From Lytechinus pictus (lineage: Eukaryota), in contig NC_087250.1 in NCBI RefSeq assembly GCF_037042905.1, positions 24,244,001 to 24,308,000 on the forward strand: a stretch of DNA of 64,000 bases, in the 5' to 3' direction. The notes below the pieces were generated by a model, which had not been told where the DNA came from, did not search any database, and saw only the letters and a program-made list of their open reading frames with translations. The position numbers were made by a program, and so were the translations under genes. This document shows positions 1-64,000 of the stretch, in pieces. Every line of letters begins with the position of its first letter. The first letter of the stretch is position 1.

Positions 1-66
1 CGTGGATAACCACGGCAACAGGCGTCAATTTGGTACACTCTGACAAAAGCGTGCATCAGCATTTAA

Positions 67-650
67 AGGAGAATGAAACCCTTGAAACCAGCTGAATCCA
101 TATCAAAGAGAAAAATCAAAGAAACATATTGTTGAAAGTTTGAGGAAGATTGAATGAATAATACGAAAGTTATGAGCATTTGAATATTGAGATCACTAAT
201 GCCATATAGATCCTCCAATTGGCAATGCGACCAAGATCTGTGATGTCACACACGTACAACTCCCTCATTACTTTAGTACTTATTTCACTTATATTCTCAC
301 TTTTATAGAGTCTATTACAAGGTGAGGTGTTCTCTTTATGAGAGGACAAGTACAGAGGTTTCACAACATTATATCATTGATGAATCGTTTGTCATATGAT
401 TAGAATGAGCAAAAAGAAATGTTTTGGGGTATATTTTCAGTGTCCAAAAGGGGAGAGTTGTTCATCTGTGACATCATAGATCTTGGTCGCATTGCCAATG
501 GGAGGATCTCCATAGCATTAGTGATCTCGACATTCAAATGCTCATAACTCTTCTATTGCTAGTCCTATTTTACTCAAACTTTTGTTGATCTTATTCTTTG
601 ATTTTTCTGCTTTCACAAAAGCTAACTTGCTCCAAGAGTTTCATTCTCCT
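67..650. mobile_element. Non-autonomous Kolobok-like DNA transposon (MITE)
   Basis: TIR AGGAGAATGAAAC...GTTTCATTCTCCT, TTAA on both sides (63-66, 651-654), internal inverted subterminal blocks; inverted copy at 2000-2582. Confidence 0.8.
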
Positions 651-974
651 TTAATATACGAGGTAAAATAAGCGTAATTTATACAAGAAATCTGCATAAA
701 CCATAGACTCAACCATGGGTTTTCAAAACCACCTTTGTGAATTTGGGCCCAAGCCTCTTGTCAGGGGGGAAAATACAGAGGCTTGGGGTGATTTAGCCCC
801 TCACATGCTCATAGGAGCCCTGGAAACTAAAAAAAAGGAGCTCCAGACATCCCAATCCATTGCAATGTTAAAGCTTTATACATGTCCACAGTGTTCCAGA
901 TTTAGGCAGACAATGATAAAAAGTAGCTACCCCCAAAAATAAGAAAATAAACAAGAATATCAAATAAAAATAAA

Positions 975-1127
<153 letters not shown>

Positions 1128-1627
1128 TGAAAATCAATCAATCAAAAACAAAATTAAATAAAAAAATGCTTTGTCTGTCTCTTGTGCTATACAAGATTGA
1201 AAGAAAGAAAATAGAGAAAAGAGGATGAAGTTGTTTTTGAGTCCCATCTGAATGAATCAGATGGGACTCAAAAACAATGGTAGAGTCTACACTAGGACTG
1301 CACATGAAAAAGGATGATGCATCGTATCTAAAGCCTGCAAGGCAAACAGCTCATTCACTTGAAATAATCAAGAAAAAAAAAATCCTTGATTAAATCTCGT
1401 CTTTCCAATTAGATGTTAAACAGCATATTTTTTTACCAGCGGGCTGGCGACATTGGAGAGACAGACTCATTGATTGGAACTCTCTGGACGCAAAATAACT
1501 CATGAACATGAATGAGTTGGTAAACATGTTCACTATATTGACTATTACCAGTGTTCAGACAAGAAAAAGAAATTGTGTACAAAGTACTTGCGCATTTGCA
1601 ATGCAGTACTGGACCCTACCTTAATAA

Positions 1628-2886
1628 AGGACAAGTCCACCCCAATAAAAATTTGATTTGAATAAAGAGAGAAAAACTAACAAGCATATTCAATGAAAAT
1701 TTCATCAAAATCGGATGTAAAAACTAAAATGAGAAAGTTATAACTTATGACATCTTAAGGTTTTGCTTACATAATATCGTAAAATAGTTATTAATTTTAT
1801 GCACATCCACGTTGGCATGCAAATAAGGGGACTGATGACATCATCAACTCAGTATTTGTATTTCATTACATATTCTGATTTTCGCCTCATTGTCCGTTTA
1901 AACAAAGTATATTCCTTCCTGAATGTAGAATTAAAATTGTTTTAACATACATGTATATTGGTTCAGTCAAGTTGATCCTTATTGTCAAATCTGTATTAAA
2001 GGAGAATGAAACTCTTGGAGCAAGTTAGCTTTTGTGAAAGCAGAAAAATCAAAGAATAAGATCAACAAAACTTTGAGTAAAATAGGACTAGCAATAAAAG
2101 AGTTATGAGCATTTGAATATTGAGATCACTAGTGCCATGTAGATCCTCCCATCGGCAATGCGACCAAGATCTGTGATGTCACACACGTACAACTCTCCCA
2201 TTCGGACACTGAAAATATACCCCAAAACATCTCTTTTTGCTCATTCTAATCATATGACAAACGATTCATCAATGATATAATGTTGTGAAACCTCTGTACT
2301 TGTCATCTCATAAAGAAAACACATAACCTTGTGATAGACTCTATAAAAGTGAGAATAAAAGTGAAATAAGTACTAAAGTAATGAGGGAGTTGTACGTGTG
2401 TGATATCACAGATCTTGGTCGCATTGCCGATGGGAGGATCTACATGGCACTAGTGATCTCAATATTCAAATGCTCATAACTTTCTTATTATTCATTCAAT
2501 CTTCCTCAAACTTTCAACAATATGTTTCTTTGATTTTTCTCTTTGATATGGATTCAGCTAGTTTCAAGGGTTTCATTCTCCTTTAAACAAATGAAATATT
2601 GTATAATTCAAAAAACAAAAACAAAAGAAATAGTGAGGGACATGACGGACCCTCATTTGCATACCAATACACATAACTATTTTCGAAACTTAAATGTCAT
2701 AACTTTCTTCTTTAATATGCTTAATGTTTGATTTTTCTATATTGATTCAAATCAACATCTGATAAACTTTAAAATGTCCTAACTTTCTTCTTTTACATCA
2801 AATTTTCATGAAATTGTCAGTGTTTTTAAGCATGTTTGATTTGTCTCTATTGATTCAAATCAACATTTTTCTGGATGTGGACTTGG
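1628..2886. mobile_element. Second Kolobok-like MITE family (AGGACAAGTCCACCCC terminus), interrupted by the 2000-2582 element
   Basis: Starts aggacaagtccacccc, ends gtggacttg; related sequence at ~9340-9950 and 21525-22170; boundaries approximate. Confidence 0.6.
2000..2582. mobile_element. Kolobok-like MITE, inverted copy of 67-650
   Basis: Same TIRs, TTAA at 1996-1999 and 2583-2586; reverse complement of the first copy with few differences. Confidence 0.8.
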
Positions 2887-3890
2887 GAATTAACCCCTAC
2901 CCAAAACTCAGCCCCACCTTTTACCCTAAGCTTGACCCTGTACTCCTCCTTTATGCAAACCACAGGAAAAAAGTTACACAGGGGCCCAAAATACTTTTAA
3001 AAATCCTTGGAAAATGAAAATGATTCCCAGACCCCCCCCCCCCATCCCACTGCAATGTTTAAAGCTTACTCATGTTGCAGATTGGGAAAGAAGTAGTGAA
3101 AAGACCCCCCCCCCCCAATAAAAAAAAAATAATAATAATAATAATAATAATAAAAATAAATAAATAAATGAAGGAAGGAAGGAAGGAATAAATTATCAAA
3201 TAAATAAAATTAAAAAACATAATAACAATAATAAATAAATTTTACAATAATAATTTTTTGCCTGCTTGACCTGACAGTTTGACCTGCTTGACCTGACCAT
3301 AATTTTTGTGCTTCTCAGCCCATCAAAACAAACAAAAGTTGGAAGATCTGGCAGATTGCAAAACAAAGAATGTCGATGAAATGCTTCAACGAAATCACAC
3401 CTTTTTTTATCATTTCTTTTGCCTTCATGGGTGTAGCTCTTTCATCATTTGTTCAGGAGTATCGTGTGGGCCACTTTTTTTTTTGGGGGGGGGGCACGAT
3501 CCAAATTTGAACCAAAAAAAATATACCATAATAATTTTTTGCATGCTTGACCCGACAGTTACCATAATTTTTGTGCTTCTCAACCCATCAAAACAAACAA
3601 AAGTTGGAAGATCTGGCAAATTGCGAAAGAAAGTGTGTCAATGAACAACGAAATAACCAAAAAAAAATTATCATTCTTTTTGCCTTCATATGTGTAGCTC
3701 TTTCATCATTTGTTCATGAATAATCATGTATGTGTAGGCCAATTTTTTTTTTTTTGGCGTGATCCAAATTTGAACATGTACATGTAGCTGTGGCTAATAT
3801 CCAGATATTACACAGTGCATTAATTTTTAAATGAAAGAGGAATTCTTCTGCTTTTCAGGATTTTAATACAAGTTGTACACAATACAAATG

Positions 3891-4310
3891 CAGGGTGCTA
3901 CATTACTTTTTAGAAGCACTTGCCCAGCCGGGCAAGTAAATTTCTAAATAGTTGGAATATACTTGCCCAAAAATCTATTTCACTTGCCCAAAAAAATCAT
4001 TGAAAAAAAGAGTTGTACCTCTCCAAAAGAAAGTTTTGCCGTTTTATAAACCACAAACTATTTTTCTCTTTTGACATGAACTGATCTACTTTGTTATTGC
4101 ATTTCTTTTTCCAAAGTGATTTTATTTTGCCTGCCATGGCCAAAATTCGGGTCAATATATCATATATCGACCCTAATTTCGGTCATTCTACTGGGAGTAT
4201 TTTGCTTGCCCAATTCGGGTATTGAAGTTTTGGTCTTTATTTCAAAACACTTGCCCGACTCTAACTTTTACTTGCCCTGGGCAATCGGGCAAGTGCTTAT
4301 GCAGCACCCT
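3891..4310. mobile_element. hAT-like MITE
   Basis: Ends CAGGGTGC...GCACCCTG with repeated CACTTGCCC subterminal motifs; no clear TSD. Confidence 0.5.
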
Positions 4311-4892
4311 GCATTATCCTTGTACATGTACGTTTAAGATAAATACCAGTTGTGTTCGAACAGAATCCAATGAAGTTACCAGCAAAGTGTTACAAACTAC
4401 AGTACACATGTAATAAAAATATGTGCCAAATACACAATAGCTCTGGAAGAAGATATTGCTGAGAAATGAGCAAAATAAGCAGATTTCATCAAATGTCATC
4501 AGAATTATCAATTTTGAGCTAAGATTTCATAATTATACAAAGATAATTTTACATTTAATGTACCAGATCTAGATATATGATTGTATTTTGAGAAAGACTG
4601 AACTCACTAAAATGTTTGCTACCAGCCTACCACTACTGTTTTTTTACTTTTAAAAGGTCAAGTTGGTCCTTATTTTCAAATCTGTAAAGATCTGATGGAA
4701 AATCTGCACTCTAAAGCCAAATATATTTAACTTAATCTCCAAAACTAAATAAAACCAATCATTACCGGTATCTGTACATTATTCTGAATCAAAACTCTAT
4801 AAAAATTACATTCCTTACTCTTACCCTATGCCTTTTGATTTATCAAGACCGGAGCAATTGACGCAGGGGCATAATTAGTTACGTCGTGTCAC

Positions 4893-6330
4893 CTCACCAT
4901 CATCATCCCCAGCAACATAATCATCATCACTCATCATTAAAAAAATTCTCCTCCTCCTCATCATCAACATTATCATCGTTAAGTCAATATCATCATCATC
5001 ATTATCATCATTATTACCATCATCATCACCATCATCATTATCACCATCATCATCATCATCACCTTCATCATTATCACCATCATCATCACCATCACCATCA
5101 CCATCTGGATGGATCATACCCAATGTCATCATCATCAAAAAATCAAAATAAAAAAAATAAATAAATAAAAACTTAACTAATTATCATTATCACTTTTCAT
5201 CATCATGGTGATGATGAAAAGTGATGATGATATCATGTCATCACAATCATCACCATCATCACTATCATCATCAATCATAATCATTATTATCCTCATCATC
5301 CCCTTTTTATTCTTATCACTGGTCATCATCATTATCGTCGCCACTATCATCACCACCTGATCGTTGTCATTTTCTTGTCAATATCATCATCATCATTGGT
5401 AAAATACGCAACATCATTTATCATTGATCACCATAACCCTCATCATCCCCAATTCTACATCATCATCAACATCATCATCACTATAACATCCATCATCATC
5501 ACCATCATAATTACCATCATCACCACCATCACCATTGCCATCATCATCACCATCATCATCATCATAATCATTATCATCATGGTCATCATCATTACCATAA
5601 TTACTACCATCATCTTCATCATCATCATTACCATCACCATCATCATTATCATCATCATTATCAACAACATCATTACCATCATCATCACCATCATAATAAT
5701 AATAATATAGAGTATTTCTAAAGCGCCAAATCCACATTGATTATGTGCTCAAGGCGCTGAAATATACTTGGTATATTATCATTACCCCGGCTGTAGCTGA
5801 GCGTCCATATAGGCGCTAAAGCATTCAAGGAATAAATCCTACCGGGTACCCATTCACCTCACCTGGGTCGAGTGCAGCACAATGTGGATAAATTTCTTGC
5901 TGAAGGAAATTACGCCATGGCTGGGATTCGAACCCACGACCCTCTGTTTCAAAGTCCGAAGACTAATCCACTGGGCCACAACGCTCCACATGATCTGATC
6001 ACCATCATCATCATTCTCAATATCATCGTCATCATCACCATCATCATTACCATCATTATCATCATTATCACCATCATTATCACCATCATTATCATCATCA
6101 TCATCATCATTACCATCACTAAATATTACATTCATCATCATTGTCACCTTCATCACCAACATCATCACTATTACATCATCACCATCATCATTTATACCAT
6201 CATCATTACTACCAGCATCATCACCTTCGTCCAAATCATCACCACGGTCATCATCCTTGTCTCCATCATCAGAATTGCTGAAGCATTTCCACATTACCAT
6301 CATCATTATCATCCCCATCATCAGATCATT
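4893..6330. repeat. Degenerate (CAT/CAC)n trinucleotide tract interrupted by a SINE
   Basis: Long runs of atc/acc; these produce the poly-His/Asp/Ile/Met ORFs. Confidence 0.9.
5692..5988 (-). mobile_element. tRNA-derived SINE with L2-like 3' tail
   Basis: Minus strand A box TGGCCCAGTGG, B box GGTTCGAATCCC; tail gcgccttgag...gcgcttt...aaata (TAT)n; related copy at 55415. Confidence 0.8.
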
Positions 6331-6704
6331 CCATCTTAATGTGTAATCAACCAGCATTGATCATGAATGTAATATGTAGATCTAAATCTACTTGCTGTAG
6401 TCCTACAGAGCCTAATCTTACATCATTTCATAATTTTAGACATGTATCATCATCATCTTGAAAGCATCCTCAATATCAGGTTCAGGCACATAATGACCTC
6501 ATCTTCCATCACCACACATGTAGGCCCTAATCAACATTTGAATTATCAAATCAATCACCAGGTTATAATTTTGAATTGCATAAACCGTCCCATCATAGAT
6601 CATCAATTCTTCGCAAATGTCATAATGATCAACACTGAATGTCTCATCTTCATTCACACAGAGGCACAGCCGATTTTTTATTCAGCTCGAGATCTAATGT
6701 ATGA

Positions 6705-7210
6705 TAAATAGCTCAGTCGTTTAGAGCGCATGTTTCGGATAAGATTGTAGATCTCAACGTGAGGGGTTCGAGTCCCGCTCATGCCGAAACGCGTCTAACA
6801 AAAAATCTGATGCTATATAGCATTGTGTGTAAGTGTGTCTCACCACACTGTATTCAGTGCAAGTGTGACTGCAGTTGGAAAACACTCCGTCCATCGGAAA
6901 GGACGCAAATGTTGGTCCCATAGGCGGCGGAAGCAAGGGGGTACGTGTCTCCCCCTAAATTTTAGGTGGGGGACTATCCCCCCCAAAAAAAAAATTTGTT
7001 GGTAACCTTTTTTTTTTTTTTTTGCTTGTCCATTTTTTTTCCTACGTCCTCCCTATAATTTGTGGTTGATAACCTTTTTTTTGCTTGTCAAAAAATTGTG
7101 TGGTGGTCCTTCCAAAAATGTTGGGCTTCCGCCGCCAATGGTTGGTCCCGTGTATAGCCTAGGAGAATCACAAACAAGACCAATACACTATATTCGTCAA
7201 AGAGTAGACC
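6705..7210 (+). mobile_element. tRNA-derived SINE interrupted by a hAT MITE
   Basis: TAGCTCAGTCG A box, GGTTCGAGTCCC B box, downstream ccgtccatcggaaaggacg core-like segment; 3' end approximate. Confidence 0.6.
6919..7140. mobile_element. hAT-like MITE
   Basis: TIR CATAGGCGGCGGAAGC/GCTTCCGCCGCCAATG, exact 8-bp TSD GTTGGTCC (6911-6918, 7141-7148). Confidence 0.85.
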
Positions 7211-7510
7211 CATTCGGCGCGGTGTATTGCATCTGCAGGTCCTGGCAAGATTTAGGTCAAGTCAATCTTGACGTTCATAATGCCATATTCAATATAATGA
7301 TTGTGGGCATTAACGGAAAGACAAGACATGATAACGTTACTTTGACTTTGTTAGAGTTCCAACTTCTAGTATTTCTACACTAAATTCAAAAGCACATACA
7401 TGTAGGCCTGGAGGCCTAACATGCCTAACACTCACACTGTCACTGTTAGTAACAGTGACAGTATCATCAGTAAATTAAGCTGGTTCATCTCCCCTATTGG
7501 ATACCTTATT

Positions 7511-7621
7511 TAGTCTTGAGGACGCAATGATGATTTTTTATATACTGTCATATACTTCTTCATCATTGACGAAGTATATGACAGTATATAAAAAATCATC
7601 ATCATTGCGTCCTCAAGACTA
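7511..7621. mobile_element. 111-bp hairpin MITE with TAGTCT...AGACTA termini
   Basis: Near-perfect ~48-bp inverted arms; degenerate 9-bp TSD taccttatt/tatcttatc. Confidence 0.65.
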
Positions 7622-7743
7622 TATCTTATCATAGGCTTAGGCCCTAATTATATTTTAGTCATGAATGAACTCCAAACATAATAATTACTGAACAAAACTG
7701 GTCCATAGGAAAGTGAATTTTCGCCCGCCCTCATCACGTCTCT

Positions 7744-8432
7744 GGGTGATTTCAAGTACGGTGTTCGGTGTTGGTGTTGGTGTTGAGAGCGTGAAAAGGC
7801 TGCTGAACCAAGCCCCAACACCGAGCTGAGTTCAGGGAGCGATACCGATCGCGTTATTGATATCACTATGACTTCACACCTCTGCGCTGCGCTGCTGATC
7901 ATCTCAACTTTACGCGAGAAATTCTCGACGACGAAAGTGATATCGGGAAGAAATTGCAGTAAAATCTTATCGTACAGAATGCACAGGTTAAAATCACTGC
8001 AATAATCAGAAAGCATAAATATTATTTTTTTCAAATCAATGATTTGCTCTCATCTATTCTTAACTGTAATAATTTTACGGGGGTGTTTCATCGTTTTCGC
8101 CTCCTGTTCGTGAACTACAGTTCATCAACACCAACACCGAACTTGAAATCACGATTTCCCCAATCCCTGGGGGTTGGTGTTGGTGAATAGGGAAATTGCA
8201 CGTAGATCGTCAACAGTCACCAACTGTAATGCTCAGTTCAGCAGACGACATTCAACACCAGAGTCCAGAGCTCAACACAAAAGTCACAAACTGTCGGAAA
8301 GACGTCATATTTTCCGAGGTCAATCCCAACATCAGCATGATTTCAAGGGCCATTTCAAGTACGGTGTTGTAGCTGGTGTTGGTGTTGTCCCAACACCAAC
8401 ACCAGATTTCAACACCGTACTTGAAATCACCC
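7744..8432. mobile_element. PIF/Harbinger-like MITE
   Basis: TIR GGGTGATTTCAAGTACGGTGTT, 3-bp TSD TCT; second copy at 51115-51742. Confidence 0.8.
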
Positions 8433-8629
8433 TCTGTCATGATAAACAAAACATAACCAAAAGACAAAACAAATGAAAACGTCTAAAAAAAAACTTTGAC
8501 TCAAAGTTGAGTCAAACACACACAAAAATGAATTGCCGTGATATATGTCTCTCATCTTGATTGAAAAACATTCAACATTGAAGTTGAATCATCTAATTTC
8601 TTCAGTGAAAGATAAGAAAGTAAACTTAC

Positions 8630-8726
8630 CGATTTTATAGCAGGATTACTACGAGGGAAAACAGTTATATCATGATATTTTCTCTGTTTTTCTTGTGTCA
8701 CAGCTTCCCGTCTTCTCTTACGCCAG
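8630..8726 (-). CDS. Candidate internal exon of an unidentified minus-strand gene (WRKRRREAVTQEKQRKYHDITVFPRSNPAIKS)
   Basis: ttgtacAG acceptor, GTAAGT donor, only one of three frames open; basic cluster resembles a juxtamembrane segment; no partner exons confirmed. Confidence 0.3.
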
Positions 8727-9990
8727 CTGTACAAATGTACATGAGAGATACATGACTGGAATTTAACTGATCGCACTATGTCTAAAGCTGCAATCCCTAC
8801 GTAATTTTCGCATATTGATGCCGAAGATAGAACACAAACGGGGTTGTTTACCAGTCTGACTTTTTAACCTTCTTTGATAGAGGGAGGCATTCAAATTTGG
8901 GCAAACTACTTCAGTTGACAACAGAATTCCGTGAAAGAACTTATTTTATAAGATGTTTTATCCGACATACATGTATGTAGTCTGTTCTATCCGAAAATTA
9001 CGGAGTAACAGTTGTTCACAACCCCCAAACAAATCAAGGAAAGCTGTTAGAATTTACAACCTTTGGGAGTATAGGATGACACGCTCTGTTTCAGGCTGTG
9101 GATCGGATAGTAAAAAATAGAAAAAAGGAAAAGATGAAAAGCTCCCGGAAAAGCTGAGAGAAGAAAGGAAAATTCAAAGACAGGCCAACCACTGTTGAGA
9201 TTTAATTAAAATTAAGGGCGTCATTGTCCCTCCCCCCCTTCCCGGCCCTTTCTGGTCCCCTACATGGTGAACAAAAAGCATTTGCTCTGGGTCATAATGC
9301 AAGTTATGGTTTAATTAATAAATCAAATATTAGATGATGAGTCCACCAACAAAAAACGTGATTTAAAAAAAAAATAGCAGGACTCAAAATCCAACAAGCA
9401 TAACACAAACTTTTAACAAAATCGGATGTAAAATAAAAAAATTAATTATGACATTTAAAACTTTTGCTCAGTTTTACAAAACAGATATTTGTTTATATCC
9501 TGATCGGTATGCGAATAAGGGAACTGATCGCATCCCTATTCACTTTTTTTTTTTTATAGAAATGGTTTATTAAACAAAACTCGTTTGAGTCCCACTAGAG
9601 GTCAAATTACATCCAAACAAAGGAATTAGCCGGGCCTGCATCGAAATTACAAGAAAACACTACCTAATCAAATACGGTCACATAGGCCTTTTTTATAGTG
9701 AAATATGAAATATTCAAAATTTTTAATCATTGTCACATGTCAATAACCCTGAAAAACATGTGGATCATCATTTGAACATTTTGTGGCTCGGCCGATTAGT
9801 TTAATATTTTCAAATTTGAAGAGACTGAAATTCAAATAAAAGAAAACATAATAGTGAGTTAGAGACTTGATCGACTAGCTGTTTCATTTGTATCACTGAG
9901 TTGTACACATAACTGTCTTCTGAAACTAAGCAAAATTTTAAATGATATTACTTTTAATTACCATCGTTGTGCCTTTTATGTTTTTTCTCT

Positions 9991-9992
<2 letters not shown>

Positions 9993-10055
<63 letters not shown>

Positions 10056-10075
10056 GGACTTGATCCTGTTTAGAG

Positions 10076-10152
<77 letters not shown>

Positions 10153-10791
10153 TGACTTGTGATCACGCTTGGGAACATCAGCAACAAACGATCACCACGA
10201 TCAATAACAGCACCATATATTGGAACTGTGGCATACTAACGGATAGAACCATCAACTGCAACAAGCCGGACATCATCGTCAGAGACAACAACGTAGTAAA
10301 TATCATTGAGGTCTCTGTTCCCCATGATATCAACATTGCTGTAAAGGAAAGAGACAAACGGCTAAAGTATCAAGACCTAAGGATTAAGATCGAGAGGATG
10401 TGGAACGTGAAAGCAGAGGTCACACCAGTCATCATTGGTCACTCAGCCAGGAATGGTGAAGAAGGGAATGGAAGCCTGCATAACCAAGATCTCTCCTCAC
10501 CTTCGGATGTACGACATTCAGAAGGCAGCTATCTTGGGTACAACCAGATTGATAAGAAAGACTCTCGGACGTTAGTAGTGTAAAGTTCCTAGTTGCACTT
10601 GAAATTACTTGGTGCTTTTGTTAGAGCAAAGTTATTTAAGAAAAAAATACGGACTTGATCCTGTTATTAATGATAATAATAATAACAATAACAATAATAA
10701 TAATGATAATAACAATAATAACAATAATAATAATAATAATAATAAAAATACGGACTTGATCCTGTTTAGAGGAATAATAATAATGATAATA

Positions 10792-10830
<39 letters not shown>
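9993..10830. repeat. (TAA)n microsatellite split by retroelement insertions
   Basis: Four TAA/AAC runs separated by non-repeat inserts. Confidence 0.9.
10152..10668 (+). mobile_element. 5'-truncated R4/Dong-like non-LTR retrotransposon (restriction-like endonuclease domain, frameshifted)
   Basis: IYWN...TDRTINCNKPDII...IIEVSVP...KRLKYQDL...MW...PVIIG; a frameshift near 10440 continues to QKAAILGTTRLIRKTL*; flanked by TAA repeats. Confidence 0.8.
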
Positions 10831-11721
10831 GCCAATTTCTATATAGCGCTTTTCCCAGAATGGCTCAAAGCGCGTTACAGCACATTGATGCAAATCATTT
10901 TTTCTGGGGTGGAATTGACATTAACATGTTTAACAAAATAAGAGGAGCCATATCCGCCTTATCATTTCTCTCTCTTCTTTTTTTCATCATCATCTTCTTC
11001 CTCCTCCTCTTCTTAATTCTTCTTCCTTTTCATCCCCTCTCTGTCGTCTTCCTATTGTTCTTCTCGGGGGGGGGGGGGGGCGGGGGGGGGGGGGCGGGGG
11101 GGGGGGGAGCTTGGTGCTGTTGCCCCCTTACCCGAGGGGGGAAACAAGACAATTGAATGAAATGAACAAGAAAATGGTTAGGCCTGTATACTAAATTAAT
11201 TTCTTAATATCATATTGAAATCTGTCGTGAAATTATTAATTCACACAGGATTTTATTCCTTTATTATTATTATTATCATTATTGTTGGTAGCGATGATTT
11301 AGTATCCCTTCATGTATGCTATCTATTTTAACTGTAGCAGATCAGATCATATTCATTGCCTCAAGAAGCAGATTAACAATCAATCATAAATTTTTTTTTT
11401 TCTTGATTCAGGAACCGAAATTAGACATGCAATCGCGTTGCAAGGCTTGCAACGCCCCATTGGGCTAGGCTTACTATTAATTTATACGCAGAACAAACAT
11501 TTTTTTTTTTCGTTCATTATTTGTATTTATTGTTCCATTCAATTAAATCCAATCTTTATATCACAAATAAGATTAAAAAAACAACATTCTGGCTTTTTAC
11601 CAGGTTATAAAAAACATTCTGTATCGCAAAATTCATTTTCTCAACTTTTTAATCAAACTAGATTAGTGTGTATACGGCATTAGAGGTTCTTTGCTAAGGA
11701 TATAGGCCTACACAATCAATA

Positions 11722-12716
11722 CAGTGCGTATCAAAAAAAAAGTTTACACTTTGAAAAAGCCCTGGGAATTAAAAAAATATGCAACATGTGGGTAATTTTT
11801 TCACATATAATCTTGGGTTTAGGTCTCATCTATCTAATGAAAGTAAAAGTTTGGACAGAATGTTACACTTGAGTGAGCACTGTCCATTTTTGTAAAGCTC
11901 GCAGAAATCTGTTTGCGCATAAATGCTCATTTTCACGCTGTGTCAAGGGGAAAGGGGGAAATCAAACTTAGCCTGCGAAACATTTCTCATACATTTCCCT
12001 TGCACTTTTAGTCGATTGAAATAAAACGGATACATTCCAGCATTTTGTAACAATTTTGCCATCCAAATTGAAATTTCAACACTTAGTAAGCACAACCTTT
12101 ACCCTTTTGTGTGCCAGCTGGATCTGAGGACATAACTGAATCTGAACAAAAGTTTATTTTAGACATCTCCAGCATTTTTTCACTAAGCTTGTGTCATTAA
12201 AGCGGGTTTACATTTCATTTTTAATTTGATACTTGTTTCCTCCACACTTTTCCCAAACTTGACAATGATTAATGAAACTAAAATGTAGCCTAAGCCATTT
12301 CATGTAAATCACAGCTCAGTGTAAAGCAAATATCGTCAAGATGGCCTCGGCGTGTGGGGGAGTGGGGTGGGGCGCAATGCACTCTCCGAAGTGTTTTGGG
12401 CAAGGAAACAACTTAAATAAGGAAAAGGATATCATCAAACCAATTTTACTAGCTAAATTCCACAAATTCTTCATGATTAAGGTGTACTTTTATTCGCATA
12501 ACTCTTTCCAAGTTCTGCGCAAATCATTTTCACTTACATTTCAAAAGTAAGTGGCGCTCACTCAAGCGGAAATATTTTTCGACAGTTATATCGTCATTTG
12601 ATTAATAAATGGATCAATGTACCAATGTTAAAATGTGGAAAAATCTTCAGGATATTACAAATGTATAATTTTACAGGATTTTTTCTAAGTGTAAACTTTT
12701 TTTTGTATACGCACTG
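11722..12716. mobile_element. Tc1/mariner-like non-autonomous element
   Basis: TIR CAGTGCGTAT...AAAGTTTACACTT, TA on both sides. Confidence 0.8.
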
Positions 12717-12963
12717 TAGAACACAAATCTATCTTATTTTCAATTAGCGCTGGAATAACATGGTAACATGCAATATTTAATTAATTCTATTTTTCAGTAC
12801 TGCATTACAAGTTATACACACTCTTAAAATAGTTGGGCCAAAAATGCCCAACTGTTAACTAACCCTGTCGGGCAACATGCTGTCAACGCAACTGTTAGTT
12901 AAAACAATTCCTATTGTACACAAAGAAGAATTAACATTTTTGGTCATGACTATAATCATAATC

Positions 12964-13332
12964 ACATACATTCGTAATTCCGAAGCTTCGTTATTCCGAA
13001 GGTTCGTTTTTCCGAAGGTTCGCATTTCCGAAGGTTCGTAATTCCGAAGGTTCGTTAGACCGAAAACGAAGTGAGGTTCGTAATTCCGAAGGTTCGTTAA
13101 TCTGAAAACGAAATGAATAACGAACCTTATTTCGTTTTCGGACTAACGAACCTTCGGAACATCGAACCTTATTTCGTTTTCGGATTATCGAACCTTCGGA
13201 ATAACGCCACAAATGTTCGGATTAACGAACCCTTTTACGTTTTCGGATTAACGAACATCGAGGTATAGGCAATTTACCTGTTTCGGAATAAAGAACCTTC
13301 GGAATTACGAACCTTCGGAATTGAAGTGCACC
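12964..13332. mobile_element. MITE built of CCGAAGGTTCG subrepeats (9-bp TSD, Mutator-like)
   Basis: Inverted arrays of ttccgaaggttcg; TSD atcataatc/atcataata; second copy at 15859-16257. Confidence 0.75.
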
Positions 13333-13884
13333 ATCATAATACATCCTGTTATTCATGATGATAGGGGGCCTATCCCAGAAAACCAATACGATTTGAATAT
13401 TAAGTCTATAAGACAATACAACTTATGTGAAATATATACACATTAAACACTTTAAAAAATCTCTTGACAGATAGAAGCTCTACCAATAAGGCTGTTGCAA
13501 TTGCATAATTGCATTTTACTTCATTACAGATCGAGCTTACTGATCTTAAAACAAATAGGAGTAATGCCGAAAATTTGTAAACAAATTATAATTTCCTCCT
13601 ATTAAAGCCTCTTAATTTACTTTTGCATTTTACTACCAAAACCTACATTAAGTATCATACTTGCTGAACAAAATTTCTCTTATAATTTCAAAATGTTATA
13701 ATAATGCGCTGTAAGTTTGTATTTCTCATAAGCCCCCCCCCCCAAAAAAAAATATATAATAATAATAATACATGTAAAGAGCTTGAACAATCTTCAAATA
13801 CCGTGAGACTATTCAAACCCTATATAAGCCTACTGTTATGTCACCCCCCCCCTTCCACGAGATGAACATTTTCTTTCTTTGAAG

Positions 13885-13997
13885 CATTAGCGTACCTACG
13901 GGGGGGGGGGGCAGAGGGGGCAGACTGCCCCCCCCCCTGACGAGTCACAACTGATCCCTGACGAGCCACAAGTGACCCGCTCCTTTGAACTTGAAGG

Positions 13998-14034
<37 letters not shown>

Positions 14035-14149
14035 TGTCAAATTTTGTTCTGGTACGAAATCCTTTATTTGTGGTTGAAGACCTTTTTTTTTTTTTTGGCC
14101 GACGATCTTTTGCCCCCCCCCCCCTTAGAAAATCCTAGATACGCCACTG
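13885..14149. mobile_element. hAT-like MITE
   Basis: Ends CATTAGCGTA/TACGCCACTG, 8-bp TSD ctttgaag/ctttcaag. Confidence 0.7.
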
Positions 14150-15599
14150 CTTTCAAGTTTTAGTTTATAGCCTAAATAGTAGTAACAATGCATGGAAGTG
14201 TGAGAACAAAATATACGTTTTCTCAAAACATTAAACACTTTGTACATTAAAAAATGATGGAAATGATGACATTTGGAACGGTTTTACTCAAGTAGCATCA
14301 CGTCTTCAAGCCTTGTCAATATTTGGTAACATACAATTATAATAAAAAGAAGAATATGAAACACATACTAAATGTACACAGGCCTATTATTATAGAGCCC
14401 ATGTATTCGTAAGGTGAAACAATTAAGCCAGTGTAATGATATGATACAAAAATAAGTACTGTAGGCCTATATATCAAATATTTACATTTTCACACATTAA
14501 AAATGAATATGCATTTCAGGCTTATGAGCTTCATCACGTTCAACGTGGATATTTTGTTGTAAGTATTGCATGCAATAGGCCTACTGCAAATTGGCAAAAT
14601 CCAATATGGCATCCAAAATATTGAAATTACCCATGAAAATCATAAAATTGTCCACACATTGGCTATAAAGTATATGCAATCGTGCTGCCGGAGTGAATAC
14701 TCTCTGAAAAAATGATTCTTGACAAAATATTTGTTTTCTTGATATTCAATATGGCCGCCATAGACCCCTGTACAATATGAATGGAGAAAAATAATTTTCA
14801 CAAAGGTGAGCACTAAAATGCAAGTATATGATGATATGAGTCAGTGAAGTAATGTCTGAAAAGATGATTGCTAACGATATTTGTTATGTCATGTATGTAA
14901 TAAATCCTGTATTTTCATATTTAAAATGGCCTCCAAAAGCCCTATTATGGACAATGTGAATGGGGATAAAAAAAAAATCACAAGAGTGAGTACTAAAGTG
15001 CATTTTCTTACGATAAACAAATGGAATACTGACTAAAAACATATTGTTAACGAAATTTATTATTTAACATGCCATGTATAAATTTTGTATGTTTATATCT
15101 AAAATGGCCGCGAAGGGCCCTAAAATTAGAATTTACCACGTTAGAGAGGACAAAAACAATCACAAGGTGAGCGCTAAAACGCATGTTTTTGTGATAGATT
15201 AGTGGAATGCTGCCTTCAAATATAATTTTCAATGAAATATATTATTAAGGTTTCGTGTTTGTGTTAAATATTGTGTTTTGACTTCCAAGATGGCCACTAA
15301 AGAGAATGACTGTATCATGTACAATCGATCTGGGAAACTAATTTTCACAGGAGTCAGCACCATAACATGCATATAATTGTGATCTAAGAGTAAAATATTG
15401 TCTGAAAACATAATTTCTAACAAGATATATCATTTATTCTGCCAGGTAGGTGATAAATAATGTATTTTGAAAGTCAAAATGGCAAAAGCATCTCGTTTTG
15501 CCCCCCCCCTAATTCCGTAGGTGCAAAAAAATGTAATGTTACACAGAAATCAGCAAATTAACCAAACACAACATAAAATTTAGTTTTTACATCTATAAT

Positions 15600-16720
15600 A
15601 CAGTACAAAAAGAAACAAATTGTTCACGAGAACTGAGGTAGCTCCTGAACCAATCCAAGGCCTTCCCACAAATACCATAATGTGAAAATTTATATCATGG
15701 CTGATCGTGTCGAAGGCCTTGGAAAGGTCCAGGAATATACCAACAGTATGTAATGACTTATCGACGGCACATGCCACCTTATCAATAAAAGAAAGTAAAG
15801 CATGAACAGTTGAATGTTTTTTTTTTTTTTTTTTTCATGAAACCGAACTGAGATTCACGCATACATTCGTAATTCCGAAGCTTCGTTATTCCGAAGGTTC
15901 GGATATTCCGAAGGTTCGCATTTCCGAAGGTTCGTTAGTCCGAAAACGAAATGAGGTTCGTAATTCCGAAGGTTCGATGGTCCGAAAACGAAATGAGGTT
16001 CGTTATTCCGAAGGTTCGTTAGTCCGAAAACTAAGTGATTAACGAACCTTATTTCGTTTTCGGATTAACGAACCTTATTTTGTTTTCGGATTATCAAACC
16101 TTCGGAATAACGAACCTTCGGAATAACGCCACAAATGTTCGGATTAACGAACCCTTTTACGTTTTCGGATTAACGAACATTGAGGTATAGGCAATTTACG
16201 TGTTTCGGAATTACGAACCTTCGCAATAAAGAACCTTCGGAATTACGAAGTGTAACCGAGATTCACATATTTGACAGTCGGTTAAAAATTTGATTAAGCG
16301 TGAGTACATTATCTTTTCTAGTAACTTTGAAAGGGAAGTGAGAAGTGAAATTGGACGATAGTTGCAAACTTCTCGTTACTCATCTTTTTTTTTAAAGACG
16401 GGTATAACTTTTGCTACTTTCATATTACAAGGAACAACTCCATTTTACAATATATGTCAAAGGTGTGAGCATTTCATAAAGTACATTTTTCAAAAGGAAA
16501 TTTGCTATAATCACTACCAGGACTCTTATTACATTTCAAATTATTTACAATATCTTTATTTTCGTATTCAAGTATAGGGGCAAATAAAATAGATTGCTTA
16601 TTAGGATTCTTTAAAAAGATGTATATATTCTTTATCAGCTTCAGTGATTCATTGAGAGGTTAGTACCAATTTGAACAAAGTAATGATTACACAACTCAGC
16701 TATTTCAGCAGGACCTTCGA
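15600..16720 (-). pseudogene. Degenerate CR1/L2-group LINE reverse transcriptase fragments
   Basis: TVGIFLDLSKAFDTISHDI and EIAELCNHYFVQIG motifs, multiple frameshifts, interrupted by a MITE. Confidence 0.75.
15859..16257. mobile_element. MITE built of CCGAAGGTTCG subrepeats (9-bp TSD)
   Basis: Exact TSD GAGATTCAC (15850-15858, 16258-16266), inserted in a LINE. Confidence 0.85.
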
Positions 16721-17771
16721 TTTCTGTGTGTGTGAGATTTCTTTTGTTGGTTCGGATTTTTTGTTTGATCGTAGGACCTTGTTTATCACCCTCCACGTAC
16801 TCGAAAATATCATTCTTGTGTCCTGTTAAATTGATCAGAAAAATACATTTTTGGGGGGGCAAGACGTAAGGAAGTTGTCAGTAAATACGATATTGAATAT
16901 ATTTCACTTTAAATTTATCATTACCGGGCTGTTTCGTATATTTGCAAACAAAAAAATGTTTTTACGGTTGATAGACTTAAGGAGATATTTAGAGATCCAG
17001 GTCTGGGGAGTCTAGTACTGTGGGGTGTTGCAAGATTCTTGTGATCAATTGCAAGTCAATTTTTGGTCCCTAAATCAATCATAATCATGTCTTGCAGTTA
17101 ATTGCAAATTAGTGATGGAATGCTATAATTTGCTCCTTGAAACAAAAAGTTTAATCTGATTTGGTACAACTAACGTTGATCTTTCAGTTGTATATTTGCG
17201 ATCAATCGCAAATATATTCTTGCAACACCCCCCCCCCCGGGGGGGGGGCAATAAGAATATAATGCATAGTGGGTATGTGCCGCGGAGGGGACCCCCATTT
17301 TTACATTCAAATTTCCGTTCCAAGGCATAGCATTTTGTTACCTCGGGCGAAGTTCGTGCAGGCTCCACTCCACTTCACTACCGCTACACTACGCTCCACC
17401 TACCCGAACTTCGGAACGGTGAACCAATTCGGATATACCGAGTCACAAAGGTCGGATGGCAATCATGTTTATTGTAAAAATAAAAGAAAAATATTATAAC
17501 GCGAAAGATTTCAAAATGTTTTGAAATCGGCCGTGAGTAATACGTGTGATACTGGCCCAAAATCACAATTTTTTAGGATAACCGGAGGATGGACACGGAG
17601 TGAAATACGGGTGTATAGAGTAAGATATTAAGTCATTCATCTTTCTCGTTATATATATTTTTTTATTTTTTACGATAAACATGATTGCCATCATACCTTT
17701 GTGACTCGGTATATCCGAATTGGTTCACTGTCCCGAAGTTCGGGTAGACCTGTGGAGCGTAGTGAAGCGGT

Positions 17772-17954
17772 TAGTCTACAAATGTAGACCCACATCTGCA
17801 GTGTGTGTGCCACAGCTGATTCAAGGAGTCTGCATAGCAGACTAGGTCTACTGTAGCTGCTGAAATGGCTCGCTTTGCTTGCCCTTTCAGGCTGGTTTGC
17901 GAAGCAAACCAGCAGCCCACTTCACGAGCCATTCAGAGTCTGCATAGCAGACTA
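17772..17954. mobile_element. TAGTCT...AGACTA MITE with 9-bp TSD (AcademH-like)
   Basis: TSD tgaagcggt/tgtagcggt; duplicated right end gagtctgcatagcagacta. Confidence 0.65.
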
Positions 17955-17968
17955 TGTAGCGGTAGTGA

Positions 17969-19028
17969 CAGTGGCGTTCCGCGGGACACGGCATGGGGGG
18001 GGGGGGGCGGGGCACCAGCAAAAAATTTGAGTCACTTAATGAGCGCGCTGTTGCCTGGTATACTGACCTAATAGAGACATTTTAAAGACAGTGCCATTAA
18101 ACGGATATATAGGTGTGTCATTGTCAAATAATGCGAGCGCGAAGCGCGGGCTGAAAATGTTTGATATTCAGACCTAGAAAGGGACATTATAAGCGTATTT
18201 TTATTATCATGTTACGTACCGGTCTCGCTTAACAAACAGTATGAGCACGAAGCACAAGCTGAAATTTTTGTATATATTGACCCCAAACAGGGACATTTTA
18301 AAGACTATCTTTTAGGAATCCATTAAGAGTACATATTTCACCATAGTCATCTAATGCGAGTGCCAAGCGCTTGCTGATTTGATTAGAATTACATCTTAAC
18401 ACATGAATCACCTTTTTTGTAGTCATTGTAATCATGATTATCATACGCATCTCACTAATCAAATATTGCGAGCGCGAAGCGCGAGCTGAAAATACAGGAA
18501 ATTCAGACCTGAAGAGGGGCATTCTACGGCTTGTTTGTAGGAATTCACTAAGACCATACGTATTTCACTAACCAACTGATGCGAGCGCGAAGTGCGAGCT
18601 AAAATTTTTTGATATTCAGATTAAAAAAAAACCGGGACATTTTAAGAACTGATTTTAGGAGTTCATGAAGAGCAGTCATCTCACCAATCCTTTAATGCAA
18701 ACGAAAGCACGGACAGGAAATTTTTTAAATTAAGACCTTAAAATATTTGATCTATTATATCTACTTATAATCTAGTTAAACTGAAAATGCGGGCATCAGG
18801 AACAATAAAGGCCCTGAGAAATTATGTTTCATAAAGTTATGAAAAAATGTTTTTTATGTAATACAGTAACGTAGCATAATTATAATATAACATTATAATT
18901 TCTTCTTTCCCACTGCGTTTCTTTTCCTTTTTCCATCCTTTATCCCTTTTTCCCCGTTTTTTTTGCCAGCCGATGGGGGGGGGGGGGGGGGCACGTGCCC
19001 CCCCCCCCCTCCCGTAGTTACGCCACTG
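17969..19028. mobile_element. hAT-like non-autonomous element
   Basis: TIR CAGTGGCGT/ACGCCACTG, exact 8-bp TSD GGTAGTGA; internal GCGAGCGCGAAGCGCGAGC repeats. Confidence 0.85.
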
Positions 19029-19539
19029 GGTAGTGAAGTGGAGTGGAACCTGCACGAACTTCGCTCGAGGTAAGCATTTTGTATTATTGAGAAAAAGAAC
19101 AAAGAAAGCCCCTCCAAAGCTTCGCTTATTTTCCGTTACGCTGTTACGGTCGCATTGATAAGCTACAATGAGTCGCAGTTTTGGTGAAAAACGGCCGCAG
19201 AGCGCTGTCCGACTATCACCTCTGCGCTAGCGCACCCGGCGGCCGTGCCGGGCTATAGCTGCATGCACGTATGCCCGTTCCATAGGGATGCATATAATAC
19301 GCACTCACATGCAGGCGACCCGCTCCAAGGACCCCCGTTTTCACAAACATTTGTAGTTCCGAAGCCCGCTCCGAGGACCCTCCTTTTTACAATAACCCCG
19401 CTCCAAGGCCCCCGTTTTTTTGTCTCGCCCGCGGCACATACCTACTACTTTTTTGGTTGAGTAGGCCCCCGGGGGCAACACCCCTTAGGTGTCTTTTTAT
19501 ATGTGGAGCAGGACAACTTCTTAAGGGGAATTGTAGCGT

Positions 19540-20480
19540 TCTAAGTAGACATAGAAAGATCCAAGAATTTGTCAAAACAAATATCCGAGTCTTGAATGTT
19601 GTAAATGACGCTCCGCCACTGAATGATATTCCAGTCGATCTCAGTTAATCTCTCCCTAAGTCTATTTAAATATTCTTCTTAAAAGTTTCGAAAAATCATT
19701 GATGCAGATTTTTTGTTATCTCTGCGGGAAAAACAATTCATTGTTATCTCTGCCGATCTCAGTTAATCTTTCCCTAAGTCTACTTAATTTTTTTTTTTTT
19801 CGAACACTGATTGATGCAGATTTATCATCTCTGCCGAAAAACACCTCAACGAAAATAGGGAAATGGTCTGACAAATCAGACACCAAAATGCCAGATGACG
19901 TATTAGATAAACTATTTACAAAAATATTATCTATCAAAGTTGACGACAAGTCTGTAATTCTAATTGGTTTGGTAATTGAGGGTATACAAAAGAGTTAGAT
20001 AACATGACATTAAGAAATTCTTGACAAGAAGAAACAGTATTACAATGCATAAATCCAGATTGAAGTCTCCCATAAAAAAGACAATCTTGTTAAGAACGGG
20101 AAACGACAGTAAGTTTTGGACACTATAAAAAAAAACAAAAAAACTTGAGTGTTACCTTTTGGGGGCCTGCATATTTCACCAACAACCATTTGTTTCTTGT
20201 CAGGCATTTTAATTTGAATAAAAATACATTCAATAACATCAGGCATTTTGTTTAGCTCTGTTAGTCTCTGACTTTTAAATTATTAGATACGTAAAACCCG
20301 ACCCCTTGCCCCTCTTGTATGTTCTCTGTTTGATAAAATAAGGTAAACCCATCAAATAGAAACAAGAGTGTATTGAAAATCATTCAGTTAGGCCTCAGAT
20401 AAACCAACAACATAGTAACCATAATTGAGGTGATGAATAAAACAATGAAAGTGATCCACATTCTTATCGAGACTTCTCAC
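19540..20480 (-). pseudogene. Degenerate CR1/L2-group LINE AP-endonuclease fragment (duplicate at ~26620-27555)
   Basis: IECIFIQI...VVGEICRPP, MGDFNLDLL, STLIDNIF...SDLSDHFPIF motifs with frameshifts. Confidence 0.8.
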
Positions 20481-21039
20481 AGTACGGTGCACAAGGTATA
20501 CCAATAACAGGGGCCGCGGAACCGGGAGGGGGGCTTCAGCCCCCCACTTTTTTCCAAAACCGTGTACAAAACCGCAAAAATTACCATACGATTGTGATTT
20601 TTTGCATGGTCAGCCCCCCCCCCTCACTTTGAAAACCGTTCCGCGGCCCTGGATGACGTCAACTGAAAGGTATCTAGAAGGGGGGGGGGGGGTACATGTA
20701 AACAAGAGTTGTAATGTGATTATTGTTAATGGTGTTTGTTACCAGCCTATGCGAGGGTACATCTTTGGAATCTAATTCTAAGTCAAATATATAAAGATCG
20801 GGTATTTGGAGGTTTAAATTCGAGCAACCATCAAGAAGAAAAGACTGTGTAAGGCAGTAATAGTATAACGATATGCGATAAAAAGTGACTAACATAATTA
20901 TAAACGCAGTAAAAAAGAATTGATTTCAAACCAAGAAGTAATAAGAATGGCAATTTCAAGCAGATACAAAGTACATGTAGAGAGAAAATACATTTCAAGA
21001 CGCACTGACTGAACAATAGGCCCCCGGAAATAGGCCCAC

Positions 21040-21398
21040 CTAAGTACCAATATTAGCGGACAAGTAGCTCACTGACGGTGTTAAGAAACGGGCGGGGCGT
21101 GCCTGCCCCAGCAGGCATAGAGAATAATATAGATAATAAAACTAGCAAGGGTCGCCAACAATTCGATATCCAATTGGTCTCTTATATTGTGACGTCATTT
21201 GAAGTACTTTTTGAGTGACCGCGCTGCCCGGGATTGACTGCACATCACTAAACTACAGCTGGGAGCCGAGCGAACGGTTATCGTCACGCCCACCCTCGGT
21301 ATAACACACATCTCCACACATCAACGGTACTGACTTGACCAGACAGACCTACATAATTATACTGAATCTAAATTCACAAAGAAGGAAGTAAAATCACC
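21040..21398 (+). promoter_or_regulatory. Putative promoter/5' UTR of the myophilin-like gene (upstream copy)
   Basis: GC box GGGCGGGG 21090, CRE TGACGTCA 21190-21197, E-box CAGCTG 21256, TATAA 21300, Kozak-like atcaccATGG. Confidence 0.55.
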
Positions 21399-21443
21399 AT
21401 GGCAAGCCGACCAAGGGGATATGGAATGACTGCTGAATTGGCG
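21399..21443 (+). CDS. Myophilin/transgelin-like gene, coding exon 1 (upstream duplicate): MASRPRGYGMTAELA
   Basis: N-terminus typical of myophilin/transgelin (RPxGYG.TAE), GTAAG donor in phase 0 matching exon 2. Confidence 0.85.
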
Positions 21444-21540
21444 GTAAGCTATCATGACTGCATGTACTATGGGCGGTTTTCTGTTCATTTCAATTTCAGC
21501 GAAATGGCATATGTACCGGTATTAAAGGACAAGTTCACCC

Positions 21541-21714
21541 TAGTCTGCAGGCACAGACCCTGATTAGAACTTTGCTCAACAAGTGTGCCTCCACGCAAAG
21601 ACTAGCACATACAAAACTTGCTGTTCCTGAGCGAGAGAGCCTTCAGTACACAAGGCATGAGTAGGCTGCACATTCAGACCCTTAAATCGAGCGAAGGGTA
21701 TGCCCAGCAGACTA
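21541..21714. mobile_element. TAGTCTGC...GCAGACTA MITE with 9-bp TSD (AcademH-like); duplicate at 28648-28821
   Basis: Exact TSD AGTTCACCC; inserted into the terminus of a Kolobok-like MITE. Confidence 0.8.
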
Positions 21715-24355
21715 AGTTCACCCCAGCAAAAAGTTGATTTGAATAAAAAGAGAAAAATCAAAAGAGCATAACACTGAAATTTTCATCAAAATCGGATGTA
21801 AAATAAGAAAGTTATGACATTTTAATTTTTCGCTTAATTTCAAAAAACAGTTACATACACATCCTGGTCGGTATGCAAATGAGGAGACCGATGACGTCAT
21901 CCACTCACTATTTCATTTGTATTTCATTAAATGAAATATATTCTATTTTTTTCTCATTGTCAACAAGTGCATTAACGATTAATTCCTCCCTGAACATGTG
22001 GAATTAGCATTGTTTACTACTTTCTGGTTCAGTCAAGTTGGTCCTTATTATCAAATTTGTAAGAATTGAAATACTGTATAATTCAAACAATAAAAAAAAT
22101 AAGAGAAAAAGTGAAGGGCGTCATCGTCTGTCTCATTTGCATGTCACTGAGTAGTGCATATCACTGTTTTTGTGAAAAATATTGAAACCACGTGTTCTAA
22201 GGTAATGCTAAACTAAAATGAGACCTGCCTGAAATAATGACGTAATCTCGACCTATGATATATATACTTTGGGCCGTATATATTGGATATTACGTCGATT
22301 CATATATCCATAAAGAAAATAAATCGAGTTATTGTTATGTATATCATGAGTATATCACATTGAATCAAGAAATTATGCTTTTTAAGGAAGGACAAGGAAA
22401 TGATTTGCTATATATATTTCATTTGTTTATGCCAACGGGTCATAATGAAGTTAAGTTACCGACAAATAAAAACAAATAAATACAAATTAAAAACATGTCT
22501 TCTTTGAATACAATAGAAACATTCTATTCGACGAAATATGCCATTAAAGCGAAATTTAAACAAATTTCATATTGTGGTCGCGATAGGTCTTTGATATTCA
22601 AATTTATATTACTTATAATAACTTGCATGAAGTTATGAGGGAAACGGCGAATGAAGGCTTGATTTGGTGCAAATAATTATTGGAGTTTTGTCCGAGCGAG
22701 TAAAAAAAGAATTTTACTAAAAATTTGAAGTCAATGAAATAGAACTAAATCGATTAGATTTGTTTAAAGAAATCAGATGGAAAGTTTGATGTTATTGTTT
22801 AAATACATTTTTTTAAAGGGGGTGGACTGTCAATTATAATGTGAAATATAAATACATCTCAATGATTTAAAAAAAAATGCCACTTTTGTGGACATATGGA
22901 TAGAGAGGTAAAGCCCCCCCCCCCTCCGATCCGGTAATCATTGCGCCAATAATCCGTAAATGAGCATGTCCGAAAGGTTTTTTTTTTTTTTTTTTTTCTT
23001 GTTTGGTGTATGTGCATTGACCTCAAGGTCTCTAAGGTCTATGGTATGTGTTTTTTTTATCACCGCTATGGCAGTGCAGTGGTATTATATTGATTGATTT
23101 TATTCATCTGCCCGTGAAAGCTCAATCACACACATACACACCATCCCCCTTACACACTCACACAATCGCCTGCGGAGCCTCTTCGAGGATCCCCACTGCG
23201 CGATTGATCTCTGGGGTGTTTAATCTTTGGGTGAATAAGTTAGAATGGGAGAGTGTTCACACCAAATCAATTCTTTATTTGCAATTATTTGCAATAGCAG
23301 ATAAACTTCTTCTCACCAAGCAATCATCGGCTGGACAATCCCTGTATAGGTCCATGCTTAAATACTGACGCAAAATGCACATTGCTTTCCTTTTGGACTT
23401 GCATGGTTATTGTTATACCACACCTTACATTCCTTTCTAGCAATTTTCCTTTAGGGTTAATTGTCACACAGTTCGACATTATAACAAGCTAGTACATGCA
23501 TGCCGAGGCACTGCATGTGTGACCATGCAAGTACACTGTAAAAACTGTGGTGTTAAAACTGACACCAGTTGGTGCTAATAGAGGACCACACCATGAGGTG
23601 TTAAAATTACACCCTAGAGATTGACCATAATACCAGACAGTGTATATGTAACAACCAATGCTGCTGTAGTAACACCTATAGGTGTTCAAACTAACGCTGT
23701 CAATAAGCCAGTTCGTAGTTCCTTTCTGCCCATGATCAAAAGATTATACGCATGATCAGAAGAAGGTCATTTGTACGAAAGTTACATGGTGGTTTAAAAT
23801 CTAATGAGATAAGCACCAACCTTGATGTCTTGATTATTCATATATTTTGAATATTGGTATTCATTTACATCCACAAAAAACAACAATGCGTCCACGAACG
23901 ACTGGTAATTCACAGTTTGCCAAGTACATTGTGCAACATGCTAAGATATGCATTCAAAGTAGGAATGCAACAAATACCTTCATAAAGTGTTCATTGGTGT
24001 GCTATTCTAGTCACCTGGTCTATTCAATTTCTTCATCCTGCTATGTAAGGCAAGGTTACGTAATATCTTGCTTTGAAATCTGCCTATCATAATGAAAGAA
24101 ATGAAAGGTCATTTGACCAAAATTATCCCTGAAGTAACTACGAACTGGTCTATTACACCGGAGTAAAATGACTGATGTGGTCCTCTATATATGTACACCG
24201 GTTAACACCCCAGTTTTTGTTGTGTTAACAATGGCGTAATGATCGCCCCAACATTTTGAGGGTACGGCGTTCAGTCTTGGGAGTAAAAGCTTGTACTTTT
24301 TAAAATGAGATTGTAATATTTTCCCCCCTTTGTCTTGGAGGGAGATTTTATTTTA

Positions 24356-24386
<31 letters not shown>

Positions 24387-27300
24387 TTTTTATTTTTATT
24401 TTTTGGGGGGGTGCATGACTCCTAAGCCTAGTCCTGGGGCAAATATAAAATCTAGGGTAAAAATTGTAGATTTGATAATACATGATATATTTGAAAAGTT
24501 TGGTTTCAAAAGGGGTTAGATCCACGTTGGACCATTCCGACTAAATTTTCATGATGTACTACCCTGCCATGTGAACATTAAATTGGGTGTTAAAAGAAAT
24601 CTACCTGGCCTCAAGCAAACTAAAACGGATCTAATCACTTTTGAATAAAAAAAGTGATTTTCCTTTACCAATTCACGTTTTAATTGGAATTTCACATTTT
24701 CTTTGATATCATCAGAGCGACTAAAATCTATGGTCCGTATTCTGAAGTCGGGTTTAACTTAAACTCAGGTTTAAAGTTGTGGTTTAAGTATGGATAGCCA
24801 AATGGTACCTAAATCACTAACAGTAGAGATATCATATTTCAGCTCATTTGGCTCTCAAATCATTCATAATTGTCTAGAAACTATAAAAAGATGGTTGTCT
24901 TCACCATCGATGAATCAGGAAAGAGCACAGTAAACATAAGAAACATACAACTTAAAATAAAATTTTGACACTTTTGGCTTCCCATTATTTTAGCACAGAG
25001 TTAGACCATGGTCTAAGTTAAACCTGACTTCAGAGGGCTTATTATATTCACTCGCGTTCGTAATCACTCGCGTCGGGTTGGTAATCACACGCGTTTTTTA
25101 TTTTTGGCGATTTTTTTTTTTTCGGTGCGATTTTTTTTCTAACGGTGTCTTCAGTGGGACAAACGTACTGGAAAAATAAAATGAAATTGAAATTCGAGTT
25201 TCGTTTTATTTTAAGCTGGTAAGTGCCTTAAATAAAACGTTCTCGACCACTGTTTAAGATAACAAGCAAATTTTGACTACTGTTTTAACATAATCACATT
25301 CCACATCTTAAATCTTAGAGCCATAGGCGGCGGAAGCGGGGGGGGGGGCTCCCCCTAAAAAAAGAGAGAGGGGGGAGAAAAGAAGGGAAAGAGGGAGAAA
25401 AGAGAAAGAAAAAAAAGACAGACAGAAAAAAAGAAGCAAGGAAAAAAGGAGAAAGAAAGGAGAAAAGGAATAAAGAAGAAAAAGGAGGAAAGGCTACTCT
25501 CGATTTAGCTTTGCCTTTGGAGGATTTTCCTGAAGTCTGTGGTATTCTTTATAAAGCATAGCGAGGTGCTACAATTTCATAATATCACTATTTATTTGCT
25601 TCTCCCTTTCTTTGTGAATTATTCTACACTAACGTAAAAATCAGGGAGGAAAAAAGTGCTGAAGAAGAAAAGCAAGAAGGAAGGAGGAGGAGAAGTAGAA
25701 GAAGAAAAAAGAAGATGGAGGACATAAGGGGGTAAAAATGAAACTAAAAAGATAAAATTGAGGGGAGGATGTAGAAGAAGAGAAAGAGAAGATAAAATAA
25801 GGGGAAGACTGAGAAGAGAAAAGGAAGAAGTGAGAAGGGAGATGAACAATAAGGAGAAAGGGAAGAAATTGAGAAGTAGAAGAACAGGGAGAAGAATAAG
25901 ATGACATAATAATGGGAATAAAAAGAAGACTGAGAAGAAAGAGAAGTAGGAGGGGGAGTAAAGTGCACTCTGGTTATAAAGAAGTCCGAGGGACCAACAA
26001 AATTGTTCCTTTATACAAATAATCGTGTGTGTGTGTGATATAAGTTTTTTTTTATATAATGATGGTGCACTGAACAAAATTTAAAAATGGTAAAATGGAT
26101 TTTCATTAATCTTGCAGGACGTTGCAGGGTGAAAAATATGAAAAAATTTGGGGGTTATCAAGGACAAGAAATCTACACTGTATTGTAATTTGTATTGTAA
26201 TGTATTTACAAGTGTATATTTGTTGTTGATCACAATGTTTTATTTATGTTTATGTATCCAGCCTACTGTGACTCCCTGAAGCCATGTCTTCTGTTTTCCA
26301 ATCCATTATTTCTGACTCAATCTGAGTTACCTCCAGTGCTTGGAGTTGTTTAAGGGGCCTGGATAAATGACGCACCCGGCGGCCGTGCCGGGCTATAGCT
26401 GCATGCACGTATGCCCGTTCCATCCAAGGACCCCCGTTTTCACAAACATTTGTAGTTCCGAAGCCCGTTCCAAGGACCCTCCTTTTTACAATAACCCCGC
26501 TCCAAGGCCCCCGTTTTTTGTCTCGCCCGCGGCACATACCTACTACTTTTTTGGTTGAGTAGGCCCCCGGGGGCAACACCCCTTAGGTGTCCTTTTATAT
26601 GTTGAGCAGGACAACTTCTTAAGGGGAATTGTAGCGTTCTAAGTAGACATAGAAAGATCCAAGAATTTGTCAAAACAAATATCCGAGTCTTGAATGTTGT
26701 AAATGACGCTCCGCCACTGAATGATATTCCAGTTGATTGATCTCTCCCTAAGTCTATTTAAATATTCTTCTTACAAGTCTCGGAAAATCATTGATGCAGA
26801 TTTATTGTTATCTCTGCGGGAAAAACAATTCATTGTTATCTCTGTCGATCTCAGTTAATCTTTCCCTAAGTCTATTTAAATCTTCTTAACAGTTTCGAAC
26901 ACTGATTGATGCAGATTTATCATCTCCGCCGAAAAACACCTCAACGAAAATAGGGAAATGGTCTGACAAATTAGACACCAAAATGCCAGATGACTATTTA
27001 CAAAAATATTATCTATCAAAGTTGACGACAAGTCTGTAATTCTAGTTGGTTTGGTAATTGAGGGTATACAAAAGAGTTAGATAACATGACATTAAGAAAT
27101 TCTTGACAAGAAGAAACACTGTTACAATGCAATAAATCCAGATTGAAGTCTCCCATAAAAAAAGACAATCTTGTTAAGAACTTGAGACGACAGTAAGTTT
27201 TGGACACTATCCAAAAAAAAACTTGAGTGTTACCTTTTGGGGGCCTGCATATTTCACCAACAACCATTTGTTTCTTGTCAGGCATTTTAATTTGAATAAA

Positions 27301-28146
27301 AATACATTCAATAACATCAGGCATTTTGTTTAGCTCTGTTAGTCTCTGACTTTTAAATTATTAGATACGTAAAACCCGACCCCTTGCCCCTCTTGTATGT
27401 TCTCTGTTTGATAATAGAAGGTAAACCCATCAAATAGAAACAAGAGTGTATTGAAAATCGTTCAATTAGGCCTCAGATAAACCAACAACATAGTAACCAT
27501 AAGTGAGGTGATGAATAAAACACTGAAAGTGATCCACATTCTTATTGAGACTTCTCACAGTACGGTGCACAAGGTATACCAATAACAGGGGCCGCAGAAC
27601 CAGGCTGAAGCCCCCCCCCCCCACTTTTTTTCCAAAACCGTGTACATAAACGCAAAAATGACCATACGATTGTGATTATTTGCATAGTCAGCTCCCCCCC
27701 CCCACTTTTGGCTCAGCCCCCCCCCCCCACTTTGAAAACCGTTCCGCGGCCCCTGGATGACATCAACTGAAAAGTATCTAGAAGAGGGGGGGGGGGGGGT
27801 ACATGTAAACAAGAGTATTAATGTGATTATTGTTAATGGTGTTTGTTACCAGCCTATGCGAGGGTACATCTTTGGAATCTAATTTTAAGTCAAATATATA
27901 AAGATCGGGTATTTGGAGGTTTAAATTCGAGCAACCATCAAAAAGAAAAGACTGTGTAAGGCAGTAATAGTATAACGATATGCGATAAAAAGTGATTAAC
28001 ATAATTATAAACGCAGTAAAAAAGAATTGATTTCAAACCAAGAAGTAATAAGAATGGCAATTTCAAGCAGACACAAAGTACATGTAGAGAGAAAATACAT
28101 TTCAAGACGCACTGACTGAACAATAGGCCCCCGGCAATAGTCCCAC

Positions 28147-28505
28147 CAGAGTACCAATATTAGCGGACAAGTAGCTCACTGACGGTGTTAAGAAACGGGC
28201 GGGGCGTGCCTGCCCCAGCAGGCATAGAGAATAATATAGATAATAAAACTAGCAAGGGTCGCCAACAATTCGATATCCAATTGGTCTCTTATATTGTGAC
28301 GTCATTTGAAGTACTTTTTGAGTGACCGCGCTGCCCGGGATTGACTGCACATCACTAAACTACAGCTGGGAGCCGAGCGAACGGTTATCGTCACGCCCAC
28401 CCTCGGTATAACACACATCTCCACACATCAACGGTACTGACTTGACCAGACAGACCTACATAATTATACTGAATCTAAATTCACAAAGAAGGAAGTAAAA
28501 TCACC
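28147..28505 (+). promoter_or_regulatory. Putative promoter/5' UTR of the myophilin-like gene (downstream copy)
   Basis: Essentially identical to 21040-21398. Confidence 0.55.
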
Positions 28506-28550
28506 ATGGCAAGCCGACCAAGGGGATATGGAATGACTGCTGAATTGGCG
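28506..28550 (+). CDS. Myophilin/transgelin-like gene, coding exon 1 (downstream duplicate)
   Basis: Identical to 21399-21443, followed by GTAAG. Confidence 0.85.
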
Positions 28551-31465
28551 GTAAGCTATCATGACTGCATGTACTATGGGCGGTTTTCTGTTCATTTCAA
28601 TTTCAGCGAAATGGCATATGTACCGGTATTAAAGGACAAGTTCACCCTAGTCTGCAGGCACAGACCCTGATTAGAACTTTGCTCAACAAGTGTGCCTCCA
28701 CGCAAAGACTAGCACATACAAAACTTGCTGTTCCTGAGCGAGAGAGCCTTCAGTACACAAGGCATGAGTAGGCTGCACATTCAGACCCTTAAATCGAGCG
28801 AAGGGTATGCCCAGCAGACTAAGTTCACCCCAGCAAAAAGTTGATTTGAATAAAAAGAGAAAAATCAAAAGAGCATAACACTGAAATTTTCATCAAAATC
28901 GGATGTAAAATAAGAAAGTTATGACATTTTAATTTTTCGCTTAATTTCAAAAAACAGTTACATACACATCCTGGTCGGTATGCAAATGAGGAGACCGATG
29001 ACGTCATCCACTCACTATTTCATTTGTATTTCATTAAATGAAATATATTCTATTTTTTTCTCATTGTCAACAAGTGCATTAACGATTAATTCCTCCCTGA
29101 ACATGTGGAATTAGCATTGTTTACTACTTTCTGGTTCAGTCAAGTTGGTCCTTATTATCAAATTTGTAAGAATTGAAATACTGTATAATTCAAACAATAA
29201 AAAAAATAAGAGAAAAAGTGAAGGGCGTCATCGTCTGTCTCATTTGCATGTCACTGAGTAGTGCATATCACTGTTTTTGTGAAAAATATTGAAACCACGT
29301 GTTCTAAGGTAATGCTAAACTAAAATGAGACCTGCCTGAAATAATGACGTAATCTCGACCTATGATATATATACTTTGGGCCGTATATCTTGGATATTAC
29401 GTCGATTCATATATCCATAAAGAAAATAAATCGAGTTATTGTTATGTATATCATGAGTATATCACATTGAATCAAGAAATTATGCTTTTTAAGGAAGGAC
29501 AAGGAAATGATTTGCTATATATATTTCATTTGTTTATGCCAACGGGTCATAATGAAGTTAAGTTACCGACAAATAAAAACAAATAAATACAAATTAAAAA
29601 CATGTCTTCTTTGAATACAATAGAAACATTCTATTCGACGAAATATGCCATTAAAGCGAAATTTAAACAAATTTCATATTGTGGTCGCGATAGGTCTTTG
29701 ATATTCAAATTTATATTACTTATAATAACTTGCATGAAGTTATGAGGGAAACGGCGAATGAAGGCTTGATTTGGTGCAAATAATTATTGGAGTTTTGTCC
29801 GAGCGAGTAAAAAAAGAATTTTACTAAAAATTTGAAGTCAATGAAATAGAACTAAATCGATTAGATTTGTTTAAAGAAATCAGATGGAAAGTTTGATGTT
29901 ATTGTTTAAATACATTTTTTTAAAGGGGGTGGACTGTCAATTATAATGTGAAATATAAATACATCTCAATGATTTAAAAAAAAATGCCACTTTTGTGGAC
30001 ATATGGATAGAGAGGTAAAGCCCCCCCCCCCCCCTCCGATCCGGTAATCATTGCGCCAATAATCCGTAAATGAGCATGTCCGAAAGGTTTTTTTTTTTTT
30101 TTTTTTTCTTGTTTGGTGTATGTGCATTGACCTCAAGGTCTCTAAGGTCTATGGTATGTGTTTTTTTTATCACCGCTATGGCAGTGCAGTGGTATTATAT
30201 TGATTGATTTTATTCATCTGCCCGTGAAAGCTCAATCACACACATACACACCATCCCCCTTACACACTCACACAATCGCCTGCGGAGCCTCTTCGAGGAT
30301 CCCCACTGCGCGATTGATCTCTGGGGTGTTTAATCTTTGGGTGAATAAGTTAGAATGGGAGAGTGTTCACACCAAATCAATTCTTTATTTGCAATTATTT
30401 GCAATAGCAGATAAACTTCTTCTCACCAAGCAATCATCGGCTGGACAATCCCTGTATAGGTCCATGCTTAAATACTGACGCAAAATGCACATTGCTTTCC
30501 TTTTGGACTTGCATGGTTATTGTTATACCACACCTTACATTCCTTTCTAGCAATTTTCCTTTAGGGTTAATTGTCACACAGTTCGACATTATAACAAGCT
30601 AGTACATGCATGCCGAGGCACTGCATGTGTGACCATGCAAGTACACTGTAAAAACTGTGGTGTTAAAACTGACACCAGTTGGTGCTAATAGAGGACCACA
30701 CCATGAGGTGTTAAAATTACACCCTAGAGATTGACCATAATACCAGACAGTGTATATGTAACAACCAATGCTGCTGTAGTAACACCTATAGGTGTTCAAA
30801 CTAACGCTGTCAATAAGCCAGTTCGTAGTTCCTTTCTGCCCATGATCAAAAGATTATACGCATGATCAGAAGAAGGTCATTTGTACGAAAGTTACATGGT
30901 GGTTTAAAATCTAATGAGATAAGCACCAACCTTGATGTCTTGATTATTCATATATTTTGAATATTGGTATTCATTTACATCCACAAAAAACAACAATGCG
31001 TCCACGAACGACTGGTAATTCACAGTTTGCCAAGTACATTGTGCAACATGCTAAGATATGCATTCAAAGTAGGAATGCAACAAATACCTTCATAAAGTGT
31101 TCATTGGTGTGCTATTCTAGTCACCTGGTCTATTCAATTTCTTCATCCTGCTATGTAAGGCAAGGTTACGTAATATCTTGCTTTGAAATCTGCCTATCAT
31201 AATGAAAGAAATGAAAGGTCATTTGACCAAAATTATCCCTGAAGTAACTACGAACTGGTCTATTACACCGGAGTAAAATGACTGATGTGGTCCTCTATAT
31301 ATGTACACCGGTTAACACCCCAGTTTTTGTTGTGTTAACAATGGCGTAATGATCGCCCCAACATTTTGAGGGTACGGCGTTCAGTCTTGGGAGTAAAAGC
31401 TTGTACTTTTTAAAATGAGATTGTAATATTTTCCCCCCTTTGTCTTGGAGGGAGATTTTATTTTA

Positions 31466-31496
<31 letters not shown>

Positions 31497-32145
31497 TTTT
31501 TATTTTTATTTTTTGGGGGGGTGCATGACTCCTAAGCCTAGTCCTGGGGCAAATATAAAATCTAGGGTAAAAATTGTAGATTTGATAATACATGATATAT
31601 TTGAAAAGTTTGGTTTCAAAAGGGGTTAGATCCACGTTGGACCATTCCGACTAAATTTTCATGATGTACTACCCTGCCATGTGAACATTAAATTGGGTGT
31701 TAAAAGAAATCTACCTGGCCTCAAGCAAACTAAAACGGATCTAATCACTTTTGAATAAAAAAAGTGATTTTCCTTTACCAATTCACGTTTTAATTGGAAT
31801 TTCACATTTTCTTTGATATCATCAGAGCGACTAAAATCTATGGTCCGTATTCTGAAGTCGGGTTTAACTTAAACTCAGGTTTAAAGTTGTGGTTTAAGTA
31901 TGGATAGCCAAATGGTACCTAAATCACTAACAGTAGAGATATCATATTTCAGCTCATTTGGCTCTCAAATCATTCATAATTGTCTAGAAACTATAAAAAG
32001 ATGGTTGTCTTCACCATCGATGAATCAGGAAAGAGCACAGTAAACATAAGAAACATACAACTTAAAATAAAATTTTGACACTTTTGGCTTCCCATTATTT
32101 TAGCACAGAGTTAGACCATGGTCTAAGTTAAACCTGACTTCAGAG

Positions 32146-33941
32146 GGCTTATTATATTCACTCGCGTTCGTAATCACTCGCGTCGGGTTGGTAATCACAC
32201 GCGTTTTTTATTTTTGGCGATTTTTTTTTTTTCGGTGCGATTTTTTTTCTAACGGTGTCTTCAGTGGGACAAACGTACTGGAAAAATAAAATGAAATTGA
32301 AATTCGAGTTTCGTTTTATTTTAAGCTGGTAAGTGCCTTAAATAAAACGTTCTCGACCACTGTTTAAGATAACAAGCAAATTTTGACTACTGTTTTAACA
32401 TAATCACATTCCACATCTTAAATCTTAGAGCCATAGGCGGCGGAAGCGGGGGGGGGGGGGCTCCCCCTAAAAAAAGAGAGAGGGGGGAGAAAAGAAGGGA
32501 AAGAGGGAGAAAAGAGAAAGAAAAAAAAGACAGACAGAAAAAAAGAAGCAAGGAAAAAAGGAGAAAGAAAGGAGAAAAGGAATAAAGAAGAAAAAGGAGG
32601 AAAGGCTACTCTCGATTTAGCTTTGCCTTTGGAGGATTTTCCTGAAGTCTGTGGTATTCTTTATAAAGCATAGCGAGGTGCTACAATTTCATAATATCAC
32701 TATTTATTTGCTTCTCCCTTTCTTTGTGAATTATTCTACACTAACGTAAAAATCAGGGAGGAAAAAAGTGCTGAAGAAGAAAAGCAAGAAGGAAGGAGGA
32801 GGAGAAGTAGAAGAAGAAAAAAGAAGATGGAGGACATAAGGGGGTAAAAATGAAACTAAAAAGATAAAATTGAGGGGAGGATGTAGAAGAAGAGAAAGAG
32901 AAGATAAAATAAGGGGAAGACTGAGAAGAGAAAAGGAAGAAGTGAGAAGGGAGATGAACAATAAGGAGAAAGGGAAGAAATTGAGAAGTAGAAGAACAGG
33001 GAGAAGAATAAGATGACATAATAATGGGAATAAAAAGAAGACTGAGAAGAAAGAGAAGTAGGAGGGGGAGTAAAGTGCACTCTGGTTATAAAGAAGTCCG
33101 AGGGACCAACAAAATTGTTCCTTTATACAAATAATCGTGTGTGTGTGTGATATAAGTTTTTTTTTATATAATGATGGTGCACTGAACAAAATTTAAAAAT
33201 GGTAAAATGGATTTTCATTAATCTTGCAGGACGTTGCAGGGTGAAAAATATGAAAAAATTTGGGGGTTATCAAGGACAAGAAATCTACACTGTATTGTAA
33301 TTTGTATTGTAATGTATTTACAAGTGTATATTTGTTGTTGATCACAATGTTTTATTTATGTTTATGTATCCAGCCTACTGTGACTCCCTGAAGCCATGTC
33401 TTCTGTTTTCCAATCCATTATTTCTGACTCAATCTGAGTTACCTCCAGTGCTTGGAGTTGTTTAAGGGGCCTGGATAAATGACGTAGCCGACAACTTCTG
33501 TTTTCAGGAAGGCACCGGGACGGTACGGTACCTTGGCTTTGATCGTCGCGCGAATTTTTACCGTGAGAGCGGAGAGCGCGCACAGCCACAGGGGCGGATC
33601 TTGACCAAAAGCTTCGGTCTTTGTGTCTATTAATTATTATGTTGGTTGTTCCGCTGAACTCCGTTGGCTCCACTCACCAAATACAGAGAAATTCACAAAA
33701 AAAAATAAAAATGTTTGAAAAAAACTCCTCGAAACAGACTGCTGCCAGCTGTCTGGGGCGGATCAAGCTTGTTTTCTATTCTTTAATTGCCGGCTTAAAA
33801 CGAAACTCAAATTTCCCTGCATGTCTGTCCCATTGAAGACACCGTTAAAAAAAAATCGCATCGAAATAAAAAAAAATCGCCAAAAATTCAAAACGCGAGT
33901 GATTACGAACCAGAACGCGACGCGAGTGATTATAAACTGCC
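32146..33941. mobile_element. Non-autonomous DNA transposon with ~130-bp imperfect TIRs and 8-bp TSD (possibly Merlin-like); truncated copy at 25036-26372
   Basis: GGC...GCC ends, TSD CTTCAGAG (32138-32145, 33942-33949), inserted in the end of another MITE. Confidence 0.7.
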
Positions 33942-34264
33942 CTTCAGAGTACGGGCCTACAGGTTTTGAGAAAAAAAACACAATATTTTATGAAAATGGA
34001 TCTAACCCATTTTGACAAATGAGCTCTTCTGAAGGGTTTGTATGCAAAACGGGGTTAGATCCACTTCAAGAAAATATTTTTTAATTCTCCCATATTGCAA
34101 TATTCTTATGCTTTCTTTGATCGTTTTGCTTCGTCTAAACAAACTTAATATTAGCGCTGTCCATTTCAGGGGCCGCGGCCCCTGCATTTTACGAGTGAAA
34201 TGAAAGTAACACGACATAGTCAACCGTATATGCCTCCCCCCTTATGTCATATGTATTTGTACAG

Positions 34265-34437
34265 GACAAGAAGGATGCTAAGTTTGATCCAGACTTGGCG
34301 ACCGAGGCGTTTGAATGGATTGCTGCTGTACTTGAAACGGGACCGCCCGAATCACAAGAATTGGCGAGCTCAGTTGGACCTGTAATCGCTGAAAAGCATG
34401 TCCATGTGCCTCTCAAAGATGGCGTCGTTCTTTGTCA
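34265..34437 (+). CDS. Myophilin/transgelin-like gene, exon 2 (start of the calponin-homology domain)
   Basis: DKKDAKFDPDLATEAFEWIAAVL...LKDGVVLC; tttgtacAG acceptor, GTAAG donor in phase 2. Confidence 0.92.
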
Positions 34438-34562
34438 GTAAGTTTTATTTTTTTCTGTTTTAGACCTATACCGATTATCAGGATACTGAATAGTATCAGA
34501 TCAGTAAGACGAAGGCATATTTCGTTTCGCAATGCGGTGTGTCGAGGAGAGTGTGTCAAAGT

Positions 34563-34805
34563 ACACAGCAAAAACTGTGGTGTTAAACGGTGTACATAGA
34601 GGACCACACCATGGTTATTTTACACCGGTGTTAAATTGGCAGTGTTAGTTTAACACCTATAGGTATTGTCACAACACATTTGGTTGTTACATTTACACTA
34701 ATTGGTGTTATGTTTCATCTCTAGGGTGTAATTTTAACACCTCATGGTGTGGTCCTCTATTAGCACCAACTAGTGTCAGTTTTAACACCACAGTTCTTAC
34801 AGTGT
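34563..34805. mobile_element. CAC-terminal palindromic MITE (related copies at ~23534-24225 and ~30644-31335)
   Basis: cacagcaaaaactgtggtgttaaa...tttaacaccacagttcttacagtg inverted ends. Confidence 0.6.
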
Positions 34806-36869
34806 AGGAAAAATAACACAAAAGGCAAGTATTGCAATTGCTTGCCTATTTAAAGGTCCCAAGACATGCTGCACAATACCGTCTGAGTCTTTTTTTTTTC
34901 ACCAAATGATTACCTGGTGGGTTTAAGGACGCTTCACTGTTAAAATGAAATCCATGTAATTTCCACCAAATTTTGCACAGAATTACTTTAGCACCTATAT
35001 ATTCCAAATATGCAACAACAAAAAGAATGCCATGGGTTCATGTGCTTTGAAGTTCACCTATTTGAAAGGTGTCGAGAAATACGGAATTAATACAATTTTG
35101 CATTTTTAGACCCCATGAGATCACAACGTTTAAATGAGTTTAAACCTCTATTACTCGGTCAAAAGCCATCCTAATTTCACAATATTTTACATTATAGTTC
35201 AGGATTATATACTTAAAATAAAGAATCAAGACATATTGCTATTCGTTAGCTTTTTAAAGAGAAGCAGCACCTTCATTTTCGAAAATGAGATGTGAAATGC
35301 GACAAAAAGATATATGCAAGATTCAAAATTCATATAACAAATTTAAACAGTTCAATTAATTATGCACTTTATTCAAAATCATCCCGTTTTCACAAAATTT
35401 TGCATGGTTGAAGAGAAAAGTACACGAAAGAGGTGTGAACATAAAAAATTGGGGGTTCATCTGCTTGTTTTCAAACTATCAGCAGTTTTGTTGGAGCTAT
35501 TGCGTCTTTAAAAACACAAAAAAACTCGTCAAGGCGTGTATTTACTAAAGAGACATTTTACATCACTATCCCATTTTATCTAATTCGAGGTCATATTTGT
35601 CATACTTCGCAGCACTGCTCAGTAAAGTAGACTTATTGTGAAGAGGTACAGGCGTTTCAAAAAGCTGAGGCATTGATTATTTTCATCTAATAGCTTCGTA
35701 AAATAACACAATACCATCAAGACTTGCAGTTGAATTGCAGCTCTCGCCTCAGCCTCCTCCCCCACTTTCAAAACCGTTCCGTGGCCCCTGAAATATGCAT
35801 CATAATGGCGCGGTTCCAGTTTTCACCACGGGGGGGGGGGGGGGGGGGGGTGGGGGGGGGGGGGCAAAAGAGACTTTCATTGTCATTTCCCCAGAGCAGC
35901 CGCTCAAGCTGATTTATGTTGGTTTCTTTGAAGGGGGTAGTTCTTACAGTTACTTCTTACAGCTTTATTCTTATAAAGTAAAAAAAAAAAAAGGTACACG
36001 CAGCGCGAGCTCATTTATGATATTTAGTCCATAAAACAGACATTTTATAGAGGATTTTTTAAACATTAATTTGTAAAGCGAACACAATAAATATAGCTCT
36101 ATGTCCGAGCTGAAATATGCTTTGTATATTATCTTAAATAATATGTATATTTTGAAGCTTCATTTTAGCCTATTGAGCAAGAAATGTATTTCGTCGAACG
36201 GGCAAGTCGAGCGTAAAGCGCGAGCAAAAATTTTATATAGTAACATGAAAGATTTTTTGCATTTTCTAAGTTTTATTCACACGTTTTCCTCTTATTATCC
36301 CTTTTTTTTTCTCCCCCCCTCCCCTTCCCTTTTTGTTAGTTTTTCTTTCTTTCCCTCTTTTTCCTTTATTAAGGACCGCCGATGGGGGGGGGGGGGGGGG
36401 GGGCTGCGACCACTTCGGGCCCCAGGATTCGCCTATTATAATTTCAATATTTTTTTTTTCATTTTCTTGCATTTGTCTGGAGTATGCTAAGCACCGCCTC
36501 CTTAAACTTCATAAGATCTATCGGTCTTCATACAATACCACCTCAGAACGTTTAAAAAAAAAATTTGACAAAGCAGTAACGATGACCGTTTGAATGGTGT
36601 GGTATTGTATGAAGATTTGTGTTGCCAATTTTAGCAATGGTACATAATAATGGCAACTGGTAAGTTGCATGACATTGTGAATCGTTGTGCTTATTTCGGC
36701 CTCCCAGGCGTATATCAGTTTGAGGCAACAGACATATAGCATTCTTTTCATAAATTTCTACAAACAGCCCTTTAAATTCCCCTTTCTTACAGGTACTTTT
36801 ATCAAAAATTCAGGTCACACCTTGCGCTGGCTTTGTTTATCAAACGTATGCATCATATTCATGATTATA

Positions 36870-39800
36870 CAGGGTGTTTCCAAAAAAAAAGGTAACCAAA
36901 CTTCAAAGGTCAGCTAAATAAAAAATAATTATTCTTGTAATTGCTATTCTACATAATAAAGTAACTCATCAACCTTAATTTGACACCTTCTTTGTGTCAT
37001 ATCTATCACGGTCACAAAGTTATGGTCTATCGAAGGCAAAAGTCACAAAACCCACTTTTTCCAAGTTTTGGGTTTTACTGTACGTGCACGAAACCCACCT
37101 TGTAAGGTCTTTGTTTTATGAGGCGCCGAATGTACCAATATTATATAGAACAATTATTTGTTATATAATCATTATTTATTAAATAATAACTATTATTTAT
37201 ATATAATTTACATTTTATTTGTAAATAACTACTATTATATAAAATATCATTTCTAATTATTTATATATAATTCCAAGTAATACTTCATTATTTGTAAATA
37301 ATAATAGTTCGACATTCCATTATTTATAAATAATGATTATTTGTTTTTCATTATTTATAAATAATGATTATTTGTTTTTCATTATTTATAAATAATGATT
37401 ATTTGTTTTTCATTATTTACAAATAATGATTATTTGTTTTTCATTATTTATAAATAATGATTATTTGTTTTTCATTTTTTATAAATAATGATTATTTGTT
37501 TTTCATTATTTACAAATAATGATTATTTGTTTTTCATTATTTATAAATAATGATTATTTGTTTTTCATTATTCATAAATAATGATTATTTGTTTTTCATT
37601 ATTTATAAATAATGATTATTTGTTTTTCATTATTTATAAATAATGATTATTTGTTTTTATATTATTTATAAATAATGACACTACATACTTCATTATTTAT
37701 AAATAATGACACTACATACTTCATTATCTATAAACAATTGCAATTCGTTTTTCCGTTATTTATAAATAAGTTTTCTATTATTTATAGATAATAATTATTT
37801 ATTATCAATGCCAGTGCACATTTCTTTATTTATAAATAATTTGTTGAGTTTTCCATTATTTATAAATAATGATTATTTGTTAAATAATGAAAACGTCTAC
37901 TTCATTATTTATAAATAATTTTTTCGAGTGCACCATTATTCTCATTATTTATAAATAATCATTATTTAATGTTCGAGTTTTCCATTACTTATAAATAAAG
38001 ATTATTTGTTAAATAATGAAATATCTACTTCATTATTTATAAATAATAATTTAGTTTCAATATCCCATTATTTATAAATAATCATTATTTATAAACAATT
38101 TTTACAGTTTGCCATTATATACAAATAATCATTATTTATATACAAATAACCATTATTTATTAAATAATGCCATTATTTATTAAATAATGCCATTATTTAT
38201 TAAATAATGGAAAACTCGCTATAACATGCAAATGTGGGACCGCCCATGATATGAATATTCATGATGCGATTTCCTTTTTCGTGATTTTTCTTCACAAATT
38301 TTTGTCCATTTCCTCTTCATAATGACATTTCTTGAAGCAATTTTCTAGGGATATGGTCTGATTGTAATATTCTTCATTTTCTATATAACTTCGTCTTCGT
38401 AGAAATATCAAAAAGTGTAATTGTATACGATTTTTCCAACAGTTCACAATCCCCATAGGCGCGCGTGTATCGTAGGGACAACCGGTGAATCGACGGAGTG
38501 CTCTTCATCGAAATACTACGTTGGTTGGAATTTAGCCCGAATCCTCGATGGAAGTCGATCAAGTGCATATGAGCTGAGAGAGTGAAATATTGTACTTGTA
38601 CAGGCCCTTCTACTTTTTATAAATATTTCTTGTTGCTTTTTTTGTTAAGTTAATTTTTCCTGGTGTAGAGATAAGTTTCAGTTCTAATAATGCACTTCAA
38701 ATACATTTTGGAGTGTCTGTTTGAGGCGTTTGGGGCGATTTCACCCTGGCCCCAAAATGCTCGCAACGACAATACGGGGGCATGATGACCCCTAATTTTT
38801 TAAAAACTTATTTTTCTATTGAAAATTATCACAAAATTAACCAAAAGTGTGCACGAAAGCCTTCGTATTTCACTTTTAAAACTCCCAAAATTGCCCAAAT
38901 GACAAGCTTGGTCGCTTCGCTGTGTCGCTTTCAACCTGAGAACGTTTACGCGTCTGCTTCCCCCCCCCCCCTCCTCCGAAAGAAATTCTGTATACGGCCA
39001 TGCTCTAAAAGAGCCTGGCACATTGATTTATGTATACTTTCATTTTCATTATTTTTATCTCATTATCAACATGGCCTTACGCAGAATTTTTTCCAAGGGG
39101 GCCGGGGCCGGAGCATGACGCGCGTAAACTTTCTCAAAAAAATCTTGAAAGCGAGACAGCCACGGGACCAAGCCCAAATGACAAGCTTGGTCGCTTCGCT
39201 GTCTCGCTTTCAACTTGAGAACGTTTACGCGCGTCTGCCCCCACCCCCCGAAAGAAATTCTGTGAACGGCCATGCTCAAAAGAGCATATGGCACATTGAT
39301 TTATATGTACTTTTCATTTTTATTATTTTTTTCACATTATCATCATGGCCTTACACAGAATTTTTACCGGGGAGGGGGGGGGGGGGGAGCAGCTAGGACG
39401 CGCGTAAAGTTTCTCAAAAAAATCTTGAAAGCGAGACAGCGACGCGACCAAGCTCAAATGACAAGCTTGGTCGCTTCGCTTTTTCAAGATTTTTATGAGA
39501 AAGTTTACGCGCGTCCTGCTCCCCCCACCCCCCCCCCCCGGAAAAAAATTCTGCGTAAGGCCATGATGATAATGAGATAAAAATAATGAAAATGAAGTAT
39601 ACATTAATCAATGTGCCAGGCTCTTTAGAGCATGGCCGTATACAGACTTTCTTTCGGAGGAGGGGGGGGGGGGGAAGCAGACGCGTAAACTTTCTCAAGT
39701 TGAAAGCGACACAGCGAAGCGACCAAGCTTGTCATTTGGGCACTTTTTGGAGTTTTAAAAGTGAAATACGAAGGCTTTCGTGCACACTTTTGGTGAATTT

Positions 39801-42091
39801 TGTGATAATTTTCAATAGAAAAATAAGTTTTTTAAAAATTAGGGGTCATCATGCCCCCGTATTGTCGTTGCGAGCATTTTGGGGCCAGGGTGAAATCGCC
39901 CCAAACGCCTCAAACAGACACTCCAAAATGTATTTGAAGTGCATTATTAGAACTGAAACTTATCTCTACACCAGGAAAAATTAACTTAACAAAAAAAGCA
40001 ACAAGAAATATTTATAAAAAGTAGAAGGGCCTGTACAAGTACACTGATATTTCACTCTCTCAGCTCATATGCACTTGATCGACTTCCATCGAGGATTCGG
40101 GCTAAATTCCGCCCGCCACTTCCGGGGACCAACCAACGTAGTATTTCGATGAAGAGCACTCCGTCGATTCACCGGTTGTCCCTACGATACACGCGCGCCT
40201 ATGGGGATTGTGAACTGTAGGAAAAATCGTATACAATTACACTTTTTGATATTTCTACGAAGACGAAGTTATATAGAAAATGAAGAATATTACAATCAGA
40301 CCATATCCCTAGAAAATTGCTTCAAGAAATGTCATTATGAAGAGGAAATGGACAAAAATTTGTGAAGAAAAATCACGAAAAAGGAAATCGCATCATGAAT
40401 ATTCATATCATGGGCGGTCCCACATTTGCATGTTATAGCGAGTTTTCCATTATTTAATAAATAATGGCATTATTTAATAAATAATGGTTATTTGTATATA
40501 AATAATGATTATTTGTATATAATGGCAAACTGTAAAAATTGTTTATAAATAATGATCATTTATAAATAATGGGATATTGAAACTAAATTATAATTTATAA
40601 ATAATGAAGTAGATATTTCGTTATTTAACAAATAATCTTTATTTATAAATAATGGAAAACTCGAACATTAAATAATGATTATTTATAAATAAATGAGAAT
40701 AATGGTGCACTCGAAAAAATTATTTATAAATAATGAAGTAGACGTTTTCATTATTTAACAAATAATCATTATTTATAAATAATGGAAAACTCAACAAATT
40801 ATTTATAAATAAATAAATGTGCACTGGCATTGATAATAAATAATTATTATTTTTGAATAATAGAAAACTAAATAAATAAACTAATAAATAACGGAAAAAC
40901 GAATTGCAATTATTTATAAATAATGAAGTATGTAGTGTCATTATTTATAAATAATGAAGTAGGTAGTGTCATTATTTATAAATAATATAAAAACAAATCA
41001 TTATTTATAAATAATGAAAAACAAATAATCATTATTTATAAATAATGAAAAACAAATAATCATTATTTATAAATAATGAAAAACAAATAATCATTATTTG
41101 TAAATAATGAAAAACAAATAATCATTATTTATAAATAATGAAAAACAAATAATCATTATTTATAAATAATGAAAAACAAATAATCATTATTTGTAAATAA
41201 TGAAAAACAAATAATCATTATTTATAAATAATGAAAAACAAATAATCATTATTTATAAATAATGAAAAACAAATAATCATTATTTATAAATAATGGAATG
41301 TCGAACTATTATTATTTACAAATAATGAAGTATTACTTGGAATTATATATAAATAATTAGAAATGATATTTTATATAATAGTAGTTATTTACAAATAAAA
41401 TGTAAATTATATATAAATAATAGTTATTATTTAATAAATAATGATTATATAACAAATAATTGTTCTATATAATATTGGTACATTCGGCGCCTCATATGTT
41501 TCATCAGATTTCCCTTTCGATTTTCAGTGAAATACAATCCCCTTTGTTAACATTTTTGTGTGAGTTTCTGGCATTTACATATGAACTGTCTATCTTTAAT
41601 CTCTGATGAACACGTCGTTCACCATTAACTTTTGCACAGATACTCTTGAACATTTTGACAGTACCTCATAGTCGATGCTGCATATCTAGCATTGCTTTTC
41701 TATAAAACCATTACAGGATTGTGACTAAAAACATGTATTTTATGCTAAACAAGTGCCTGCAAATCAGGATGTGCTGGACCAAAATTAAAGCTAGACACCA
41801 GTTTTGTAACATTTATTCGCAAAATGTTTTAAGGGTAACATTTCACTGAAATTTGCTGTGAAAATCTCTGTTGAAACCAAAACCAAAACCCCAAACTTGG
41901 AAAAAGTGGGTTTTGTACCTTTTGCCTTCGATGGACCATAACTTTATGACTCGTGACAATAATTTGTGACCCAAATAAGGTGTCAGATGAGTTACTCAAA
42001 TATATAGAATAGAAATCCCAAGAATAAATCATGCATTCTTGATATACCTGACTTCTGAATTTCGGTTACCTTTTAAAAAAAATACACCCTG
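36870..42091. mobile_element. Tc1/mariner-like MITE interrupted by the foldback element
   Basis: TA-CAGGGTGT...ACACCCTG-TA with ~200-bp imperfect inverted ends. Confidence 0.7.
37119..41494. mobile_element. 4.4-kb foldback element with ~2-kb inverted arms
   Basis: 37119-~39150 is the reverse complement of ~39481-41494; TA on both sides; 31-bp tandem arrays in both arms. Confidence 0.9.
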
Positions 42092-42300
42092 TATGTTAGT
42101 GCTCGGTTTATTGATAAAATCAGCTTGCGCTATGCGCTTGCATATTTTTTTGTGAAACTGTAACATATTCTACCAATATTAATTCTCACAAATAGTCCGT
42201 AAAATGTCCCGTTTCAGGTCATCAATTAAGAAAAGTCATCTCTCGCTTTGCGCTGGTATTATTTATGTAGTTCTAAGGAATCTTATAAGACAGTACTTAA

Positions 42301-42826
42301 AGGGGAAAGAAACCTTTGGATCACGTAGGCTTGTGACGGAACAGAAAAATCAAAGAATAAGAACAAAGAAAGTTTGAGAAAAATCAGACAAATAATGAGA
42401 AACTTATGAGCATTTGAATATTGCAATCACTAATGCTATGGAGATCCTCCCATTGTCAATGCAACAAGGATGTGTGATGTCACATGTGGACAACTTTCCC
42501 TTTGATGGACTATAAAATACCCCCCAAATGTCTATTTTTGCTTTTTCTTATGGTGGTACAAACTCTTTATCCATAATGTGTTCTTTAATAATCTGTACTA
42601 CATGCCCTCATATAGAAAGAACACATGATCAACTGATATATGTGTGACATCACACATCTTTGTTGCATTGCCAATTTGAGGATCTCCATAGCATTAGTGA
42701 TCGCTATATTCAAATGCTCATAACTTTCGCATTATTTGTCCGATTTTTCTCAAACTTTCGTTGACCTGTTTCTTTGATTTTTCTGTTTTCACACAAGCTA
42801 TCTTGTTCAAAAGGTTTCATTCTCCT
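42301..42826. mobile_element. Kolobok-like MITE related to 67-650
   Basis: TTAA flanks, right TIR GTTTCATTCTCCT, shared subterminal sequence. Confidence 0.75.
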
Positions 42827-43072
42827 TTAAACTTGAATCTCTATAGGACTCGCTCGAGCAGCCGTTCGAAGAAAAATGTGACTAGTTTTTCAGTCCTTTC
42901 TCTTATTGGACAAATCTGGTTCCGCCCCTGACTACATTTATGTTGTACAAAAAGATTTGAGATATCCATTTCATCTCAAAGTCAAGATTACCAGTCGTGT
43001 CTTAATGCAACATGCGAGCAGATGTGTGAAATGACCCCTTCATTATACTTTTAAATGTTTTTTTAAATGCAG

Positions 43073-43139
43073 TTTAATCAACGTTATCAGGCCGGGGTCA
43101 GTGAAACAAATCAACTCCTCTAAGATGGCTTTTAAACAG
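43073..43139 (+). CDS. Myophilin/transgelin-like gene, exon 3
   Basis: (H)LINVIRPGSVKQINSSKMAFKQ; tgcAG acceptor, GTAAG donor; phases match exons 2 and 4. Confidence 0.93.
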
Positions 43140-43534
43140 GTAAGTACGTTATTTTGTTACTAATACTTGAGTATTCGAGTTATCCCAAGTGTCTAATCGG
43201 GATCCGCCGATTATTCGAACAGTGTAAATTTTGCTAATCGATTACCGATCGGCGGCAAGCCATCTGAACCATTCGATCAATCGGTGTTTACTCCCAGGCC
43301 TATTATTTACAAATAATGTGCACAGTATAATAATAATTTTGTGGTTAATAGCAATTTCGTGACATCAAATTCATTTGGTGTCTTTGCTGTATTCTAAATG
43401 AAGATAAAATTGTTCTCAGAATACCAATTCGGAGAGATTTTAAAGGTATTTTATCTCACTGATTTTAACGGAGATAAACTATTTTATTTTACCTGAGATA
43501 AAATGGATATCAGAATACCATAGGGTTAGGGTTA

Positions 43535-43712
43535 GGCGTTGTGGCGTGCGCCTGTCATCCAAGCTGTGGGGAAGTTACAAATTGATGCAGAGGTTCGAAG
43601 TTCGAGCCCTGGTCACATCTTTCAGATGGTTACGTTAAAGGTCGGTCCCAGACGTAAATAATCATATCTGATTGATACACGTCTGACAAAACTCAAATAC
43701 ACACACACACAC
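43535..43712 (+). mobile_element. SINE with a 7SL/Alu-domain-like head and (CA)n tail
   Basis: GGCGTTGTGGCGTGCGCCTGTCATCCAAGCT resembles the 7SL 5' end; B-box-like GTTCGAGCCC; (CA)n tail. Confidence 0.6.
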
Positions 43713-43938
43713 CACCCCAGGTGCTAAAATGGTTGAGTTTGCATTGTTACATCACACCTTTCATGACCAGAAGGAAATAAACGCTTTTTTGTTGAAGCAA
43801 GGTGACAGGAACATGCCGTCTGTTAGTGTAAAAGGAAAACATTGAATTGTATTCACTTACCTGTTTGGAGTTTTACTAAAATGAGTTTTACTAAAATCTG
43901 AAGAAGAAAAAACTTTGCGAGGCCTTAAGTCACCGGGG

Positions 43939-45343
43939 GTACTTCGATTTGGGTTAAACGGGGATGTGCGGCTGGAGGCTCAAAACCCATACCTTTATTA
44001 TTTAAAAGTCATTTTGGCAAAAAGGGTACCCATAGTTAGGGAGTTTCATCTAAAAAGTGGCGATTCATCCAACAGATATCTTTCATTTTTCCTTTAAAAA
44101 ACGCGTTTTGTTTTCGCTTTCCCCGTACGTATTGTGTTTTTGACTCGCAGTAACCTCGCCTTTTAGAAAGTCTTAATTTAGCCTAAGTTGCGATCATCCG
44201 TGTGATTCTTTGTTCAGAAGTATGTTCCTGCAAACGCTGTTCTGGTTCCTGGTCGTGTTAATTATCACATTATAAAGTTTAAAGTGCATAAAATGAGTTT
44301 TGTTTCTATTTAAAGACAATTTGTTGCATTTGAACCAAGTAGACAGTTTACATAATTCATCATTTAAAGTAGATACTACAATTTCAAGTTTTGGGTGAGA
44401 ATAAAAAATATTGGTATCATCTGCAAATAGGATAAAAGATAATAAGGGGGAAGTTTTCGATATATCATTGACGTATAATAGGAAAATTAGCGGCCCCAAA
44501 ATTGACCCCTGCGGCACACCACATTCAACAGTTTTAAAGGTTGAATCTATTTCATTAAATGTAACATATTGTTGTCTATATTTGATAAATAATATTGTTT
44601 GTTTGTTTGTTTTATTTCCGTATATAAAACAACAGATACAAAGTACTTCGATTTGGGTTGAACGGGGATGTGCGGCTGGAGGCTCAAAACCCATACCTTT
44701 ATTATTTAAAAGTCATTTTGGCAAAAAGGGTACCCATAGTTAGGGAGTTTCATCTAAAAAGTGGCGATTCATCCAACAGATATCTTTCAATTTCCATTAA
44801 AAAACGCGTTTTGTTTTCGCTTTCCCCGTACGTGTTGTGTTTTTGACTCGCAGTAACCTCGCCTTTTAGAAAGTCTTAATTTAGCCTAAGTTGCGATCAT
44901 CCGTGTGATTCTTTGTTCAGAAGTATGTTCCTGCAAACGCTGTTCTGGTTCCTGGTCGTGTTAATTATCACATTATAAAGTTTAAAGTGCATAAAATGAG
45001 TTTTGTTTCTATTTAAAGACAATTTGTTGCATTTGAACCAAGTAGACAGTTTGCATAATTCATCATTTAAAGTAGATACTACAATTTCAAGTTTTGGGTG
45101 AGAATAAAAAATATTGGTATCATCTGCAAATAGGATAAAAGATAATAAGGGGGAAGTTTTCGATATATCATTGACGTATAATAGGAAAATTAGCAGCCCC
45201 AAAATTGACCCCTGCGGCACACCACATTCAACAGTTTTAAAGGTTGAATCTATTTCATTAAATGTAACATATTGTTGTCTATTTGATAAATAATCTTGTT
45301 TGTTTGTTTTATTTCCGTATATAAAACAACAGATACAAAGTAC
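43939..45343. repeat. ~700-bp tandem duplication containing a minus-strand CR1/L2-type RT fragment
   Basis: Copies 43939-44646 and 44643-45343 with GTAC microhomology; GVPQGSILGPLIFLLYVND...FADDT in each (one P>L). Confidence 0.9.
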
Positions 45344-45369
45344 ATAAAATACATATAACATGAGATGAT

Positions 45370-46696
45370 GAGGTCAATGTTAAGATACAATAATAAAAGG
45401 TGAGAAATAAAATAAATTATACGGCTGATAGTCCATATTCAGCTGCAATAATGCATTGCTGCTGGTCTTCCATGGAGCCAGTTTACTTGAAAAAGGGATA
45501 TGATTACCATAAAGTAAAGGAAGTTGACCATCAGATATAGAAGTGAAATCATTAAAAACAAAGAAAAATCATATAACCTACACCTACCCCCCTCCCCCTC
45601 CCCCGGTGCAAATCAGTGATTTAACTTTATTTAGTACAGATATATTTCAAAAATGTATTTTAAAGGAATTGAAAGTGGTGACATTACGCACGCACATAGG
45701 AATTCTGTTTAATTCAGAGGCAGCTCGGTGAGAGAAAGATCTTTTTTTACTATTTGTTCTAGGTCTGGGTAAACATACATTATTTGAATTTCTAAGAGGG
45801 TAAGGAGTAGCTTTTGTATGAAACACATTTTTAATATATTCAGTGGACATGTTGTTACTAATCTTATACATGAATAATATTAAGTGAGTATACTGTCTCT
45901 TTTGAATAGTGTCCCAACCCAGAATAGAATGAATTTGAGAGGTTGAAGTGTGTGAACAGGTGGTCAATTTTCAAAATTATTCTTCCAGCTCTATTTTGAA
46001 TTTTTTGAAGTTGGTCAAGTAAAGATTTGTTTGCAGATTGATAGATAATGTCACCATAATCAAAATGAGGTAAAATTATTGAGTTATATATTAACTTTAA
46101 TTCTTTAGCCGTGCAATATAACCATTCATTCTCGCCAGTTTTTTTACATAAATAATTTACGCGATAGTCCCACTTCATGTTTTCATCCACAAAGACACCT
46201 AGATACTTAAAGCTATTCACTTGAGTCAGTAAATGACAGTCAATTTTTAGTTGTAAATGCTGTGATCTTTTAAGCATTTTAGGTGTTCCAATCTACATGC
46301 TTATAGTTTTATCATAGTTTATTTTCAAATTATTCCTGTTCATACAGGCAGATAGACTTTCCAGTTCCGTATTAAGGACGAGTTCGATAACTCTAATATC
46401 GTTATGTGAGAAATATACTGCGACGTCAGCATGAAGGTGTACGGTGCACTCTTTAAATACAGAAAATTATATCATCAATAAATGAAAAGAACAATAAGGG
46501 TCCAAGGAGAGATCCCTGGGGTACTCCCTTAAATGACACTTTCTTCTGATAAAATTCCATTAATGGATGTACGTATTCTTCTATTAGTCAAATAACTTTT
46601 GAACCAATGCAATTCATCACCAGATATACCAGTATTTTTAAGTTTGGATAAGAGAATTGCATGATCGACCAGGTCGAAAGCCTTTTGAAGGTATAT
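45370..46696 (-). pseudogene. Degenerate CR1/L2-group LINE 3' portion, continuing at ~48970-49035
   Basis: LQKAFDLVDHAILLSKL, FKYLGV, YNSIILPHFDYGD, LPRPRTN motifs; split by the L2 insertion. Confidence 0.8.
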
Positions 46697-48802
46697 CATG
46701 ATTACGATATATTGCACAAACCTCGTCCGACCAGTTCTGGTGGAGGCATCTGCATCATCCACCGTTCAACGGTCAAAGTGAGTCTTCAAGACTACAGCAA
46801 CTTTCAGTCATTCGAGTTGATGGACTTCACCATTCGTACTAATGGTGCATCGGTGTTTCGTGTCTTTGCCATCTACAGACCACCTCCATCATCAAAGAAC
46901 AAACTAAGTTTTTCTTTGTTCTTGAAGGAATTTTCGTCACTTATGGAATCTGTAGCAATAGTTGACAACATTCCACTTTTAGTTGGTGACTTCAACATAC
47001 ATGTAGATGACCGCAACGATAAAGATGCTACCACTTTCCTCAATACATTGGATGAGGCTGGTTTTCAGCAGCATGTTATGTATTCCACACATAGAGCGGG
47101 GCATACGCTAGATCTGCTGATAACCAGAAGGGTCGACGAAGTGGTCCCTGCGATTGATTCCATTAGGGGTCTTCCTTCTGATCATGACTGTATATGGTGC
47201 ACTATTAACTTGGAACGCCCGCCCGCCACCAAGAAGCTTGTCACTTGCAGGAAGTTTCGTGATATCAATATGGACTTATTTAAGTCAGACATTCTGACAT
47301 CTTCTCTTACATCTTCGCTCTCATCGTGTTCTTCTGAAGCAGTTCTACAGTACAATTGTGTGCTGAAGGAACTGTTGGATAAGCACGCACAAATTCAATC
47401 ATCTGTTGTGTCCTTAAGACCACGGGCTCCTTGGTACAACGACTCCATTCGACAGGCTAAGCGAGTTAAACGCCGTGCAGAGAGAAAGATGATGAAATCA
47501 GGCCTAGAGATCCACAGGCAGATATACCAACAACTCTGCAAGACCTACAATGACGCACTTACAGAGTCAAAATCACAGTTTCTGTCAGCTGAAGTTGTAG
47601 AGTGTGACACAAAACAACTTTTCAAGTTCGTCCAAAAGCTGTCTTCCCCCGAGCGAGCTTCTGTGCTCCCCGATCGAGATTCAGATGAGTCACTAGCACA
47701 TGACTTTGGTGAGTTCTTCGAGAGGAAAATTCATAAAATTATTGAAGGATTTGACCAAGTTCCATGTCAATTAGGGGAAATTCCTGGATGTGATAGTGAG
47801 TTTTCCTCGTTTGAGCCGGTATCTGAAAACCAGGTTAGAAAAGTGATCGGTGCCATGACTTCCAAATATTGCCAGCTGGATCCTCTTCCAACATGGTTGG
47901 TTAAAGGGTGTTTGGGTGAATTGGTACCAGTTATCACATCCATCGTAAACGGCTCGCTGTCTTCTGGGAGTGTTCCTGACAGCTTTAAGGTCGCTCAAGT
48001 AGTTCCCCTGCTGAAGAAACGTGGTTTGGATCCTAATGATCTTCGGAACTATAGACCTGTGTCCAACCAAATGTTTCTTGCAAAAGTTCTTGAAAGAGTT
48101 GCGAGCTTCCAGTTGAAAGCGTATCTAGAAAATAACTGCTTGTTTCCCATAATGCAGTCGGCCTATCGTTCGTTCCACTCAGCGGAAACAGCGCTCGTGA
48201 AAGTAATGAACGATCTCTTACTGGCTGTTGACAAGGGTAATGAGGCGATATTGGTTCTACTAGATTACAGTGCTGCCTTTGATACCATTGACCATGGAAA
48301 TTTGATCTCCATCCTTGAATGTAGATATGGTATCAATGGTGTTGCTCAACAGTGGCTGGTTTCCTACTTAGAAAATCGGAGACAGAGGGTCAAAGTTAAC
48401 AACGCTATCTCAAAGACTTTTCCTCTCTCACAGGGAATCCCTCAGGGCTCCGTCATTGGTCCTTTGGCGTTTGCATTGTACACCGGTCCTCTATCGCAGG
48501 TCATTAGCGCACATGAAGGAATCAAGCACAAAACCCAACATGGTCAAGCCCCTTCTTGTATTACCGACCTTCTCTCATCCAGGATCCCGACAACCTCCAT
48601 TCGACTCCGATCTTCCACACATCTTCATCTGCAACTGGCCCAAGGACCCAGAGCTCGGACAAGGTATGGGAACCGAGCATTTAGTGTTGTTGCTCCAAAG
48701 CTTTGGAATGACCTTCCCATAGAATTGAGGGATGCCCCGTCATTCGAATCATTCAAAGCTTCTCTCAAAACTTACCTTTACAATTCTTCCTTTAAGTTTT
48801 AA
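46661..48802 (+). CDS. L2-clade LINE ORF2 remnant: partial AP endonuclease plus RT with an in-frame internal deletion
   Basis: IYRPP, VGDFNIH, TH.AGHTLDL, SDHD, NYRPVS, QSAYR.FHSAETAL, LDYSAAFDTID, PQGSVIGP; YADD is missing. Confidence 0.85.
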   Translation: MIDQVESLLKVYHDYDILHKPRPTSSGGGICIIHRSTVKVSLQDYSNFQSFELMDFTIRTNGASVFRVFAIYRPPPSSKNKLSFSLFLKEFSSLMESVAIVDNIPLLVGDFNIHVDDRNDKDATTFLNTLDEAGFQQHVMYSTHRAGHTLDLLITRRVDEVVPAIDSIRGLPSDHDCIWCTINLERPPATKKLVTCRKFRDINMDLFKSDILTSSLTSSLSSCSSEAVLQYNCVLKELLDKHAQIQSSVVSLRPRAPWYNDSIRQAKRVKRRAERKMMKSGLEIHRQIYQQLCKTYNDALTESKSQFLSAEVVECDTKQLFKFVQKLSSPERASVLPDRDSDESLAHDFGEFFERKIHKIIEGFDQVPCQLGEIPGCDSEFSSFEPVSENQVRKVIGAMTSKYCQLDPLPTWLVKGCLGELVPVITSIVNGSLSSGSVPDSFKVAQVVPLLKKRGLDPNDLRNYRPVSNQMFLAKVLERVASFQLKAYLENNCLFPIMQSAYRSFHSAETALVKVMNDLLLAVDKGNEAILVLLDYSAAFDTIDHGNLISILECRYGINGVAQQWLVSYLENRRQRVKVNNAISKTFPLSQGIPQGSVIGPLAFALYTGPLSQVISAHEGIKHKTQHGQAPSCITDLLSSRIPTTSIRLRSSTHLHLQLAQGPRARTRYGNRAFSVVAPKLWNDLPIELRDAPSFESFKASLKTYLYNSSFKF

Positions 48803-48970
48803 GTTAATTTTGTCAATATCAAACGATTATTCCTAATTTATTTCTTGTTTGTTTATGTGTGTTATACTGTTCAATGTTATTGATGTATGCTATTTAATCG
48901 TTTTGTAAAGCGCTTAGAAACACCATGTATTAAGCGCTATATAAATACAATGTATTATTATTATTATTAT
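46696..48970 (+). mobile_element. 5'-truncated L2 LINE with typical 3' tail
   Basis: Tail tgtaaagcgcttaga...aagcgctatataaata (TAT)n; inserted within the IFIYLQKAFD motif of an older LINE. Confidence 0.85.
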
Positions 48971-50915
48971 ATAAAAATAGCCCCTGTATACTGCCCATTG
49001 TCCGTATAATGAAACCAGTCATCCGTAACCTTTAGTCCGGCGGCCCAGGAGATTTATTAAACCGAAAGCCGGACAAGCAAATGACCCCGTAGCTGGATGG
49101 CATGGACCCTGAAGTTACAAAAATGCATTGCTGCCGGGTTCTATCCGTGGTCTTCCCTCCGAAATGACGTAATATATGACGTCACTACAAAATGACCCTA
49201 TTTCACAATTTTTTTGACATTCTACACATTACATGAAGTCAAGGGAGAATATCTCAACCAAACCATGCTTATTTGTTTGAAACTTTCAAAATATGTTGTT
49301 CATATAGTGCACAAGAGATATGCAAAGTTTCACGAACAGAAATTATTGTTTACATATGCAAATTACGTAATGAAATTTGCATATCATTAGTTTGGGAGAT
49401 TTCTTGTTTCAAAAATTGTCGAAAGTCGATTCAGAAATTTATTTTCTTTTTTAGTGTACTTTATTTGATATATTTCCTCTCAAGCATAATATCATTCTCT
49501 CCAACTATATCTATACTTTTTGAAAAATATATGTCGGTAATTGGAAATGACATTATAGACTGTGATTTCAGCCCTCTTTTCAATATGATGCGCACATAGA
49601 AATCGTGCGTTGTGGGCCTATATTTTCACCATATAGCTGAGGTGTGCGAACGATATGCCTACATTATTGATGTTTCATGCTATTAAATCTTCCAAACAAC
49701 ATATTTTCATCTTCATTATGTCTCTGCTGATAAATAAATCATTTCAGCAAAGATTGATTGCCCACTGGGCAGTCTATAGGCTACGTTTTCAGCCCAGTTT
49801 TCAACAACGAACCTACACCATGTGTAACTGCATCGTTGTAGTCGAGTCGGATAAGGAGGTTCTTCTGTACCATCAAAATATTTTTCACTCAAATTTTTGT
49901 ATTTGCCTGAAGTGTCTAGTTAATGAATCTTGATGTTCCCTTTGCAAAATCGTGTCCAACGGGGTTTAAAATTGATATCTTTGGCGGCCCTCTTGGACTT
50001 TAATGAAAGTAAATTATTTTCATACTTTATTGCACAGAGTCTGACAATGGGTCAATGTTAAATGAATACGCATTTCACTATGATTTGGATAGTAGAAATC
50101 GGTTGAAATTGTTTTCTGAATAGTCCGGTTAATATATTATGAAAAAAAAAAAGAATTCATCAAAAAAAAAAAAATTAAACCACAATAATCATGTGCATTG
50201 TCATCTATCTGTTTGATCTTGCATCGCCTTTGTTGATGTGCCTAACATGCAGAAATGCATGTAACGTGCTTAGCGATCGATAGAAAAGGTATGTATTACT
50301 TGTATCATGTGTATGAGGGTAAATGGCGTTTTCTACACAAAGCAACTTTTATAATAATGAAATCTCTTGAAAAAGATAGAGGATCGAGGCATTGATCTGC
50401 GTTTTCATTCTGCATGCAATTACTCTCGGGCACCTTAAAGCATAGTCCCACAAGAGCCAGTAGAAGGTTACATACCACACCCTTAGCCGTAGCTTGACTA
50501 TAATAGTCAAGCTACGGATAAGGGTATTTATGATATCGTGCTTTTCGGAGCCCCAATGTGGAAAATTTTGTTTTGGGGATGTATTTTGTACGTATGGAAC
50601 GCCATACGAATCACAAACAATTAACACACAGTGGCGTTCAGAAAATTATTATTTAGCTTTCATACCGATGATACCATCCACAATAACAAGGCTTTTGTTG
50701 TTGTTGTTGTTACTAGAATATGACAATTATGAGTTTCATTCCACAAAGTTTTCGCAACTTTCAAAATTTGCGAAATGAAAATGGATTTATTTGAAATTAA
50801 TCCGCAAATCCTGGCAAATTATAGCCCATGTGATACAGTGCTGCCCCCAGAATTAAACACAACACCTTAAATAATATATGCACTATGAAATATGACAACT
50901 CGTTTTCCTTTGCAG

Positions 50916-51020
50916 ATGGAAAATATTGGGAACTTTTTGGGAGGATGCGAAAACCTAGGAATATCCAAGGTGGAGCTATTTCAAACTGTGGACTTATACG
51001 AGGCAAACAACATCCCACAG
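50916..51020 (+). CDS. Myophilin/transgelin-like gene, exon 4 (partial gene; no further exons found in the window)
   Basis: MENIGNFLGGCENLGISKVELFQTVDLYEANNIPQ, the conserved CH-domain FQTVDLYE motif; tttgcAG acceptor, GTAAT donor. Confidence 0.95.
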
Positions 51021-51114
51021 GTAATTATACTTCAGTTTAAAAAGAAATTCCAGTAGTTGCAGTAAACACTGATTTCATGAGAACGTGGGACAGTGTATAA
51101 TTATTGCTTTGAAT

Positions 51115-51742
51115 GGGTGATTTCAAGTACGGTGTTGGAGTTCGGTGTTCGGTGTTGGTGTTGAGAGCGTGAAAAGGCTGCTGAACCGAGCCCCAACACC
51201 GAGCTGAGTTCAGAGGAGCGATACCGATCGCGTTATCGATATCCTATGACGTCACGCCTCTGCGCTGCTGATCATCTCAACTTTACGCGAGAAATTCTCG
51301 ACGACGAAAGTGAAATCGGGAAAATGCTATGCCTTGGAACGGAAATTTGAGTGTAAAAATGTGGGTATTTCGCAGCACATACCCACTATGCATAATATAC
51401 TGAGTGCCCCCCTCCCCCGGGGTTAAGTCGTGTTCGCCTTCTGTTCGTGAACTACAGTTCATCAACCCCAACACCGAACATGAAATCACGATTTCCCCAA
51501 TCCCTGGGGGTTGGTGTTGGTGAATAGGGATATTGCACGTGGATCGTCAACACCAGCTTTAATGCTCGGTTCAGCAGACGACATTCAACACAAGAGCTCA
51601 ACACAAACTGCCGGAAATACGTCATACATGTATTTTCCGAGGTCAATCCCAACACCAGCGTGATTTCAAGTACGGTGTTGTAGCTGGTGTTGGTGTTGTC
51701 CCAACACCAACACCAGATTTCAACACCGTACTTGAAATCACC
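51115..51742. mobile_element. PIF/Harbinger-like MITE, copy of 7744-8432
   Basis: Same TIR, 3-bp TSD AAT; internal segment replaced by a CCCGGGG-element fragment. Confidence 0.8.
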
Positions 51743-53686
51743 AATTGTCGTGCCCGACGCTCTCCCCGAATCCTGTGCTTATTTGCTGATTTCTCAGCAA
51801 TTACACAATTTCTTCCAGAATCCTTTGGCACATACGTTTTATTTATACAAACAGACACTTTGGTGGTCATTTCATTGGATTCTGTACGAACTCATTTTGA
51901 TATCGTTACCAAAACTAGCATTTACCTTTAACAAATACCATGGTCACATTTGTTCTACTGTTTAACTTAACCTACAGGCTCATATATTTTGTTGTGTATG
52001 ATACTAGCGCAGATACCAGCAATTCTATCGATTTTGAGGTCAGACATCCAAGGTGAAGTGCCACCTTTCACTTTTCTTGCTTGACCAAAGGCAATAACTC
52101 CATGTTTTATGTTACAGGCGGGTGCATTATGTGCTCGCCTTAGCGACACTCTTTTTTAAACAAATAACATATTTCATCAATGGTGAGAGATCCAAGGAGT
52201 CCACTTGGCCGGCGCCAGTTGGTGCCAGTTCGCGTCAATGCTAAGCGGCTTTTGCGCCTCGTGCCGCCAATAAGGTTAAGTGTTTATGGCGCCATAACCA
52301 GTTGAGAGGCAGTTTGAGACACTGCACGCCACAAGGAACCTTATTGGCGACAATAGACGCCACAATCGCTTTGCAGTGGCGCGACTGACACTAACTGTCG
52401 CCGGCTCAGTGCACTCAGTGAAATTCTGCCTTGCTGACAGATTCCTGATCGGAGTAAAGCAAACCCACTTCAAGACTTAGCAGATGATGTCATCTTTGCG
52501 ATTTGGAAGTGAATTTGCTTTTATTCCTACATTGGAGGCTGAATTTAGAATGAATTATCATCGACTTGTCGAGATTGCGAGATATAGTACACAGCTCCTC
52601 GTCATAATATTTAAGGTTACCAAAAATTTTCTGTAGAATCTGATTTTTTGAGCTATTTCCCCTATTTTTAGGGTGCTGAATACGAATCTGCTTGTTGCCA
52701 AATTTATAAATGCCGTCTTCGACCGTTGCCATGGCAACGTATTAATTTCTCAAAAATAGCATGTATTCCCCTGTAAATGGTAGATAAACATGATATAAAT
52801 TAGCCAATAGATTGATTTTAAGGTTCCAATTAAATACAAATGAAATTCAAAAATATTTAAGATCATCAAATTGGTTCCAATTGGCCCGTTGCCATGGTAA
52901 CGGCTCATTTTTCCTCTTCGTTTAGGGTGTTAAACATATGAGTGATTTTTGCTAAATGTATAAATACACTCTCATTCCATTGCCATGGCAACCAAATAAT
53001 ACCTAATTTGGTAAAAAAAGAAGAAATAACATGGTAAAAAAAGACAATGGAGAGAAATACAATAAAAGCGACCTACATGTAATCTACATGCGTTGGGTTT
53101 TTCCAACTCATTTACTACAAATACTACAGTTAGTGTTATGCATGAGTTTATTTGAATGATAGGAATTTATGTTGCCTTGACAATGCTTGAATTTAAAGAT
53201 AAATATCAATATTGCAAATTGGCCGTTGCCATGGTAACAGCTTATTTTTTCTCAGAAAAGTATAAATTTGATAAAAAATATTGTAGAATCTGAATTTTCT
53301 TTCATTTCCCCTAATTATATGATGCTAGATCTATATGTGCTTGTTGCTAAATGTATAAATACCATCTTAGGCCATTGCCATGGCAACCAAATAACATGGG
53401 GGAGATAATGGTGGAAAATACCATGAAAATCACAATCTACATGCGTAAGGTTGGAACCATTAAATATTGAACAAAAAATACAGTATTAAAGTGGTCTGCA
53501 TGAGTTCATTAGAGAGAAAAGAATTGCTGTTGCCTTGGTAACACTTGCATTTATTATAAATATAAATATGAATGTCGTAAACCTCCCATTGCCATGGTTA
53601 CATCTTATTTTTCGCAGAAAATTACAAAGTTAGAAACAACTTCAAATTTTCCTTTCATTTCCCCTAATTTTAGGGTGCTCAACATC

Positions 53687-54334
53687 CAGTTGAGGCCAAA
53701 AATTTACATACACCCATGGAATTCAGTGAAATTTGTTCGTTTGCCAAACATCCTAAAATCTACTACATCTTCAGAAATATAAGTACTACCATGACGAATT
53801 TGGTGTCAAATGAAAGAGCATATTAAGCTCTTTCACATGATTAGGATGCCGCTGGGATTAAAGTAAATTTCAGGTAAAATTTTTTAAAAGAAAAATAGTA
53901 ATATTCGTATAAAATGTATTCTATTGTTTGTTATTATATTTTCAAACATCGTTTCATTGAAATATATAAATGTAAAATCTATGATTTATATTTATACTTT
54001 TTCTTTCACAATATGTCACCACTGAACAAAAAGTGTGATCTGAAATGTTTGTGTTGAGAAGTAACTAGCACAAATATGAAATGTTTTTGTCAAGTTTTTA
54101 TTTTCAAATTGTCTAAAATATGAAGATTTTTTTGGGAAAAATTACAACTAAATATTTTTAGCTCCTGATGACAAAGCAATGTGATGAAGGGGCATGACAT
54201 ACTCATTTGTTTGATATCAAATTTGTCATGATAGCACAAATATTTTATAAGATTCAGTAGATTTTATGATGTTTGGCAAGTGTCAACTTTAAAAAAAAAA
54301 ATCCTGGGTGTATGTTAACTTCTGGCCTCAACTG
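53687..54334. mobile_element. Tc1-like MITE
   Basis: TIR CAGTTGAGGCCAAAAATTTACATACACCC, similar to Sleeping Beauty-type termini; TA at right. Confidence 0.75.
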
Positions 54335-55414
54335 TACATATGCTTGTTAATGTAAAAATACTCTCCCGGGCAATTTTCAATTTAGAATTAAATCCAATCC
54401 ATATAACATGTACTCAAATAAATTATCCAATTACACTCATTTTAATGCTGGACATTTTTTGAAGAAAAATGGTACTTATTCTGCATGAAATCCAGTATTT
54501 TAACTCCAAAATGACCGCAGATAGTCATTTTGAGTATAGTGATTTTGGGTGATTTTTGCTTAAAAGTGTCAAATATAATAATACGGGGGGGGGGGGGCAT
54601 ACACTTGATGAATGAAAATTTTAAATCTTTCAGGAGGTGACATGGTCTTGACCTCCTAATCTGAGATTATCTGAGATTATTGCCATAACCAAATTGGCAG
54701 GTGGTGTCCATTTTGAAAAAGTAAACTTAGAAATATTTTCATAATTTTGGAAATATATGGATCTATATTATGATATTTCAACAAAACATTGGGTAATCAT
54801 TAAATATAATTAATCATATTGCACAAGTTTCAGGTCATATTATCAAGGTCTGAGGTATTATACGATCACCAAAATTTGACCATGTTGTATTATCATCATT
54901 GAATCTCATCAAGTTTCTGAAAAGGTAAACCTTGGAGAGTGCGTATATAAATCTATTTCAAGAAAGTTGGACATAAAGGTATGCAACTATCACATCATTG
55001 TGCATGAGTTTCAGGTTAAAGTTATGGTCAATGAACTTTGACTGTACTGCGGTATCAACATCAAAAACTTTACTTAGGTTTATTAATTTTCAATATAATT
55101 ATATATCATGTCACTAGGTGAAGGTCAAGGGTCTTTTGAAGTTAAAAAACCCTTAGCATTCTATTATTAAATGAATGGGTTTTTCATGAAAGTCCCACAT
55201 TGAGTCTACATTAAAAGATGGAAGAATTTTACCTTTGTTTTCTCAAAAGGTCAGTTATATCTGATAGGAGGAGGCCAGGATTATGTCAATTTGCCAAATA
55301 AACTTTGGGGTTAAATTATCTTGAACAGCTTTCTATTAAAATAAATACATACATTTTAACATTTATAGCACTTCTTCATGTTAACATGCTCAAAGCACTT
55401 TCCAATATATTTGT

Positions 55415-55633
55415 GGGGGCGTCGTGGTCTAGTGGTTAAGACTCTTTATTTTAATCTGAGGGATATGAGTTCGATTCCCAGCCAGGGTGTGTTCTCCTTC
55501 AGTAAGAAATTTATCCATATTGTGCTGCACTCAAGCCAGGTGAGGTAAATGGGTACCTGCAGGAAGTAAGTCCTTAAAAAGCTGTGAGCACCAGATGCGG
55601 TAGTCTAGCTTAGCCGGGGTAATATAGGAGCAC
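55415..55633 (+). mobile_element. tRNA-derived SINE related to 5692-5988
   Basis: TGGTCTAGTGG A box, GTTCGATTCCC B box, shared core ccttcag.aagaaatttatcca.attgtgctgcactc. Confidence 0.8.
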
Positions 55634-57059
55634 TATTTTTTTTTTTATTATTATAAAAATGAATAATTCTACTTTTCAAGTGCTTTCAATACATAAAGTG
55701 GGTGCTAAAACAAAATCCATAGCTTTGTAAGCTTTAAAACACAATTGTACAGAAGGACATGAACGGATTTTGAATATTGGGACCAGTGAAACTTACGCAC
55801 TGTTGACCTAAGTTGGGGTTAGAAAAGGGTCTGTAAACAAAAACCCAGCATGATATGTATTGTGGTGTCAGGTTATTAATGGACAAGTAAACAAAGCAAT
55901 TTTTTCTATAATTCTGTTTTTGACCAGTACCAAGTGAATCTCTTTGAACAAAGGAAACACATGATCATACTTTCTGGCCGTTGAAATGGTACCGACTGCT
56001 CGATTCTGAATGTGCTGTAGTGACTATTATCTAGGCGGCTGAACACCAGTTCAAAGTGTCCCCAAGTGGTTATAAATACGAAGTAAAAAGTAAAGGTCCC
56101 AGTACAAAACCATGAGGAACGCCATATTGCAACCCATGACCCTTTTTTTCTTAATGGCTATCGACCGCGATTCGTTTTAAAGGCAAGGTCAGTATGTCAA
56201 AGGTAGTTCAGATTTTGATTTCTTGACTCTAAAACCCCCAAATAAATATTTTGAACAACTCTCTTTAAAAATGGAATCACCCCCTAAAGTTGTCATTTTT
56301 CTAAATGACAGGCAGCTGTCAGTTTGAATTTTTCATGGTGGTAATCTCTGATTAGGCGGTCAAGTTTAGGTCGGTTAACTGTGTGGACTTAAGATTTTAA
56401 TTTCCTAACCTAAAAAATCCCCATGTTGCTATTTTAAAAAGCTCATTTATAGCACAAATCAACCCAAATTCCTTTTTTTCAAACTGGCCACCAGCAGCCA
56501 CTCTGGATATTTTAATTATACTATAGTCAATCTCTGTTCAGGAGGTCAAGATCACTTCAACTCATCAAATAGACTTAAGATTTCGATTTCCTTTTCCCCT
56601 ATCAAACTCATTCTTTATCATATTTTTATCAGCTTTATAGCAATATCCACCCAAAATTTCTTTCTAAAATGGTTTCCGGCAGCCATTTCATAGTTTTTAT
56701 ACGAATTTCATGGTCAATTTTTCTTCATACAATTAATTGTCCAGAAACACATTATACATGAGTGTAATTGGCAAATTAATTTTATCCCATTAAACTTAAG
56801 CTTTAAAATATAGAAATTTGTGACCCTTAAATTGGCAGCCACCTTGGAGTTTGAAGTTCGGGGTAATTCAATCCAGCAAATAGATGTCACATGTCAATCT
56901 CTTAAAAACTTTACCCCTTAATCAATATTTCTGTCCGATTACTAGGCCAAATGGCCCAAAATATTCTCAAAATGGTCTCTAGCTGAATTCTCCCTAATTT
57001 CATACACCCTTAGAAAAATTGGCATACTGGCTATTTTTTTAAATAAAGTTTATTAGAGC

Positions 57060-58965
57060 ACAAATGGTCAAAAACAGATCGTTACACTCCACATTCCTCA
57101 CTTGAACCTAGGAAGTGATTTGATAGGTCCATATGAGAGCTTGTGCATCACAGACTGTAGATGGTTGGACCATAGGGTGACCCTTTGTGAGCAGAGCCAT
57201 CAAGGGATTCAGTCGAATGAAGGAAGCTACATCTTGTTTTGATGTTTTTTTTGGCAGGTTCATAGTTAAAGAGTGGATGAAGAGGGTGATCTTCTTGCTT
57301 GTTTTTTTCCACCTCTGCTGACACCTATCTTCTGATGTGTGGATGGGCAATACCACACAGTAGGTAGAGATCATCTGCTCTTGTTTTGTCGCAGCCAGTA
57401 ATTGCTCTGCAAGCAGCATTCAGGTCTGCATCAATCTTTGCAGCATGTGATGACCTAAAACGGATGGGGACTGCATACTCAGCAGTCTAGTAGCATAGAG
57501 CAAGAGCTGTCGCACGGATGGTTTTGGCATCTGTTCCCATTTTATGTTGGCAAGCTTCTTCAGGATGCTGTTCCTTGCTCCAACTTTAACCTTTGTCTTG
57601 GAAACATGGTTTTTGTAGGTAAGGGAACTGTCTAGGGTGATGTTAGGTAGATTAGCTTACTGGTGTGTTCCAACCATTTTCTATACCATCTGAACCTTAG
57701 TTATTGGTCTGCATCTCTGTTTTTTTAGGTGAAAAGCACCGAGTTGGTTTTTTTCTGGATTTGCACAGAAATGATTTGCAGCGTAGTAATGAGTCAGGCC
57801 TACCAGAGCATTGCTGAGTGCTTTTTCATCTCTTCAAAGGAATGTTTCTGTGAAGCAATGCAAATGTCATCAGCGTACAGGTAGCTCTCATTATTTGGTG
57901 GATTTGTCATTTGTGTAGATGCTAAAGAGTGGGACGATGATGCTTCCTTGTGGGAGACCTTTTGTGTGTCAGCCATCTGCTACTGGAACCACTGAGATTC
58001 ACAAAAACTGCTGATTTGAGAGCATGCTCTGAATCATCTGTGTCAGCTTAAGCCTTCCTTTGTCATCTCAAAGACTTTCCTTGTGAGTATTTGATGATTG
58101 TGTCATAAGTTGCAATGAGGTCAACAAAGGCTGCTCCAGTTATCAACCCTTTCTCGAAGCCACCATCTCCAATGTACTGTGCCAGATTCAGCAGTTGACT
58201 AGTACTGGACTTTCCTGGCCTAAATCCTGTCTGTTCTGGAAAGAGGAGCTCATCCACCAAGGGAGCAATGTGGTTGAGTAGGAGCCTTTCAAAGATCTTG
58301 TATGTGTGACAAAGCAGAGATATGGGCTGGTAGCTCTTTGCGTTGGCTGTTTTTTTTGCCTGGCTTGAGTAAGGCATCTACCCTTGATTTCCTCCATAAG
58401 TTTGGCATTGTGCTTTCACTCAGACAGTAGTTTAGTATGTCAAGCAGCCATTGGAGTGAAACAGGTCCAAGATGTTTCATCTGCTTACAGATCGAGGACA
58501 TCATCCAATCGAGCTACCTTGCTGATCTTCATTGCTTTGACAGCATTGCACAAGTCGTTCATGCTGAAAGGTCTTGTGAACTCAGATGACTCTTGGCAGG
58601 CTGTCCGCACACTTTTAGGTTGGATCTTCGCGGGTGATTATGAGGGTTACCTTGGCTGTTCACTAGAAGCTGGTTGGCCACTTGGCCGGCGGTAACTTGG
58701 GACCTAGATTGGGACTTTGTAGAGTCATTCCCAAGGATCCGAATCTGGTGTTTCTGCCGGCCCTTAGTATAGCTTGTACGGCATTCTTGTGGAATATACT
58801 TCCTTGATGATTTCTTCAGCAGTTCTAAAAATGTGTCGTAATGAGTAGGGAGTGCAGGGAGGTTCTGAAGATATGTATCCAGACCTATGTCAAACTGCTC
58901 ACAGTTTACTTTCTTCAGGTTGAAAGTCTGCAGAAGGGAACTTTGCGAGGAGTGATGTTTACCAC
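57060..58965 (-). pseudogene. Degenerate Ingi/Vingi-like LINE RT
   Basis: SYQPISLLCHTYKIFERL, EQTGFRPGKSSTSQLLNL, GLITGAAFVDL, YADD-like motif, many frameshifts. Confidence 0.75.
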
Positions 58966-60244
58966 GGCATCAGGCTATTTGCAACATTGATATAATTAAA
59001 TTAATTAACCACTACCAAGCAGCATCAACAAGAATATCAATGTTAAACAACCTACATGTACGTGTATACTTTGGTGGAAATGAAAGAAAAATCGGACTCT
59101 ACATATTTTTATTAAATCTTTTTCTGGTGTAAAATGAGCCGTTACCACGACAACAGGTAATTTGCAACATTGATATTTATTAATAATATCAAGCGTTGCC
59201 AAGGGAACATCAATTTTTATCCTTCTAATGAATTCATGCAGAATAATTACGTAATTTTGGTTTTGGTCATGTAGATTAGTTCGTTTTTACTGTACATCCC
59301 ACCATTACCTTTTTTAGCATGTTATTTTTTACCAAATAAGTTGGTATTTGGTTGCCATGGCAATGGTCTGAGATGGTACTTACATATTTACCAACAAGCA
59401 TATTTATTTTTAGCAACCTAAACTTAGCGGAAATGAACGAAAAAAATGTGACTTTATGTTTTTATCAAAATTTGTTCTTTTCTGAGAAAAATAAGGTGTT
59501 ACCATGGCAACAGGCCATTTGCAATATTGATTTTTATCTTTAAATTCAAGCATTCTCAAGGCAACATCAATTCTTATCATTCTAATAAACTCATGCATAA
59601 CACTTACTGTAATTTTTGTTCTAAATGAGTGGGAAAAACCCATCGCATGTAGATTACATGTAGGTCACTTTTATTGTATTTCTCTCCATTGTCTTTTTTT
59701 ACCATGTTATTTCTTCTTTTTTTACCAAATAAGGTATTATTTGGTTGCCATGGCAATGGAATGAGAGTGTATTTATACATTTAGCAAAAATCACTCCTAT
59801 GTTTAACACCCTAAACGAAGGGAAAATGAAACAAAAAACAGATTCTACAACTTTAAATCAAATTTTTTACTTTTCTGGAGGAAAAATGAGCCGTTACCAT
59901 GGCAACGGGCCAATTGGAACCAATGTGATGATCTTAAATATTTTTGAATTTCATTTGTATTTAATTGGAACCTTAAAATCAATCTGTTGGCTAATTTATA
60001 TCATGTTTATCTACCATTTACAGGGGAATACATGCTATTTTTGAGAAATTAATACGTTGCCATGGCAACGGTCGAAGACGGCATTTATAAATTTGGCAAC
60101 AAGCAGATTCGTATTCAGCACCCTAAAAATAGGGGGATAAGCACAAAAAATCAGATTCTACAGAAAATTTTTGGAATTCTTACTACTTGCCGCCTACTAA
60201 TAGGCCCGACTTTAACCTGACATAATGAAACGCTGAGCTTCCCC

Positions 60245-60748
60245 CCTCGCGGAACCCTCATGCAGGACAACCCAAGGCGAGAGTCGTTCTTCCATATCTG
60301 GGAGCAGCCTCTCACAAGATTCAGAGGATTTTGAGAGAAGCCGACATTGAGGTTCGTCATAGTTCCTCAAATAAGCTTCAATCTGCCCTCACTACCCATA
60401 AGGACAAGCGCAACTCCAAGGACCTCCCTGGAGTTTACCGAATTCCTTGTGAATGCGGTAAAGTTTACATCGGAGAGACGGGTCGTTCCTTGGATTAAGG
60501 AACACAAGGCCCATGGTAGGAGAGACGAGAGGGACAAATCTGCAATCATCGATCATGCCCATACGCATGATCACCGGATTCTTTGGGATGAGAGTAGACT
60601 GGTCACCCGTGTCCCCTACTGGCATCAGCGGAGAGTCAGAGAAGCGTTGGAGATTGAGGAACATAACACTGCTCCTCAAGACAGCGGCCTCCAACTCAGC
60701 AATATCTGGCTTACCGTTCTAGACAAAGAGGCTAATTTGCCTAATTAG
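60245..60748 (+). pseudogene. Penelope-like element GIY-YIG endonuclease (3' part, one frameshift near 60490)
   Basis: VVLPYLG...DLPGVYRIPCECGKVYIGETGRSL, then IKEHK...SAIIDHA...RRVREALEI...DSGLQLSNIW. Confidence 0.88.
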
Positions 60749-60999
60749 CCTACCCGGACGTTCCACACACGTGTGAGCACTGCAGTTCGTGGGCGGAAGT
60801 GGTGACTTTTGTCATTCATGCTAATCCTAGCGGGAATGATAACTGACAGCATTTCCGGTCATCGCTGGTTTTGCGCGCCCAATTTTGTGTGTTGTCACCC
60901 ACGTCCGCATAAGTGGATGTCATGTGACTTTTCCAACCAATCAGAGACATGTACCCTGCGAGATACCGTGCATACGGCACTTCGACAGAGTATATAAGG

Positions 61000-63263
61000 C
61001 TTGCTTTTACAAACTTATCAACTTTCTCCAAACTGATGGAAAGAATGGTTAAAAATAGACTTGTATGGTTCATGGAGCGATGCAGTATCCTGACACCAAC
61101 ACAGGCAGGATTTAGAAAAAATAGAAGTTCTTTAGATCAGCTCCTTAGATTAGAAACGGACATACAGAAAGGATTAGCTAACAAGGAGTATGTCCTAGTT
61201 ATTTTCATTGACCTTGAAAAGGCATACGACCTTTTATGGAGAAAGGGAATAGTATTTAAATGTCATCAAGCTGGTATAAAAGGAAAAATGTTACAGTGGA
61301 TTAATTCATTTTTACAAGATCGATATTGCAAGGTAAAAATTAATGGCCAGTTATCTTCACAATTTGTTCTGGAAAATGGAACGCCCCAAGGTAGTGTTAT
61401 TAGTCCAATTTTGTTCAATTTAATGTTGAATGATCTAAAACTGATAGAAAAATCTGTTAAAATCTCTATGTATGCCGATGATATTGCCGTATGGTGCTCA
61501 GGCAGAAATCTTGACTTTTTACAAAAGAAAATGCAGAAAGCTATAAAAGAAATTGAACAGTGGTGCTCAACCTGGAGTATGATTATTTCTCCTCAAAAGT
61601 CTGCTGTTATGATTTTACCAATAGGCAGCATATAGAGGTAAATATTAAGGTTAAAGATAAATCTATACCACAATACAAAGAATATAAGTTTCTGGGTATT
61701 TGGTTTGATGTGAAACTCACCTGGAAAAAGCACATCGATTATATAAAACTCAGATGTTCAAAAAGAATCAATTTGTTACGGTGTATAGCAGGAACAAGTT
61801 GGGGAAATAATAAAACAATTCTTTATATAATATACAAAGGTCTTATTAGATCCATATTAGACTACGGATGTGAGTTATACGACTCGGCTAGCCTTTCGCT
61901 AAAACAAGAATTAGATTCAATCCAATATCAGTCACTGAAAATAATAACTGGTGCAATATATAACCCTGCCCTTGAAGCACTACAGGTAGAATGTGGTGAA
62001 AGACCTTTACAACTAAGAAGAGAACTGTCTGTTGACAAATACATGTTTTATCTTTTAACAAACAGAGATAGTCATCATCCTACTTTAGAAATTATTGAAC
62101 CTTCCTGGTATACTGATAAATTTACTTGGAAATCAGGTCGTGGACCCTTTGTAGTCAGAGCATGTAAGCCAAATGAAGAGATCCAAATTGAACAACTAAG
62201 CCAAAGAATATTACGAGAACCTTTTTGGTCATATGAAATACCTAGTATATCTTACTATATCCATAAGATTATCAATAAACAACGTAACTTAGTACAAGAT
62301 ATGAAAAACTGTGTCTCAGAAAGGATACATACAAGATGGAAAGGTTACTTAAATATCTACACTGATGGATCAAAACAAGAAGACAAGAGAACCGGCTCTG
62401 CTTTTTATATACCAGAACTGGATATTAAAAGATTCTATAGATTAAATTCTGTAAGTATAATGAGAGCCGAATTAACAGCAATAGTAATGGCACTTGATTG
62501 GCTAGGAGATAACAGAGGTATGTCCGTGGTAATTTTTACAGATTCGTTGTCTGCTCTTCAAGCACTTGAAAGCAATCGTATACAAAACAATCTTATTGTT
62601 GATATCTTGTATAAAATCAAAGTTTTACAATTATCAGATATTTATGTCAATTTTGAATGGATACCATCCCATTGTGGTATTCACGGGAACGATGTGGCAG
62701 ACCTTTTAGCAAAAAAAGGAACATCAAAAGAACAAGTTGAATTAAACATTCCATATATCAAAGAGGAATGGAAAACCCACATGTCTTTGATTTATAAAGA
62801 AATATGGCAGGCTCAATGGGTATCCTCATCTAAAGGAAGACATTTATTTAGCATCCAACCCAACGTGGCAGATACAATTGGTTATCAAGGTCTCATTCGG
62901 TTTGAAGAGACTATGATACACCGTTTAAGACTCGGAAAATGTAAATTGAATTATTATCTGTATAAATTTAATCAACATGAAAATGGTCTATGTTCCCATT
63001 GTCAGGTTCCTGAGACAATAGAACATTTTTTACTACAATGTAAGAAATATGAAAGAGAAAGAAGAATTATGCAAAGAAGCCTGAAATTAAACAAGCCAAT
63101 ATCAGATCTGGCAACATTATTGGGAAGAAATGCAGATTATAAAGTCATCCTGAATTACGTGAAAAAACAAAGAGATTCGAATAAGAATATTCCACTGATC
63201 TCTCTCCATCTCTTTCTCTCTCTCTCTCATCCTTTTGTTCTGATGATTAGTGATAATTCTTAG
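61000..63263 (+). pseudogene. I/Nimb-clade LINE ORF2: RT, RNase H and CCHC knuckle (5'-truncated, frameshift near 61615)
   Basis: QAGFR, DLEKAYD, PQGSVISP, YADD, KFLG, IYTDGSK, AELTAI, IFTDS, WIPSHCGIHGNDVAD, CSHC...H...C; element ends ~63438. Confidence 0.9.
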
Positions 63264-63509
63264 ACTACTAAAATTGAGCTTCGACCTAGCTTCTTATATA
63301 AGTTTGCATACTATGAAGTACAAAAACGCACATTTAATGGTGGTGGTAACTAATCATAATTATATTGCACCTCGCTATATGACAGGTCAGACTAGTCTAA
63401 CGCCGAGGACATTGATGCGGGAATTAAGCAACTAACTCGGAAACGACCTGGCGCAGATAATCTACCAGATTGAAGAGCGCCAACTTAACTCCAACACCAA
63501 CCAACTTTG

Positions 63510-63561
63510 CTCATTCTCCTGAGGACGACAAGAACACACTTGTCGAAACGTCGAGATTGGG
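63510..63561 (+). ncRNA. Minimal type I hammerhead ribozyme (Penelope-associated)
   Basis: tctc-CTGAGGA-c-gacaag-aacaca-cttgtc-GAAA-CGTC-gaga: conserved core, 6-bp stem II, stem I tctc/gaga. Confidence 0.8.
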
Positions 63562-64000
63562 TGGTCCTTTTCAGGACCAACATCTGCCCAAGAAAGATAC
63601 ATGGTGTACCGTGAAACCTACTACACTATGACATGAGAAATTACATATTTCTTTGCGAATCATGTTTTCAGACACTGTAGTCCACTCATAACTCACAGTC
63701 AAATGTTTTTGTGGAGCTCATTTTTCCCCATTCAATTTGTATGTAAAAGAGTATACAGGGATCCATGGGAGCTATTTTGAATATCAAGAAAAGAGATATT
63801 TTGTCTAAAATATGTTTTCAGACAGTATTTTACTCCTGCAGGACTATTACAGGCTTTTTATAGTAATAATTTTGTAGAAATAGTCTGCTTCGGCATATGG
63901 AATAAAATAATCACAAATGATTTATTAAATGCCGTAGAAATAAAAATTTAGATTTTAAAAGGAGTGTAGCTCTAAAAATTGAAAGGTAATGTCACACTCT

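Follow-up and report, generated by a model that had tools for sequence, protein, structure and literature searches.

SINEs that stem from 7SL RNA arose independently on few occasions, namely, in supraprimates, in the shrew mole, and in hagfish, and in the excerpted published accounts all of them keep both ends of the 7SL sequence. This retention has been taken to mean that the complete Alu domain is required. In HeLa cells, nucleotides 1 to 46 of 7SL bind SRP9/14 and give about 86% of Alu retrotransposition, and the 46-nt Alu-domain RNAs used carry no Pol III promoter that could serve additional rounds (PMC11760393, excerpt). The SINEs described from sea urchins are tRNA-headed families of the Meta, CORE, or Deu type (PMC3747384, PMC4824008, PMC4758252, and PMC5804259, excerpts). 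No 7SL-headed SINE from an echinoderm or any other invertebrate was found in the literature searched, in which subscription papers were thinly covered.

Parts of the element

The window, i.e., the whole 64-kb stretch of Lytechinus pictus DNA that was analyzed, contains a SINE copy of 178 nt at positions 43535 to 43712 of the plus strand. An earlier note on this DNA had described an element of about 180 bp at this place, composed of a 7SL-like head, a B-box-like motif, a Deu-like segment, and a (CA)n tail, and this layout was confirmed, with all four parts present. They are arranged as follows.

43535 to 43576, plus strand: head resembling the 5′ Alu domain of 7SL RNA (helix 3 and its UGGC loop, a GUAA turn, helix 4, and a closing helix of 3 bp), from comparison with Rfam Metazoa_SRP and the hagfish head
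43535 to 43544, plus strand: A-box-like decamer, matching 8 of 10 letters in each comparison with the A boxes printed in PMC7245038, the hagfish one and that of human 7SL (excerpt; counted by eye)
43577 to 43599, plus strand: linker with no Rfam SRP or tRNA match, whose last 7 nt form a unit that recurs in the B box
43599 to 43612, plus strand: B box and the next 3 nt, apparently of the tRNA-SINE type, from likeness to bivalve BivaV-SINE3 consensus sequences
43612 to 43650, plus strand: putative 5′ stub (about 40 nt) of a Deu/Nin domain, from likeness to AmnSINE1_HS and BivaMD-SINE1
43649 to 43685, plus strand: 3′ stem-loop, a candidate LINE-recognition element, from fold stability
43686 to 43712, plus strand: A-rich spacer and (AC)7 tail, read from the letters; loose ends of family members lie behind 43703 to 43712, and tail length is variable

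Searches of the 64-kb window with blastn and nhmmer did not find a second copy of the SINE.

The family in reads and contigs

Of 23 sequence runs listed, 4 were mapped onto positions 43200 to 44000 (801 nt) at 85% likeness. Two of these (X21 and X23) are raw stranded RNA from organism A, of which about 6% each was used, and the other two are contigs from organism A (X1) and from organism B (X3). The 801-nt stretch, which also contains two smaller repeats, was matched by 2506 of 8.71 M (X21) and 1840 of 8.25 M (X23) RNA records and by 212 of 0.48 M (X1) and 3956 of 6.09 M (X3) contigs. All four mapped runs displayed a block of high depth from about 43535 to 43712, with a depth of approximately zero from 43713 onward. 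At both borders of this block, the flanks differed among family members (the agreement of loose ends was 0.37 to 0.57 in most border rows and 0.84 in one X21 row). Head and body had similar depths and were joined within single contigs (record 3 of X1 and record 11 of X3). The sharp-ended depth block, the mixed flanks, and the contigs that join head and body together indicate an interspersed many-copy family. The family is a short (<1 kb), interspersed, nontandem, many-copy repeat that is common to two species labels. Mapping depth and the number of distinct contigs both point to many copies, depth itself not being a copy number. The earlier note had named a single-copy sequence as an outcome that would speak against its proposal, and the many copies in reads and contigs of two species labels dispose of that objection.

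Pattern scans of metagenome, viral, and genome contig collections returned no loci; one of the metagenome-contig patterns held a letter that many copies lack. Searches with blastn against plasmids and phages gave matches at chance level only (E, 0.6 to 7).

In 11 of the 12 joints listed for the organism B contigs (X3), the tail of one SINE was followed by the head of another copy after 2 to 32 letters; these may be head-to-tail dimers or may have arisen by insertion beside the element's own tail. A single contig of organism B joined position 43398 to 43717, omitting both the SINE and the repeat adjoining its 5′ end, with 21 letters on the short side, and possibly represents an empty site.

The 7SL-like head

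The earlier note had proposed that the element be compared with the metazoan SRP model. When the whole element was compared with 4227 Rfam families, Metazoa_SRP gave the lowest E value, in a weak local match to model positions 3 to 42 (13.4 bits; E, 0.11). The head, cut out post hoc, matched model positions 1 to 47 with 19.4 bits (E, 5.2e-4), and adding 37 nt to it raised the score by about 1 bit (model positions 48 to 83), the resemblance being limited to about positions 1 to 47 of the model. The gathering score of Metazoa_SRP is 70 bits, and the 13 to 20 bits of the element lie far below it. At gathering score, the whole 64-kb window gave no Rfam match, and an Rfam search of the 2.2 kb surrounding the element returned no SRP match. 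Taken alone, the Rfam support is therefore weak, given the post hoc cuts, the distance from the gathering score, and the loss of the match on 2.2 kb.

At the level of sequence, the comparison with hagfish is stronger. Positions 5 to 30 of the SINE1-1_EBu consensus (PMC7245038 supplement, excerpt) and positions 43535 to 43560 are identical at 24 of 26 positions, for which the binomial chance is 1e-7 to 6e-6 for the window. This 26-nt start of the hagfish head had a single match in the window, located at the SINE and carrying 2 mismatches, and matched in 0 of 100 shuffles. These results support a 7SL derivation of the head in which 7SL contributed the 5′ ~46 nt only, as judged against the Rfam model and the hagfish head.

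Structural comparisons were carried out on the window copy and on the family. In the window copy, 6 of 8 helix-3 positions and 3 of 3 helix-4 positions are paired. The corresponding structural pattern, whose thresholds were fitted to the window copy, was also found in 4 of 100 shuffled windows. Neither the head alone (z, −0.06 and +0.58) nor the whole element (z, −0.65) folded better than shuffles. In the Alu domain, the GUAA turn is a contact site of SRP9/14, and the two loops pair with each other. The turn is broken in the window copy and is restored by the A that the family carries at 43556 (274 of 275 and 104 of 106 reads). In numerous reads, the helix-4 loop is two letters longer, as seen from loose ends before 43565 to 43568 in 90, 82, 127, and 60 reads. 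The consensus of the loose ends before 43535 ends in ACTG (5 X1 contigs and 46 X3 contigs), and family copies appear to start 4 nt upstream with these letters, which the window copy lacks. With ACTG added, the 3-bp closing helix comprises three Watson-Crick pairs, with two double changes relative to the Rfam consensus (by eye). Every family-majority difference listed for the element shifts it toward the model, i.e., toward 7SL or Deu letters, and the family reads are nearer to 7SL than the window copy is.

Linker, B box, and Deu-like segment

Behind the head, no SRP match was obtained for positions 43566 to 43625 or 43579 to 43700 with Rfam at E values of up to 10; thus, the 3′ 7SL segment of the described SINE1 elements is absent. 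A 7-nt deletion at 43593, which removes one of two 7-nt units (43593 to 43599), was present in 150 of 1382 X21 reads and 436 of 1048 X23 reads and was rare in the contigs of organism B. It defines a subfamily with one unit missing at the B box.

Positions 43600 to 43612 are identical, by eye, to the B-box region of the tRNA-headed bivalve BivaV-SINE3 consensus sequences (PMC4824008 supplement, excerpt), and the family carries a G at 43599 (1146 of 1407 and 514 of 1031 reads). This suggests that the B box represents the 3′ half of a tRNA-SINE head and is not derived from 7SL; since 13 nt of a common motif are involved, the likeness serves as a pointer only.

The segment that follows (43616 to 43639) agrees with the Deu start of AmnSINE1_HS at 18 of 24 positions (chance, 0.002 to 0.03 within the element). 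With the family-majority G at 43617, 43624, and 43631 (93 to 99% of reads), the agreement is 21 of 24. The element also resembles the Deu start of BivaMD-SINE1 (PMC4824008 supplement, excerpt). Only the first ~40 of ~130 to 140 nt match, the other ~100 nt of the domain being absent. As judged from these alignments, the likeness of the window copy alone is modest and becomes stronger with the family-majority letters. The chimera of a 7SL head and a Deu core that the earlier note had proposed stands with respect to the 7SL-like head, the Deu-like body, and the many copies, and is narrowed in extent to the 5′ ~46 nt of 7SL and the first ~40 nt of Deu.

3′ hairpin and insertion marks

The hairpin at 43649 to 43685 has a folding energy of −13 kcal/mol (z, −4.0), and 1 of 200 shuffles was equally stable; the stretch was picked after the fold had been seen. 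No target site duplication (TSD) was found at the window copy, where the longest shared word comprised 8 nt and lay away from the borders. The absence of TSDs is usual for CR1/L2 insertions. Comparison with three LINE pieces revealed no LINE 3′ end resembling the SINE tail in the window.

Transcription

Over positions 43551 to 43712, first mates on the minus strand outnumbered those on the plus strand by 16:1 (X21) and 12.6:1 (X23); the same ratios for the neighboring repeat were 5:1 and 0.44:1. If the usual stranded protocol applies, the family RNA is mostly sense. Read ends were piled at 43540 and 43541, with 30 and 51 molecules beside depths of 138 and 144 in X21 and 17 beside a depth of 52 in X23. 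Counted from the inferred start of the family, these ends fall about 10 nt inward, which fits RNAs beginning at the head. One 3′ flank was common to 680 X21 reads, so that a few loci may dominate, and the sense bias could stem from a few mRNAs with embedded copies. The copy at 43535 to 43712 is a decayed member of the family. The RNA depth of its 3′ flank was 0 to 1.3, so that the locus looks silent, and the copy is probably silent.

Neighboring sequence

A second many-copy repeat (43400 to 43534) adjoins the 5′ end of the SINE and contains a pair of 25-nt direct repeats (88%) as well as a GGGTTAGGGTTAG end. Its depth was about 1/10 of that of the SINE in both species labels, and its RNA strand bias was inconsistent. 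This repeat may have removed the first four bases of the SINE. A third repeat (43200 to 43307) was detected at lower depth in all four runs.

LINE pieces abound in the window, whose DNA is AT-rich. LINE fragments and a MITE-like element are listed below; the LINE clades were assigned by our own reading and not by a classifier.

46652 to 48970, plus strand: LINE fragment
44194 to 46292, minus strand: LINE fragment
58063 to 58969, minus strand: LINE fragment
60928 to 63263, plus strand: LINE fragment
62 to 656, 1994 to 2587, and 42297 to 42830: MITE-like element with long terminal inverted repeats, in three copies

The LINE fragments include a 716-amino-acid endonuclease-reverse transcriptase frame of the CR1/L2 type with a (TAT)n tail, located 3 kb downstream of the SINE; the others are broken reverse transcriptase pieces and an element with reverse transcriptase and RNase H of the I/Nimb type. 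Among the 120 matches listed for the 716-amino-acid frame, three carry species names, two being from Lytechinus pictus and one from Amphiura filiformis (echinoderms). Tandem duplications within 19231 to 33490 (7.1 kb; 97.6% identity) and 43939 to 45343 (708 bp; 98% identity) are recent and are either real or assembly artifacts. The stretch from 36867 to 42094 is foldback-like, with inverted 210-bp ends, two inverted AT-rich 31-bp satellite arrays, and a 280-bp tandem repeat between the arrays.

Proposed origin and alternative explanations

As a whole, the data are best explained, and we hold this with good confidence, by a nonautonomous sea urchin SINE family that arose when an older Deu-type SINE exchanged the 5′ half of its tRNA head for the 5′ ~46 nt of 7SL and that would propagate by a route involving Pol III, SRP9/14, and a CR1/L2-type LINE. 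A template switch, as likewise proposed for the hagfish 7SL-derived SINE (PMC7245038, excerpt), would have brought in 7SL nucleotides 1 to 46 in this exchange; head swaps are known from the 5S rRNA heads of AmnSINE1/SINE3 (PMC4758252, excerpt). The product would possess a hybrid Pol III promoter consisting of the 7SL A box and the tRNA-type B box, and the borrowed B box would supply the promoter for further rounds. In the RNA, the head is predicted to fold into the 5′ Alu domain, to bind SRP9/14, and to dock the transcript onto ribosomes. A CR1/L2-type LINE would contribute the reverse transcriptase that recognizes the 3′ hairpin and the (AC)n tail, and it would copy the SINE RNA by target-primed reverse transcription.

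The role assigned to SRP9/14 could be superfluous if the 7SL-derived head acted merely as a Pol III A box and the LINE recognized the 3′ hairpin alone, as for ordinary SINEs with CR1/L2 partners. The element lacks the 3′ strand of a full Alu domain, which all SINE1 elements described in the excerpts of PMC7245038 and PMC13023118 keep; a young family would retain 7SL letters even without selection; and the 3′ hairpin is the strongest fold of the element. However, the 7SL likeness stops at the end of the 5′ Alu domain, ~35 nt past the A box, and that domain is enough for SRP9/14 binding in human cells (PMC11760393, excerpt), which makes a mere A box possible but rather doubtful in our view. About as doubtful is that the family, while real, already has an entry in Repbase or Dfam that lists its head as a tRNA, for example, as one of the SINE2-n_SP families of Strongylocentrotus purpuratus or as an automatic RepeatModeler family. 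Repbase does hold several sea urchin SINE2 families, including a DeuSINE (SINE2-3_SP), all known here by description, and RepeatModeler would hardly miss a family this abundant in two species. On the other hand, the excerpts of PMC10886601 (2024) and PMC13023118 (2026) give mammals and hagfish as the only animals from which 7SL-derived SINEs are known, five short motifs of the element occurred in none of the main texts of the literature searched, and SINE2-1/2_SP and SURF1 are described in partial sources as MetaSINEs and a CORE-SINE, respectively.

That the head is instead a degenerate tRNA head which came to resemble 7SL by convergence is very unlikely. The tRNA-SINE type of the B box, the weak Rfam support for SRP, and the tRNA heads of all sea urchin SINEs named in the excerpts of the four papers cited above are in line with such an origin, but they have to be set against the 24 of 26 identities to a 7SL-derived head and against the searches of the element with Rfam and ARAGORN, neither of which returned a tRNA match. 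Rfam gave no 5S match in the element, either. The better alignment to a tRNA that the earlier note had considered as a counterargument was thus not observed. We regard as extremely unlikely a one-time fusion of a 7SL retropseudogene fragment with a truncated SINE, a human Alu contamination, or a transfer of the hagfish element. The head is indeed close to the 7SL-derived heads of vertebrates; a one-off event is contradicted by the similar depth of head and body and by their junction in contigs with unlike flanks under two species labels, contamination by a body that is not Alu, and transfer by the 3′ 7SL part and RTE tail of SINE1-1_EBu, which are absent here.

If the preferred origin from 7SL and a Deu-type SINE holds, a wider reading may be offered tentatively: the family could be a naturally occurring “minimal Alu” and, among 7SL-derived SINEs, the first from outside the vertebrates, combining a 46-nt SRP9/14-binding domain with a tRNA B box and lacking poly(A). 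In that case, it would show that ribosome docking through SRP9/14 aids a SINE that depends on a stringent CR1/L2-type LINE, even without the 3′ Alu strand. A successful echinoderm family carrying nucleotides 1 to 46 alone would then add one more independent origin and be the first from any invertebrate; it would also put to a natural test the 2024 finding that the 46-nt 5′ domain suffices. The SRP9/14-ribosome route would also become testable outside the L1/poly(A) system, and urchin embryos are easy to inject.

Comparison with known SINEs

Like the sea urchin element, hagfish SINE1-1_EBu (Ebu1-1; PMC7245038, excerpt) has a 7SL-derived head grafted onto an older tRNA SINE, a non-L1 3′ end, and a microsatellite tail. 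In contrast, it keeps 7SL 1 to 96 and a 3′ 7SL segment, with a full Alu domain and the 7SL B box, and it has a bipartite RTE tail, ~17-bp TSDs, and a length of 282 bp, whereas the sea urchin element has ~46 nt of 7SL, a tRNA-type B box, a Deu stub, and ~180 bp, with no TSD at the window copy. Alu, B1, Tu, and Urop (PMC13023118 and PMC11760393, excerpts) share the 5′ Alu domain with its A box, a B box ~65 to 70 nt in, and a Pol III-type architecture; they differ by a central deletion of 7SL that leaves both ends, a poly(A) end, and an L1 partner. The same sources allow a dual 7SL/tRNA origin for the leftmost unit of tree shrew Tu, which comes closest to being a precedent for a hybrid head. SA46 (PMC11760393, excerpt), a minimal Alu domain of 46 nt obtained by engineering, has the same 7SL extent, nucleotides 1 to 46, but is artificial and was built as a Pol II construct with poly(A).

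With the DeuSINEs, or Nin-DC elements (AmnSINE1, EbuSINE1/2, BivaMD-SINE1, and SINE2-3_SP), the element appears to share the first ~40 nt of Deu, and CR1/L2-type partners are usual for this group. According to the partial sources available for them, their heads are tRNA or 5S, with no 7SL head described, and the Deu domain spans ~130 to 140 nt in the hagfish and AmnSINE1 alignments. The element has neither of these heads, its tRNA-SINE likeness being confined to the B-box region. By the SINEBase rule, an element should be 60% or more identical to tRNA, 5S, or 7SL across no fewer than 60 nt or be demonstrably transcribed by Pol III, and the 7SL likeness of ~46 nt is shorter than this length. 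The traits shared with SINE1 are the 7SL-derived 5′ head and the 5′ Alu-domain pairing with the GUAA turn, which is intact in the family reads; the 3′ 7SL segment that follows the central deletion is the trait not shared. The family may be new as a relative of SINE1 unless it is catalogued under another class. By its sequence traits, the element is a real SINE that is SINE1-like at its head, while it departs from the described SINE1 elements in the 3′ 7SL segment and from the 60-nt rule of SINEBase.
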